A DNA stretch of 64,000 nucleotides from Vermamoeba vermiformis (taxonomy: Eukaryota). The notes under the pieces were generated by a model. The model saw only the letters and a list, made by a program, of their open reading frames with translations, was not told the DNA's origin and ran no database searches. The first letter of the stretch is position 1. Each line of letters starts with the position of its first letter. The stretch covers positions 496,001 to 560,000 of the forward strand of contig JBEWZL010000003.1 of assembly GCA_045837725.1 (NCBI GenBank). The letters run 5' to 3'. Below, in pieces: positions 1 to 64,000 of the stretch. The position numbers and the translations under genes were made by a program.

Positions 1-881
1 TGCCCAATGGCACTGCTGGTCCACGCATGACTTTGCCTGGCAACTCCAGTGGCTCCATCAGTCCGCCAGGCTCACCTGTGGTCACTGCGCACAACGCTCA
101 GCCTCCTCAACAGCCTTTGCAACCACTCAATCCTCAACCGACTAGCCCGCAACAAACAGCTCCGAATGGCATTGTTAGACCTACTTCGCCTCAACCAACA
201 GCCCCGCAGACTCAACAAACTCCTGTTCAAGTTGCGGCACCACAACAACCTCAGACCACTACACCGCCACAAGTCCACACCCCACCCACTGCTCAACCTA
301 CTCAAACTGCTCCGCCTCAGCAGGTTGTGGCCCAAACTCCACCTCCTCAGACTGTTGCCCCTGTGCAAGAAGCTTCACCTCAGGTGCAGCCACAAGCACA
401 GCAAGAGGTTCAAGCACAACCTCAACCTCAACCTCAACCTCAAACGGCGCCTCAACTTCAACCTCAAGCAGCGCCTCAAGTCACTCAACCGCCCCAGACT
501 CCTCATGCACAGGCCGCTCCTGACGTGTTGGATCCGGCCACTATTCGTCCGTTCAAGCTCGAAGACGCCCTCAATGTGTTGGGCCAACAGTTCCCTGGTG
601 TTCCACTCGAGCAATGGAACTACTACGACGAGAAAGGTGCTGTGCTCGGCACTCCTTCGAACGTGCAGATCTCGTACGTGAAGAAGGGTCCCAGTTGCTA
701 CTTGTGCGACATCAAGCCTCAAGTTGCTGTCGCGGATGTCGGCACACTTCTCAAAGTGGGCACGTTGTATCGCTCTGTGAACCCTCAGGACCGCTTGGCA
801 TGCGTGATTATCACCCCGAACATCACGCCCAGAGCTGAGGAGATCGCACAGAGATACTACATCAAAGTCTACAAGATCTAG
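1..881 (+). CDS. 3' part of a Pro/Gln/Thr-rich protein ending in a DUF3782-like PD-(D/E)XK-fold domain (probably 5'-truncated by the window)
   Basis: ORF 27-881. A low-complexity PQ tract is followed by QWNYYDEKGAVLGTPSNVQISYVKKGPSCYLCDIK...VADVGTLLKVGTLY...ACVIITPNITPRAEEIAQRYYIKVY. This resembles the archaeal/bacterial pattern W.YYDE.G.V.G.PS.VE.D...ExK...DV..L.R...LY. A paralog lies at 48665-50189. Confidence 0.7.
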   Translation, partial: PNGTAGPRMTLPGNSSGSISPPGSPVVTAHNAQPPQQPLQPLNPQPTSPQQTAPNGIVRPTSPQPTAPQTQQTPVQVAAPQQPQTTTPPQVHTPPTAQPTQTAPPQQVVAQTPPPQTVAPVQEASPQVQPQAQQEVQAQPQPQPQPQTAPQLQPQAAPQVTQPPQTPHAQAAPDVLDPATIRPFKLEDALNVLGQQFPGVPLEQWNYYDEKGAVLGTPSNVQISYVKKGPSCYLCDIKPQVAVADVGTLLKVGTLYRSVNPQDRLACVIITPNITPRAEEIAQRYYIKVYKI

Positions 882-987
882 AGTGGCTTGAGCACGTTGT
901 TTTGTGCGAGTTCTGCGTACGGAACAATAAACCGCTAGTTGTATCTCATTTCTATTGTTATTTATTACAAGTATGTACAATTAAGAG

Positions 988-3900
988 TTATTTGCGACGG
1001 TACTGCGTGTCGCCGTCTTTCTTCGGGTTATTATTGTTGTCAGGGTGCGTCGTCTTTTGTCGCTTGTAATTCGGCTGTTGCTCGTTGTTCCTCTGACCTT
1101 CATTACCCCTGTGATAGTTGCCTCGATTGTTGTTTTGCCCATTGTTTCTCTGTTGACCTCGGGGCGGTGGAGTCTGCACTGTGTATTGTACAGGCTGTGG
1201 CTGCTGTGAATAGTTCGCATAGCCGTAGTTCTGGCCGTAAAACATTGGTTGCGCGTTAAACTGTGGTGGGAAGTTCGGATTAAAATAGGCATTTTGAGCA
1301 CCATATTGTGGATTTAATACAGGTGGCAGTGAATAGTTCTGCGACGGCTCGTACTGAATTTGTTGTTGCGGGAGCTGTTCAAGTTGCGCTTGTTCACCAG
1401 CGTTGCTAGTCTGTCCGTACCGCTGAGAATTATTCCGTTGATTGTTGTCGTAATTGCTGTTGTACTGCTGACGTCTATTGTTATAATAATCAGATCTGCC
1501 GCCTCTGTCCTGTTGGTCTCGTCGCTCATATCTATTGTTGTTACTATAGTCAGTTCTGACACTTCTGTCTTGCTGCTCTCGGCGTTCGTGTCGTGTGGTG
1601 TTTGAAGGGGGCTTGTACGTGGCCAAGTACTTGACAGGACTGGGCTCAAAGACGTCTTCATTCGACCAGTCAACCAAGAACACATTCGTCAGTTCAGGCG
1701 AGTCCACGTGATACACAATTGCCACAAAATACACGCTGGTGTCTCGCTCTACCTCCGCAATGTGTTTTCGTACTTTGAGCTGGTTGTCGCTGATTTCAAT
1801 TTGTCCGTTCCAGTCCTTTGCAAAGCCTTTGACTTCAAAGTAACATTTCTTCGCTTTTTTGTTTTGTGAGCGGTCTTGCGTGAATAATTGCAGCGTGTCA
1901 ATTAACACAAAATCATAGCCCGCCTTCTCGTTGATGTTGCTCGTGCTGTTCGGATACACCGCAGTGCGTGAGCCAGACACCCAGCTGACGTACGGATTGA
2001 ACGCTTGACCGTATTTGTTGGCGAGATAGGCGCAGAAGAACTTTTCAGCGTCATCACCGATACGTTTGGCATCTTGTGGCGTGAACATGTACGGCCGTTC
2101 ATCCGTGGTCAAGTGCGGGCACGAGAATAGATCGCTGCGTGCATCCAACGATTTGATGCGTTCAATCATGGCTGGATCTGACACCGCCAATGGACTCAGT
2201 ACGTCATCGAATGAAACAATCTGATTGCTGCCACTCGCGTCTTGTTCTACTCGTTGATTGTCGGCAAAGTAGTGGAAGTTCTGTGAGAGTGAGCCTTCAG
2301 CTGGTGTTGGGAACACAACGAGCTCCGTGTCAAACTCTTCGGGCTCACTCGACAGACTCTTCGACCACGCAATGTTTGAGTCAGCGGTGCACTCCTTCAG
2401 TGCCTTGAATGCGTGCTTCTGGGCCTCTTCTTCGCTCCACGTGACATTCTTGCGTAAGAGCATGTTTGTCAGCGCACTCGAGATGATTGACATGCGCGCG
2501 GAATGTGGCAGGGTCTTGACAGCGCAGTAGACGAGAGTGTCATCGCAAATCAGATAAGGAATGTCCGATTTGATCATCACTGACATGACGTCATTGCCAT
2601 CGATGACACCTGTCGTTGACAACGAGCGCAAATGTGAATAGACAATACTGCACGGAATGTATTTGACTGACAGCACTGTAATGTCTTGCTTTCCAAGTGC
2701 GTGCTGAAACGCTTCAGAGACTTGTTGTAGCTTGTATTCAATATTAGCGCCAGTGTGGCCCAACGTGACTACTGAGATTTGTTCAATGTACTGGACTTGC
2801 AGGGCTGTCATTGCGCGCGGACAGTTGATGGCAATGGTCGGGTGCACAAACGGCACTGGATCAACGTTAGACACGCTCTTGATGATGGGATCTTGCAAAC
2901 AGGAACGAATGTTCTTCGTGTCCTTTAAAAACACGAGTCGTTTGGAGTGCAGCGGAATGGGCAAGTTGCCTGACAGAGTGCCGGGCGAGCGATGAAGATT
3001 GCGCCACGTCCAGTTGTGCAAATAAAGAGGATTGTCTGGCTCGACAGTCTCGACAGCACCTTTCGTGGATAATTGTTCATGACGCTTCAATGCCATTTCG
3101 AGCAATTGATAGGTCGCGATGAAGTCCTCGAGGCCGTCATTTGACAGGAGTGACATTTCGCTTCCCACGGGCAAGAAGTACTTTTGATTCTTTGCCATTT
3201 CATTGAGTGCTGCACATATGTCTGCAACAGGTGGGAATGTGTGACTGCCAAGTGTTCGGAGGAGTGAAACGAATGGGAGATAGTTGTTGTTGGCATTTAA
3301 ATTGATGAGCGATTTGTTCAGTGTCTTGCACACAAGAGTGACGGCGCCGTTGTTGTTGTCAATGTTGCACAAATAAATATCTTGTGGTGCGGCAAATCGT
3401 TTGTCGTCGTCCAAGTACAGCAGCGGTTGACTGGCGTAAACAGAATCGACCTTGTCATTGCCCAAAGTGTTTTTGAGTCGCCACAGCCATTCAGTATACT
3501 TCTCAGTGTTTGTATTGTTAGTGCGCGCAAATGCTGTCAAAATCTCCAACGAGTTAGTGGCAGTGGTAGTGCTGCACACTCCAAGCATGTCTGCGACTTT
3601 GCAAGCGTGCGGCGGGACTTCAATCGAGGGCAAGGCATCGCGGAATACACTGGCATTGGCAACTTTTGAGATTGGCAACTGCGAGCCATCGCTGAGTTTG
3701 ACAATCATGTTGCGGATCAAAGGAGTCATAGGGCTGTCGTTGGAGTAGTACGTCAATATTTGCTGTCCAAAAGTAGCTGCTTGTTCGCTCCAGTTTGCCA
3801 ATGGATTGAGTTCGAGACTAGGTGCTGGTTTGATGCTGAGCAAGTTGACAGGAGGCACTGCATTCATTTCTAAGAAAAACCACTCCCAGTGCATGTCATC

Positions 3901-6900
3901 TTCAAGACTCTCAAACTTGCCTCCGTAAGGATAAGCAACAGAGGGCATGACATGCTTAGAGACATCAGTGGTTAACAATGTCGGCACTGTCAATGCTGAG
4001 AGGATCATTGGGACTTGAGTGCTTGACGGTACAAGCAGCACTAACTTCAATTTCTCGATCAGATCTTCGGTCAGTTCAAGCAAGTGGTCTCGAATGTAGG
4101 TCAAGTCCTGCCACAGCAAAGAGGTCTCTTCGGTAGTTTTGTTGATCGCAGCTTGTAGATGAATGTTGCTGAGCAATTCTACAACTCTTTGCGGGACTAG
4201 CGCTGTCAAATGTAATTGTCCTTCTAAGAGATGTTTTTCGCTGGATGACGTATAGCAAACAACATTGAAGTCATGTCTCCATGGTTTGATGATATTAGTG
4301 GCTGGTGACACGAAGCAGTATTGGTCGTTCATAGGCCCGCGTGTCTTGCCAAACAAAAATATGGGAGCTTGTTTGATCTTAGTCGCGTACTTGTCAATCG
4401 TGGTCAAAGGCAGTCCATTGAAAAGTTTGAACAGATTCTCCCACCACACTTCTGTTTGATTGTTTGCGTAGTCCTTGAATCCACTATGGTCGAAGCAGTC
4501 GAGTACATCGATAGCAGATAAGCGTCGGACATAGCTTGAAATCAATTTGATCTTCTCCGAGTTCAATTGCGCACTGTCCAACAGCTGCACATTGGAGTAC
4601 TGCTCGATGAGTCCAGCAGGCACAACGTCCAAGACTTTGTTGTCGGGCATCACGAGCTCTTTCTTGTTGTGACCCGAAGCATCGCTCGACAGCAGCTTCT
4701 TCAACCGCTCGTCCTTAAGTACTGCGTGCACGTTATCTACAAACAGACTCCACCAGCGAGACATGGCAGGGTTGTGCTCTGGAATGAATTCCCAAGCATG
4801 AGCGTAGATACTGGGATGATTCAATAGCGCCCATTTGAGCATCTCTGCAGCGGTGTCGCGAAGGTATCTGTTCCACGCTTTGTCTTGGATACTTTCTCGG
4901 TTAGTAACGAGTATCCAGTCGCATTGAAGCAAAAACTTGAAGCCAATGTCACTGACAGGCAGGTACGCGAAGATTGGGAATGTTTCGTCCTGTCGCAAGT
5001 CTTTCACGAGCGGGAATGCAAGCATTATGTTGGTCTCTGAAGCCCTTTGCTTATCTTCGGCGACAATGTCAGCGGGAACGTGTACATCCGCTTTGAGCAC
5101 GTGGAACTGTTGAGAACTGGTTTTAGACTTGTCGCTCTCGCTGATCGTGGTGGTGACACGAAGATCTTGTTGGTAGTTCTGAACGGTGAGAGCTCCAGCA
5201 GGAAGTGAGACAATATTGGACGGAACTGTGCACGAAACAACGGTATGTTGAGCATTGAGTCGATCGATTATCGTAATCTTCTTCAATTGCTTCAAGGTCA
5301 ACAAGACGTGCTTGTCGAGCGATCTGTAAACGTCGTCGTAGAACTCTCTGATATTGCTCTGAACGCGCTTCATCAAGGGCAAATAGATGAATGTTCGGTA
5401 CTCCTGATGTTTGAGCACTGCCTGGGACAGCTCAGGCGGGAACTGTTCTGAAGCTAGCCACAGCGGAGTGATGTACGCCATTTCATCCTTCTCGGGTGTC
5501 TTGTTGAAGCAGAATTGCCAAGGACCTGACACGATAATCGGCGCATTCGTAACAGAAAACACAGACTTGAAGCCTAGTCCTTTTTGACCGATGTGCGCTC
5601 CACCAGTCTTTGTGCTGACCGACAGATTGCATAGTGATTCAACGTCACGCGCCAAGAATCCGCACTCGTTACACGCAAACAGGATGCTGTCTTCATTGAG
5701 CGTAATCAACACACTTGGTGTGGTGCCAGTCGAGTACTGGTTGTCGTCTGCATTCTGAATCAGCTCGTTGATGAAGTGTGAGCTCAGCGAGTAAAGATCA
5801 GGTCCGAGTTGGCGCAGTGAGCCGCAGATTGTCTTGCGTAAGGTCTTCAAACTATCGCGCTTTTGTTTCAGGTTGTCGATGAACCTAAGCGCTGCTTCAG
5901 GTGACACTTCGGTTGGGTCGGTGATGTCGAGGAGAGGATCACGTTCTGGGCTTTGATCTTCAACTTGGGTCGATGACTCAATTACTGTGCTTGTTGAAAC
6001 CTTCACTACTTCGCTTGAGCTGTGTAATTGTGGTTTGATCAGCTCTGCTCTCAATCGTGCCAATTCAGCTTGTAACTGAGACTTTTCAGCGTCAGCTGCT
6101 TCCTTCAACTTCGTCATCTTTTCAAGCTGTTCAGCTAGTTCCACATTTTGTTGCTTCTGTTCGGCAAGTTGCAGAGTGACCTCCTCTCTCGACAGTCTAT
6201 CAAGTTCAGTCTTGAAAGCATCCTGTAAGGACTTCGTTGACATAAAATCACGTGCTGACGACGGTTTTTTCCACCTTTCTTCAAGATCTCTCCAAGATTG
6301 AAGTAGATCGATTAATTTGCTCTTTGTGTCAATTTGCATCGTATCCTCGACCTTGGACGTGTCTTCTTTCATATCCACCTTCTCCTTGTTTTCCTCGAGC
6401 TCACTTTCTTCGTCTTCTTCATCGCTGTCACCTCTGACGCTAAATATTTGGCTTCGTTGCGTCAACTTCAAGACTTGATTGAACAGCGCGACCACAATTC
6501 GAAGTACTCTATGATTGGCCTCTTCTTTGATAAGTTGGCTAATGCAAGAGGAAACATTCTCGAGCAGCGATTGCAAGTCAACCTCGGCTACTATTGCCCT
6601 GGTACCCCACTTCAGGATGGCATCAATACTGCCGTAGATATTGCCCGCAAATGAGGGGTAGTACTTGTTGGCTAAAGCAGCGTACCGAATCAGCTTGTTG
6701 ACATCGTTGCTCGAGAGGTCATTGCATAGATCATGCACACCATCGATCAACAGCTGTAGCACCAGAGCTACATCCCGGTTAGCAAACAGGGCAAGATATC
6801 GTTTTGCAATGGCGTTGTCTTCTTCTGATTGGGGTGTAAATGTCTCTATCAGCTCCATCGTAGAAAAGATAGTGTCACGAATGGCGTGTACAAAGGAGAA

Positions 6901-8106
6901 AGCGTTGTCTTGTCCCAATTTCTTTTCAAATTCTATCACTCGGTAGCTGTAACGCAAGTGATCATCTCGCAGTGCCCCACTCGCCAATGAACACCCATAC
7001 GTGCGTAGCATGAGGCTGCTCGTTGACAAAAGTGTTTGGGATAGCCTCCAGAACTCGTCAGTTTCGAACATCTCTGGTGCAAAGTACAAGTGATGCGCTG
7101 CATGCTTGATGACACGACAAAGTCCACATAGCAGGTACTCTTTGATGTCCTTTTGATCTTTAGCGGTCATATTCAACATGTTTGAGAATCGATCAGTCAT
7201 AACAGCCAGGTCACCGGGTGTAGAAGTTGGATTGGCTCGGTATTCCTCTGTCCATTTAATGGCGATCAAACAAAGTATCTGACAGTACTTGAGATAGTGT
7301 CCTTGCCAATGAGCTTTGCGAATCAGGATCACACGTTGCATTGCATTTTTCTCTTCGCGCCATGAAGCAGTACCAGCGATAACTCCGTAAAACAAGTGCA
7401 GCATTTGTTCTTGATCTTCAGCCGAGCCATTGGTCAGCACATTAATTGTCTGTTTGAGAAGTGCTTCCGCTCGCTTGTCTAACAACCTTTTTGATTGCTG
7501 AAGGATGCTGATTGCTTCACCTTTGTTTCTCTTTCGTTCAGGCTTGAGTGTCTGATTGACACGTGTCATCGCAGTCGTTGGATTGGGTCGTTTGTTGCTC
7601 TCGATGTCATCCATGATATAACTTATTAGCTCAGTTTGCGTAGAGAAGTCGTCGTCTGAACTGTCAGCAAACCAAATTCGAGAGAATAGTTGTGGATCTG
7701 CTTTCAAGTGGGCCAAGAATTCTTGTGCCCAGTCAATGTATGTTCGCCAGGCTTCAGAATATACCTCTGGCGCAGTTTTATCCAATAACGAGGCTTTGTG
7801 ACAAGTGTCTTCCTCGGACCAAAAGAAAACAATGCGGATCTGCTCGCTGCTTAATCCAAGAGATTTCAACTCTTCTACTGTGATCTTTGGTGAACATACA
7901 AATGGTTGTGTCTTTTCTATCGTGCAGGCATCTTCCCACTCAGCTTTGAGCGATTCCAAGTCCTCAATTCTGGCTGCAGACGTGGTGAAAAACGATGCAT
8001 GTTCATGATTGCGATGGTGCGGCAGTGAATAAGCCAATCGCCGTCGAGCCAAACTACATGGAGCACCAACTAATAGTACTAAACGAGGCTTCTTGTCGGA
8101 TTCCAT
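988..8106 (-). CDS. Intronless 2372-aa Sacsin/NO VEIN-like GHKL ATPase with a C-terminal DUF3883 (NOV C-terminal, restriction-endonuclease-like) domain and an N/Q/R-rich tail
   Basis: Single ORF. GHKL motifs HFINELIQNADDN, NECGF and STK..IGQKGLGFKSVF are present, plus PIFAYLPV...GFKFLLQCDWILVTNRESI typical of NOV-like proteins. The C-terminus has RIGDDAEKF...GYDF...YFEVKG...ISDNQ. Confidence 0.9.
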   Translation of the reverse strand: MESDKKPRLVLLVGAPCSLARRRLAYSLPHHRNHEHASFFTTSAARIEDLESLKAEWEDACTIEKTQPFVCSPKITVEELKSLGLSSEQIRIVFFWSEEDTCHKASLLDKTAPEVYSEAWRTYIDWAQEFLAHLKADPQLFSRIWFADSSDDDFSTQTELISYIMDDIESNKRPNPTTAMTRVNQTLKPERKRNKGEAISILQQSKRLLDKRAEALLKQTINVLTNGSAEDQEQMLHLFYGVIAGTASWREEKNAMQRVILIRKAHWQGHYLKYCQILCLIAIKWTEEYRANPTSTPGDLAVMTDRFSNMLNMTAKDQKDIKEYLLCGLCRVIKHAAHHLYFAPEMFETDEFWRLSQTLLSTSSLMLRTYGCSLASGALRDDHLRYSYRVIEFEKKLGQDNAFSFVHAIRDTIFSTMELIETFTPQSEEDNAIAKRYLALFANRDVALVLQLLIDGVHDLCNDLSSNDVNKLIRYAALANKYYPSFAGNIYGSIDAILKWGTRAIVAEVDLQSLLENVSSCISQLIKEEANHRVLRIVVALFNQVLKLTQRSQIFSVRGDSDEEDEESELEENKEKVDMKEDTSKVEDTMQIDTKSKLIDLLQSWRDLEERWKKPSSARDFMSTKSLQDAFKTELDRLSREEVTLQLAEQKQQNVELAEQLEKMTKLKEAADAEKSQLQAELARLRAELIKPQLHSSSEVVKVSTSTVIESSTQVEDQSPERDPLLDITDPTEVSPEAALRFIDNLKQKRDSLKTLRKTICGSLRQLGPDLYSLSSHFINELIQNADDNQYSTGTTPSVLITLNEDSILFACNECGFLARDVESLCNLSVSTKTGGAHIGQKGLGFKSVFSVTNAPIIVSGPWQFCFNKTPEKDEMAYITPLWLASEQFPPELSQAVLKHQEYRTFIYLPLMKRVQSNIREFYDDVYRSLDKHVLLTLKQLKKITIIDRLNAQHTVVSCTVPSNIVSLPAGALTVQNYQQDLRVTTTISESDKSKTSSQQFHVLKADVHVPADIVAEDKQRASETNIMLAFPLVKDLRQDETFPIFAYLPVSDIGFKFLLQCDWILVTNRESIQDKAWNRYLRDTAAEMLKWALLNHPSIYAHAWEFIPEHNPAMSRWWSLFVDNVHAVLKDERLKKLLSSDASGHNKKELVMPDNKVLDVVPAGLIEQYSNVQLLDSAQLNSEKIKLISSYVRRLSAIDVLDCFDHSGFKDYANNQTEVWWENLFKLFNGLPLTTIDKYATKIKQAPIFLFGKTRGPMNDQYCFVSPATNIIKPWRHDFNVVCYTSSSEKHLLEGQLHLTALVPQRVVELLSNIHLQAAINKTTEETSLLWQDLTYIRDHLLELTEDLIEKLKLVLLVPSSTQVPMILSALTVPTLLTTDVSKHVMPSVAYPYGGKFESLEDDMHWEWFFLEMNAVPPVNLLSIKPAPSLELNPLANWSEQAATFGQQILTYYSNDSPMTPLIRNMIVKLSDGSQLPISKVANASVFRDALPSIEVPPHACKVADMLGVCSTTTATNSLEILTAFARTNNTNTEKYTEWLWRLKNTLGNDKVDSVYASQPLLYLDDDKRFAAPQDIYLCNIDNNNGAVTLVCKTLNKSLINLNANNNYLPFVSLLRTLGSHTFPPVADICAALNEMAKNQKYFLPVGSEMSLLSNDGLEDFIATYQLLEMALKRHEQLSTKGAVETVEPDNPLYLHNWTWRNLHRSPGTLSGNLPIPLHSKRLVFLKDTKNIRSCLQDPIIKSVSNVDPVPFVHPTIAINCPRAMTALQVQYIEQISVVTLGHTGANIEYKLQQVSEAFQHALGKQDITVLSVKYIPCSIVYSHLRSLSTTGVIDGNDVMSVMIKSDIPYLICDDTLVYCAVKTLPHSARMSIISSALTNMLLRKNVTWSEEEAQKHAFKALKECTADSNIAWSKSLSSEPEEFDTELVVFPTPAEGSLSQNFHYFADNQRVEQDASGSNQIVSFDDVLSPLAVSDPAMIERIKSLDARSDLFSCPHLTTDERPYMFTPQDAKRIGDDAEKFFCAYLANKYGQAFNPYVSWVSGSRTAVYPNSTSNINEKAGYDFVLIDTLQLFTQDRSQNKKAKKCYFEVKGFAKDWNGQIEISDNQLKVRKHIAEVERDTSVYFVAIVYHVDSPELTNVFLVDWSNEDVFEPSPVKYLATYKPPSNTTRHERREQQDRSVRTDYSNNNRYERRDQQDRGGRSDYYNNRRQQYNSNYDNNQRNNSQRYGQTSNAGEQAQLEQLPQQQIQYEPSQNYSLPPVLNPQYGAQNAYFNPNFPPQFNAQPMFYGQNYGYANYSQQPQPVQYTVQTPPPRGQQRNNGQNNNRGNYHRGNEGQRNNEQQPNYKRQKTTHPDNNNNPKKDGDTQYRRK

Positions 8107-8460
8107 TCAACACTGTGTCAGAGAATTAGCCGAGAAAATTCAAAAAATCTTATTTAGTTAATTATTACCTAGGAAAATAAGACGTGTATTTATTATTCGG
8201 ACCTAGCAATTTTTCAAGTACGTTGAAGAGGCCTAAACGAATGACGACTATTATTATCTTAATTCTTTGGTTCTTTGCGTGCGTTCTATGTACTTACGAA
8301 GTTCAATGGGTCATATATATTGCAATTTGACTATTCAATACATTGTTGTTCGTCGGTCGTAGGTGCTGGTCGCAAATAAGCTCGTGACACTTTTTTCGCA
8401 TTCATAATTTTTCTTATTTGAAAACAACAAATCTTGTAATAGAATATAGACATATTGAAA

Positions 8461-9367
8461 ATGAGTGTTTTGAAGGCCATGTTTGACCCTGTGGCTTTAA
8501 AAATGCCAGATCTTAAGAAGGAGGAAATAGACGTCCAGCTGCAAAAAAGGTGCCAGTATGTTGACGGTGCAGTATTTGTTAGTACTGCCACAGCAGGTGC
8601 TTTAATTGCGCGAAGCTTTTTTGCCAGACGAGGTAATTTTTGAATTTTCAAAGTTAATAAAATAATTACAAATAATTCACCACAAATTACAAATTTAATA
8701 TGGTTGAAAATATTAACATGACTATTGTATAGCCGGAGCTAGTGCGCTATCCAAATTAATGTTTATACTCGGTAAGTGAAAATTTTCAAGTTGAAATTGC
8801 ATCTGACTTTCTTTCAGGCACAAGCTTTGTATTTTCGTTAGTGGGCACACAATGGAGTATTAGTTATTGCTTTAAGCGAGTCTTAAGTACTCCTGAATCA
8901 AAAGTTGGCCAGCGTCTGCGCGAATTGTAAGATCTCACAGAAATTTGCTTAAAAAAACCTGCTATGGTGTACTGACAATCTTCTGAAGGTTAATTATGCG
9001 TGGGGAAACTCCTTCGCGCACAACACTGCTTGGAGACTTAACAGCTGGTCGCGATCCAACACACGTACACACCGTCAACGAGGTACTTTATCAACGTCCT
9101 GGCTCTGAAGCAGCAACACCTGCTGGTCAGGCACAACAACCGCTCAATACACCCTTATCCCCCGTACCTAACTTCAATACGCCTGCAACCCCTGCGCAGC
9201 CCGAACAAGTCTATCGTCCTTTGATCACACCGCAGAACATTCACGCCAATCCAGTGTGGCAAGGCATTCTCTCGCACGAATATGTCCCTGTCCCGGCCGA
9301 CAACGAAACGAGACGTGCGACATCAGAGGCCGCACATCGATTGCCCCCTGTGCGAAATCATATATAA
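8461..9367 (+). CDS. Small hypothetical protein with hydrophobic segments and a Pro-rich tail (multi-exon)
   Basis: ATG at 8461. GT-AG introns near 8632-8732, 8772-8818 and 8927-8989. The last exon corresponds to ORF 8996-9367. Confidence 0.55.
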
Positions 9368-9452
9368 GTACATTTATTTCTTTGTAATGCATCCGCTGGA
9401 CATTCAACTTGTACATAAACCACGAAACTGTTTCATATCAATGGTGGTCTAT

Positions 9453-10673
9453 TCAAAGGTATTTGGCAATGTCAGAGGCGACGGAGATGACAGTGAAGGG
9501 TTCTTTGTCCTTCAAGAAGTTAGCCATCTTGGGGCAGGTGTCCGTGATCCAAAATTTGTCGAACACGCTCTTGCCCAAGAACTTCTTCCAAGCCTCTTGC
9601 GGGAAGATGGCGTGCACACCAAAAGCAGCCACAGCAGTGGCTCCGTGGGCCATGAGAGCATCACGACAAGCGATCATAGTACCACCAGTCTGAATCAAGT
9701 CGTCGATAATCACGACGTACTTGTCCTTGGGATCACCGTCGCTGATCGTCACGATTCGTTTGTTGTCAGGCGTGCGCACTTTACCGCACACAATCACGTC
9801 GAAATCTCCGTGGAAAAACTTGCCAAATCTGAATTAGACGAGGTTAGTAAGGATAGTTATTGTATTTTAGGTTGCACGAACCTCTTAGCAGCGCCATCGT
9901 CGGGGAAAGCAACGGCGAATGTGCCAGGGTGGCTCTCTTTCAACTTCAAGAGCTCTGATTTGAAGATAGGAATGGTAGAGACAAGCTTGGCAATAGCGCC
10001 GTCGTGGAAGTAGAATCGATTTTGCAAAGTGTGCAGATCGTAACTGAAAAATGAGTGATTACCTAATTTGGAGCTGCGGAGTTACGATATGGTGTAAGCT
10101 TACATCAATAACTTGATAGGACCGCCTCTAATTTTAGGCATAGTGCTAAAGAAGTGTGCGTCGACGTCGGCGGTAGCAATCACACCCTCACCTCCAGCAT
10201 CCAGGCGCTCCATAGTAGCCGTTGGCGAGAATGGAAGGATAACAGTCAACGTTTTAATATGACGACGAGTAAGCACGTAGATGGCGCTCAGCTGACGTAA
10301 TTTTTCTTCGTTGGAGGAGAAAGACGCAAAGAAGATAACATGCCTGTTCTCCGTTCGTTCGATCTCACCGAAACTTGAGCTCTAAAATTCTTATTAATTA
10401 CTATCATGCACAATAATGGATAGGCTAATGATATTTTGATTACAAATTTCTAATTTTTGAAATTTAAATCCGCAGTTTTTAAGTCTTCTTAAGAAATTTA
10501 AAATCAATTCTGACCTCGGTTCCATCGGGCCAAACACCCCACTTCATAGGTAAGATGTCGAAAGGAATTGCTGGGTGAAGCTTGATAAATGCATCTCTTG
10601 TGCGCTGACCGATATCGGCCATATCAAGGGAGCAATACGCTACATAACCACTCTTGGGTACTGCGACTGACAT
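9453..10673 (-). CDS. PRS: Ribose-phosphate pyrophosphokinase, class II (plant PRS3/PRS4-like), multi-exon
   Basis: Spliced motifs WPDG, PFSPTATMER..EG.IATA, DLHTLQNRFYF, VAFPDDGAAKRF, VVIIDDLIQTGGT (PRPP-binding motif), FGVHAIFP and FWITDTCP. Confidence 0.92.
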
Positions 10674-10815
10674 TGTAGATGATTGGTAAGACTGAAACAA
10701 ATGATGAACAGTTTTCACCAAATTTTTAGGCTTGCTGCACCCAAAAATAGATCCGGAAGCCGGGAATTCTGCTTTTGTGAGCTCATATCAGTCTTTATTT
10801 ATTTAGTAATACAGG

Positions 10816-13800
10816 TTATTTGTTGGCATTAACGAACATGGTGTGCACTCCCCACTTGGTGTTCTTCTTGAAGGAGTTAACTCCGGATTCGATTAAATTC
10901 TGGTACGATAGTTAGTAACGTTACTTAATAGCTCTTGTGTCATAGAGTCATACCTTGATTCTAGTTCTAGCATCGGCTTCGGACATTGTGATCATCAAGC
11001 TATCAGGGGACAAGAGGAAGTTTCGAAGTTTCTGTGTGTCCAGGTCCAGGCCATCGAACAAGATGCAGCACAAATTGGCAATGAGACCAGCGTTTCTGCA
11101 AGATACCTATTAGGTTAATATTACTTATAGATAGAGCACATTACCTGTGCAAGATAGTGAAGGCATCCGCGCAGATCTGCTTGAATTCCTCCCAGTCGTT
11201 GTCACCCAAGTTGAGCTTCATCTCCGTAGCAATCGCAAATCTGGGCGCATCAATGGTTGGCTTCTCATTGAACACTTTGCCGAAGTCAATGTGGAAGAAG
11301 AGGCAGTTGTTGCGCATCATCATGTTGTCTTGATGACGGTCACGAATGCCCAACACCCAGCCTGCCACGTAACTGCCCGCAGCAGAGCAGAACAGTGTTC
11401 TCTTTTCCTCGGGACTCAATGTCTTGATCTTGGTCCAGTCGAACGTCTGCAAGCTCTCGCAGGGCTGCACGAACTCTACGGCACCGATATCGAAGCCCAT
11501 CGGAATGATTTTGTATTGATAGATGAACGGGATCGATGGCATGTTGGAGTTCTTCCACAGCGTGTTGAAGACGAAGAACATCACTTGCACGAGCAGATCT
11601 TGTCGCAAGTCATCGCCCTTCTTGAAAATGAAGAAGTTGGGCTTCTTATCTGCGTTCTTGTACTTCATCTCCAACAATAACGGCTTGGCTTTTGACGAGA
11701 ACACCTTCTTCACCGTCACTTCAGTCACGACGTTGTTGCCACCTGATTCTTCTTCGTAAATAGGGTCGAGAATGTCCAAGTCCTTGATGACAGTGCCCTT
11801 CTCTGGTGGATTTCCGCTGGCGTTGTACAACTCACGGTAGAACTTGAGACTGTTCTGGAATCGCAACCCCGCGACCCATTCCAAATTAGGAAAGTCCTTG
11901 GCGCGAATCATGTTCGTCTCTTGCATCCAGAACGCAGTCTGAGCCAAGTACTGCGACTCTTTGACATGTGCTAACAGCGTTGAGATCAAGTGTTGCTGCG
12001 AGTCCTCGTTCAACTCTAGCTTCAAGCCATCAGCAAGCTGTTGTTTGCTGTGATTGAGAGTCTTGATGATCAACGGCAAGTACCACACGAGCTCGCTCTT
12101 AGGACACAAGCTCAAGTACTCCTCGTCAATCACGCGGAAGAAGTTCAATTTGTACAAGAACTGCAAGGCCGGTGTCAACATCTTGCCGGCCTTCTTGTGC
12201 TTGTGACGCTTCTTGCGCTTCTTTCTGACCTCACCGTCAAATTGATAGAACAGCACGTCACTGTCGTCGAATCGACAAAGTGTCTCGGCCGCTTGTTGAC
12301 GGATGTGTTGGTCGGATGAGCGCAGCAATCGTCGCAAATAGTCCGCCACTTTAACTTCAACCAACTCTGATTTCATCATGTGACAGATCTCAGCTGCAAA
12401 AGTTGATTAGAGTTACATGCCAGTCGTGCCATCATTCGCAGCTTACCGTTCGAGGCGAGGTCTCGGATGAACTTCAACGCGGCAGTTTGAATGATGTGAT
12501 GCGGAACATTGAGCAGGCGAATGACGTACTTGAGAATGCTCCAGCCACGTTGCAAGTCAGGCGAGAATCGCTTGTGTTTCTTGCTGTGCGTGAGTCTAGG
12601 ACTTTCAGTGTTCGTGTCCGAGGACTCATTGAGCTTGTCTCTGTTCTCTTCACTCTCAACGTGTGCTTTGAATTGTTGATCGAATTCCAACAAATATTTC
12701 TCCAGTTTTTCTAAAAGAATGTTAAATTACACGTGCCGTATTTAATATTAAGCTTACTCTGGTCGCCAAGTGCGTTCAATATTGGCAAAGCAATAGGCAG
12801 CAACTTGTTGAGTTTCAAGGGCACTTCAAGCCCTTCCATGGATCGCACGTACTCGGGCTGCACGCCAATCCATTCGAGAGTAACTACCGGGACCGCGGCA
12901 GGTGCTGATGCTCCCGAGATATTGGGTGAGTTCGATGGACTGGAAGAATTCGAGAATGAAGGACGAGTGCCGCGTACTGATCTCACTGACGGCGAGCCAA
13001 CACTATCCTTAGCCTTTTCATGCAATTAATTTAATACCAAGCAATACTAGCTAGTGAACTTACACTCAGGTCCACGGTCTTATTGAAGGATGAAATATCT
13101 TCGCCTGAAGGTGTTTTGAGTCTGTAAGGTGCTGCGTGATTGACAGGCGAGGTGAACAAGAATGAGTTGAGGATTTGTTCGTGGCTAGTGCACTGTGTTA
13201 GTACCACTCAAACACTCAATGAGCACAGTGACTTACATCAGCTTGCCAGTCAACAACTGTTTTTCAGTGCACAACAAGAATGGCACGAATGACTTGTCCG
13301 CGGGAGCTGTTTGCACCACTTGACAGAATTGGAACTTCTTTGCATCGTCATCGTGATCTTCGTGCACTTGATAGCTGAATAGGCGATTAATATACGATAA
13401 CATTAACAGTCATAGTCATACGCGACAATAATCTCATCGGCATCAGCGGGCACGAGACTCGTGGCTAATTGATCTGCAGCGTGCAATTTGACAATTTGAC
13501 CGTTCTTGACCGTTGTCAACACGATCTCTGCAGGTGTCAAGTGCACCAAGTAGGCCAAGTACTTGATCGTGTCGTACACTGTCACCATCTTGCTCAGTTC
13601 TACGCGCTGTGCGGACTTGTCGCGCTTGTTGTCCACGAACAGAACTGACAATGCCGTCGAGAATTCTAACAGCGAATAAATATTATTAACAAGATCGTGT
13701 AATTATGAAAGATTAATGCGTACCTCTGAACACTTTGCAAGCATAATCAATGGCAAATGTCTCCAGTTGCGCGGATCCGACTTGAGCCTTGTCGACGAGT

Positions 13801-14982
13801 CCCGGCAACAAATGCTCCTTAATCTCGTCAAAATATTTGCTGTAGTACCGTGTTAGGTATACGTAAATATGAGCAATCGCTACATACCGATCACTGTCGC
13901 TGAAAAATGGCCCGAAAGTCTGCAATTTGTTCGAAACTGCAGTCACGAGCTGCGGCACGTATTCTTTGAGGAATTGCGGCGATGAATGAACTTGATTCAT
14001 CTATAGTAATATCGTGTATTAATTAATGTGTCTCGAAGTGGTCTGGAATAATTTGCCTTACCGAAACCAGAACATGAATGATCGCATGAATAACAGGGAC
14101 ATTGATCTTGGATGATTCGTTCTCAATTATGTCCAATAAGTCCCAGTGTGCGTCACCGATATTAAATTCAATCTAAGGAACATAGCTTAGAATTAACGAA
14201 AATTAAATTTGTTAGATCGGGTAACTTACGAAAGAATAAATATCAATGTCCTCCGCTGATTCGGATGCATCTAATCGATCTGTATCGTCATAATTAAACA
14301 GTTTTGCGACAGCTTGAGCGAACTGTTTGCGTTCTTCTTCCGAATTTAGCTTTTCCGCATCCACGAGTGATTTAAACGAATTGTTGGAAAAGATGCTGCC
14401 GTAATAATAAGAAAATTGACGTAATATGATTGCGCGTACCTTCCAATCAGTTTGCAAGCCGATTGAGTAGTCTCATTCAATTTAGACTTGAGCGACATAA
14501 CCCGAAGCGCGCGTAGTGAGAAGCTGAGCGCTGCTTGCATTAATTCAAGCGACTTATCGCGACACCTATGTGCATATTAATTAATGGTGCATTATTGGCT
14601 CATTGGTTTTACTTACTCTTTGTTAGTCCACAGATTTGAAGTGTGAAAGACCTCAACCAAACATTCATTTAAAATTGTTTTAAGAAGATACTTGGTTCTA
14701 TCTATTTCTACTGTAGCCAAGAGAGATTTGATAAGTTCGTCCAATAAGGAATTAAATCGCGACGCATCTAAAAAAAGTCGTTAAAATTTTGACCTTAAAA
14801 TGGATGCTTTATTTTATCGGCAAAAAAAATATACATATTATCTTTATTTACGTACCAAGAGTCCCTCGTTTTTGCGTAAGAAATTTCAGGGATGTGTCCC
14901 AAAAGCTAATGAACTCGAGCTCTTTAGCGTTGGAGACAGACTTAGTTAATTGTCGTCGTTTACTTTGGCGAAGGTCAGCCAT
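10816..14982 (-). CDS. Phosphatidylinositol 3/4-kinase family protein with a long helical-repeat N-terminus (multi-exon)
   Basis: Kinase motifs FSSKAKPLLL, FKKGDDLRQDLLV, YVAGWVLGIRDRHQDN and FHIDFG. Helical-domain-like YLPLII..L and QTAFW. Upstream exons start at MADLRQSKRR (ATG 14982); stop after ...FVNANK. Confidence 0.88.
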
Positions 14983-15275
14983 TGCGCTTAGGTTCGATCT
15001 GCATCAAAATAGACAAAAAAGAAATCTCGGGCACTACCTCGCGCGTTTCATTTTCTTTCATTTCGCTTCCTAACAACACAACCTGCAAGGCACAACTAAG
15101 GCCCTCAATACTTTACTCGGGAATAGGAGCAGTGAATATGATTGGAAAAAGACAAATGGTAGCATGTCCCGTGCACAAGCTCCTCGTCGGGCACAAATTC
15201 AGGAAGGGACATTCTGCATTAGAAGTATAACTAGAAGCAAGAGCTCATTAGTTGCATTGTAATATAGTTAATACA

Positions 15276-16456
15276 ATGAGACCCATCAGCATCGCTATTA
15301 TTTTCGCCATACTGGTGACGCTCGCCAGCGCGTGGGGCACTACTGGCCATAAAACAGTTGGTAAGCATTCTAGATAATTAAACAATTTTTATTAGAATAT
15401 CAATAGTAACGACGTTATGCGATAGCTGCTCTCGCCGAAAGATTTCTCACCCCATCTGCTTCCAAAAATATCGCAACATGGCTGGGCAGTACAGACTCAA
15501 TGGTAAGCGTTGCCATTGAGCCTGATATTTATCGTTATGGAAATGGTAAATGGACTGCTTCATTTCATTACTGCAACCTGCCCCGTAAGTAGTGACATTT
15601 TTGTTATTAATCAAACAAAATTATTTGATTCCTTAACATGCATTAAATATTTAATATCAATCTGGATTTTTCTGAATGTGTTTGTTGTGACACTTAATTG
15701 ACGATCGGATTTGCTCCGCAACAGGTAGTGCAGTTAAGTTCACCATGCAAGAAGGCTGTCCTCATACCTGCGTCATCACTGCCATTAACAACTACACTGA
15801 CATCTTATTAAAGACCGCTGTATGTGCTTCAACTCTTTTCAAACCAGATCTGTTTTCTCACTTTCTCTTTTAGCCCTACCCTTATATAGTAAATAACTGG
15901 CAGCTTGACGAACCCTCGGCAGTGTCATTCTTGGTGCATTTCGTCGGTGACATCCATCAACCCTTGCACATCAGGTAAGTGGATCCATTGTTCATGAACG
16001 GGTCCATTAATCTCTAATTTATAGTTATTCCGACGATCTCGGAGGCAACTCGGTGAAAGTTAACTGGTTCAACAGCGGGACTAATCTGCACGCAGTGTGG
16101 GACGAAAAAATCATCAATCGGACCGGTAAGCAGTTCACACGTGTCATTGCGCGAACAGCATTAATGACTTACTAAATATAGGCATGTTCTGGCCCGAGTT
16201 GACGCAGTCACTTTGGGACTACCTATCGAAAAATCCTGGACTGGGTCCTAAATATGGCTCCGTGATGGATCCAATTGCGTGGGCTGACGAATCATTCCAG
16301 ATCACGCGTGAAGTCTACAAACAACTGCCACCTAAGCCTATTGATCTTGGTCAGGCTTATTTCGACGAATTCTATCCCGTAGTTCAGCAGCGATTGATTG
16401 CTGGTGGCATTCGATTGGGTCGCTTGTTGAATATGATCTTTTCAGGCCGAAAATAA
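15276..16456 (+). CDS. Secreted S1/P1 nuclease (multi-exon)
   Basis: Signal peptide followed by WGTTGHKTV. Zinc-ligand motifs FLVHFVGDIHQPLH, DLGGN, NLHAVWD, WADES and RLIAGGIRLGRLLN. Confidence 0.93.
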
Positions 16457-16547
16457 CCAAATTGAGCTCCAAGGAAAATTGTTCGTGTTATTTACATCTC
16501 AATTCGCAAGTAAATGTACATGAAATAAATGAAGGTTTTGATCTACA

Positions 16548-18519
16548 CTACGCACCGTCGAAAGTCAACAGCTGAATATAATTGCCTGGAATTTCACCGC
16601 GATTGCCTTTCAGTTCTGCAATCCACCACGATCCCTGCAACATCATTGTGTCAGTATCTGTTCTCAAATATAATTGTACGGCAAGTCTTACCTTAGCACT
16701 GAGCAGTGTCAAGACATCGCCCTTCACAAAGCTCAGTTCACTCGGCTCATTGGCTGTAAAGTCGTACAGTGCACGGGCCTGTATAGCACTGCTCGATTTG
16801 GGTGGAGAGGACGTTGCTGTTGAGGCACGCGGTGAGGTCTGTGGCGTCAAATGTGTCGGTGAGGTCGTGACGCTGTGGGACTGTTTGACACTTGCTTGTA
16901 GCGGTGGTGAGTCTGGTCGCCCAGCTGTGCCGTGGATATTAATTAGCATCGTTGTAATACATACCACGGATATGGGTGCAGCTTACGCAAATAATTCAAG
17001 GGCGGAACATTTGTGGGACTCGGCGGTGAAAATATCGCGTTAGGATTGGCGAGTGTCGGTGTGTAATTGAGTGGATTGTATGAACTGTGCGGACTCGTCT
17101 GTGCTGATGACGGTGATTGGACTGCACTGTGACCACTCTGCGTGAACGAGTTGGAGCGGTGATTGGTCAAGTGTCCCGGCCCTGGTGGATATGCCGTGCC
17201 GTTCACTGAATTGCCTCCGCCACTGCTGTTGTTGCTATGATTGCCCGAATTCCTCAAATTGCTTGTCACGGGCTGTGGTGTGCTCGACAATCTGCGGCGC
17301 GGTGAGCGCGGACTGGTGGAAGTCAATGGGGACTTGCTCGGGGCAACGGGTTCTGAAGGTCCGACTATTTCCATATTTAGCAATGTTAAATGGTTACTAT
17401 AATACTAAAATAGAAAATTATTCAACGTACACAAGAGTACCGAAGACATGGATTGATCTCCATTCTCGGCGTCTTCAAGTGATCTGCGCAAGTAGCTGAT
17501 ATAACCCTAGGAATACATACATATGTTAGTATTTAAATAATTTAGCCAACTTTCATACTTTTTGTAGCCTGTTTACGGATTCGGGCAGCAGCTGGTTAGC
17601 CTTAGTTTTTAACGATTGTACCATCGCGGTCAATTCAGTGCTTAGCTCTTTGTATTTCAACTCGGCCTCTTCAGCGCGCTAAGGTCATAATGTCAGATCT
17701 GGCGGATATTGCAGAAAATCTTGCTACGAAATTGTTTTGTGAATCGGAACGAGATACTCGGGTTAGATCCACAATACAATTTCAATCTTTGAGATTAATA
17801 TATTACCTTTTCCTTATTGTGCGATCTGTAATATGTTGCGTCGCTAATGGCTCGATTCGTCACTTTCTTATGATCTGCGATTGTTTTGAAGTACTGATTT
17901 TTGATGCCCTCCAAATCACACCGTACTTCTTTCAATAATTGACTCTAAATTTATAATAAGATTTTGTAATAAACGCCTGCAAACCGTGAGGCAGTAATAA
18001 ATTTTCGGTGGATCCGACAAAAAATTTAAATTTGTGCCGGCTACCTACCAGTTGCAAGTGATGTTGCCCGATAATCTTGAGCGTATCTCCGAATATTTTC
18101 ATGTAATTCGATAATATGGGATTGTCTATTGTCTTTTCGGCCAACAACAAAAATTCGGCTCCATTTTTTACCTCCTCATCTGCCATTGCTTTTCAAATAC
18201 GAAAGTTAATATGAATTTAATATGACCGAGAATCTACCTCTATTTGACTTTTCTAAAGCCTCCACGCAATTTGTCAGAAGCGGGATCTGCATTTTTGTGT
18301 GCTTAAAAAGCTGACAGATCAATTAGTGAAAGGACTAACGAACCACAAATATTATTATACTTACCGCAATATTTTTTTCTACTTCAGGTACGTGCTAAAA
18401 TTGAAAAGAATAAGTTAACTCCGAAAAACTGGGCAAGCAACACAGATCTAGCTATTTACCTTGAAGCCCTGAGACTTTTGCTTCAAATATTCGGCTTCTT
18501 TATTAATTTTTTTGAGCAT
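16548..18519 (-). CDS. BAR domain + Ser/Pro-rich linker + SH3 (endophilin-like), multi-exon
   Basis: C-terminal SH3: ARALYDFTANEPSELSFVKGD...WWIAELKGNRGEIPGNYIQLL. The N-terminus is helical and BAR-like (MLKKINKEAEYLKQK..., FGDTLKIIGQHH). Confidence 0.82.
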
Positions 18520-18676
18520 GGTCTGTGAGTGGTCTTTCTGCTCGAACAACAATGTCGAATGGAATAAAAGTTTCGATCCATTTTTTTCATGAACAAGGTG
18601 CGCTCACAATCTTCAATTTTAAATTAAATTTTACGAGGCACACCACAGGCCTTAGTATTACCATAACGAGGGGACT

Positions 18677-21600
18677 ATGTGGCAGCCGCTACGGTCGGAT
18701 GGGGGCGAAAATGCAGATGTCCCATCCAAGTCAAACACAAATAACAATTCAAACTTGTCAGACTCGCAAGGGCTAGACAATGTGATTATAGATGAAGGCT
18801 CGACAGATTTAACGGCGCCCACTTCACCAATAATCAACGTAGACTATGTCGGTAAGTGATCCGAAAATTAATTCTTTTTATTTCGCTTACGGACGCTTCT
18901 CACCGATTGATTTGAATAAAATATGATATTTGCATATTATTCTATGCGTATAAATAATTTTCCTAATTTTTGGAATTTTTTTTCGAAAGATCCATTTTGC
19001 GTGAAATTATACTGTCCTTTTAGGATACTCCCAGTTAATTATGCGTGCATTAAATATATCACATTTAGATTGGAAGAAGAAATTAGAGTCCCATACAAAT
19101 GAAGATTCTGACGACGAATTTGAGCCTCACAGAAGAATGCTAAAATATTACAATACAAACAATTTGCGTCCTAGTATTAATAGCTACGAGCCCAACGAAA
19201 CGAATAACATTAATCAGCTGATTACTAATGATAGCAGCATCACTAATTACGATCTATTGAGACGATCGCAAATTGTCGAATACGCGGCTGACACCAGCGT
19301 TGTCAAGTTAGAAAAGTAAGTGTTAGTATAATCAGTATAATTAACTTATTCAAGCATCAATCATTATTAAGGAATCGAATTTATGGCAATTTTCTGTAAT
19401 CTTCATTTCGAATTTGAAATTTTGCAATAATTAACCAACGACGGATCTGCTCTTGATAAGCATTTCAGAACGATTATTCTAATAGCGCCATTATATAGAA
19501 CCTATTGGCACATGAAACACCGACAGTGGCGCAGACTGTACCGCGCGAGTTACGGTCAAGCACGGCTGTTCACGTGGCACTGGTTCTTCATCTATTTGCT
19601 GCTGTTCCTCATCTACTTGGTGCTGCAAATATGGGTCTTTCCAGAGCACTATCGCGACAGCAGATTCATGCTCGAGACACTCTTGTTGGGCTTCATGTCC
19701 TTCGTGCTCGCAATTATCTCGCCGAGCCTGTCGTTCATGTGGCGCTTAGTGTTTCTCGAGGGCTACACCTTCTTTTACTTGTTCTTCATCAGCAACATGT
19801 ACAACAGACCGGACTGGTACATTCCCACCTGTCTCGCCATCGCTGGGCTCATTGCTCTCACCATTGTAAATTTTTTCGCATTTCCGCACATTTCGAGGTA
19901 CGTCCATATTAATTACTCCCTATACAATGCAAATATTAATGTGCATTCAGAATGTGGTATTACTGCACGGGAACACTGTATCCGAAGATTATTGTCAACA
20001 ACGACGCAGAAGGGTCCAAAAATCGCTATGAAATTGAACACCGCAATGTGTGGAGCAATTCTGTGGCCAAGTGCGTGTACGAGGGACCACTCGAGGACGG
20101 CAGACCCAACGGACTGGGCACGTGGATCGACACGAGCTATCAAGGCGAATTGTTGCACGGCTACTGGAAAGATGTACGTGCTATTGATATGACAGCAGGA
20201 CTGAGCTCTAATACTTCAATGCTACTCTAGGGTCGGCCAGTAGGGCCATTCGAGTCACTCGAGAATGACACGCGCAACATGCTCGTCAATCTGCGTGTCA
20301 TGTTTGCGACTAATGCTGGCGGACGATGGAGTTTGGACAGGTAAGAGCGAGCTCATCATATATATATTGAGCGCGTATTAACAGCTCTTTAGAATGCCGT
20401 TGAGTTACGGCGTGGCATCAGTCGAGTCGTGTGTCTCGGGCAATTTTTTCAAAGGCTATCCCATGGTGTACAAGCTGCACGGGCCCCGCGAGTGCATGTG
20501 TCTCGATGACAGGTGCACGTGCATTCAAGAATTCTTCAAGAACAAGTTGTACTTGCACGTGGACGATGAAAAGAAGTTGACATCTGTCACCATTTCCATC
20601 GACAAGAAATTGCGTGCTTTGAAAATGACTGGTTACTTGCCCAAACATTTGGTATGTTTAAAGCACGTTTGTGATATTTAAATACACAGCTAACAATTTA
20701 ATTAGAAAACACGCAAACAAGTGACGATAACATTGGAGCGCGATCACATTACCGACGAGAAACAAGACTACGTGCTGGCCGTGGACAAGAACTGGGTGCC
20801 CACTGATGTGAGTGAAGGACTGTTGTACATTCACGGCATTGATCACTCGCTCGATGACGCCATCAAGAGGTACGCCGTTCATATTCTCGTTGGACCAGAT
20901 ACTAATTCGAGTCCAGATTTGGTCAGTTCTTGGCTCTGGGAAGTTTCCCAGCGCACATCAAGCCATTTTTGTTCAACTGGCCGGGCTCGAGCCATCCAAT
21001 TTTCTATTGGTCCGCACAACGAGCAGCGTACGATACAGAGACGCACAAAGATCTGCGCACGTTCATTCAATCGCTGCACAACGCGGGCATCAGAACGCTG
21101 CACGTCATGTGTCACAGCATGGGCACGAGATTCTTTTTGAAAGCCTTTGAGAGCTTGAAAGATTTGTTCACGACTCACCGCGCCACGAATCTCACGCCCA
21201 GCAACAGTTTCTTGGACTTGCGTGAAGCTGCCATGCGCAAGACACTGAGCAGCACCATGCTGGCGAGTTCATTCGAGAGCAACGCCGCTGACCGCCAGAC
21301 CATTTCCATCAGCAATTTGATTCTGCTCAATCCTGACTACGAGGTGGAGCTGTTCAGAAATGACTACGCGCAGTTGATCAAGGTGAGTTAGGTGGTTGAA
21401 ATTGAAACAGATCGAAGTCTAACGGCCCCTTCAGTACTGTTCGAACATCACAGTCTACGCCGATCATCGTGACCAGGCACTGCGACTTTCAAAGCGATTG
21501 AATGGCGGCCTCAGTCTCGGCAGTCACAGTAAGTCCCTATCAACAGGGTGCATATTAACCACAGCACTAATGTCTCACAACAGTTGCCGCACTTCTCGAT

Positions 21601-21825
21601 GCTGAAGGCAATCGACTCGATGTAGATATTATTGACGCGAGTGACTTGGATCGCAACATGAGTTCAGGCTACCACAGCTACTTCAACATCAACCGCGTTA
21701 TGGTCGATGATTTGCACGAGCTCATCGTCACTGGCAAGCGTGCTGAGGACCGCACCACGCGATTGAAGCCTTCAGGGCCTGTGTGGCGATTCACTATCGT
21801 GCCGTCCTCCGTCGTGATTGTATAG
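18677..21825 (+). CDS. Membrane protein with several TM helices, MORN-like repeat(s) and a C-terminal DUF900-type alpha/beta hydrolase (multi-exon)
   Basis: Hydrophobic helices in 19512-19890. MORN-like YEGPLEDGRPNGLGTW..GELLHGYWKDG. Hydrolase motifs LLYIHG, FNWPG, HVMCHSMG (nucleophile elbow), LILLNPD, ITVYADHRDQAL and HSYFN. Confidence 0.8.
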
Positions 21826-21870
21826 TGTGTGGTGCAATTAAAATTTGCAAAACAAATTACAAAAGTTTTT

Positions 21871-24800
21871 TTACTGTTGAAGTTTACGCTGCGGCTCTAA
21901 CAGATTAAAATAGTGCTGAAAAGTTGTTTGCAGTGCTGATTGAATGCTCGCTAGTTTGTCAAATAGCTTGTTGCTCTCAAAGTCGCACAATTTCTTCTGC
22001 TGCTTGGACTCGAATAACACCGCATTTAAACTTTTCTTCAGTCCACTCCATTGCTTCACAGGCTTGCACCAAACATCTCTTTGCTTCGTTGCAAACAACA
22101 TTCCGCTGCCAACGAACACTGACTTGGCTTGACTCGGTTGACTTTTCAATATTTCAAGTAGCTGCCAATAGACTGATAGAGACTCGCTGGCCTTAGATTC
22201 GCGCAAGCACTCGTTGGCGATGCTGATGGTCACTAACTCCGAGAAATTCACAATCAATGGTTCACCTTTGACTGTGAATGAAAATTCCCATTCGTGACAG
22301 GGCAACATTGGCTGGTGGCTCAATAATTTGACTTTCTTCGCTAGCGGCAGTGCTTCAATGACCACAAAGATAATATTTTGATGATTGGCGCTGTCAATAA
22401 TGCTGCTCATGCCCGACCACAACTTGTCTTGCGAAGTGAACTGGGGCAATGACTGCATCAAAAACCATTTGTAGTTCGGCTTCCACTTCAACTTCAAAAT
22501 TTCCAGCGTGCCGTACGAAAAGAATTTTGAGTCAGTCTTCACGGGATTGAACGTGTACGTGTCAACAAAGTGAATGAACGGCGAGTCTTTTGACACTTCT
22601 TGCAGAATTTCTTGCGCTCGTGCAAGTGCGCGGGGTTGCGTTGGTGCTTTGCTTTCTGCTCGACCGAATTTGATGTTCGGAACGAGCTCCGCGCCGACAG
22701 TGCACACTTGAGGGACGTTCATAATGTTTGTGATCACGCCACCAATGTCGTTTTGAGCTTCGAGGCTGAAATGTCGGGTAATGTCTTCAGGGTGCAGTTG
22801 TCCCGCGGATACATTCATCCACAGTGCACGACGTATTTTAACATGGTCAACCCACGGCGTAAATGAGCCACTGGTAGAAATCAATGTTAGAATATAGGAA
22901 TGGTTGTAAGTGACTCACATTTCTTGTTGAAAACAGTCCCAAATAAAGCAGCGCATGTCAAGCGCACTGAACAATTGACTCCACGACACAAAGTCCTCGG
23001 GCTTGGTGTTCTCATCCACAAACAGCACCACATCAGCATCTTCAGCTCCTACACCACGACATTAAGGTACTTAATATTCGTGCCAGGAACGTACCTTCTA
23101 AGAAACTGTGCCACGACGGAATCTTTTGCACCTCACTTTGTTCGAATTGAATCAATTGATCAGCGAGATGCAACTCGATTTGATGCGTCATTCTTGCAGG
23201 AAATGTTAGTATTAATAACCATTATGGTGTTGAGGACGTACTTCTCGTATGTACACGCCACATCTTCGAGCTTCAGATTGAAATTGATGGTCTTGGACGA
23301 GTTCGGTGGCACTTTGCCGACATTAATCTCCCACACTTTGAAGCCGTTCTCTTGACTCACAGGGAAGGCATCAGGACACGTCAGACCAACGGGCAACTTC
23401 CACGTCAATTGATAGTCGAGGCCTGTTTCTTTTGCAGACCTGTTCGTGACCTCTATACTGAACTGCTTTGTCTCGTTGTCGCTCATTCGCAGCAATTGGT
23501 GTATAGTTCTGAAGGTCAATGGCCAAGTGTAATTAATGCTCGCAACTTGTCCCGAGGTCGCTAGTTCTCGTCCGTGCAGCGTCGAGGTGAAAACAATGTG
23601 ACATGTTGACAATTGCACACCAGGATCGGTCAGGGGCTGGACAGGCAAGGCGATCGAGATTGCTGGTTGAATCACAAAGCGCTCTTGTGGCGCGAGTTGC
23701 GGAATTTCGCCCAAAATAAATTCATTGAACGATTCACTGAATGAACATCGCAGCTCAGCACCAGCAGGCAATGTCAAGCCTCCCGTATTGCACACCGTGA
23801 CTTTAGTCAAAGTGAGCGTGTCACCAAATGAGATGTAACCATCGTTGTTGCCGTCAGTGACTTCGAGCTCCACGACAGTCACGTTGAACACTGAATGGCC
23901 CTGCTCGACCACTTGTCCGTCCTCGCTAAGCAAACAATACGTCACCAGACCTGAGGGTCCTGCTTTGCCTGCAATGCCATCGGCTCCTCTTTTGCCTAGT
24001 GACGATGTTAGAAGGAGCGTTACTAGCATATCTCTCGTACCGTTTGGTCCATCACGGCCGTTTGATCCTGGAGCACCGTCCTTGCCATCGGTTCCTGAAT
24101 TAAATTCATCGCCAGGAATTAAATAGCCTCGTCCTCCGCGGCCTCCAGCGCCACCTCTGCCACCTACATAATAATTTACATCAGACTATGCAATTACAGC
24201 ATGTTATGATGATAGGGTACCTAGACCGCCACGGCCCCCTTCGCCACCATGACCGCCGTCACCTGCCAGGCCACCATTGGATTGAACTGAAGAGACTAAA
24301 AAGGCGAGAGTACTGCGCGCACAAAGGATTATGTCACCTCCGCGACCTCCATCACCGCCCTGTTGTCGTTAAGTTAAGCCTTAATTACGTGCTAACTAAG
24401 CAGCACCTACATTGCCTCCGAATCCTCCATCACCACCAGCACTTCCGTCTTCACCAGGGCCACTGCGAGAGGTTAAAATCGCGTGACTTCTTCCAGTATA
24501 TGATGTTGAACATACCCGTCTTCGCCGTCTTCTCCATTGGGCCAATCACGTGTGCCTGAAGCACCATCTTGACCTGAAATCAAAGTTAAAATACCGCCAC
24601 TTCTAAGCAGCCAATTGTCGCGTACCATTTTCACCACGAGCACCGGTGCCTCCAACACCGCCGATACCACCTTGCAAGCACAATTAGCCTTCGTATTGGT
24701 ATAAAATTAATACCTTTGCCACCATTGCCTCCTCGTCCACCGAGTGCATAAATGTCAAGAATAGATGACTTGTCTAGTCGAAAAGCTGTTGCTGCTCTAC

Positions 24801-26113
24801 ACTGGGGTATTAGTCACCGGCAAGTGTAACTATCAGAGACACTTACAGTTTACCGTGCTTCTCTTCAACGAACATATCAACGCTGTCTTCGTTCTCGCTT
24901 TTGATATCCAATAGTATAGACAGACTTTGTGCTTGTTGACCGTGAGTGCCGTGAGTGCCCTTAAGAGCGTTAGAGTCATAGTACGATGTAATTGTGCACA
25001 TATCTGTGACTTACAGGATTGCCGGCAAGACCAGCGGCATTACTCCATCTATCAAAACCGTTAACCCAACGCTGTTTTAACTTCAATAGTCGTGCGCTTA
25101 CCCTAATTTGTTACCATCGTGCCCTGGTTGACCGTACAAACCTGAAAAAATTGTGAGATCACGATGTAATCGACAATGGCTACGTACCATCAACACCAGA
25201 TACAGCCATCACTCCAAACTTATGTCTTTTAATATCACTCGAAATGATTCCTAAGTTCTCTTAGTTAAATTGTTACTAACAAACTATCATACGATGACTG
25301 CCACCAGTCGCAATCCTCTGCAGGCCTTGAAAACTGATTGGAAACAAACAGCGACTGTCATCCTCCTTGCTCATCACGCCTATATCTCGCTTTTGTTGCG
25401 GAGACGTTGCTTGTTGAGGTGTTACATTGCACATAAAATTGACTAAATTGTGTTGTACGAGTCGCAAGTTGTATTTCCGTCGTGGTTCAATAAAATCGCT
25501 GTAATATCTCTTGAGAATAGGCTGAAATGTTATTAGAAATAGACTTGATTATTTTTTGGTGTACCTCGTGCAGCTGCAGGAAATCTCGAACCTGAGGTAA
25601 GGTTCCAAGCACTGGATCTGCCATTAAAAAATCCAGATATTTTTGCAAGGCTATTTTACGGTCCTCTATCACCGACTATGCAATAATTATCTGATGAGAA
25701 CGTTTGTATTATTTTGAAAATTCGAAAGAAGCTTACCACTTTCATTTTGGAAACGACTTTCTTTGGAAAATCGAATGAAGAAAGCGTTTTATTATACAAT
25801 CCATGTGATGCCACGAGCTAAATAGGCGGCAATTAATTAAAGCAGAATTATGCCTAAAAACCTACATTTGTATGCAGCGCTAAAAATTCTCTGTATCTTT
25901 TAGATATAATAGTAAACACGGATGTAGCTCTAACAACCTTAATTTCATATTCCTGAATATTGAGGTCAGATCTACGCAAATAGGATCCAGATGGCATACC
26001 GTGAATGAAGACGAGCCTGTTCCCTTAGCCGTTGCTTTGTGTATGATTGCTGCGATAATAATATCGATAGGTTGTGCGAACAGCGATTTTCTGGGACTTG
26101 TGCTGCCTTCCAT
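21871..26113 (-). CDS. PX-domain protein with Gly-rich collagen-like repeats and downstream Ig/CARDB-like beta domains (multi-exon)
   Basis: Spliced PX motifs YEIKV..KRYREFLALH..FPKK..IEDRKIALQKYLDFL..VRDFL. GxGGxGG/GxDG repeats in ~24000-25200. FNVTVVELEVTDGNNDGYISFGDTLTLTKVTVCNTGGLTLP follows. Exons link by GT-AG introns. Confidence 0.72.
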
Positions 26114-26162
26114 CACGCAAGAAAACACTAATAATTTTTATCTAACAATTTTATACAAAGCG

Positions 26163-29100
26163 TCAATTAAGTTCCTTCTTGCTTGGTTCAGAAGCTTGGC
26201 TGGCGCTTTCTTGTTCGCTATCTTCTTCGTTCTTCTGTTCGCCTGCCTCAGATTTGCTGGCCTCGGATTCGCTCGTCGAGCTTTCAGGATCAGCTGAGCT
26301 GGGGTACATATCATTGTCGCTATCCTCATCATTCGTATCGCCCGTCTGGATTTCCTTCGAGTTATCAGTCGCAGCAGATGCGACCGGATCTCTAGCTCCC
26401 GGAACGTCTGCTGTGGTCGTCTTGGAAGTATCATCCATACGATCGCTGCGTACAGATAGTGCTGAATTCTTAATCGTAGACATCTTCGCGCCCTTAGTGC
26501 CCGACGTGTTAGGCGAGGTCGTTGTTCCGTAGCTGGTCTCAGAGTCGGTTGTCTTTGTAACTGCCGCAACAATTGTAATGGGAATGACCTCGACGGCAAT
26601 AAGAAGACCTGAAAAATATTGGCGTTAAGTTTGTCGTCGTATATATTCGCTTGGAAACATACCCATAGCGAGGGTGTTGTTCTGATAGTTGGAGAACAAC
26701 AGTGCCAGCAAGAATGCGCATTGACACAACAAACCAACGCTGCAAATGAAGGTCGTCCAAAACACTCGCTTACGACCGCTGATTCGGGACTTGCCCTTCT
26801 CTCCTTTAGCGCGTGAGCTCAACATGTTGCTGTAGACTGTAAAGCCGTAAATGATGAACCCAAGGCCCAAGATCAACGAAATGGCAGAGACAAACAAGCG
26901 ATAAGTGTATGCGATCTGTTGGCGCGTGTTCAAATCAAAGTTTTGCAAACGACCTCCGCAAACAGGCACGTCTTGCTTCAACGCCTCGTACAGAATGATC
27001 AAGAGGATGAAAATGGTGTAGATGACTGCATTCGTGATGATAACGTAGCGGGTGATTGTTTGATTGATGCGATTGCGAGAGACATTGGGCCTCCTGATGA
27101 CGCGAGCAACAAACATCCTGAAGACTCAGTTAGTGCCGAGCTAGCTAATTCATCGCGTGCTTACCAAATAATGACGAAGAAACTCAATGCTGAGAAGTAC
27201 AAGAAAGAAGGCAATTCGATGATGACATAATCACCTGCTGAAAATACAGCTCCACCAACCGTCAGAAGGAAGAACAACAAACGAACTGTTATTTTAGTGT
27301 CAGAATTCCTGTCGATAAGCATTGGTGTTGTACGTACCAATGCAAAGACCGCACAAGATGAGCAACACAAGGTAGGTCAGTTGAGTCCACTTGCCAAGAC
27401 GCATGATCATGATCGCCTTTACCAAGGTAAATGCTGCGCAGAACGCGTACAATATGATGCAAATAATGATCAAGGCCAACTCGTGGTCCAAGAAGTTCAC
27501 TTGTCGCTTGATTGTGGCATAATTTGCTTGTCTCGCAATGGGGAAGTACGCATAAGAGTTATTCAGGCTAGGTGAGACAAGTTGTGCGACTGTGCCGCAA
27601 AGTTTGCCTTGACTCTCGGTAACTTCAACTTGCAACGGAGTAACATTGTTGGTACCAATATCGCTAAAAATTAGTTGTTTAGTTACACCATCAGTGTTTG
27701 GATAGAGTGCTTACACCAATGCGATATCACGAACAGGGAAACGCTCTGTATTTTTTGCAATGGAGTTGTTGACAACGGGCACGCAGATGGTGAAGTTTCT
27801 AAGAGTTCCACCTTCAAACTAAATGAAAATGTAAGCCTGAAGCAGAGTAGTATGATAACGCACGTCAAAAGAAATGCCGTCGCCAATAAAACCTCCAACA
27901 ACAGCATTGTTAGTGTTGACGAAGGTGTAGTCCTCTTTGGAGTTGAAGTTGATCAAGAAGGTGGAAATGGCATTCTGGACTACAAGTTAGCATGCATATG
28001 TACTTGTAAACTCGAATTGCTTACCAAAGCAGAAAACTTAAACTTCTCCACGCTTGTGTAACCAGTCTTTAAACTGATGCACAAGCTGCTCGATTCCAAC
28101 GAAGAGTTGCCGTATGTGACTGCTATCTTCGTATCAACGTCCTACAAGGAGTAATTAATCCATGCACGGAGCGCATAGGTGCACTTACACTAATAGTACC
28201 ACCAACGGCTTGGCAAACAATGGTCAAGGCATCAGTGATGCTAGGATCGTAATCCGAGAAACACTGTTCTGAGAGATCGCCAGACGGGCTGCAGCCGCAC
28301 GTAACGATATCGAGCAACTGTACTTGTTGCGCGTACATGCACTGGTTCTCCGTCTTCAAGTTGTAGCTATACTTGACGTTAACAGCCGCATTGATACCTT
28401 CATTGAGGTTGAAGAAGTCAAATGTAGGAGTTGCAGAGTAGCGACTAGTGTAGGCACGTGCTTGCCATGTAGGTGTCCTGATAATGCCGCCTTGATAGGT
28501 ACCCTGTCGCACAGTTATAATACATGTTTAGTGACTAAAGGGATCACTTACAGAACGCCACTTCAGAATCGGGCCATAGACACCACCTACGGCTGCACAA
28601 GCCTCGGGTCCTTTCATTGTGATGAAGTAACGGTTGTTCCAAGTCGACACGATGCGACGCTCAGTGCAGCCATAGCCAAATGCATTGCACTCGTCTTCCG
28701 TGCGTGCTTTCTTTCGCCATACACCTCCACCGCTTTCACAAGCCGTTTGATTGATTGTAGTGTCCACGCAACCGTAAGGCTGAGCCCAGGACGGTGCTTT
28801 ACAAGCAGGGGTGTTGTACGGGTTCAGTGGTTTTACGCACGCGCCGTTCCTAGTAATAAATGCATTAGTGTACGTCGTTTCCGCGCAGCTCTAACTTACC
28901 CAACGTAATAATCGCCATCGCACACACCTGCAGTTGTACAGCTGTTCTCATCATTGCACGGTACGTCATTAGTTCCGTCAAAGCACGTGACGCTGCAGCT
29001 CAAACTGTTGCTGCACTGGGCCTGATGAGATTAAAATCAGCTTCTGCTAAAGGCAAAGACCAGTAACATACCTCAGAGTTGACGACAATGACAGAGCTGT

Positions 29101-32100
29101 CGTGCTTAACACAGGCCTGAGCTGACGTGCATTCAGGTTCGGTGGTGAGTGAGGTGAGTTCAACACAATCTTGACCGTTTTCACAAACACCGCAGAAGTC
29201 AGCAGACTGCACCGGATCCAAGCAAGCAGATTTGCACGTTGAGTTTGTATTCGTGCTCAAGTCCTCGCAGTTAATCCAGTTGCAGTATTGCAACAGATTG
29301 CATGACTGTGCGGGGAATGCTTGCTACTGTGTGTTAGAGGAAAGTTGCAGGCCAACCGATTTGGTTTACTTACCCAAACTTTGCCGCAGCTACCGCCAAT
29401 ATTGTTGCACTCGAAGGGCACGGTGCACGACTTGTCTAAGCAGGCATACTCGGGGCACAATGGACAGACAAATGTGGAGAAGGAAGGAACTATGACAAGG
29501 TTAACAGGACAACATTAAATGTGGGCAATACGTACTCAACTTCCATCGGTGTCTGTACTTAATAGCCAAGTCATATTCACTAGCGCAGTCATTCACCGTG
29601 AAAGCAGTCTTCCATTGTTGGAAGTTCGCCTCGTCACCCACGTCAAGAGCTGTTTGAATTCCTTGGTCTTTTTCGATGTAGTCGCGAATGAAAGGGTTAA
29701 TATCGTCCAAGAAGCACTTCACAGTGGATTAATACAATAATCGTGATGAATGCAAGACTTACGTGAAGGAAAAGATCGATGCGGTCACTCATCGGATAGA
29801 GACACTTGTTATGCACGAGATCGCACTTCGTTGATCCCTCGCAGTCTGAATCACTCCAGCAGGGGAATCCTTGCGCAGGTAACACGCCAAAGACCTCTTC
29901 TTTGCATCTTTGATAAGGCTCATAAAGATCAGCGCGGAAGTTGAGCGCCTAGTTTGGTCAGTTTAGAGCATTCTTACTTGTGGTGTACTTACATTAGGTG
30001 TGTTTGAACTGCAACCAACCAATGTATCTGCCACTGTCAATGACTTTTTGGCAAAGTTTTGAGCGAAAATCGACAAGCAACGAGGAGCGTAACATTGGTC
30101 TGTGGCCGCGGTTATGTCTGAAAACACTTCCAATGGCACCGTTTGAGAACGGGGATTACAATTTTCAGCCGTCCAGCCAATAGAAGTGTTGCAACATGGA
30201 TCGGAAGCAAACAAGGGAGAACTCTGAGGTCGTATTAGTATTAGACGAGCCAGCTTGCATACAATCTACTTACCGAGGTTACTAAGCAAGCCTTCGTATC
30301 AAGCGTGACATTTGTGACGGCTCTTGACGAAAAGCCGAGAGCAAATTGCTTGCAGTTATACACGTTTCTACCAGCTGCGTACGTGTCCAACTGAAAAGCA
30401 GTGAGAAGAGCAACGGGCATGTGAAGGCACTTACCTGATACCGTATGTTGGACAGATCCAAGCCTGTCGTTACGCTCTCTTGGTCTGCAAGAAGCTTGTT
30501 CATGCGAGCTACAGTGGCATCTAATTCCGCGAAGTCACACTCCTCTGCTGTGGGCGTGAAGGTCACTGTCTCTTGCACGGGCTACAGGGGTCAGTGCACG
30601 TTTTTAGCCAATACGACGCACGTACCTGCTTGTTTGAACTCCACAGAAGTCGACCACTAAACTTCATCTGACAGTTCATTAGATCAGCCTCGGCTATTCT
30701 GAATCTGCTTTGCAAGGACACTGTCAAGTTCAGCATGACCACTGCGACAAACTTGTTGGCCAAAGGATTTGACGGCTTGTCCGACAGTCTGCCACCATGT
30801 TAGAACTCGTTTTCATCCCACATTACACTTACTCAATGCCGTTAATGTTCGGAATACCGCGAGTGAAGAGCGGTCGAGGATAGAAAGGTGCTGGATCCGC
30901 TACGGGATTCACGAACCAGAAATAATAACAGTCAACGCCGTTCGACAGACGCTCGAAACACGAAAAGCTTTGATTGTTGGGGCACTGCATGTACGCAGAG
31001 CTTAATACCTCGAAAGGGTATTGGAAGTTGTTGAACGAGTCGATTGGCTGCGTGTGGAACCAGCCAGGATTCGTCGAAACAATGAACGAGAAGCCCTTGG
31101 AAGAAGCACGCGTAGCATTGGCCGCGATGTAAATCTTGTTGATTCCAAGGTCCTGTTGGTTGTAAGCAAAGCGCTAACTATTATTAGTCCTTACTTGAGG
31201 GCAGATAACGAATGCGCCCTTCTGAATAGTGCCACCAGTCTCCATTCCACCCGTGAAGAGTTTGCTTTCGAACTTGAGTTCAGGGAATGGATCGTACGAG
31301 AAGCCACTAACATTAAACGTTAGAACTCGCCCAAGATACTCGAATGCACTTACATGAAAGTTTCAATGCCAGTCAAGAATGAAATGGTAGTGCATTCGTT
31401 GGGCAAGGCCATCTCGTAATTCTTGGTTTGTGTCGTTGTCTCGAAGACCCACTCATCGTCAACGATGCACGTATGGTTTGCGTGCTCAGGAGTGCAAGGC
31501 AGTGCAGTGATAGCCGGAGGAATGTCTACAAACACTTCAGTATCAGTTCGTATGGGGTAACCTTAGCTTACCATGCGCAGTCACCGTTACAGTCACTTTA
31601 GCACCAACTCCTTGCGCAATATTGCCAGAGGGGAATGAATAGATTCCAATCACTAAGGTGCCGAGTTCGAAGGCGCTGAAATCGCTAGGGCACAGAATCA
31701 TGGATTCGGGACCGTATTTACCCTGAACCCGCGGCAAGCCATTGGGCGTTCCTAAAGAGCCTATTTGTAAAGTAAGAGTTACTACTAATTCAAATGGAAG
31801 AGTGCAAGGAGATCCGTGTGGAGATTATGTTTTTGCCTAAATTGGAAATCACGGATAGCAATCCTTTGTTTTTCAAAGATAACGTTCTGTTATAAGATCA
31901 TGATCTCTGTTATATGCATAACGCATTCCACGGTTTTATACCACCATGTTATTATTGTCTTCGTTATTTTAACGTTAATTTAAATTCTTATAGACCGGAT
32001 CTTACCTCCTGCGTCGAAGGTTGCTGCAGTTCCAACGTAGATATCAGGATCTCCATTTTCAGCAACGAGATCGAAATGAATGAATTTACAAGCGTGTTGC

Positions 32101-32758
32101 GAACCTAAGAATCAAATTATGAATAAGACCTTCTGCCTTAGTTAAGATCAGCCTACCAATGTAAATCTTGTAATTATTAGTTTCTCCAGGGGCTACATAA
32201 TCCGAGAAAGGTACTCCAAGCTGCAAAGTCTGTGGCACAAACACTTTAATACCTATTCCTCTTGCCGCGATCCACAAAATAACTTACAGTGTTGATGGCG
32301 CACGTTAAACCAACAGGACAATTGCAACCATTAGGAGCCTTGCCGCTGCAAACGTCCGCGCTCGTATAATCGCAGATACAGCTCGGTACAGATGCGCAAG
32401 TTTTGTTTTGGCAAGCCCCTTCAAACGATCAATAAGTAAATTAATTTATACTATAATGGATTACCATAAGTTTTCGCAAGTAGCAACGGCTCATCAAACT
32501 CTACTTCCAAAACATCCTGTTGAAAGCAAATTATGATGTTAGATCGCTCGAAACAATTGTCGCGTTATCTTACGATGGCCGTAGGAAAGCCCAATACATC
32601 TACTTTCTTGATCTAAATTATAACGTAACGTAACATGCGTTAGTAAACGAACGTTAACCGTTAGAAATCTGTACCTGTGATTTGGCGCTGGTAATCTCGC
32701 GTGCAACGGATTGCCCTATTAGCCAGGCAAATAAAAGCAGCTTGATGTAGCTTGCCAT
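26163..32758 (-). CDS. Large Cys-rich ectodomain + 7TM (THH1/TOM1/TOM3/DUF1084-like) receptor with an acidic Ser-rich tail (many exons)
   Basis: Signal peptide MASYIKLLLFAWLIGQSVA. Many Cys-rich exons in 28-32.5 kb. Seven hydrophobic helices in 26.55-27.5 kb, including DYVIIELPSFLYFSALSFFVIIW. A single-gene model is inferred from uninterrupted same-strand exons. Confidence 0.72.
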
Positions 32759-33644
32759 CGTTGCGTCCTTTTTTTAAAAATAAACCTTATTTATACACAT
32801 TTTAACAATAAACAAACTGCTATTCCTTTTTAGGCGTAAGAAAACCCGGAATTTCATAGCTTTTCCCTGGGTTGTTTGGTGCGTTAAGAAATTCAGTACA
32901 ATGCAGTCCATCGGTTCCAGAAGAAGACTGGCCTCCTACAAAGCAAAGAGGGATTACGTATTGCCAGCGCCTCGGGCCAATTAATCCGCAGGCGACAAAA
33001 AACTCATAACATATTCTACGTACCTCAAACAGCTCCAACGCCGAGCAGCTAACAACAAAATGAGCACCATAGAACTGAGCGCCGTAGAGTCCGCAGAAGA
33101 GTTTTCAATCTGTAAGCAACAAGAGCTCACCAGAAGCTGCATGGCATTATAAAAAGGAGCCTGCTAATTATTTTTGTCGGTAAATGGTATGCTTCAGGCC
33201 GTTTACGAAAATTGTTTGTCTCAAATCCATCTCTCGATCGACAGACAATTAAATTTTATCTTATTTCCGCTATTGATAGGTTCAGACGTTAATCTTTTGG
33301 TTACAATCCTTGATACGGAAATGAATATTAATATTTTTTAATTATTTAAGATAGATATTAATAATATCTTCTTTTAACAGCGAACTTACCAAATCCCTGC
33401 AGTGGAAAAGCACTTTTCCTCCACGAGCAATATAACGGTTACGCATACTACTCGTGGTTACGCGCAATACGTGTATTAACTACGGAAAGTTGTGGTATCA
33501 AGAACAAAAACACATCGCGGAATAACACCTACATCCATCAACTTGTCTTCGACAAATCAACGGAGATACCGAAAGATCACAGAACATAATTGTAAACAAT
33601 TTATTAACGTTTCAGATTACTCAGTCGACAACATCAGCAGAGAA

Positions 33645-35607
33645 ATGCGACAGATCTCGTGTACCTCATTTTTGTCGCTATGCACAGTTTTGTTGCTGGT
33701 ATGTATGACAGACGTCACAGTCAGATCTTTTTGGTATTTAAAACAGATTATAAGCATTATTCCTGACAATGGAATCATTAATATGATAAAATTGCTAATA
33801 AGATGTCTTTTTGCAGGTTTCCCAAGTCTCGACTGAATTTATCTACATTGACTTGGCGGACAACAATAATACTGCCGTAATATCTGCTCCACGGGCTGGT
33901 TATGGATTGCTTGATTTTAATATCACGGGAGACATAGGCTTTGTAGATCCAATTGACGCGTGCACAGAAATACTGAATCCGGAACAACTGGTGGACAAAA
34001 TCGTGTTCGCTGATTTCGGTACATGCAGCCCATTATTGAAAGCACGATCAGTGCAAAAGGCCGGCGTAAAGGTAAGCCTACAAGTGAATTTAATTTTTAT
34101 AATTAGCCCAATTTTGATTCTTTCATTCTTGAACTAAAATTGGTTATTCCTAACGACTTGGATGTAATATAGGCCATTATATTACGAGAAAGTAATTCAG
34201 TCATTCCCGGATCTCTGTGGGGAGCGACGGACGGAACAAACTGGGATGACATCCAGATCCCTGTGACATTCATGTTAGCAGCAGTAAGCAACGACTATAG
34301 GATGCAATTATAACATAAATCATCTTATCGCATTGCGTAGGACGGTGCTATCGTCGAAGAAGCGTACAAGAAAGGAAACGCTGTTGGTTTTCAATTAAAC
34401 GCAGGTATGTCAAGGAGGATTTAGCTCAATTACAAAGCAATTCAATTTCTATTTTTAAATCTAAAAATAACTTAAAATTGATACGTGATCCGAACAGAAA
34501 TCTCGCAGTGGCAGATCATTTTTTTGAGCCCGGTGACAATGGGTATATGGATTGTGATTGACATAGCTCACTTGGCTCTCATTATTCTGGCAACTGCTGT
34601 CTTGGTTCCTCACATACGCAATTATATTCGAAAACGCACCGATCACGGACGGATCCCGATCATAATTTTGTCCGTCATTATTGGAAGCTGCATATGTAAG
34701 TGGGATTACGTTCTCATTACTTACTTCTAACAATCATACGCAGTGCGCATCTTCGTTCATTTAATGAGTGCCTACGCGTTTGCCTACACGATGTATATAC
34801 CTCCTCACGTCTTCAATCCGCACTGGAGTGTTTCATCGCTCATGTTTGCTGTAGCTGACAGCGCCGTGCAAATCGTGTTCGCACTGCTCTCGCTCAGTTG
34901 GTACTCGACAGTGAAGGCCAAGGCAGTTCCACCTCCTCTTGCCAAGCTGAAAGTCCCACTCATCATTGCTGCTGCTGTTGTTGCGGGAGTACAAATCATT
35001 GGTATCTTGTTCGCAACGATATTTTGGAATTCGTTCATGGTAGGCATTTTCGGCATTTTGATTATGTTGTTCTGGTTGGTAAGTAGATAGTTTTGTTGCT
35101 TGAGAAAGGTCTTCTCACGCCTCCATAGGTCTTAGATATTGTTTATATCATTGCCGCCTCCAAATTGTACAAAGCCTTGAGGCTTAACGACAAAGACAGA
35201 TTTACTAGCGAAAAGCGAGCACGCAAGAACAAGCAGGTAAGTTTCAAAATTACATTACCGAATGCGTGAAGTTGACACGTGAACAGTTTGCTACCAAAGT
35301 TATTGCCCTCGCCGTCGCCTTCTTCTTGAACTTCTGCGGAGGTCTGTTCCAAGTTATCTTCGGCTCCAGTCCAATGGCTTTCTTCCAAGTCGTCTACCCA
35401 TTCATCACTGCAGGCTCGGTGCTGATCTCAATGTACATTGCCACGACCATGTTCTTGCGCATCGATAAGAACCGAAGTAGCTCTTCTAGCGATAAGACCT
35501 CGCGGGATAACAATTCCAAAGACCGTTCTTCCAAACTACGCGATACAAACTCGCGCCCATTGTCGTCGAAAGTGGATGTCGACTCGAAGATGGACGTTGA
35601 GGTATAG
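33645..35607 (+). CDS. Signal peptide + PA (protease-associated) domain + 7 TM helices (receptor-like), multi-exon
   Basis: PA motif DACTEILNPEQLVDKIVFADFGTCSPLLKARSVQKAGVKAIII...IQIPVTFM...DG. Seven hydrophobic segments in 34500-35460 and a Ser-rich tail. Confidence 0.78.
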
Positions 35608-35850
35608 TTGCTTTTTAGTATTTATTACCGGCCTACCGGATTGTATTATGATATTTTTTACTAGTAAACGTTTAGTTGTGAGCTTCAAGGTGCACAGTAA
35701 ATAATTTCCGAAGTTTAACATGTTCGACAGGTCCTTCGTTGAAAATTTGATATCTTGGCATTTACAATTTGATTTATTTCATCGGCCACGCATGAATGAG
35801 CGCAATTTCAAATAAGAACATATCTCGTAAATAACCGAAACTAGTTAGCA

Positions 35851-38143
35851 ATGCAACAAGATTTAGACGCTCCGTTGCTAACTGATCCGAAATCTGACAC
35901 GGAAGTCCTTCTTGAAGCTACGGGCAGGTCCTCGAGCGAGTCTCAGTACCGAGTCTTTTCAGCAAAATCACCCTCACGTTGGAAAAAGCTTCAACAATTA
36001 ATAGTTTCTGGCGTCTCAAAAATCGGATTATTATATACAACACTAGTGAGTACAATGCGCAGTTATAGACGGCTTTTGCTAATTTCTGCAGTTTGGTGTT
36101 ATTCTAGGAGGAGTTTTCGGCTATGTGATTTCAACGCTCCATCCGCCGCAGGAAGTAAGCCGATGGATAGCTATACCGGGTACATATTCGAATATATTAA
36201 ATGCCTATTGTTACCGGCTTTTTTACTTTATTAACGATGATTTGCAATTATAATGATAAAAAAGCTTAATTAATATTTTGTGATTGTAGGCGAGCTATTT
36301 TTGAGGTCTCTTCGCGCTTTAGTCGTACCATTAATTTCAACAAATATGATTGTTGCGATGAGCAATATTTCTAACATGTCTCATGTAAATACAATCAATT
36401 AAATGCAAATTATATTTAGACGCTAAAGTTAACAATTCTCTTTATTCTACAGGCCGGCAAGATTGGATTGAGATCGGTCATATTTCTACTTGTGATGGGT
36501 TTTCTCGCTGTAGGTCAAGGAATTTTGTGGATCCTCGTGTTCCGCCCGCACTTCTCCGGCGTGTATACGGGACAAATGGACACAACGGAGCATCGCAATA
36601 TTATTAGAAGAAGTGCCTGAAACACCCGCTTCAAATAACTCGTAAGTTCAAATATCAAATGGTTGCTGGATCTGATTGCTTCTGCAGGACGAGTGGCCAA
36701 AGCGCCGAAGACTTAATTGAAAGTATTCTATTCTCCATCGTACCAGACAATTTGATCGTAGCTGCGATGACACCGAATATTCTGTCGGTCCTTTCATTCT
36801 CTGTCGTGTTCGGTAAGCCGATTATGCACGCGAGATCTGTTGGATGACCAAATAATGCAGGTTTAATTCTCGCTCGTATTCACTTGGCACCTAATGAGCG
36901 AAATCTCGTGCAAGTGTTCTTCAATCAAGTCAACATCACGCTGCTAGAACTCGTTGAAAAGATCATCAAACTGACCCCCATCGCTGTGTTCTTCTTAATT
37001 AGTAAGGCGTTATTATTGTATAGAGGTCTTGGTACTAACTCTCAATGTACAGCTGGTGAAATTGGAGGGCATCCACAGCTCTTCCCGTACTTGATCAACC
37101 TCGGGTAAGCAGCTCTTGCTTGTTTAACGCCGTGGCTGACCTCGGCTTGTTATCAGTATTATGACCGCTACAATCATTATCGGTCTCATCGTCCACGTGG
37201 TCGTGTTTTACTTCCTCGCCTACGCAATAGTAGTGCGCAAGAGTCCGTTGAAATTAGTTGTGCACCTCAAGTCCGTGTTCTTGCAGACTTTTTCACGTGC
37301 TTCAGCAGGTATGAATCTTGTGTATAAGAAACAACCAAGTAACTAAACCACTGCAGTCGTCACACTGCCCAAGGCGATGGAAGCACTGGAGAAACATTAC
37401 GGTGTGCCGAACAACATTGCGAGATTTTTGATGTCGATGGGCGGTATGTGCAACACGTGCAGCTTTGTCAATAATAGTCACTAACGAGTATTAGTTACGT
37501 TGAACATTGATGGCCTTGCCGTCTACTTACCTGCAGCAGTCGTGTTCTTAATGGAAATCACTGACCGTCGCGCAGACATTCCACATCTGTTGCTCACAGC
37601 GATTGTAGCCACATTTGGTGCCGCTGGTTCAAGGTAACGAACTGTTATTACTGCGAGTTATACGCATCAGTTAACTGACCTTGTCTAGTGCCGTGCCTGG
37701 CTCGAGTTTGATTATGATCATCTTGACGTGGCAAGCGTTATTCCCTAACGAACGTATTCCTATTGAAGTGTCGTTAATTACAGCTGTTGATTGGCTCCTC
37801 GAACGATGCGTGGCGTGCGGTGAGTCTGAAATGTTTCTTAATTCGCGGAATTATTCTGCGTGCTAATTATAACTCCTCAGTAACGTTATTCGGTGACTGC
37901 GTCATGACGCTGGTAGTGAACGAACAAATGAAGAAATCTGAAGCGCGAAAGTTGTTGACGGCCAAACAACTTGCCAAACAAGCAAATCTGATTAAGAGCA
38001 TGGCCGGTCTCGCGAGTTATCACAACCGCGATGTATTTTACGAGCAGGCTGAAGAGACGCGCCAACAACGAGCGACTATTGTACTTGGTGCGCACAAAGT
38101 GATGAGCGAAGATTTTGATGAGATGGAAGAGGTTGATGATTAG
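35851..38143 (+). CDS. Dicarboxylate/amino acid:cation symporter (SDF/SLC1 family), divergent, multi-exon
   Basis: YPGELFLRSLRALVVPLI, VPDNLIVAA, NILSVLSFSVVFG, TFSRASAVVTLP, GVTLNIDG, AVPGSSLI and AVDWLLER. Confidence 0.9.
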
Positions 38144-38349
38144 CGGCCTCGATGAATATGTATTATACCGTCGGCAGTACATTCTATTGCGGATGTCTGC
38201 TGTACTAGCCTGAATAAAATCAGTTTTGTAATGTGGATTGTGGCTGGGTTTGGTTGGATCCCGAACGGCAATTTGAGCTAGATGAAGTTGGGAGATTTAC
38301 GTTAAACTAGTGCAATTCTCCTTCAAATTTGGGCGACGGGAATATATAA

Positions 38350-41211
38350 TGATGTCCGGACTTTTTCAAGGAGTTATTGTTCCGATATTCAAGTTTCCAA
38401 AATTGTGCAAGGAGTTAATGCCGCAGTTAAAACTTGTATGTATTGTAAATAGCACAAATGAGCCGATTTCGAGTTAAAATCACGCGTGTTTCGGTCAGCG
38501 ATTTGGAAACGCGGCTCAGCAAGCACTTGCCAGATGCCAAGTAATTAATCTATTCCTCTTTCGTAATCTGACATAACTAAATTTAAAATATTACAGAGAG
38601 CGAGTCTGTCCATATGTTAAATTCAATTTTGATAATTTCAAGGCCTATAAAACAGAAATGACTACATATAAAGGTAATGGAGATATAAATTAAAGTTTAG
38701 AAATCGATCTATTCGTAATCGCCAACATTTCCAGCAATATGACATCTATCTAATAACACCAATATTTATAATTGCCGAATCAAATTGAATTAACTTTGAC
38801 TTGCAAGATCCTGTGATCAGATTGACAATTTCGTGTTGCTAATTAATTTAATTATAGGAACGCCGCCAGTCTCAGTATTTAACAATTTTTCACCTGAATT
38901 TTATTATGAAACGCGGTTCCCAGACATGTTACCCGCGAAATTTTTGGTGGTGGAGTGCTGCGACGCTGCAGCGGGCACTAAAGACAGCGTAATCGGTAAA
39001 TATCGCGTGCATTCATATAATATGTTAATATAGACTTATATTTGGCGATAATAGGCACTGCAGTGATCGATCTCTACACTCTCGCAACTGGATCTGAATT
39101 TTATTCGCTTCCTTTATATGCTGAAGTACGTAGTTAAGCTTTTTTATGCGCAAACAATGAATTAACTAAGTATGAATAGGACGTTGAATCGTTGAAGACG
39201 AGAGCCAAGTTGATCGCGAACAAAATTAAAGCCGCAAGCGTAAATACATACCCTACGATGGACATGTACGTGGGCATTGATCCAGGCGATGTTAGCAAAT
39301 TCGAAAGCAAAATATTCACTGAAAAGGGTCGTCTTCAATTTAAAATCGAGATGGAACAATTTGCGGATGTAGGTTTACACGCTTGTAAACTCCGAAAATT
39401 CCTCCGTAACTAATTAATTATTGCAGCCAATTATCGTCATGAAGCCCATTGCCATCAACATCACGTACAATATGACTGTGAACGATAAGGCTCAGCTCGA
39501 GGTCTGGTTCAACGGACTGTAAGTCGATCAGATCTGAATCAAATATGAATCACGTGATTTTAACGGAGTTTACGCGACAGTAAGAAGACAGTTAAGTTAA
39601 AGGGCAAATTCAAATCACTCGACAAGGCTGAAGGCGCAGCTGTATCGTTCGAAGGAGGATCTGAAACAACAGGTACTCAAATCCACCCCCCTTATGCTAT
39701 TGTTAGACTTGGATACTAATCCATATACTAGGCACGACCCTAACATACGATATCGAAGAAATGGCAGTGCCATGCTCGTTCAAAACACTGATCAGCAACG
39801 CCATCTGCTTCAATCTCTCCAAATTCCCCGACAAAGCGTGGAAGGACGTGCATCTCACCGCTCAAGTAAGCCACTGCATTAAAATTCTTTTTGCACTAAG
39901 GCTAACATACGATGCTCGCCAGGCCAAGCTCAGTGAGTTGATTACAGCCAAGATAGGCAAGGACGAGTACGAGTTCAAAGTGCCGCTAGTAGGCAACGGC
40001 GGCAAACTCGACGCGGCGTTTGACTGCGGCACAGTCTCGGGCAAGTTCTGCATCAAAGACCCGCCGAGATTTATGCAGCTCATCGGTGGCATTTCAACCG
40101 AGAGAGGCACCAATGGCAAGGTGTTCTTGCCTGGCCTTGAAGTCCCTATCAACTACTCGGAGTACGCACACGATCTAATTGATAGTTTTTATAACGGAGA
40201 ATTAATAATGGTTCATTTAGGATCAATGTAAATGACGAAATGCTCTTCAAAGACACACCCTCACGACCGCGTGCGCGGTCATTGGCCAGCGACCTCGAAG
40301 ACTACAGCAACAATCCGCTGTTCACATTGAAAGGTTTATCAGCGCCACTGATCCGTGTGTCAGAGGACGAAGAGATCGTCGAGCCGTTGAGTGCGCCGTT
40401 GAATCAGTCACGTGCCAGTGGTAGTGCATTGCAGAACTTGTTTGCCTCGAGCGACTCATTGCGCTCCTCGGGCAATCATCAGCACACAGCACGCAGCAAT
40501 CTCAACGCGTCAGGCACGCACCAACTGACGGCGCGCAGCAATCTCACCAACTCAGGCAATTATCCCTCGAGTGCACGATCACACAACGACGGTTCATATT
40601 CACCGACTGTCAAGCCCGTCAATGCTCCTCTCGCGAACTCGGGCAATTACCCGACCATTCGTCCGGCCAATGCACCGCTCTCCGACTCGGGCAACTTTCC
40701 CACTGCTCGTTCAAATAGTGCGCCGTTGAACCAGTCAGGCACTCATTCCAATCAGAACACTGCGCGCAGTCTCAATGGCTCGGGCAATTATCCCACTTCG
40801 GGCCGATCAAATTCACTCACTGCTTCGGGTACTCAGCACACAGCGCGCTCGAATCTCAAAGCCTCGGGCAATATCCCCAACAGCGGCACCCAAACCTTCG
40901 TGCTGAACACATCCTCCGACACCACCTCATCGCTCAGCTCGTCCATCAGCACGCCACCTCTCACACCCACCACGCCACACACACCCACTGGCGGCATGAG
41001 ACCGTCAACTCCGCACGCCTCGGAATCAGGCCACAAACCACTGCCCAGTCAAGTTCACCTGATCTCGCGACCAAGTCGCGCAGTGTCGAGTCCCAGCAAG
41101 CCACAGATCCCGAAGAATGTTCCGCCCAAGGACCCAGCTTATCCCAACTACTCACCGATGCAGCATCAATATGGTGCTTTGCAAAGCGAGATGCTCGACA
41201 ACTCGGACTAA
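38350..41211 (+). CDS. C2-domain protein with a long Ser/Asn/Pro-rich repetitive tail (start approximate), multi-exon
   Basis: Spliced PYVKFNFDNFKAYKT...FYYET..LPAKFLVVECCD...DSVIGTAVIDLYTLATG..LPL is a C2 pattern. The terminal exon is ORF 40240-41211. The first exon is ambiguous. Confidence 0.65.
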
Positions 41212-41358
41212 GTGTATTATATCATTGAATAGTAAACCAACTGATTAGTACTAACATCACTGCTTCCTTACTGCTTGAAAAAGAATTTATTTGATTTACA
41301 TATGGCGAAGGCATCGCCGTTTCGCTTATACAATACTAATAATCTATAATACAAGTGC

Positions 41359-44300
41359 TTATTTCTTCGAATCTCCTCGAACGGAAGCTGGATCGAACGT
41401 TGCCGAACTGCGAATTGAAGACGGATCGTCATTCGCTTGTTTGGCAGACACGTTGCTGCGCGTAGTGCCACCACCGCTGCTGTACAAAAAGCGATGTTTC
41501 TCGGCCTCGTACATGTTCATTAAATCATCTTCGGAGCGACGCGCGACGAGCCTGAACGATACATGAGCACTAATTAATGAAATGAAGCTGTGACCTACCA
41601 AATCTTGGGCACGAAGAGCAGACCCAACGCGATGGTTGTAGTGAATAAAATAGCCAGGCAGAGCACCAAGAAGTTCGCCACTACATTCGTGACGACAATC
41701 ATCGGGATCAGAATCACGACTGACACGAAAGCAAAGTTGTACATCTGTCGTACGACAAGCATTAGTCGGACTGTTTGAGCTGACCAGATGTATCACTTAC
41801 CGAAATGGCAATGTATCGTGCCTCGTTGAAGAAACTGTACGGTACTTTGCGCGTCATAATAGCGACGACAACACCGGAGAACACAGTCAGGCCCTAGTGA
41901 AACATGTAAGTGCTCTGCATACCCCACTGCAATCTCAATGTACCTTGTAGCCAATGATCACGTAGAGAATGGGCGGGAAGAAATAGCACGTGCTGAAGTG
42001 GCTGAAATCATCGCCTGGATTGAGCTCCCATTGCGTTGCAATCGGATAGATTGCTTGCAACAGTACTAACAGGACCTGCACCGAGAATTAGACACGATGA
42101 CACGTGTCACCTGATGACGTACCACATCGAGCGACAAGAACACGGCGAGTGCTTTGATGAGATCGTTGTTGGTCCACGCCTTGATCAACAGCTTCTTCGC
42201 GTTGAAGATGCGATAGACGCGAATAGTCTTGATGAACAAGCTCCTACAGTCCACTGGTTAACGAGTGTTACGCCCATCATTGAGTACTTACACAAAGAGC
42301 AAGCTGAAGCCAATGGACAGCAGCCAAATGAACAGCGAGCACGTCTGATTGGAGAGTTAGAAGACTTCAAGTGGAGTTGTGTTTAAGTGACACTTACCAC
42401 GGGGGAATGATCGATCGCGTACATCACGACCGAGGCGTAAATGAACATAATGCCCACGAGCATCACAATCATGAACAGCGGCGTAGAACTCTTCATCACA
42501 ATGGACTCGCGGCTGAGAGGTGTTAGTTGCTGTGACAAGTACTGCGGACTTAACAACGCGACTCACCGATGCAAGACAAATGCTGCCACGAGAATGGTGA
42601 TGACCACGAACACGATGCCCAGCACGAGCATTGGTATCGTGAAGTTCGCTTCAATGTGCAAGTACACAGGCGCTAGATGCAAACATCAGACATCGTTCGT
42701 CTTGTCAATCGCACTTACACTTCTCGTTGCCCGTGCAAATGTACGCCGTGCTGCTCGCGCCAGGACAACTCGCACTGCGCAAACACCAGCTGAAGTTCGC
42801 GGGCGTGAACTGATCCATGCGCACCGCTACACCTGCTGCTCGGAGATCTGACACGACCTCTGACATCATTGACATGCTGCGACAAATGTGAGTCCTTGCC
42901 TAATTAGGCATGGTCTTCGAATGTACGTACTCGTAGGCCTCGCTGTAATCTCCTGCGGGAATGATACCAGCACCGCTCAGCACATCGACTGTAGTGTTCC
43001 ACTTGGTGCTGTTCATCAAGCCAAAGGTCTCGCCAGTACCCCTAGTGAGTGAACGTCAGTCGCGTGACATCCAATAATTAACCTGTATTGACCTTACCAA
43101 ATAAGTTTGTTGACTTCATTCATCATCCATCGCTGATGATCGTCACCACTCCATATCAAATTGACGCAGCCTTCGAGATCATCGCGACAATAGATCCAAC
43201 CTCGCGTCATTGCCCTATTTGGAATTAATACAAATGTCATAATTATTTAATCTATACCAATTCATACCTTAAGAATCGCTTAGCGATATCTTTGTTGCCA
43301 GTCTTGTTCAACCACTCGCGCGACACAAATAAACTGTCTTGCAGCGTTGCGGTGCCTATTACAACGTTATTACATTAACTTTCTAAATTTAGGAATTTCG
43401 TGAAACATAACGGGACGCAAGAGCTTCTTACTTCGCTCCAATTTGACAATTGCTCAATACCAACACATGGAGATAAGGCATCACACTTGGGATTTTTATC
43501 CGAACTTACCTAGATCTTCAAAGCTAAATATGGTAAAATTCTCTGGCTTATACAACTGAGTAGCATTGGGTGCGATGTATTCAAGGAGCTGTGCGAACTC
43601 ATTATAAGTCGTTGCCATGACCTAAAAGAGATTAATCAGTTATTTTAAAGATAAATCTTGCAATCATTAAAATTCAGCCGCTCCGTTTGCTCTATCCTCT
43701 TGTCCGCTTATAAATCAGTACGTACGCAGTCTGAGCGCCCTTGCAGCAACCCTAAGGGGCTGAAGCTCTGCGATATTCTTCGAATATCGGTCTGGACATT
43801 AAGTCCATTTTTGACAAGAGCGGCTCGGAACTCTAAATTATAATAGGTTAAAATTGATAAATTAGTACAAAGAAGCCTATAAACACAAAAATTCGTGTTT
43901 CGAATCATTCGGTAAATCAAATTTCCGCCGAACACAAGTCTGTTTTTAGCCTGGTTTAATTACCCTCGTCAATTCCATCCCACATTGCGACTGTCTTGCC
44001 CTCTAGCTGTGCGATGCTTTTAATGTTGTCCTCCGCTCGCGTAACCGCTAACGTCGAGCTGCGTTGGAACACCTTTCGGAGCAGATCGGTTAGTTTGCCG
44101 ATAAATCGATAAATTGAGCGAAATTGCTAGAAAAGATTTGTGGATGGATAGCTTAGTTTTGACTAGCGTCTAGGCCGTACCTGAGATATAATGACGATGT
44201 CTGAACCCGCAATTCGGGTCTTCAGACTCACCTGAGACCAAGCAACGCCAAATTGAGCAATGTCTTTGATTACCTATAAGCCACATAACATCGTTAATAT

Positions 44301-44857
44301 TGTTAGCGTATCAGACCCAAACAACGAAAGTGGACACAATTAATTTAAGATCTGGCTTTAAATGGCTAAAAATAGACACGACGTTCAATTAATCATCGAA
44401 TGGGTATCATTTAATATGCTATCATAAATATGTCACGGAAGGAAAACTAATCACATTGCCGTCCTACGTACCCATTCGGCTGAATCCACGCCTGGACCTC
44501 CAGATAAAACCACTACTTCCAAGCACTCTTCGCGAAAATAACCTAACTCTTGTGCAGCAGCATAACCTATTTGTACAAATATTAACACACATGAATATGA
44601 AAATCAAAACGGGACTTAAAAAATTTCACTTCGGTTAAGGGGATCTGAAAAGAGTGGCGCTTCTTAATGGATTTTCAAACTTGATCACGATATATAAGTA
44701 TCATACCTGCGAATTGAGCCTGCAACACCCATTGAAGCTGAATTCTAACTCGATCCACCGTCGTGCAATTGTTTTGAGCGGCCGTTTTAACAGCACATCC
44801 CAGCAATAGCAAGGCTATACTTAACAGTGAGATATAATTTCGATAATGTATCTTCAT
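41359..44857 (-). CDS. Class C (GABA-B/Grl-like, 7tm_3) GPCR whose ectodomain is an NMT1/THI5-like ABC solute-binding domain (many exons)
   Basis: Signal peptide, then RVRIQLQWVLQAQFAGYAAA, QVFQRS, TYNEFAQLLE, LQDSLF, RFLRAMTRGWIYCRD and HQRWMMNEVNKLIW (NMT1/THI5-type). The 7tm_3 motifs are LFIKTIRVYRIF, GYK, TRKVPYSFFNEARYIAISMYN and LFCLAILFTTTIALGLLFVPR. Confidence 0.85.
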
Positions 44858-45127
44858 GTTGTCTCTTGTGTTCAATTTAAAACTTCTTACTAACTTTCTT
44901 CCGCAGTTGATTTCGGACAAGGATATGTGCGTGACACGTGTCAACGTGAGGTATTTTTACCTTGTTTATTAATAAACTTAACGACCGCAGACGCCGTCAG
45001 GATATCAGTATCTCGTGTACAACTTCTAGTTTTATTCTAATGTAACAATTAGCGATCGCAAAGAACGAAGATAAAGCGGAATTATTATCTTTGACGGAAT
45101 GATATCTCGTGGGCTGAAGCGGACTGT

Positions 45128-46352
45128 TTAGAGAGCCAAAGCGGCCAACAAAGTCATTGAGATGACACCGGCAGTGATAGCAGAGGCATCGCTAGTATCG
45201 GGGGAGGGGCAAGTGCTCAACAAAGTGGCACCTAAGTAAAGTGATGTGGATCAGATCTGGGTACAAACAAGCACGCACTAAGTCAATGATTACGTACCGT
45301 TAGGGCAAGTATTTCCAGCAACGCAAGTGCTGCCACCAGTAGCTGTAATAAGACAGTCAGTCGCAGTGCTTTTGGGTTAAACTATTGAACTTGGTGTGGT
45401 ACTTACCGCTGCACCAGTTGCAAGGTGTGCTAGCATCTTGAGCAGTAGAGACGCACGTATTGCAGTTATTAATGGTAGAGCAAGATTCTGAAAACTACAT
45501 TAGACCTCGGAACGCAGTCGATCTGAAAACTTACTGTAAGCAGAGCAAGTTTGAGTAGTGGTCAAAGGGGAAGTGCTGTTCTTAAAGCGCCAAGTACCGC
45601 AAGATTTGTAAGAAGGGCCGCTTTGAGTGCCTGAAAAGTGAAAGATCAGTCTCGTCACGGCCAAACGAAACCAAAACATATCCGATTATTACAATTACGT
45701 TTTCTAAAAAATAGTTATTCTTACCAGTCATGCAAGAACCGGAAGATGAACAGTAGCCGCAAGATCCAGAGAGGCAGTCGGTGCAACCATTGTTGTCAGG
45801 ATTGTAACAAGGATCTTACAACAAAGGTTAGCATACACTAGCGAGTAGTAATGACTCTTAATCTTACCGGGGCAAGCGGACAGCTGATCAGTGCTGGAGC
45901 CCTCGCTCGACGTGCACGAGGTGCGTTCAGTTTGGGTGTTAGGGCGACAACCAAGAGCTATAAAGCAATAACTATGCGTTAGTATTATTGTAACAATGCG
46001 AATCTTTCGAAAATTAAACGGCGAAATTTTGGATGTAATATTGTTGCCGCTCTTCAACGGAACGAAACTAAAGGCAAGAAATTGTTGATTAAGTAATACT
46101 TAATATTGCCGTAGTAATGACAAAATCTAAAACGTAAACGTGCGCATAGTTAATTTAAAAAAGATTTTGCTTGTATCCGGATTTGACAGGTGTCGCGGTA
46201 ATTGACTTACTAGTGCAGAAGAAGCATGCACCGTTGAGACTCAAACACTTGAAGCAGTTACTGCGGTTATCAGCTGTGGTGCATACAGAAGTGTCGTTTT
46301 GAGCAGTGGCTACTGCGATAAGAAAAGCAACGAGCAAGATGTATTTGAACAT
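45128..46352 (-). CDS. Secreted, probably GPI-anchored Cys-rich (PSI-like repeat) surface protein, multi-exon
   Basis: Signal peptide MFKYILLVAFLIAVATAQ. Repeats of C..C......C.[FW]C. Hydrophobic C-terminus SDASAITAGVISMTLLAALAL*. Confidence 0.75.
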
Positions 46353-46614
46353 GATGTCTGATAGTCTTCAAAATAAATCTAATAAATACAGAGGCTACGA
46401 CTTGTGGCTCTGCGTTCTATAGAATTGAAAATTAAACAATTGCTGTTTTTGCACGTCAAAAACGGTTAACAAACGCGAGGTAGAGATTTCACAAACAGAA
46501 TCGGGCGTGATCATCGTTATTTGCTATCATTACGCCTCTATTTCATGACCACAATTGAAGAGTATAATTGTATTTTACTTATTTACAAACGTCAAACTAA
46601 TGATTCAACATTAA

Positions 46615-47619
46615 TTACAATTCCTCGTCTGTAGGCATATCAATCAGTTCCACACGACTGCCTGCCTCGCCGAGTTCTATACAAGGATATACAGTGCCTT
46701 CTACGCCTTTGAAGGCCACACCATAGTCGACACCGTCGATGATAAAGCGGATTTGTTTCATTTTTGGGTTGTAATTGACCTCGATTATCTTGCCAGGCTC
46801 GATCATCTTGTCGCAGTAGCTGTGACTGACTTCATCTTGCATTGAGAATAAGTTGCCGCAGTAAAGATTCAAGTACCAGCCGCAGCTCAAGAAATTGGAG
46901 GCGTTTGGTTCAAACGTGATCGGCGCCATACCGACGTTCAGTGTCGTACTGTTATAACAACGCACTCGATATGACGAGTTAGGTTTGTTGCCGAGAACAG
47001 CTGCGTCCCAGCCCTGGCCATTGGTGCGTGTTGCAATGCGGTTCCCTTCGCTCAACACGATCTTGTCTGATTTGAGCTTGGAGTCCCAGCGAAGTGGTGT
47101 GTCTTTGGGATATTTCTTCTCCAGCTGCTTGAGTAGTCCTTCGACTTGATAGAACTCTGCCTCTAGTCTGAACTCTTTGAGCTCAGCGCTCGACTGATCT
47201 TCTTTGAGGATCAGCATGCCCGTGCGGAGGTAGTTTAAGATTGTGGCGAAGTGTTTGGGGTCTCGGTCGATAAAGTACGAGCCATCTTCATCAGGCTCGA
47301 GGTTGAATTGTCCACTGAACATCGCTGAGAGCATTGACCGCTCTTTGAGTAGGGTCTGAAGGGATGTGGTGAATAATTGCCCGCCAACATTCAATTTGAC
47401 CTTCTTATTTGGTAAATTCTTTTGGATAGTCGTATTTGCGATGTTAGTGTTGATTATTGCGAGGTTATTGGGCACTGGTGGGGTTGGTGGAGTGGATTTG
47501 AGTTGTTTTAAGAACGAGCCCAAGTGATCTCGCAACAATTCGACTTCTTTTATCAAGCTTTGCTCGCGACTCGACGAATCCTTGCCATTTGATGTGTGTT
47601 TTCCATTTTCTAGGGTCAT
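46615..47619 (-). CDS. KCTD-type BTB/POZ + SPRY/B30.2-like domain protein
   Basis: KVKLNVGGQLFTTSLQTL..SMLSAMFSG...YFIDRDPKHFATILNYLRTG, then IVLSEGNRIATR...IRFIIDGVDYGVAFKGVEGTVYPCIEL. The first ATG is taken at MTLENGK. Confidence 0.88.
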   Translation of the reverse strand: MTLENGKHTSNGKDSSSREQSLIKEVELLRDHLGSFLKQLKSTPPTPPVPNNLAIINTNIANTTIQKNLPNKKVKLNVGGQLFTTSLQTLLKERSMLSAMFSGQFNLEPDEDGSYFIDRDPKHFATILNYLRTGMLILKEDQSSAELKEFRLEAEFYQVEGLLKQLEKKYPKDTPLRWDSKLKSDKIVLSEGNRIATRTNGQGWDAAVLGNKPNSSYRVRCYNSTTLNVGMAPITFEPNASNFLSCGWYLNLYCGNLFSMQDEVSHSYCDKMIEPGKIIEVNYNPKMKQIRFIIDGVDYGVAFKGVEGTVYPCIELGEAGSRVELIDMPTDEEL

Positions 47620-48664
47620 TTTGCTCAATCTAGACTCGCTTTTGCTGGAGCAATGAACTAGGTCAGATCCAGGATACAAATTTGTGCAATTTAAAATCAT
47701 ATTGCTTGTAAATTAGAAAGTTAATTTACATACAATTTATTTTGTTAAAATCTATATTTTTGGGAGATTACGATTTTGTATTTAATTTTTCTTTTTGACG
47801 ATCGACTTACCTTGGTGAACCAACAACTTCTCCATTGCTACCATTAGTGCTGCTAACATTGGTCTTATTTTTAGTTTTAGTTGGTGGAGAAGTCGGTGTT
47901 GTTATCGGCACGCTGGTAGAAGAAGCGGACTCGGCTTCGTTCTGAACTTCCATCCAGATCTTGATCAATGCAAATAATTAAACTCGGGCAATTGTGTTGT
48001 AGCAGTGTTCTTACGACAATAGAGCTCGGTGTTTGGAACCGTAAAAATCGTGGTGAAAGAATCACGTGTTTTCTGTTAGCCGAACTGAGTGTTAGCAACA
48101 ACTCGACTTATTTGTTCAAGAATGTAGCACATATAACCGAGCTTTTTACTAATGAAAATAGGGGTTAATTAGCACTGAGCTCATAAAGCTCTAAACTGAA
48201 AACAGACTGGAGAATCTGTAAGTGCGCCGAAGTTGGATATTTAAGAATCGTATTTTTAAAAAAAAAGCCATAATTTCAAATTGCTGTTGACGCTGTTTAC
48301 GTTTCAAATTAATTTCGATTTTTAATATTCCGTATTTCGGCCTCAGGACCGATCTGTAGCAGTGGCAAACTACCAACTAACTACTAGCAGTTAGTGACAT
48401 TTATAATTAATTATTCGATCGAGAATGATTTATTAAAATTACAGTGTACAAACGATTTCTTTTGAATAAAGGTTATCGTGCAATTAAATCAAACAGAATT
48501 GTCGTTATGGTTGTTCGAATCTCGTTCCTCGATATAGACGTAATGATGTTAGCATTAGGTCTAGACTCAAGCAATTATACAAATGTGAAAAACAAGATCT
48601 GAACACAATAACTGCAATTCCGTTTCTCTCTAACGCACGACTGTTATCGCTAAGGCCTCGCGCC

Positions 48665-50189
48665 TTATTGGGCATTAATAATTCGAATGTTTGCGCGCGT
48701 TGCAATCTTTTGCGCCTTTTCAGAGATTGTTTTAGCGATCACTACGCAAGCCAAGCTGTGTGTCGGATTAGCAGTCTTGTACAGCTTGCCAATACGAATC
48801 AGTGTAACTACGTCGCCAATATCGACGCTCTGCATGTATTATTTTGGATTAGTATCGCATTAACATGAAGCATAAACGCGAAGATCCGATCCGGACAATT
48901 AAAGTTGGTTTCAACGAAATATTTTGCAATTTAACCAATAAAACTGGTAATTATATCCAATTTAAGTCTAATCAAGGTAGTTGCAAATTCATTTAAGACG
49001 TCACGAATGAAAAGGCACACGAAAGAGTAATTTCAATAATAATGTTGCGTTATTTTCATCGGTAATGCCTGCATAAAGCATGATATATCGAATAAACAGC
49101 TTAAATAATTACACTTACGTCTCTAGTGTCGCACAAATAGTTGTTATCGAAATGTTTGATGAGATCTATCTCAATTTCTTCTGGGTATCCGTAAATAGCG
49201 CCTAAAGTGCTGTCAATAATAATGTTCATAATAAAAAATTGTTATTATTATTGCTTTGAAATGTGCCACGATCTGGATCAAAAAAATCTATCCAGATTGC
49301 TTTAATTAGGCTTGATATTTACCTTTCTGATCGTAATATTTCCACACTTGCAATTCACTTCCGGGAAACTCGCGTTCTACCAGTGCTTTGAGCTCGATCG
49401 TAGATTTGACACCGGTCGGAACGTCCTTCACCAAATTTTCTGTTGTAGGAGGTGCAGGTGCAGCAACGGGTGTAGGTGATGGCTGTACGTATGATTGTGG
49501 ATTTGTTGACGGCAATGCTTTCTCTAGTTCTGCCCTAATCATGGCGCTAATTACGCGTCCAAATTCTTGCTTGAAATCTGGATCTCTTAACACTGAAAGT
49601 ACCGTATCTCTATTTACAATTGCCTCGCTCCTCTATTCATGTAAATTAAATATTAGAATTTTATCAAGCAATAATTAATTGCACAGGATGTGGTTTGGTA
49701 ATAAAAAAAATTACGTACGTCGGTAGCAAAGCTGCCAGAATGATTTATTGAGGGATAACTGTCATTTCCAAAACTCGATGAAAAGCTGTCGATGCTGCCA
49801 CGGTAACCGGGTGACTATCATAGTAATCAAATCCAAATTAATTTTACGTTGTCAAAATTTGACGGCCATAAATGCCAATAATGCCGTAAATTAAACATAT
49901 AATTAATTATTAATCGTGCAATGTGGTATTTACACGAGAGACGTTATTATCATTATCGGATTGAAAAAAAAAATAATTTGATCCGAAACAAAATCTCTTG
50001 ATTTAATAATCCACTTACGCTTAAATTTTGTTGTGAGTTGTAAGGTGATAATGGAGGCTGTCCGTCACCATTTATTTGGTCTCCATAGCCGGTGTTTCCC
50101 CCTGAATTAGGTTGATCGGAATAACCACCAAATCCACTGCTATAGTTATTATTTGGGTCGTGTTCCATCGTATAGACCTGTGTAGCCAT
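48665..50189 (-). CDS. Second DUF3782-like PD-(D/E)XK-fold protein (paralog of the C-terminus of the gene at 1-881), multi-exon
   Basis: Splicing 49321>49202 and 49119>48829 gives ELKALVEREFPGSELQVWKYYDQKGAIYGYPEEIEIDLIKHFDNNYLCDTRDSVDIGDVVTLIRIGKLYKTANPTHSLACVVIAKTISEKAQKIATRANIRIINAQ*. This is colinear with the gene 1 domain. The N-terminus is MATQVYTMEHD..., low complexity. Confidence 0.78.
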
Positions 50190-50444
50190 ATAAAAAGGAA
50201 ACGAAAAACCAAAATTCGCGTCCGACTGACAAAGTCGAGGCAGTTTGACATATGTCACGAAATAATTTACATTAGCGCAACGCTACCTGCAACGAACACC
50301 ATAATACCCCTGTAAATATTATGGAGATATTCATTAGATCTATTCTATGAATTTTTGAAGCTTGGTAACGTCACTGTACGAAATGCAGATCGTGTTTCTT
50401 CAGATCTTCTCGTGCAACTTCATTCGCTGATAAGGAAATATTTA

Positions 50445-52984
50445 TTACACGACGACTTGCACGTTCTTTTTGGTTGGAGTACGTGCAGGGGACAAGATCC
50501 GACCGACAATTGGAATGCCTGACAACCAACCGCCGGAATTCGATCTGAACAACAAAATGTCAATTAATCTAGTCATTTTTAGTAATAATTACTCATGATT
50601 ACCTTTCAATATAAGGACTCTGTGGGGTAGTGGCGCTGTTCGCCATGTATTGCGCACGTGCCTTCGGGTTGACAGGTGTTGAGGGTCCATCAAGTGGTGG
50701 AGGCGGCAGATTTAACTTGCCGGGAGTGTTGCCAGGGCCAGGGCGTGCTGCGGGGGCCATGAGGCGCGGGTCACTAGTCATGCCATTATTCAGCACGACT
50801 TGTTTTTGGAGCTGCAAGACACGAGGTGAGTTAAGTTTTTGGTTGAAAGGAAACGATTGCTACAGACCTGCAAGGACTCGTACAACTCTGCGTTACGCTT
50901 GACGAGCACGCCATTGCGACGCACTTCATTGGCCAATTGTTCAAGCAATACGCTCTTTTGTGCCACGACCTGAATGGACACGTGTCAGTCAAAACGAACC
51001 GAGCTTGTCAACAAAGGACTCACCTTGTCAGTGGTTAAAATCAACTGTTCTAATCTCTTGCGCTGTGAGGCGAGTTGGTTCTCTAATTGAGCGGCATATT
51101 GAGTCTGTTTTTGAAGTCTAGCGCGCAACTCCTCGCTGGACAAGGAGTCAGTGCGGCCAGTGCTGGACTGTTGTGGTGTGTTAGGAGCGGGCGTTTGGGG
51201 CTTGGGCTCATTGCTCTTTGTAGGTGTGCTAGTAGGTGTACTCGTGGCCGATTGGTTGGATGATTGCGCGAGTCGTTGTTGCAGCTGCAAGTTCTGTGCT
51301 TGCAATTGATGGTATTGTTCCTTCAACTTGGCGCTAATTTGTTCTTGTTGGGCCAGTTGTGCGCGCAGTTGACTTACGAGCGGCGTGTCGCCAGAGGGGA
51401 CAGTAGGTGCCACGATCGGTTTGTTTTGAGTGGCCGCGGCAGCTTCTTCGCGCAGTCTCAAAGTCTCTTCGCGCTTTCTCAAGGCCTCTTCGCGCTCCTT
51501 CAACTGCGCGTCTTGAGTTCTGCCGCCTTGTTGCTGCGAGGCGTATTGTTGCTCCAACTTGGCGACGTTGTCTTCGCGCTTTTTCAGAGCCACTTCACGG
51601 TCTCGATGCGCTGTCTCGCGGTTCCGCAACAGAGTCTCGTTCTGCACGACGGTGTTTTGTTTTTCTTTCAATTGTTCCTCTTGCTTTTTAATCAACCTCT
51701 TCTTTGACTTTGAGCTCGTCTTCTCTCTTTTTCAATTGTTCTTCGCGCTTCTTCGCTGCGCTGGAATTCTCGTCTGCCTTTTGCGCAGAGGCGTTCGATA
51801 CTTTTTGAAGCTTGTCAATCTCTTCTCGTTGCTGTCACCGTGTTAGACAGATAGATAGCATAATATCGATAAACAAGTACGTACCAATGCTTTTTGTTGC
51901 TCCAATTCGTTTTTCTCTTGACGCAGGGTGTCAATCGATTTCTGCATTTTTGTGACTAATTCGCGCAAGTTAGCGTTGTCCTGGTTCAGTTTTTGTTTCT
52001 CTTGAGCAAAATTGTTTCGTTCTTTGTCTAAATCTCCTTGCAATGACTAAAACGAATCTTGTATTAATTACGCAGTCCGATATATTTAAAAACCAATTCT
52101 TACATTTGACCTATTGGCTTGAGCTTCCAGTTCAGAGACTCGTTTGGATTTTTCAGCAAGCTGTAGTATAGATATTAAACAACAGATTCATAATAATATC
52201 AAATTCGTACCTTGTTCTTCAAATCATCAATATCTTGCGTTAATTTTCGTTTGTTTTGATCAAACGCGTCTTTTTCTTGCAATAAAATCTTGTTGGTCTG
52301 TTCCAATATTGACATGCGGGTCTGTTGTTTTTTCATTTCTGCTTTCACACTCTTCACTTCTTGCTGCGCTTTTGTCACCTCCTCGTCTTTGGCACGCAGC
52401 AGAGCATCGTAATCTATTGCAGGCCGCGTATCTAGAATCGGTGGTGTATATGTGCTTATTGATGAGTCATTATATTCATAGCTGCTGCTCGTAGTACTCG
52501 AGCCCTAGACGGAAAACATTGTTAGATCGAAGGAATTGCTTTTTTAAATTTTAATCAGATGAAAGAGCAAAGAAAATGGTATATTTTATAAGTAATATAA
52601 TTAATATCGTCGAGGTTAATTTCGGAATTTTGGAAATAAATTTCACTAAAATAGATCTACGTCAGTAAAACACTTGTCGTTAATAGACGACTTGGAATTA
52701 AAAAATTTAAAATTAGTACGGATATGCTTGTTGCAAACTTACGTTAATATCAGCGGGTTTATTAATATTTTCTTCAGGTTTCGAGATCGGTTCTTCTTCA
52801 ATAGAAAATCCTCCATTATTAGCTGCTTTCTGCCCCGCTTGTGCTTGTTTTTTCTTTGTATTTTTCATCTTTTGGAACTGCAGATACATTTAGATTAAGC
52901 TTGATCTAAATAGAGATAGCCGTTTTGATACTTTACCCTTTTTCGGCCCTCTTCCAAGAGCTTCTTTCTATCAGCGTCGCTCAT
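50445..52984 (-). CDS. Long coiled-coil, golgin-like protein (multi-exon)
   Basis: N-terminus MSDADRKKLLEEGRKR, then a basic/polar segment (...KNTKKKQAQAGQK) and long Q/E/K/R heptads. The C-terminus is SGGWLSGIPIVGRIL...KKNVQVVV*. Confidence 0.7.
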
Positions 52985-53425
52985 TATTCAGTACTGTTAA
53001 CACTATTTACACTTCATACTCTCATGTGGTTGAATACCGAGTAACGGAAAAATTATTATTTGAAATTAGAAAGAGCAACGTAAGACAACGGAGCAGCAAT
53101 GTGAAATTTGCAAAATAAGCGATCATTCGAGCAATTTAATGATGCGCCGCGTCTGTACGCCAATGACAGCGCTTTGACAATGTCGCAGGTCCGTATCTGG
53201 ATGTACATCCAAATTAATTTTTTTCGTATCGCGTTATTTATCCTGAAACGGATATTTTTTTGTTAATTTTGTAAATATATTATGAAGTAATAACGGGCAC
53301 TCTGATTTTTTCAGACACCACAAGAACATGCTCGCGACATTTCCTGTTTTGTTTAGTCGACTAAACGCAAACCTTTTTTAGTACACAGTCTGTTCAGTCT
53401 GAACGCACTACAACACCACGCGCTC

Positions 53426-55976
53426 ATGCAGTACAAATTGCTTGCGTTATTATTTTGCGTCGCCGCTGCGTGGCAGTTCGCGGCTGCATTGCCCACTAAC
53501 CCGAATAAGGTTGTACCAATCTTCGTTGGGTTGAAACAACGAAATATTGACAAGCTGCACGTAAGAATTATCGATAATATTAGAGACATAATATTAATTG
53601 ATGTTTTTTCGCAGGAAATTGCGTTGTCTGTGAGCGATCCAGATTCCCCTCGTTACGGTACATTTTTCATTCTCATTTTTTTCTGACTCGCTTTATTATC
53701 GCCCATCAACTGCTAACGCATATTCTAGGCCAATTCTTGTCTAAAGAGGAAGTTCTTGAAATAGTAGCCCCTTCAAAGGAAGATCATGATCTCGTCGTTA
53801 ACTACTTTAGAGATTTAGGTACGCGTTATTTCTAATACACTATTCACGTAAAACGAGTACGTGCTCACTGTATTTCTGCAGGTTTCTCCGTTCAGTCGTT
53901 TGGCGATTCGCTCATCTTGCAAGCTCCCGTGAAGACGATCGAAAGTGCTTTGCAAACTACTATGGGCACGCTGGCCACTGCCAAACATTCTAGCGGTAGG
54001 CCTTACAATTTGTAAATAGGTTAATTAATTACAATTTCTAACGGCATTTGCACACGTACGTAGGCAAAACCTTGCACCGAACTTTCCCCACATCTACCTA
54101 CAAGATTGCCGACCACATTATGGATAAGATCGAAATCATCACCACGAACACCGGTGAGGCCAATATCAAGCGCCTTTCGGATTACCAGCCTAAGAGCAAG
54201 CGAGCGTAAGATTTTTAAACAATTGTATGGAATTTAATTTTGCTTACGTGCCTCGCAGCGCTGAACAACTGCAAAGCTTGCCCTCTGTCGTGCCTAAGAG
54301 CATTCGCATCAACTACGGCATCAACGGATCCTTCGACACTGCCACCAATCCTAAAACAACGCAATTGGTCGTCGAATTCAATCACGAAGCCATGCCTCAA
54401 GACAGCGACATTCAAGGCTTCGTTCAAGCCGCCAAAGAAAAGTACTCGAACTGGACTCAGATCTACGGTGGCTACGGACCTGTTGGCGTCGGTGATTTGC
54501 GCGAGTCTACTTTGGACTTTGAGTACATTATGACCGTTGGTCGCGGAGGTAATTACTTTGAATCAATTATCGACGGCTTCTTAACGAACTGCAATGCACA
54601 GCTCAAAACTGGTGGATGTACATTAAAGGCTGGATGATGGAGTTTGCCGTGGCATTGAATGCCTTGAAGACCACACCGCTCGTCGTGTCCATTTCTTGGG
54701 GGTGGGCTGAATCTGATCAGTGCAATATTATGGAGACTGGGTACGTCGCACGACCTACTATCACCATGCGTAATTGCTAATCGATAAACTCGGACACAGT
54801 ACTGACTGCAAGGGCTTCGACACGTACGCGTACATCACTCGTGTCAACAACGAATTCGCTAAGCTCGCTGCTCGCGGTAAGTCACTATCGTCATTTTGTA
54901 CGTTTATCGTGCTGATCTCCTGCAGGTGTGTCGATCCTCGCTGGTTCTGGAGACGCTGGTGCCGCTGGTCCGTTGAATCCGAACTGCGAGAACAGCATTC
55001 CTCCTCGTACGTACATTATCGCGCGCTTGACTCGTTTACTGGTTAACTTGTTATGCACGCACTATAGTCTATCCTATGTTCCCTGCCTCGTCTCCTTGGG
55101 TCACTTCAGTTGGTGCTGTGACTTGGACCGGCAACAAGCCTGGCTGGATGCCACCGATGAGCCAAGAGATCTCGTTTTCAGATAAGAAGCGCCAAGTTAT
55201 TCCTCCTCCGTTGTGCAATGTTTTCCCTCAAATGCAGTGCGCATTCGCTCCTCAAATTGAAGTTGTAGCTTCTGCAGGCAACACTTATTTGCAGTTCACT
55301 AGCGGTGGTGGTTTCAGCAACAAAACTCCTCAGCCCTCGTGGCAAGCTAGCGCTGTTACTGGCTACTTGAACACGCCTGCAATCATGTTGCCTCCTGCTG
55401 GCTCGTTCAATCCCAAAAACCGCGCTTATCCTGACATTGCCGCTGTTGGTAAGAATGATCTGAGAGCAGGACATGCCAGAGTCTAATCAATTTCTGCCAG
55501 GTGCTCGCTTTTTGACACTGATCATGGAGTTCCCTACTATTGAAGAAGGTACCAGTGCCTCCACTCCCGTATTTGCGGCAATGGTTTCCTTGATGAACGA
55601 TGCTCGTCTCAACAACAAAAAGAGTCCTTTGGGCTTCTTGGTGAGTCCAGTGCACTGCAATTGTATTTAGCAACTGATCTCTAATTAATTAGAACCCACT
55701 GCTTTACAAATTGGCCAAATCCAATCCCCAAGTTTTTAATGGTATGTTTGAGCACTTTGGAAATTAATTCTCACTTCAAATGTTCAGATATCACTGTTGG
55801 TGACAATAGATGTGCCATTCAACTGTGTTGCCCATCAGGTTATGGTGCCACCACTGGTTGGGATGCTGCTGTAAGTAAATTGGATAGTAAGGTTAATAGA
55901 AATCTAATATTTGTAGTCTGGCCTTGGTACTCCTAATTTCCCTGAGTTGTTAAAGGCAGTGCTAAAGGTAGCCTAA
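53426..55976 (+). CDS. Sedolisin / tripeptidyl-peptidase I-like serine-carboxyl peptidase (S53) with pro-kumamolisin prodomain, multi-exon
   Basis: Signal peptide, VSDPDSPRYG, ESTLDFEY, SWG, SGDAG, FPASSPWVTSVG, SGGGFS, RAYPDIAA, GTSASTP, LGFLNPLLY, DITVGDN and GWDAASGLGTPNF. Confidence 0.93.
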
Positions 55977-56399
55977 GCATAAAGACATATGGGCTAACAA
56001 ATGTTCAAAACAATAAAATTTTAAACTCCTATCTCTTGTGTTCTTTCTTTCAGTAATATGGCAGCTGGGTTTTTCTGATCTAACCTCAGAAATTACAGGA
56101 CAGACTTTTGTCCTGTCTCTCTTTGGCTCTTGCCTCATGCATTTCAGCAAGTTGACCAGAAAACAGGGGTTGAAAATAAATTGTTGCAGCTCATTCTCAT
56201 TTGTCTCTGCCAGTGTGAGCACCTAGGGGAAAGCTCTGCCATTTGTTTTAGTTTGCTCAACAGATTTGCCTATGTTGATGGTTCTATTCCTGGGTTGGTT
56301 CCTGTCATCATCAAACCTGTTTCAACACCTGTGCTTGTGCAAGTCTGGAAACAAGAGCTCTTTGTTGCCCTTTTAATGCTCCAGAGTAGCACTGATTGC

Positions 56400-57031
56400 A
56401 GCTTTTAAATCTGTTTCAGGTACTTGTCTTTCATGCTTCCAACCTCTGCTTGTAGTAACAAATAACTCACCCATTGTAAAAGAGATTTTAGATTCTAAAA
56501 GTTAGTTTTTTGGCAGCCATTATAACATAACTTTTGGGTGTTACAAGCCCCAGGGACTCTGCAGCAAGTCAGAGCTCAGACAAATCCAGTGTAAGCCAGG
56601 ACTAAGGCAGTAAATCCTTTTCATGGCTGTTTATGTGGAGAATGAGAGGTAATTTTGATTAAATATTTTAATTTTTACTAATTATTATTTTAGAAAATAT
56701 GCTGGTCTACTCATGCACAGACACAGCTTTAGGTGCCATGAATGCTGTAGCAGCCAAAGTAGATTACTGCTAGAGGTCATTAGTCTTGAAGGCACTCACA
56801 TACTCACCTTGGTAAAAGAGTACTTCCTCAAGTTCTTATCAACTAGAGCAAGCAAACTGTGATAAACTTCAATGTGCTGCACTTTCCTTTAGTGAATGTG
56901 AGCTCTTTGCCAATTGTGTTAGCCACAACAACAACTCTAAGCCCTTGTATTTCCAGCCTGGGGCCCTCACAGTCCTGCAGGAATACTTCCCACCTGCTGC
57001 TATGGTAGGCTTCTGGGTTATAGAAATTTAA
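56400..57031 (+). pseudogene. Possible decayed coding remnant inside the CpG-free block
   Basis: An intron-like segment at ~56649-56693 is followed by a ~110-codon frame (NMLVYSC...GFWVIEI) interrupted by TAG and TAA stops. No homolog recognised. Confidence 0.2.
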
Positions 57032-57475
57032 GGGTTATAGAGTTTAAAGTCCAGTTAACCCTTTTTGTTAAACTTTTGACTTTTTTGGCCTTTTTGCCAT
57101 CATTTTTTCATTGATGTTGTGCTTACTTGCCGGATTGCTTACTTGCCAAAATTTTTTGCCAAGTAAAACGAACAAGCACAATTAATCGTGCTTGTAATAT
57201 TTATTTTTGTGCGCACAGTATTTCCCGTTTTACACGATAACTTTGCAAAAAGCTGAAATCCATTCCAGATTTTGCAAGATTTTTCCCCAGTGATTTTGCT
57301 ACGCAAATTTGGTAAGCAAAGAAGAAAAGAAATTATAAGTAAATAACCATCATATTTCCGAAGTGCAAAATAAATTACTTATATAGGGTCTAGGGTTATA
57401 TATCACGTTGGGGTTAGCATTTTACAGTTTTTTTGTAGCCAAGGGTGAATTTTTTTATGCCTTGGCAACTTCACA

Positions 57476-57727
57476 CCCATCCGCACAGCATGGACGCCCA
57501 TCCGCACAGCAGGGACACCTGTCCACACTGCACGGACGCCCATCCGCACAGCACGGACGCCCATCCGCACAGCACGGATGCCTGTCCGCACAGCACGGAC
57601 ACCTGTCCACACAGCAGGGACGCCCATCCACACAGCACGGACGCCCGTCCGCACAGCATGGATGCCTGTCCGCACAGCAGGGACAGCTGTCTGCACAGCA
57701 CGGATGCCCATCCGCACAGCAGGGAAA
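57476..57727. repeat. Minisatellite of 12 x 21 bp, consensus CCCGTCCGCACAGCACGGACG
   Basis: Twelve head-to-tail units read directly, the first at 57476 and the last at 57707. The consensus contains the internal inverted repeat CGTCCG-N7-CGGACG. Confidence 0.97.
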
Positions 57728-57786
57728 ATACCATCACAAAATGAAGTCTGCAGTTGTTGCAAAAATGCATATAAACAAAAGTGATG

Positions 57787-57877
57787 CAAGGTGTCCATGG
57801 CTTTGCAGATACCTGATGACATGAGGGGGATTTGACTCCATCATTAAGAAGGTATCTGCAAAGCCATGGACACCTTG
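57787..57877. repeat. Perfect 28-bp inverted repeat with a 35-nt loop (hairpin)
   Basis: CAAGGTGTCCATGGCTTTGCAGATACCT (57787-57814) is the exact reverse complement of AGGTATCTGCAAAGCCATGGACACCTTG (57850-57877). Confidence 0.95.
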
Positions 57878-57932
57878 ACATGCTTTGAGAAAACTAAGTT
57901 AAGTTTAGCAAATTATAAAGGCCAAAGATATT

Positions 57933-59440
57933 CTAATCAGGAGAATTTATGTAATCAAACTGTTTTAACAAGTATATTTTGATTAAAATTGTGTGTGATA
58001 AAAGGGGGCAAGATTGGCTTGCATCAAAATTTGAGCAATCATCCACAAGCAGAATAGACTTTTGTTGGAGCAAAGCAAGCCAGAGTTTGTCAAGGGCTTT
58101 AGGAGAGCAATACAGCAAATACCAATAATAAGGCAAAATGTAATAGTGGAGAGCAGCTTCAGATTGCGATAACATAAAGCCAGGTTGATCTAGCTAGAAA
58201 TATTGTTAAAAAAAAGCAATAAATTCCAACAACATACCTTCAACCAATGTTTGCAATCAACAAACTGAGTGTCCATTAAGGGATTGACATGGGAGGTCAA
58301 TTTCACCATGTCAAAACCCATTGCATCAGCTTTTAGAGCTTCATAAATGCTCATTACTGACTGTGCAAATAAGCTACTGAAGGATACCTGCAAAAAGAAT
58401 TACTATTAATTCTTATTATTAACATTACTACATACTGGGATGTGTGTATTTGAAGACAAGTAATTTGGTTGCAGCTCTTTGAACTCGTCATTGCTCCTGG
58501 ACAATTAGAGTTAGAGGTTAATTGACACTCAGACATGAGCTTACCAAGCTAAGTCAAAAATTTGCAAAGACATGCCCAAAGTACTCTTTAATTGACTGAT
58601 GTATTGCAAATTCTTTCTGCTACAACATAAAATTCTGTTGCTGAAATTTGATCCTGGATCCTGTTCTTGGAGATAAGGAATTTCTGTGCATGGCATTAGT
58701 ATGGCTGTATAACTAAAAAGGAATTATACCTTTAATGCTTGGAGTTTGTGCAAAGACTTGCGAGGCGACTGGCTGAAATGATTTTATTAAAATTACATTC
58801 GCACTCAAACAACACAAAACAAACCATTAGTGCTTTGAGTTTGCTTGTTGTACTTTGAATCTCATTGCCGGGTTGGCCCGGTAAACAATTTAGTGGTGCT
58901 TCAGATCGGCAATTACAGTCTTCCAAATGACCCGTGCAAGTAACAGGATGAATATGGGAATGCATCCTCTGGTAGTGCAACAAATTATTATCCCTAAGAC
59001 ATCCAACCAGTAAGTTAAAAGCGCTTTTTTGTGGATCGTAACTTACGTGTATTGCTGCCCAGCAGTTTTTGCTGCTTTTAAAATAATAATTTAATATTTT
59101 TGTGTTTAAGCAAGTGAATTTTTTATGCGCAGGATTAATAACGAGGATGTAATTAAGCGAGTAGTTAATTGGTTTTTTTTTTTCATTAAAAATATTGTTA
59201 AAATTTAAAAATATGCTAAATTATACTAATTTTACCTTGAAAAGCATTTGAAAACGGGTTCGTAAACATTAGCTACCGTGGATGACAAGTGATTGCGCGT
59301 TTCTGTGGGCTGTGGTGTTTTGTCAGCAATGTAGGAGGTTAAATTGGTAAATCACTTACCCGCCAGACGCGTTTTTACGGAATTCGAGTTATTTACGGAA
59401 TCTTGTCTCCGATGACACGTAATTCCGTCAAATTTTGACA
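57933..59440 (-). pseudogene. Possible degraded intron-containing gene remnant
   Basis: A series of minus-strand donor sites (CTTAC/ATAC on +, e.g. ~58235, 58540, 59043, 59355) separates exon-like blocks with short open frames. No coherent product could be assembled. Confidence 0.2.
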
Positions 59441-59829
59441 TTTTTATTGCTGCGTATCTTTCAGCAAGATTACCACAAGTCTTTGCATAGTAAAAAAAAT
59501 TACACGTAATAATTTTATACGCACGATTTATAATTTGAGCGCGAAAGCAATGCTCAGATAAGTCCTTGATCGGATTTATTTTTTTTAAAAAAATCATTAT
59601 TTATGGCTTATTACCTTTTAATAATTCAATATAATATGTAACAATTTTAATTGTATTTTTTAAACAGTGCCCGGAATTTTAAGACCCTGTTCTTCTACAT
59701 CGACGCAGATCGTCTCAAAATCAAGGCCACGAGCAAGGCGTTGCAGAAATTGCACTCACCACAATTCGTACACGCTGCTTGCATAAAAACGGTAAACTCG
59801 TGGGGCCCGAATTGAATTTTTTTTGAGTC

Positions 59830-59887
59830 GACTCAAACTTTTGGTCGGAATTTCTGACCAGCGCAGGTTCAACTCCTGGCGTCCGCA
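59830..59887 (+). other. tRNA-Leu(CAA)-like 3' fragment (pseudo-tRNA or SINE-like remnant)
   Basis: GACTCAAA..TGGTC, a variable-arm-like stem (GGTCGGAA/TTCTGACC), a T-arm/B-box GCAGGTTCAACTCCTG and an acceptor-like CGTCCGCA. No 5' half (D-arm) is present. Confidence 0.35.
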
Positions 59888-60427
59888 GCATTTTATTTTT
59901 GTTTTTTTTGAGTCGACTCAAACACTTAGCACTGCCTCTGCTATTATTAATAAATGTAAAGGTGACTTGATTTTATCCCGTGCCTGCAATCCATTTACTA
60001 GATATTGTCGTGACAAGTAGCGCGATCTAAATCTAACACGGCACATTGATTGCATCGGTAAGTTTAAACTATAGATTATCAAAAGTAATAATATAATGTA
60101 TTAATTCCGTTTTTATAGGTTTAGCATGAGGCTGACTTAGTGGATCGGTGGAGGGATCTGACGCGCTGAATTGTCACGATAGTCGAAGATTCAAGGCCCG
60201 TAAGTAATATTCGATGATTGTGCTATATAGTGACTAAAATAATATGACAGTAGATTGGCTAAATTTGCTAAAGTGTTGAAGAAATGCGATCCGCAACTTG
60301 ACTGGATTCGCGAACCAATTATCAGTGTTGTGGTAAATAGGTAAGTTTATTTACGTTTTAATATTATAAATATACAATTACTAACTCCTTAGTATTGTTA
60401 GAGTTAATGCGTGATTGCTTTAGTCTT

Positions 60428-62433
60428 GATCCCCGCGGGGCCCAAATAAAAATGAATGAAATGATGAGGATAAGAGAATGAAATTTCATTGTTAATTCTA
60501 ATCAATGAATGTTAATTGGTACACGAATGCTTTAAATCAATAGAAGAATGAAGGATGTCATTCTTCATCATTGGTATACTAATCAATGTAAAGTAACAGC
60601 AACGCGTGCTTTAAATCCGGGATAGTCGCGCTAACGCGCGTAAAGCCCATCGTTTTTCGCATCAAAAAGAGCATAAAGAACGCGATTTGGATCTAGTCGC
60701 GCTCCGCGCGCGTTCTTTCTGGGGATCAATCCCCGCAGGGGGTAGGTTTGAAAAAGTGAATGAAAATTGAATTGATTTGATTGTGATGATGATGATGATG
60801 GTGATGATGATCATCATTGCAATGGTATCAATGACTGTTAACTGGTACACGTACGCTTTAAGCACGGGATAATCACGCTAACGCGCGTAATTCCCATCAT
60901 TTTGCACGTAAAAAAGAGCAAAAAGATCGATATTTGGATCTAATAGCGCTCCGCGCACTCTTTTCCGGGGATCAATCCCCGCAGGGGGTAACTTATGAAG
61001 AAAATCAGTGAAATTTGAGATTAGTTGATGATGATGACAATGATGATAATGATGGTGATGATTATGATGATGATGATGATGATCATGAGAAGGATGATAA
61101 TGATGATGTGACAATGTCGTGCAAAAAGAGCATTAAGAACGGAATTGAGAGCAAAGTAAAAGCCAAACAAAAAGAACGCTAGTGCAGTTCTGGGGATTGA
61201 TCCCCGCAGGGGGTAACTTTAAAGAAAATGAATGAAAATTGAAATTAGATGATATGATGATGATGACAATGATGATGATCGTGAATATGAGAACGATGAT
61301 GATGATGATGTGATGATGTGTCGTAAAAAAGAGCAGAAAGAACGGCATTGAGAGCAAGTAAAAGCCGAACAAAAAGAACGCTCATGTAGTTCCAGGGATC
61401 GATCCCCGCAGGGGGTAAGTTTAAAGAAAATGAATGAAAATTGCAATTAGTTGATGATGATGATGTAATGATGATGCAGTGATGATGATCATCCTGAGGA
61501 TGATGATGATGATGATGAAGACAAGATGATGATCATGGCAATGATGATGATATGGTTGAACGAATCAAGAGCATAAAGAATGTACTTGGAGCTAACAACG
61601 AAGAGCGTAAAGAATGGTACCGAAAGCAAGTAAATGCCGAACAAAAAGACCGCGCTTGTAGTAACAGGGCTGCTTTCCCCGCAGGGGGTAGGTTACGAAG
61701 AAATTCAATGATACTTGAAATAATTCAATGATGATGATGATGGTAATGTGATGATGATGATGTGATGATGATATGGAGTGATGATGATATGGTGTGAGTG
61801 ACTTGATAACAAAACAGCAAATCAAGGATGGAAATAAAAAAACAAAGAGCATAAAGAATGTAGTTGGAGCTAACAAAGAAGAGCGTTAAGAAGGTAATTG
61901 GGAGCTAAAAAAGGCCGAACAAAAAGAACGCTAGTGTAGTACCGGGGATCGATCCCCGCAGGGGGTAGTTTAAAAAAAAATGATAAAAATTGTAGGATAA
62001 TTTGATAATGATGATAAGGATGATAATGATGAAGTGATGACGTGGTGCACAAGAGCATAAAGAATGTAGTTGGAGCTAACAAAGAAGAGTGTTAAGAAGG
62101 TAATTGGGAGCTAAAAAAGGCCGAACAAAAAAGAGCGCGCGTGTAGTTCCGGGGCTGCTTTCCCTGCAGGGGGTAGTTCACAGAGAAATGACAAATATTG
62201 AAGAGTTTTAATGATGATGATCATGTGATGATGAAAATGTAATGATGAAGATGATTATCATGAAAATGATGATATGGTGTGAGTCAATTAATGGCAAAAC
62301 AGTTAGCGGATGATGAAAAATTGACAAACAAAGAGCATAAAGAATGTGGTTGGAGCTAATGAAAAAGAGTGTTAAGAATGCTATTGAGAGCTAAGTAAAG
62401 CCGAGCAAAAAGAACACGCGCGTAGTTCCGGGG
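60428..62433. repeat. Complex tandem array of 7 full and 2 partial units of ~200-280 bp with a conserved palindromic core and variable (GAT)n tracts
   Basis: The core CCC(C/T)GCAGGGGGTA occurs at 60731, 60977, 61202, 61404, 61677, 61954 and 62162. It is preceded by AAAGAGCATAAAGAA...GCCGAACAAAAAGAACGC...GTAGTTCCGGGGATCGAT and followed by an AAATGAATGAAAATTG-like segment plus degenerate GATGAT tracts. Confidence 0.95.
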
Positions 62434-64000
62434 TTATACGATGGGCATGAAACGCTCAGGATTGATGCGAAAACCATGCCCAAAAAATCGTGGCAAAAAA
62501 TCGAAGCAAAATAGCCAAAAAAGAACATGAACATTGATTTTTGAAGAATTTATTGCAGGAACAGATAGATTAAACAGAGATCTATCTATTGAATATAGGG
62601 TCGCGATATTATTTGATAAGGTAAGGTAGTTATCGCGATAATCCCGGGTGGGCACGACCATGCCCAAGATCGCGAAGTTTGCATAATTAATTTGGATTTA
62701 TTTAATTTTGATAAATTTCGTTAGTAGGTGCCTACTAACAACGTGTGGAGTGGTTGGTTTTTTTTTCGAAAACGTTGATAGTCATAGAACGTCGCGGAGA
62801 TCTGACAACTCGGATTGCGTCAGCTTTGGAGAAATTAATGGCTAATAATGGCTAAATAACCCGTAAGTACCAGTAATTTATCAATAGTTTATTTTTACTC
62901 GCGGTTCTAAGTCCGATCTCGAAGTTCGAACGGATTTAAATCCGCGAGATCACCGAAATTCTCTTAAATTAATTCATGAAACAATGTTAACAATATTAAT
63001 AAGCATTAATATATTATGATGAAGCGATTCTTACTCACTGACAATTCCGGTAGCGGATACGAACTTGTCACTAAAAATAGAACGACGAGAGATCGACCAC
63101 AAGGGTCGAATTGTTTACTTTTTATTGATGATTTACAGCAGACAGTTACGCGCCACGGCACCAGAGCCGTTTCAGCGCGAGTTATTTGCGACGATCCCCG
63201 ATGCGATTTTGGATTTACAATAGTTCGATCACAAGGGACGAATTATTGTATTAATTATAGATATTATTGTTAGTCAACACGCGCACAACGATAATCAGCG
63301 TCGTTGCAGCGCGACATGCAAGTCAGCAATTTGTCGCGTCTAAATCTCGGAACTGTGACCGAGATCTTAAAAGGTAATAATTTTCTGGTGACTCTTCCAC
63401 CAATTATAATATATGGAAATCGTTGATTGAATTATTGATTTTTCAATTAAAAAATTAAAGATCCGGATTAGAGCTTAGTGCTCGAATTTTATCCGGATTT
63501 TTAACGAAATACTATGTAATTATATTTAAGACATCGTTATAATATTTATTTTTCATTACAGTAATGAATGGAAAAACGCGCGCGCGATCGAAAGTTTTAT
63601 TGACTTTCGTATTGCCGGATCTAGACCACCAATGGTCGTTTCAGTGCATGCTCATGCTTTTCGTTCGTGTCCCGCGTTGGAGGTCTTCTCAGTGCTCGCT
63701 CATGGACTAGGCAACTTGTTGGCGAGATCGGATGCGTTGGCCGCATCGAAATATTCCGTAAGTAATTACGTAAGAATAATAACAATCAATATGACGCAAT
63801 AAATGCGTCTTTTTGAAATTTAAAAATCAAGGAAAATTTTTTTAAATCAGAGAAATCGGATCGAGCTTCGTGCTCGTGCAAAATTTAAATAATTGTTTAA
63901 TTTATTATTAATACGATATACTAATGATTATTTGATAGGTTATTTGAGCGTCAGTACGAAGACGATGGTTCTAGATCGAGCGCGAAGTAGATCGCTCGAT

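Follow-up and report, generated by a model that had tools for sequence, protein, structure and literature searches.

The domain that concerns us here is nearest in sequence to PDDEXK_10 (DUF1626; Pfam PF07788), the C-terminal domain of coiled-coil endonucleases that carry a DUF3782 stalk. The entry for DUF1626 in a 2012 survey gives its distribution as 'Prokaryota' and its function as unknown (PMC3424549). Prokaryote-type members match C3a181 in PADLOC, the model of a candidate accessory cluster for type III CRISPR that has 3 occurrences. In structure, the nearest described system is the C-terminal nuclease domain of NucS/EndoMS (PDB 2vld, 5gke).

Eukaryotic proteins also contain PD-(D/E)XK-fold modules that are not catalytic, as in ERCC1, EME1, the RAP domain and the N-terminal domain of RPB5. 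These offer a functional parallel to the module described below, without any claim of sequence kinship: the nuclease fold is kept, the active site is lost and the module is reused for binding or assembly. None of them, however, is known to be linked to RasGEF proteins. A further comparison is NOV_C (PF13020; NO VEIN/sacsin-like), which likewise is a small domain at the C terminus of a large protein from eukaryotes and which we take to belong to the nuclease clan as well; it is nevertheless a different Pfam family, and tblastn with either of our two copies shows no similarity to it.

We analyzed a window of 64,000 nucleotides of the Vermamoeba vermiformis genome, which holds two copies of such a domain, copy A at its start and copy B on the opposite strand. 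Copy B is a real, expressed gene, and we consider it fairly probable that its eroded PD-(D/E)XK domain is a noncatalytic binding or assembly module tied to RasGEF signalling.

Gene structure and expression of copy B

Copy B (minus strand, 50189..48665) is a genuine gene that is expressed; it has five exons and a product of 274 amino acids. Its transcripts are represented by two contigs, X6 and X12, assembled from runs whose RNA origin is presumed, not recorded, and by raw RNA-seq reads under the same species label, of which 16 mapped in X21 and 26 in X23. Exon 1 (50019..50189, codons 1-57) opens the G/S/N/Y-rich low-complexity N terminus and is covered at 50019..50188 by X12 and at 50021..50186 by X6. 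Because both contigs stop at most 3 bases from the ATG at 50189..50187, we infer as start codon the ATG that comes first in the open frame. Exon 2 (49719..49814; 96 nt, codons 58-89) is present in both contigs and is flanked by AG and GTACGT. Exon 3 (49323..49632), seen in the contigs and in raw reads, runs from codon 90 to the first base of codon 193 and encodes the conserved helix motif (49519..49611, codons 97-127, RDTVLSVLRDPDFKQEFGRVISAMIRAELEK), followed by a linker rich in P and T and by the beginning of the domain (FPGSELQVWKYYDQK). Exon 4 (49119..49201) encodes strands beta1-beta3 of the domain and carries E-I-D (motif II) and D-T-R (motif III), and the coding part of exon 5 (48665..48829, with the TAA stop) provides the C-terminal half. 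The 3' untranslated region extends at least over 48450..48664, the contig pieces reaching 48450 in X12 and 48455 in X6. From the N to the C terminus, the protein thus consists of a G/S/N/Y-rich low-complexity stretch, a conserved helix of about 30 residues, a P/T-rich linker and a domain of about 100 residues; no RasGEF domain was seen in it, and the RNA contigs span the entire coding sequence.

The four introns, all on the minus strand, are delimited by the same transcripts. Intron 1 (49815..50018; 204 nt, GTAAGT..TAG) is skipped in X12, and in X6 206 nt are skipped with 2 other letters between the two sides. Intron 2 (49633..49718; 86 nt, GTACGT..TAG) is missing from both contigs, and 13 raw RNA-seq reads also skip it, the joint 49632|49719 being crossed by 4 reads in X21 and 9 in X23. 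Introns 3 (49202..49322; 121 nt, GTAAAT..TAG, phase 1) and 4 (48830..49118; 289 nt, GTAAGT..CAG, phase 0) are skipped in X6 and X12, and the G+C content of intron 3 is 27%, versus 39 to 45% in the exons. In the contigs, the joint 48829|49119 omits 289 bases and the joint 49200|49322 omits 121; a shift of the latter by +1 gives the GT..AG form 49201|49323, in keeping with an exon 3 that ends at 49323 (...CAG AAA G|GTAAAT on the minus strand). Both joints show CT..AC ends on the plus strand, which is GT..AG on the gene strand. At 49323|49201 and 49119|48829, the raw reads of X21 and X23 fall below the reporting threshold, and these two joints are carried by the contigs alone. A four-exon model with a single 386-nt intron was ruled out, since the RNA contigs hold the 96-nt exon inside it.

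An earlier, sequence-only reading of this DNA had proposed an intron-split paralog here, made of three exons. The paralog is where it was placed, the joined exons give exactly the predicted peptide and the two RNA contigs are spliced there; the three exons stand, and two more (49814..49719 and 50189..50019) complete the gene. Of the two junctions proposed, 49119/48829 was exact and ~49321/49202 was off by 1 or 2 bases.

Purifying selection and genomic setting

Purifying selection acts strongly on both copies. Among 25 itemized variant sites in the copy B coding sequence (four runs), 23 are synonymous and 2 nonsynonymous, and within the domain all 8 itemized sites are synonymous. For copy A, comparison with its metagenomic ortholog L001 over 113 codons gives a dS of 0.86 and a dN of 0.035 (dN/dS of 0.04). 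Such selection is evidence of some function, without saying which.

These data bear on whether copy B might be a decaying duplicate or a chance mosaic of open reading frames, or the region a prokaryotic contamination. The degenerate catalytic motif, the low depth of raw RNA-seq and the lack of a match in a word-index protein search would be in line with such an origin. Against it stand an open frame across four introns exactly spliced in the RNA contigs, the 23 synonymous versus 2 nonsynonymous sites, free-standing relatives elsewhere with 53% identity, and eukaryotic neighbouring genes (BTB_2+SPRY, PI3/PI4 kinase and sacsin-like). RNA splicing and the excess of synonymous variants contradict both the pseudogene and the contamination readings, which we reject; we regard this whole group of explanations as extremely improbable, and the integration of the domain in a eukaryotic genome, already argued from the introns, holds.

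Copy A and its ortholog

Copy A (3..881, plus strand) comprises the last 292 codons and the stop of an open reading frame that is open at its 5' end, in which the domain (561..878; 106 amino acids) comes after a P/Q-rich linker. The open reading frame of L001, which is 64% identical to it over 293 amino acids and about 95% identical in the domain, contains in order a RasGEF domain (PF00617, E value of 1.6e-30), the helix motif, the linker and the domain. On the evidence of this ortholog, rather than of the window itself, copy A appears to be the end of a RasGEF gene that is truncated where the window begins. The next gene, at 988..8106 and 107 bases from the copy A stop, is sacsin-like and carries the NOV_C domain (PF13020).

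Over their C-terminal ~100 amino acids, copies A and B align without gaps, with 40 of 98 residues identical (41%; E value of 7e-30 for the pair), which bears out both the alignment reported earlier and its significance. At this level of identity, the two are old paralogs and not the product of a recent local duplication. Searching the 64-kb window by tblastn with either domain returned the other copy as the sole family match; with the copy B domain, 585..869 was found at an E value of 1.4e-27, and all remaining matches had E values of at least 0.19. No Rfam family was matched in the window.

Family membership and phylogeny

The Pfam model PF07788 scores 23.0 bits on the copy A domain, above its gathering score of 21.2, and remains below it on the entire copy A open reading frame (20.1 bits) and on copy B exon 5 alone (18.4 bits). 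This cutoff is reached by only 7 of the 37 relatives scanned, one of which is of the prokaryote type. Homology over the whole ~100-residue domain is better captured by an HMM built only from 46 prokaryote-type rows, PF07788/DUF3782 proteins that were themselves picked by similarity to the window copies, which gives 82.9 bits for spliced copy B and 78.1 bits for copy A, compared with a top score of 7.3 among 1,000 shuffles. The membership in the nuclease superfamily proposed from the sequence is thus upheld by the PF07788 match, as it is by the PD-(D/E)XK fold of the copy A model described below.

A profile search returned 283 proteins at an E value of ≤0.001, 48 at ≤1e-10 and 4 at ≤1e-30, and in the listed matches the domain lies at or near the C-terminal end. 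Of the best 150 matches, 108 have the domain at full length, and 62 of these belong to the eukaryote-type branch, in agreement with the large family that had been predicted. One protein outside the 108 tree rows, P0011 (1,016 amino acids, matched in 11 stretches), was discarded as spurious, being the translation of a tandem repeat. In alignment A3, 55 of 82 members match PF07788, 45 match DUF3782 and 5 match Pfam NucS_C; the window copies have no NucS_C match, and their likeness to NucS is one of fold alone.

In the tree, the 46 prokaryote-type rows separate from 64 eukaryote-type rows with an SH-aLRT support of 99. The support is 83 for the grouping of copy B with P0001 and P0004 and 89 for the copy A group, in a quick search over 106 columns that left many inner forks unresolved. 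Since neither copy has the full set of catalytic motifs of the described family, we file them as homologs in a sister branch and not as nucleases: the domain belongs to a branch of eukaryotic proteins that is sister to the prokaryotic coiled-coil endonucleases of the DUF3782/PDDEXK_10 (DUF1626) family. The prokaryotic distribution of that family does not extend to this branch, which has fusions to RasGEF and, in copy B, four spliceosomal introns that are spliced out of the RNA. NCBIfam and PADLOC gave no match for the copy A domain, P0004 or P0008, unlike the prokaryote-type members and their C3a181 match. A word-index protein search found nothing for the copy A domain or for P0007, and with P0003 it found two relatives only, both labelled 'jgi: hypothetical protein'. 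We found no literature description of a eukaryotic DUF1626 branch and none linking RasGEF to such nuclease domains; the proposal that the family had gone undescribed in eukaryotes agrees with this and with the DUF1626 entry of the 2012 survey (PMC3424549).

Architecture of the eukaryotic branch

The window copies share with the DUF1626 proteins a C-terminal domain preceded by helical sequence. The long DUF3782 coiled-coil stalk was not found in them by model match: the match to the DUF3782 model is confined to its final 20 positions (E value of 0.016), which fall on the region of the first strand in the fold. In its place, copy B has one helix of about 30 residues and a disordered, P/T-rich linker. 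Residues 1-165 of copy B alone align through the helix motif to 17 family members in a set of 152 sequences, with P0004 as the best match (E value of 4.5e-4). This helix might conceivably be a vestige of the DUF3782 stalk. By an ad hoc pattern, the helix motif occurs in 15 of 62 eukaryote-type rows versus only 1 of 46 prokaryote-type rows.

The eukaryotic branch further differs from the prokaryotic family in that the domain is often fused behind RasGEF domains. PF00617 was found upstream of it in 23 of the 37 relatives scanned, 17 of which have two RasGEF stretches. The disordered N termini noted at first are therefore an incomplete description, in which this main architecture, also present in L001, was missed. 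P0004 (177 amino acids) and P0008 (186 amino acids) start with M and consist only of helix, linker and domain. The helix-linker-domain module occurs in two settings, at the C-terminal end of RasGEF proteins (the copy A kind) and as a small free-standing protein (the copy B kind).

Fold of the domain

The AlphaFold model of the copy A domain has a pLDDT of 96.9 and adopts the PD-(D/E)XK fold, with the elements H3-10, E17-23, E33-42, E45-51, H57-73, E78-85, H90-98 and E102-105; prediction from the single sequence reached a pLDDT of 43 and was of no use. By VIA-align, the nearest solved structure is NucS (Z score of 11.7, rmsd of 2.8, 94 aligned residues), followed by AF1548 (Z score of 10.5) and Can2 (8.7 and 8.2), with RPB5-like chains at 5.3 to 6.2, and Foldseek also retrieved EndoMS/NucS (E value of 1.8e-4). 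Copy A is nonetheless only 8 to 14% identical to NucS/EndoMS, lacks the NucS N-terminal domain and does not keep its catalytic residues. At the sequence level, the A3 profile searched against the PDB returned mostly coiled-coil noise, with NucS at an E value of 0.094, and phmmer against the PDB found nothing meaningful. Given its 41% gap-free identity to copy A, on which the model was made, copy B is predicted to have the same fold. A complex prediction for two copy A domains, run without controls, gave a score of 0.00 ('no answer').

Erosion of the active site

The active-site letters reported earlier proved correct. Copy B has E-I-D at motif II and D-T-R at motif III, with R for K, and keeps three acidic positions (the E before FPG, E-I-D and D-x-R); copy A has Q-I-S, with S at motif II, and D-I-K at motif III, and its S and K are both kept in L001. 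The canonical (D/E)...(D/E)xK triad is kept by 41 of 46 prokaryote-type rows versus 7 of 64 eukaryote-type rows. The form D...(D/E)xR is found in 8 of the 64, copy B included, and the other 49, among them copy A, depart from the triad in many different ways. The motif II column of the eukaryote-type branch holds 13 different residues, with D in only 30 of 64 rows. The R of motif III is common to P0001 and P0004, the nearest relatives of copy B, and to a neighbouring group (P0005, P0008 and P0009); in P0001 and P0004, S replaces the motif III acid, and P0004 has in addition E for the motif II D.

The sequence-only reading had seen in these letters a complementary loss of catalytic positions, and copies A and B could accordingly be imagined as pairing in a heterodimer, where either partner makes up for the catalytic residue that the other lacks. 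The losses are indeed complementary letter by letter (S...D-I-K in copy A, E-I-D...D-T-R in copy B), both genes lie within one 64-kb window, and nuclease/pseudonuclease heterodimers exist in the wider superfamily, as in XPF-ERCC1 and MUS81-EME1. Each state, however, is kept among the relatives of the copy that bears it, with no pairing from species to species, as seen from the dN/dS of copy A and the R shared among the relatives of copy B, and the 49 of 64 rows without the triad lost it in unrelated ways. Moreover, PD-(D/E)XK enzymes carry the motif II and III residues on neighbouring strands of one subunit, around one metal site, and an active site split between subunits is therefore not expected. 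Complementary loss is thus not supported, and we hold such a heterodimer to be very unlikely. The conservation of each state among its own relatives, together with the frequency of triad loss, points instead to a family-wide relaxation of the active site in the eukaryotic branch, with the fold core retained.

Relaxation of the motif need not mean that every member is inactive, and copy B, perhaps also copy A, might still be an active nuclease on DNA or RNA, the presumed substrates of the prokaryotic relatives, with a variant active site, made of E, D and D-x-R in copy B and of relocated residues in copy A. Copy B retains E-I-D and the motif III acid, and the sharing of R among its relatives suggests that this residue is selected and not drifting; Arg could conceivably substitute for Lys. 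In its treatment of DUF1626, one study describes the motif III Lys as often replaced and possibly relocated, so that motif counting may understate activity (PMC1913061). The seven eukaryote-type rows with the full triad also imply that some members may still cut. However, the S that replaces the motif III acid in P0001 and P0004, the E at motif II of P0004, the variability of the motif II column and the absence of the motif II acid in both copy A and its ortholog all speak against catalysis, and the strong purifying selection on both copies, although compatible with an active enzyme, does not specify the kind of function. We consider retained activity unlikely for the window copies; the residue patterns suggest that catalysis was lost.

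Discussion

The structure and expression of the copy B gene, the purifying selection, homology and fold, the erosion of the active site throughout the branch and the link to RasGEF form the setting in which we view the noncatalytic role favoured above. According to this proposal, the module would have given up cutting nucleic acid and, attached to Ras-GEF signalling on the tails of RasGEF proteins, would serve in binding or assembly instead. Copy B, which stands free, may interact with the partner of the GEF-borne module or with that module itself.

A more far-reaching scenario, which we regard as possible but doubtful, would make the module a pseudonuclease regulator of small GTPases. A eukaryotic lineage would have taken up a prokaryotic DUF3782/PDDEXK_10 coiled-coil endonuclease, possibly linked to defence. 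With the active site left to decay, the endonuclease 'head' would have become a signalling module on the tails of RasGEF proteins, many of which have two RasGEF stretches. Paralogs that stand alone, such as copy B with its prion-like G/S/N/Y-rich N terminus, would share the target of the GEF-borne module or bind that module, and such binding would tune where or when Ras is activated.

Together, our results extend into eukaryotes a nuclease family of unknown function that had so far been described only from prokaryotes, and they reveal a recurrent architecture, in which RasGEF, helix, linker and a degenerate PD-(D/E)XK domain follow one another, that we have not found in print. For annotation, they bring together unannotated C-terminal tails of RasGEF proteins and some small 'hypothetical proteins' as one family. 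Should the module serve in binding or assembly, it would offer a new handle on the localization or regulation of RasGEF proteins in those microbial eukaryotes that have very large repertoires of them and would be a clean example of an enzyme fold turned into a nonenzymatic part of a signalling system.

Copy B is a spliced gene under constraint

Copy B, on the minus strand, had been proposed from the genome as three exons ending in a TAA stop codon at 48665, and this proposal is borne out. The splice signals are canonical and the phases match (a slash marks the exon boundary: ...CAG AAA G/GTAAAT at exon end 49323, TAG/GC GCT... at exon start 49201, ...AGA GAC/GTAAGT at exon end 49119 and CAG/AGC GTC... 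at exon start 48829, all on the minus strand), and a scripted join reproduces the proposed peptide exactly. A search for sequencing runs found 24, and four of them were mapped to 48450..50300: raw RNA-seq runs X21 and X23, filed under the same species label, and contig sets X6 and X12, whose RNA nature is a tool's guess. X6 and X12 each yielded one contig of ~1.0 kb with ~98.5% identity to the window, from which four segments are absent, namely, the two proposed introns at 48830..49118 (289 nt) and 49202..49322 (121 nt) and two upstream segments at 49633..49718 (86 nt) and 49815..50018 (204 nt; 206 nt in X6, with two other letters between the sides). All four introns begin with GT and end with AG when read along the gene, which therefore comprises five exons (50189..50019, 49814..49719, 49632..49323, 49201..49119, and 48829..48665, the second being 96 nt), followed by the 3' UTR. 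Its CDS of 825 nt encodes 274 aa from the first ATG of the frame, the presumed start codon; both contigs stop no more than 3 bases from that ATG.

Raw reads on the locus are sparse (16 in X21 and 26 in X23), lie mostly in exons 2 and 3, and support the joint 49632/49719 (4 and 9 reads, respectively). The two junctions proposed earlier are present in both contigs, with raw reads there below the listing threshold, and thus rest on contigs whose RNA label is guessed; a contig lacking four canonical introns is most simply explained by an mRNA origin. Every read or contig from the four runs, same-species RNA-seq included, falls in the 95 to 99% identity class and none reaches 99%; near-identical spliced contigs also occur in soil and water metagenomes and in runs labelled as other organisms. 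The explanation is either deep divergence between strains or an organism that accompanies other samples.

Among 25 itemised variant sites in the copy B CDS (X21, X23, X6, and X12; a few further counted differences are not itemised), 23 are synonymous and the two others, S141P and A123V, lie outside the domain, where 8/8 itemised sites are synonymous. Copy A and its ortholog on metagenome contig L001 differ synonymously at 38 and non-synonymously at 6 of the last 113 codons (dS 0.86, dN 0.035, dN/dS 0.04). Both copies function as proteins, and we give hardly any credence to a pseudogene or contaminant.

A eukaryotic branch of PDDEXK_10/DUF3782

The alignment between spliced copy B and copy A, the ORF at 3..881 (plus strand; domain, 561..878), is indeed free of gaps (BLASTP, 40/98 identities, 65/98 positives, pairwise E of 7e-30). 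Searched against the whole window by tblastn, the copy B domain matched 585..869 (E of 1.4e-27) and the copy A domain matched the three exon pieces of copy B (E of 8e-12 and 4.8e-6); all other hits of either domain had E of at least 0.19, so that the 64-kb window holds no third copy. The similarity is far above chance, and at 41% identity the copies are old paralogs.

Pfam PF07788 (PDDEXK_10, formerly DUF1626) scores 23.0 bits on the copy A domain, above the gathering score of 21.2, and 18.4 bits on the last exon of copy B alone; DUF3782 matches weakly over the last 20 positions of its model. The nearest clusters in a protein-language-model atlas are PDDEXK_10/DUF3782 and mostly archaeal. Profile A1 (copy A plus the copy B exon pieces), run with full HMMER against 1.84 billion representatives, matched 283 proteins at E of ≤0.001, 48 at ≤1e-10, and 4 at ≤1e-30, with the domain at or near the C-terminal end among the matches listed. 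One top match, P0011 (1016 aa), was rejected as a profile-search false positive, its sequence being the translation of a tandem repeat that the profile matches in part 11 times; it also yields a spurious Ntox46 Pfam match.

A quick maximum-likelihood tree of the 108 full-length domains among the best 150 matches, plus the two window copies, has one split with strong support (SH-aLRT 99), which separates 46 prokaryote-type from 64 eukaryote-type rows; the two window copies and the 20 long RasGEF rows all fall among the latter. Copy B groups with P0001/P0004 (SH-aLRT 83) and copy A falls in a group of 14 rows, seven of them RasGEF rows (SH-aLRT 89). An HMM restricted to the 46 prokaryote-type rows gives 82.9 bits to spliced copy B and 78.1 bits to copy A, against a top score of 7.3 bits among 1000 shuffled domains. 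In alignment A3 of family members, PF07788 is found in 55/82 members (best E of 7e-25) and DUF3782 in 45/82. The homology of both copies to the PDDEXK_10/DUF3782 family is secure by these profile scores. DUF3782 positions 59 to 78, the end of a "coiled-coil" model, overlie the first beta-strand region (W.YYDE.G) of the nuclease fold (561..620); one structural domain is thus split across two Pfam models, lowering the PF07788 scores of divergent members.

The AlphaFold model of the copy A domain (pLDDT 96.9) gave four Foldseek matches at E of ≤0.001, all EndoMS/NucS chains. Its best VIA-align match against 48,161 chains was NucS (Z 11.7, rmsd 2.8, 94 aligned), followed by AF1548 (Z 10.5), Can2 (Z 8.7 and 8.2), and VC1899 (Z 8.1); like the model, NucS, AF1548, and Can2 have PD-(D/E)XK folds, as presumably does VC1899. 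The topology of the model is that predicted in the DUF1626 passage of PMC1913061.

Fusion to RasGEF

A Pfam scan of 37 relatives found RasGEF (PF00617) in 23, of which 17 carry it in two stretches; the PF07788 cut-off was reached by only 7 of the relatives scanned. The L001 ortholog is a single open frame of 746 aa with, in order, RasGEF (residues 22-218, E of 1.6e-30), a helix (KYFMIDLLCNDTDFKNELTEMVGEAL...), an S/P/Q-rich linker of ~340 aa that includes a stretch aligned to the first residues of copy A, and the domain (~95% identity to copy A). The window begins inside the copy A ORF, and the architecture of its ortholog makes it very probable that copy A forms the 3' end of a RasGEF gene. 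In copy B, which is a free-standing form, the helix motif recurs at residues 97-127, aligning to 17 family members (best P0004, E of 4.5e-4, in a 152-sequence set), after an extra N-terminus of 89 aa that is 75% G/S/N/Y/Q/P/D. P0004 and P0008 are likewise complete small proteins with helix, linker, and domain.

Erosion of the active site

In the prokaryote-type rows, motif II is D in 45/46 and motif III has E in 45/46 and K in 42/46, the canonical triad being present in 41/46. Among the eukaryote-type rows, 13 different residues occur at motif II (D in 30/64), and motif III has D or E in 29/64 and K or R as its base in 18/64 and 22/64. Seven of these 64 rows are canonical, 8 (including copy B) read D...(D/E)xR, and 49 (including copy A) are in other states, while the fold-core residues FPG, W, D..G, G.P, GKLY, C, and A...A are retained. 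The pattern would be that of a domain whose catalysis is no longer selected. A variant yet active nuclease, for which the frequent replacement of the motif III Lys in DUF1626 (in the same passage of PMC1913061) could be cited, seems unlikely to us.

The residues assigned earlier are correct for both copies (Q-I-S and D-I-K in copy A, R at motif III in copy B), but the suggested complementary loss does not describe a matched pair, each state being common to that copy's own relatives. Q-I-S and D-I-K are identical in the L001 ortholog, and motif III R occurs not only in copy B but also in P0001 and P0004, to which copy B is closest, and in P0005, P0008, and P0009, which form a neighbouring group; P0001 and P0004 have lost the motif III acid too. 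Trans-complementation between the copies, to which the differing losses had pointed, is accordingly very improbable. In a tight six-row subclade (P0057, P0061, P0098, P0099, P0130, and P0136; SH-aLRT 99), motif II is K and motif III P-G, P-S, or P-V, and this complete, uniform replacement suggests that a new conserved surface evolved there.

Neighbouring features

Convergent with copy A and 107 bases from its stop, a single open frame of 2372 aa (988..8106, minus strand) carries the sacsin domain PF25794 (39 bits) and, near its C-terminus, NOV_C PF13020 (22.3 bits; cut-off, 22.1), followed by a Q/N/R-rich tail. We take NOV_C to be a further small domain of the nuclease clan carried by a large eukaryotic protein. 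Directly downstream of copy B, the gene at 46615..47712 (minus strand) combines BTB_2 (76.8 bits) and SPRY (24.5 bits, just below cut-off), a predicted KCTD-like architecture with a SPRY tail. Two exon-sized open frames on the minus strand, 11141..12406 (PI3_PI4_kinase, 87 bits) and 23160..24185 (DUF7932, 26.3 bits, below cut-off), are ordinary eukaryotic neighbours. The sole tRNA in the window, tRNA-Gln(CTG) at 57533..57625 (minus strand), is at 93 nt long enough for an intron. Microsatellites of (TGA)n/(GAT)n within tandem units of ~202 to 206 bp at 61026..62273 account for the strongly positive GC skew (0.30 and 0.18) in the last 4 kb.

Discussion

In the cited passages, DUF1626 was defined as a PD-(D/E)XK family whose 19 proteins, from archaea and bacteria, have coiled coils at the N-terminus (PMC1913061), its range was given as 'Prokaryota' and its function as unknown (PMC3424549), and DUF3782 was described as a Pfam grouping for the coiled-coil stalks of 'a family of prokaryotic endonucleases' (PMC4786415). 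HEPN-family operons with an 'REase (DUF1626)' have been reported (PMC3710099, in the passage cited). Prokaryote-type members such as P0039 (E of 9e-40) match the whole length of PADLOC model C3a181, a cluster listed in the relevant part of PMC6546367 as type III CRISPR-associated and occurring 3 times; the model matched none of the copy A domain, P0004, and P0008. The prokaryote-type matches are a weak lead towards a defence-linked ancestral family. In a literature search that reached few subscription journals, we found no description of a eukaryotic branch of DUF1626/DUF3782, and full-text queries of the same reach combining RasGEF with 'nuclease superfamily' or 'endonuclease-like' returned nothing. 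The eukaryotic form of this known prokaryotic family is a new variant, and its fusion partner is undescribed.

The observations of the sequence-only reading thus stand, and its interpretation does so in part. The data establish gene structure, expression, selection, homology, fold, erosion of the active site, and fusion to the GEF, and from here on we infer that activity was lost, that the domain binds, and that the two copies may interact. Our working hypothesis, which we hold to be somewhat probable, is that helix, flexible linker, and domain form a non-catalytic module of PD-(D/E)XK fold that would serve binding or assembly within RasGEF signalling. The free-standing copy B could bind either the module carried by the GEF or the partner of that module. 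Were a role in regulating Ras signalling shown, the finding would carry more weight.

Follow-up and report, generated by a model that had tools for sequence, protein, structure and literature searches.

A nearly CpG-free island over two convergent genes of Vermamoeba vermiformis, a probable trace of long-lived CpG methylation

How can a stretch of DNA lose practically every CpG dinucleotide while the genes that lie in it stay intact, in surroundings that are rich in CpG? The question is raised by a locus on contig JBEWZL010000003.1 of Vermamoeba vermiformis (GCA_045837725.1), of which we analysed positions 496,001 to 560,000; the window, as we call this whole stretch of 64 kb, holds 3,236 CGs at an observed/expected ratio (o/e) of 1.06, and its intergenic DNA is unusually rich in CpG (o/e 1.3-2.3). 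The initial annotation, a reading of the letters by eye, had reported no CG between 55607 and 57130, about two in 57728-58755, and a CG-rich remainder. Counting gives the same picture, with zero CGs in the first segment and exactly two in the second, and resolves the locus into the following parts (window coordinates; all unstranded).

55068 to 55606: left shore, 540 bp with 21 CGs, CpG o/e 0.63 against 1.31 in 53426-55067
55607 to 57130: CG-free block 1, no CG; TpG o/e 1.31, CpA 1.37, GpC 1.32
55977 to 57130: non-coding part of block 1, consisting of the 3' UTR of the S53 gene and intergenic DNA, without recognisable gene or transposon
57131 to 57475: AT-rich spacer, GC 0.34, 9 CGs, o/e 0.93, not CpG-depleted
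57476 to 57727: tandem array, a 21-bp unit repeated about 12 times (about 250 bp), mid-way through CpG decay
57714 to 58760: CG-poor block 2, 2 CGs; TpG o/e 1.46, CpA 1.47, GpC 1.60
58761 to 58999: right shore, in which CGs return, resolved in 200-bp bins

Block 1 (1,524 bp) contains none of the 59.0 CGs expected from its base composition (Poisson P ~2e-26), and block 2 (1,047 bp) contains 2, at 58167 and 58486, where 33.8 are expected. Their CpG o/e values of 0.00 and 0.06 lie far below that of the window as a whole and below the 1.39-1.51 of the non-coding flanks. The CGs at 55605 and 57131 that bracket block 1 are 1,526 bp apart, the largest spacing in the window; the spacings ranked second to fourth (454, 319 and 275 bp) all fall within 57713-58761, and the longest one away from the locus is 188 bp. 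Sequences simulated from a first-order Markov model of the window (n = 200) had longest CG-free gaps of 161 bp on average and of 238 bp at most. The domain had initially been described as abrupt; its margins are not quite so, since graded shores lie on either side. At the right edge, CpG o/e in 200-bp bins climbs from 0.35 (58600) through 0.57 (58800) to 1.45-2.1 from 59000 on. At the left edge, the final CG, at 55605, belongs to an arginine CGT codon in which either transition would alter the amino acid. Between the blocks lie the spacer (345 bp) and the 21-bp tandem array.

Two genes, transcribed towards each other, meet at this locus, and the island sits exactly where they converge.

53426 to 55976, plus strand: predicted S53 (sedolisin/TPP1-like) peptidase gene, 14 exons, 13 introns (GT-AG, 46-71 nt), 607 aa
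55693-55741, 55788-55870 and 55917-55976, plus strand: last three exons of the S53 gene, devoid of CG together with the two introns between them
57933 to 58696, minus strand: orphan gene, 4 exons, 207 aa, frame open across the model, start codon inferred
58696-58545, 58496-58436, 58387-58238 and 58193-57933, minus strand: exons of the orphan gene, separated by GT-AG introns of 48, 48 and 44 nt
57787 to 57877, unstranded: perfect inverted repeat (arms 28 nt, loop 35 nt), 56 nt 3' of the orphan stop codon

On the evidence of homology, which covers both the activation domain and the catalytic domain, the gene at 53426-55976 belongs to peptidase family S53. Its spliced model aligns end to end with the relative P0122 (491 of 611 aligned columns match, ~80% identity). 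P0122 in turn matches Pro-kuma_activ (PF09286) above the cut-off (E 3.4e-21), the human TPP1 structure 3EE6 (E 1.7e-56) and kumamolisin (3e-15), and its structure matches run through the catalytic domain to the C-terminus (residue 606-607 of 609); the S53 exon of the window itself matches PF09286 weakly, under the cut-off (E 0.0024). The translation includes a GTSAS stretch, a candidate for the serine motif of the family, and the junctions 54549-54601 and 55007-55067 are supported by spliced RNA reads. A metagenome scan for orthologous DNA yielded just one locus, the distant L001 (38% identity).

The initial claim that the depletion covers the last exons of an S53 gene whose frame stays intact is borne out by the 14-exon model, which is open to the stop codon at 55974-55976; the intron preceding these exons (55641-55692) is CG-free as well. 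Synonymous resampling of the last 74 codons predicts 11.0±2.3 CGs where none is observed, and none of 200,000 resamples fell below 2. Codons that precede a G-starting codon end in C in 0 of 22 cases within these 74 codons, as against 58 of 170 upstream. Identity to P0122 is 62 of 74 residues in this C-terminal part and 429 of 533 upstream; judged by this alignment, the C-terminus is conserved to the same degree as the remaining protein. The introns of the 3' part resemble the upstream ones in size and signals, and one of them occupies a position common to the relative P0001.

The depletion reaches further than the annotated S53 3' end, taking in a second complete and intact gene that the initial annotation had not recorded. 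The entire coding sequence of this orphan gene lies inside block 2 and retains 2 CGs, whereas codon resampling predicts 23.1±3.7 (minimum 10 in 20,000). A search of 1.84 billion representatives with its last exon gave a single relative, P0126 (E 1.4e-24, 65% identity), and the gene matches no Pfam family. The inverted repeat that follows it, folded as RNA, reaches -63.4 kcal/mol (z -12.1), and 0 of 200 shuffles fold equally well.

What kind of mutation emptied the two blocks can be read from what replaced the CGs. TpG and CpA o/e are raised to 1.26-1.47 on both strands, against 0.84-1.11 in the non-coding flanks, and the TpG/CpA excess that the initial annotation had proposed to look for is present in both blocks (1.31-1.47). 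The loss is specific to CpG, with GpC kept at an o/e of 1.32-1.60 and GC and TA unchanged. When every CG in 10.4 kb of neighbouring non-coding DNA is converted in silico to TG or CA, the resulting profile (TG/CA 1.51, TA 0.74, GC 1.39, CC/GG ~1.0) comes close to the values of both blocks, and the block DNA therefore looks native. The tandem array, its unit read as four CpG sites, holds the same process at an intermediate stage: 20 of 48 unit-sites are still CG, 23 are TG or CA and 5 are something else, so that 28 CpG sites have been lost, as compared with just 2 changes in the 156 other positions (13 in each of 12 units). Taken together, the CpG-specific loss, the gain of TG and CA and the array caught in mid-decay make deamination of 5-methylcytosine the best reading of the footprint, although the modified base itself is deduced from the mutational scar that it would have left.

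We consider it probable, if by no means assured, that the locus is a sharply bounded, long-lived CpG-methylated island in which deamination of 5-methylcytosine has driven CpG to extinction under purifying selection. Under this reading, an island of ~3.15 kb (55607-58760) with shores of 200-500 bp would have carried dense symmetric CpG methylation over a long evolutionary time, while the remaining genome would have stayed unmethylated and CpG-rich. Spontaneous deamination would have replaced CG by TG or, where the opposite strand was hit, by CA until hardly any CpG was left, and purifying selection would have screened every mutation singly, such that the last 370 bp of the S53 gene and the whole orphan coding sequence could lose their synonymous and non-coding CGs and keep their frames, splice sites and conserved residues. 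The array might be younger, or turning over, and hence part-way through decay. The non-depleted spacer counts against a methylated island to the extent that it calls for an additional assumption, and could have been inserted more recently or could be a promoter-like piece protected from methylation.

The degree of the loss sets this locus apart from the familiar cases. In invertebrate mosaic methylation and in vertebrate CpG depletion, methylated compartments lose CpG to TpG and CpA, and unmethylated ones keep an o/e of ~1 or higher; depletion there is partial (o/e ~0.2-0.5), whereas here o/e is 0-0.06 and the edges are a few hundred bp wide. Heavily methylated vertebrate genomes equilibrate at a CpG o/e of ~0.2. 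The values found here lie below that level, which speaks against the methylated island to the extent that CpG would have to decay at least ~50 times faster than it is created, or to have been decaying for a very long time.

As to the kind of methylation, a repressive mark of facultative-heterochromatin type is somewhat favoured over transcription-linked gene-body methylation. Two RNA runs under the same species label place near-zero reads on 55510-59023 (depth 0.07-0.41 in three bins), which is an uncalibrated and weak measure, and most of the RNA reads that fall on the S53 gene differ from it as those of a paralogue would. A more specific variant, to which we give little credence, is that a heritable, methylated facultative-heterochromatin domain was nucleated by RNA from the convergent pair or by the hairpin RNA with its 28-bp stem, and not by a transposon, through a system resembling RNA-directed DNA methylation in a protist lineage; if it were true, CpG mutability would be at least ~50-fold above the rate of CpG creation, possibly with a difference between haplotypes.

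The strongest competitors of the methylated island are two readings that we regard as about equally improbable. The first is enzyme-driven CpG hypermutation in one or a few episodes, a RIP-like process or a burst of deaminase activity set off by the array or by an earlier duplication. Total removal, with 0 of ~59 CGs left, is reached more easily by a burst than by a mutational equilibrium, and a tandem array does sit at the centre of the island. Canonical RIP is recognised by a TpA/ApT ratio above 0.89 combined with a (CpA+TpG)/(ApC+GpT) ratio below 1.03. The blocks have values of 1.46-1.80 for the second ratio, above that threshold; for the first, block 1 has 1.01-1.03 and block 2 has 0.74, and TpA o/e is the same as in the converted background. 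All four NCG contexts are absent from the blocks, not TCG alone, and the only repeat at the locus is also its least depleted part, the array being less CG-poor than the DNA around it. A burst would moreover strike non-synonymous CpGs, yet both genes keep their frames, splice sites and conserved residues. Self-BLAST found no second copy of block 1 or block 2 in the 64-kb window; apart from the inverted repeat of block 2 with its 28-nt arms, the matches of both blocks were 17-20 nt long and attributable to chance. DNA depth in run X1 is not raised: most of block 1 stands at 300 and block 2 at 976, the flanks at ~540-900.

TpCpG RIP-like hypermutation has been reported in basidiomycete transposons (Horns et al. 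2012, PMC3318451), and fungal RIP and hypermutation of this type (see also RIPCAL, PMC2621366) resemble the present case in that C to T and G to A changes are concentrated on one segment adjoining a repeat. They differ in that here there is no duplicated substrate in the window, CpG is affected in all contexts (rather than CpA or TCG only), frames are kept and the index values are not those of RIP. Of the two origins initially offered for the footprint, 5-methylcytosine deamination or a RIP-like process, the first agrees with the CpG-specific loss and the TpG/CpA gain, and canonical RIP does not fit. Nor can we uphold the proposal that a genome-defence system acted on the adjacent repeat and spread into the gene, given that no second copy exists in the window, that X1 depth is not raised, that no Pfam family was found and that the sole repeat is less depleted than its surroundings.

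According to the second of these readings, the CG-free DNA arrived already CpG-depleted, through insertion, introgression or gene conversion, from a mobile element, a virus or a divergent haplotype. The X1 contig that covers 55951-57034 has about half the depth of the adjoining 55075-55949 (300 versus 633), and another X1 contig has a different, CG-containing sequence upstream of 57000, which suggests that at least 1 kb of block 1 may exist on some haplotypes only. The spacer region also occurs in X1 in two sequence versions, with depths of 251 and 526, distinguished by a TCT insertion at 57061. From the half depth and the alternative version at 57000, the non-coding part of block 1 may be haplotype-specific, with a history of its own; the same two observations count against the methylated island. 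The first 345 bp of block 1, however, belong to the exons and introns of the native S53 gene and have full depth, as does block 2, a host-style gene with GT-AG introns of 44-48 nt. The composition of the blocks matches converted local DNA. A search of viral contigs for the last orphan exon turned up no relative, and L002 shared no more than an 8-residue pattern with it; neither the hairpin arm nor two array units had an exact counterpart there.

Domain searches tell against a mobile source as well. None of the 8 ORFs of the blocks, among 14 scanned in and around them, reached a Pfam family cut-off, and neither did any of the 23 ORFs of at least 35 aa in 55940-57480, spacer included, where the single sub-threshold match was spurious. 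No transposon protein domain was found in the blocks, although ancient, unrecognisable relics could escape such a search. The sub-threshold Pfam matches (DUF6939 at E 0.0054, DurN, IFNGR1_D2 and a frog peptide) are unrelated. Homology searches found no closely related named protein, and the Atlas gave generic PI-kinase clusters only; Rfam had 0 matches in the window, and no DNA methyltransferase (DNMT) appeared among the window ORFs scanned. Of the 10 occurrences of the telomere-like motif GGGTTA in the window, 4 lie in 57015-57411, but they form no array. The single ARAGORN call in the window falls inside the tandem array and is likely false; a home-made codon log-odds scan for coding sequence was dropped when it did not separate known exons from intergenic controls, and a bacterial promoter and terminator scan is uninformative for a eukaryote. 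For the methylated island, the want of a transposon or repeat that would account for the targeting of this site is a point on the debit side.

Less likely again is that CpG was excluded by selection, with a CG-free zone at convergent 3' ends serving to avoid cryptic antisense initiation or the binding of CpG readers. The CpG-rich intergenic DNA suggests that CpG is functional in the window, and the island lies precisely at the meeting point of two genes, but the purging of all synonymous and intronic CGs across 2.5 kb is implausible, the CpG sites of the array decay to TG and CA in a neutral-looking manner, and the gain of TG and CA matches plain mutation. Hardly credible, finally, is an assembly or sequencing artefact, whose sole sign would be the depth change at 55950, since the block sequence is reproduced by X1 contigs (55075-57404 and 57891-58862, with 0-1 differences) and by contigs from X3, an independent water metagenome of another study (55286-56041, 56376-56529 and 57831-59095, with 0-4 differences each), and coding frames and splice sites are coherent.

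None of the X3 differences that were listed and checked makes a CG in the blocks. At 55577, in the left shore, X3 has an A that changes GCG to GCA, a synonymous difference, and 3 of the 12 strain or contig differences listed and checked are CpG transitions at or near the island (55577, 57496 and 59321).

Among known systems, the closest parallels to the putative island come from other protists. The portion of Sarre et al. 2025 (PMC12344493) drawn on here describes sparse, repressive CpG-methylated regions in the otherwise unmethylated genomes of Acanthamoeba castellanii and Cyanophora paradoxa, lying on silenced genes and young transposons and coinciding with heterochromatin marks; mCG amounts to 1.3% in Acanthamoeba, and CpG extinction is not among the features described there. 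This pattern would accommodate a locus that is silent, or nearly so, within a genome rich in CpG. The present case differs in being known from its mutational scar alone and in that the island covers unique genes that are intact and conserved, no transposon or viral gene having been detected in it. In Cryptococcus neoformans, according to Catania et al. (bioRxiv 10.1101/149385), Dnmt5 performs maintenance-only, symmetric CG methylation in discrete domains that have been inherited for millions of years. Persistence of this type is what CpG extinction would need, but in Cryptococcus the domains consist of centromeric and subtelomeric repeats rich in transposons, whereas the island described here is 3 kb of unique sequence over two genes.

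The mechanism that we propose is not new, the logic of CpG decay having been known for decades. If the methylated-island reading is true, the sequence by itself shows that CpG methylation exists, or existed for a long time, in an intron-rich microbial eukaryote that has been poorly sampled, and that this methylation is limited to islands that are small and stable, their edges measuring a few hundred bp. It would also follow that methylation can persist evolutionarily over unique functional genes, and not over transposons alone. CG-extinct blocks would then provide a cheap marker for ancient methylated domains in unannotated protist genomes, and would help to choose loci for methylome, small-RNA and chromatin work.

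The window is CpG-rich as a whole (3,236 CG dinucleotides in 64,000 bp at a GC content of 0.436; CpG observed/expected ratio, o/e, 1.06), and a dinucleotide count confirmed that 55607-57130 (block 1) contains no CG, the flanking ones lying at 55605 and 57131. Where the initial annotation had read about two CGs in 57728-58755, there are precisely two, at 58167 and 58486. Base composition predicts 59.0 CGs in block 1 and 33.8 in 57714-58760 (block 2). Depletion relative to background was also borne out by the spacing of CGs: the four longest CG-to-CG spacings window-wide (1,526, 454, 319 and 275 bp) all fall within 55605-58761, the longest outside it is 188 bp, and across 200 sequences simulated under a first-order Markov model of the window, the longest stretch lacking CG averaged 161 bp, with a maximum of 238 bp. 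The domain had been described as abrupt, and its edges are indeed steep, yet not vertical: CpG o/e is 0.63 in the left shore (55068-55606) versus 1.31 in 53426-55067, and at the right edge successive 200-bp bins give 0.35 and 0.57, then at least 1.45 from 59000 on. Elsewhere in the window, non-coding DNA mostly has a CpG o/e above 1.2; 62501-64000, which is AT-rich (GC 0.36-0.39), reaches the opposite extreme to the island (1.8-2.3); and positions 1-500, within an ORF running off the window start, show a mild dip that is far from CG-free (CpG o/e 0.48, TpG 1.75, GC 0.57). TGA/GAT/ATG microsatellites at 61026-62273 lie inside 202-206-bp higher-order repeats of about two copies each, with a GC skew of up to +0.44.

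The island of about 3.15 kb formed by the two blocks and the DNA between them involves the following features:

53426-55976, plus strand: S53 peptidase gene; spliced model with 14 exons, 13 GT-AG introns of 46-71 nt, 607 aa
57131-57475: AT-rich spacer, not CpG-depleted (9 CGs, o/e 0.93)
57476-57727: tandem array, 21-bp unit repeated about 12 times
57787-57877: perfect inverted repeat, 28-nt arms and 35-nt loop, beginning 56 nt past the orphan gene's stop codon
58696-57933, minus strand: orphan gene; 4 exons, 207-aa open frame, GT-AG introns of 48, 48 and 44 nt

The S53 model was built against P0122, a full-length relative reached via the cluster of the best match, and 491 of 611 aligned columns are identical. 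P0122 has a Pro-kumamolisin activation domain (E 3.4e-21) and matches the human TPP1 structure 3EE6 (E 1.7e-56), which identifies the gene as an S53 peptidase; since its matches to 3EE6 and kumamolisins reach its last residues, the exons lacking CG contribute coding sequence to the catalytic domain. CG density is 2.2-13 per 100 bp in the upstream exons, and introns 1-9 hold 33 CGs in 531 bp, while exons 12-14 and introns 10-13 have none, so that the depletion does run over the end of a gene whose frame is intact, as first proposed. When synonymous codons were resampled from the gene's own upstream usage with amino acids fixed, the last 74 codons were expected to hold 11.0±2.3 CGs, and each of 200,000 resamples held at least two. 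Codons preceding a G-starting codon end in C in 0 of 22 cases in the CG-free part versus 58 of 170 upstream. Conservation there is at least equal, with 62 of the last 74 residues identical to P0122 versus 429 of 533 elsewhere. The CG at 55605, the last at the left edge, belongs to an Arg CGT codon in which either transition alters the residue; upstream of it, 13 of 14 Arg codons are CGN, and the sole Arg codon inside block 1 is AGA. Elsewhere in the window, a 2,372-aa stop-free frame with a sacsin domain (988-8106, minus strand; E 1e-9) is unusual in being intronless, its neighbours having many short introns.

Block 2 turned out to contain a second gene, which the initial annotation had missed and whose start codon we infer. 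Among 1.84 billion representative proteins, the last exon of this gene has a single relative (P0126; E 1.4e-24, 65% identity), which marks the gene as real and lineage-restricted; a profile search found no Pfam family. Its coding sequence holds 2 CGs, compared with 23.1±3.7 expected by codon resampling (minimum 10 in 20,000 resamples). The two genes are convergent, and the CG-free zone spans both 3' ends and the intervening DNA. We found no recognisable gene in 55977-57130, and none of the 23 ORFs of at least 35 aa in 55940-57480 met a Pfam cut-off. With a folding energy of -63.4 kcal/mol (z -12), the inverted repeat may represent a MITE-like element, a terminator or a hairpin RNA; viral contigs gave no exact match to its arm.

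The array is direct internal evidence of a strong CpG-specific transition bias at the locus, caught mid-process. One position pair alternates between CA (6 units), TG (5) and CG (1); counting it as a fourth CpG site, unit-sites read CG in 20/48, TG or CA in 23/48 and something else in 5/48, changes that are not all independent, as mutated units can be copied. The other 13 positions show only 2 differences across 12 units. An ARAGORN tRNA-Gln call at 57533-57625 (93 nt), wholly within the array, is probably a false positive. Over 57379-57701, depth is raised in two sequencing runs with contigs aligned to the window (1,200-1,595 in X1, up to 10.7 in X3), and the matching X3 contig has other sequence on both sides, one with TTAGGG-like units; the array is probably present at further loci too.

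TpG and CpA are each in excess in the blocks (o/e 1.26-1.47 versus 0.84-1.11 in flanking non-coding DNA); TG and CA rise roughly equally, which indicates that both strands are affected. GpC o/e in the blocks is 1.32-1.60 and TpA o/e 0.69-0.72. Random in-silico conversion of each CG to TG or CA in 10.4 kb of non-coding window DNA gave values near those of both blocks (TG/CA 1.51, TA 0.74, GC 1.39, CC/GG about 1.0). Only CpG is lost, in a pattern resembling conversion of CG to TG/CA within native DNA, which supports the deamination footprint originally suggested. Canonical, Neurospora-type RIP is a poor fit, with (CpA+TpG)/(ApC+GpT) at 1.46-1.80 in the blocks and TpA no higher than conversion predicts. 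A RIP-like burst would account for the completeness of the purge, but it is improbable given two undamaged genes, a repeat that is the least depleted part, and the absence of any second copy of either block within the 64-kb window. On the same grounds of copy number and repeat depletion, genome defence spreading from the repeat into the gene, as initially envisaged, is not demonstrated.

Import of CpG-poor DNA could apply to part of block 1. The X1 contig over 55951-57034 has a depth of 300 versus 633 for the adjoining 55075-55949, 57029-57404 exists there in two versions, at depths of 251 and 526, distinguished by an inserted TCT at 57061, and a contig that enters at 57000 comes from another sequence, one that contains CG; about 1.05 kb may therefore be on some haplotypes only, which suggests a haplotype-specific or structurally polymorphic segment. 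However, the first 345 bp of block 1 (S53 exons and introns) and block 2 have full depth, import fails to explain the native S53 exons and an orphan gene built like those of the host, and searches of viral contigs were negative; we consider import unlikely. Selection against CpG is less credible still, being implausible at each synonymous and intronic site. An artefact is excluded by the contigs of both runs: those of X1, possibly the source of the assembly, match the locus with 0-1 differences, and those of X3, a water metagenome from a separate study, cover 55286-56041, 56376-56529, 57213-57363 and 57831-59095, each with 0-4 differences. Those of the listed X3 differences that were checked introduce no CG into either block. 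Of 12 listed differences examined, three are transitions at CpG sites in the island or close to it: 55577 in the left shore (GCG to GCA, synonymous), 57496 in the array and 59321 (CG in X1, TG in the window).

In two RNA runs of the same species label, 55510-59023 has almost no reads and the S53 gene a depth of at most about 3, mostly from reads with paralogue-like differences; these uncalibrated depths suggest low expression at most. Over 54255-55509, most S53 reads differ consistently or match only short conserved stretches, and loose ends at 54679, 54711 and 55114 agree with a paralogue origin. Evidently, other S53 paralogues are transcribed in the species, with hardly any coverage of this copy. 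RNA reads with loose poly-T ends at 59575 and 59891 hint at nearby polyadenylation sites of minus-strand transcripts; two identical 22-nt motifs, each with a 16-nt palindrome, lie 85 bp apart at 59817-59838 and 59902-59923.

The simplest account, which we favour with some caution, is a long-lived, symmetrically CpG-methylated island within a CpG-rich genome that is unmethylated elsewhere. In the island, CpGs would be lost singly through 5mC deamination, and selection would discard changes altering either protein. This account would explain the CpG specificity, TG/CA gain and native composition, the graded shores and half-decayed array, the intact genes with purged synonymous sites, and the survival at the edge of an Arg codon under double constraint. 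To account for the o/e of 0-0.06 and the undepleted spacer, either CpG must decay very fast and the spacer be younger, or a different process must be at work. PMC12344493 describes, in protist genomes that are largely unmethylated, discrete repressive CpG-methylated regions located on young transposons and silenced genes, and bioRxiv 10.1101/149385 the persistence of CG-only methylation in defined domains over millions of years. The locus clearly illustrates a type of signal that is already known, here in a eukaryote that has been sampled poorly; what sets it apart is how complete and how sharp the depletion is, and that it lies over two unique genes that are intact. While the mechanism is not new, the island can usefully guide methylome work.
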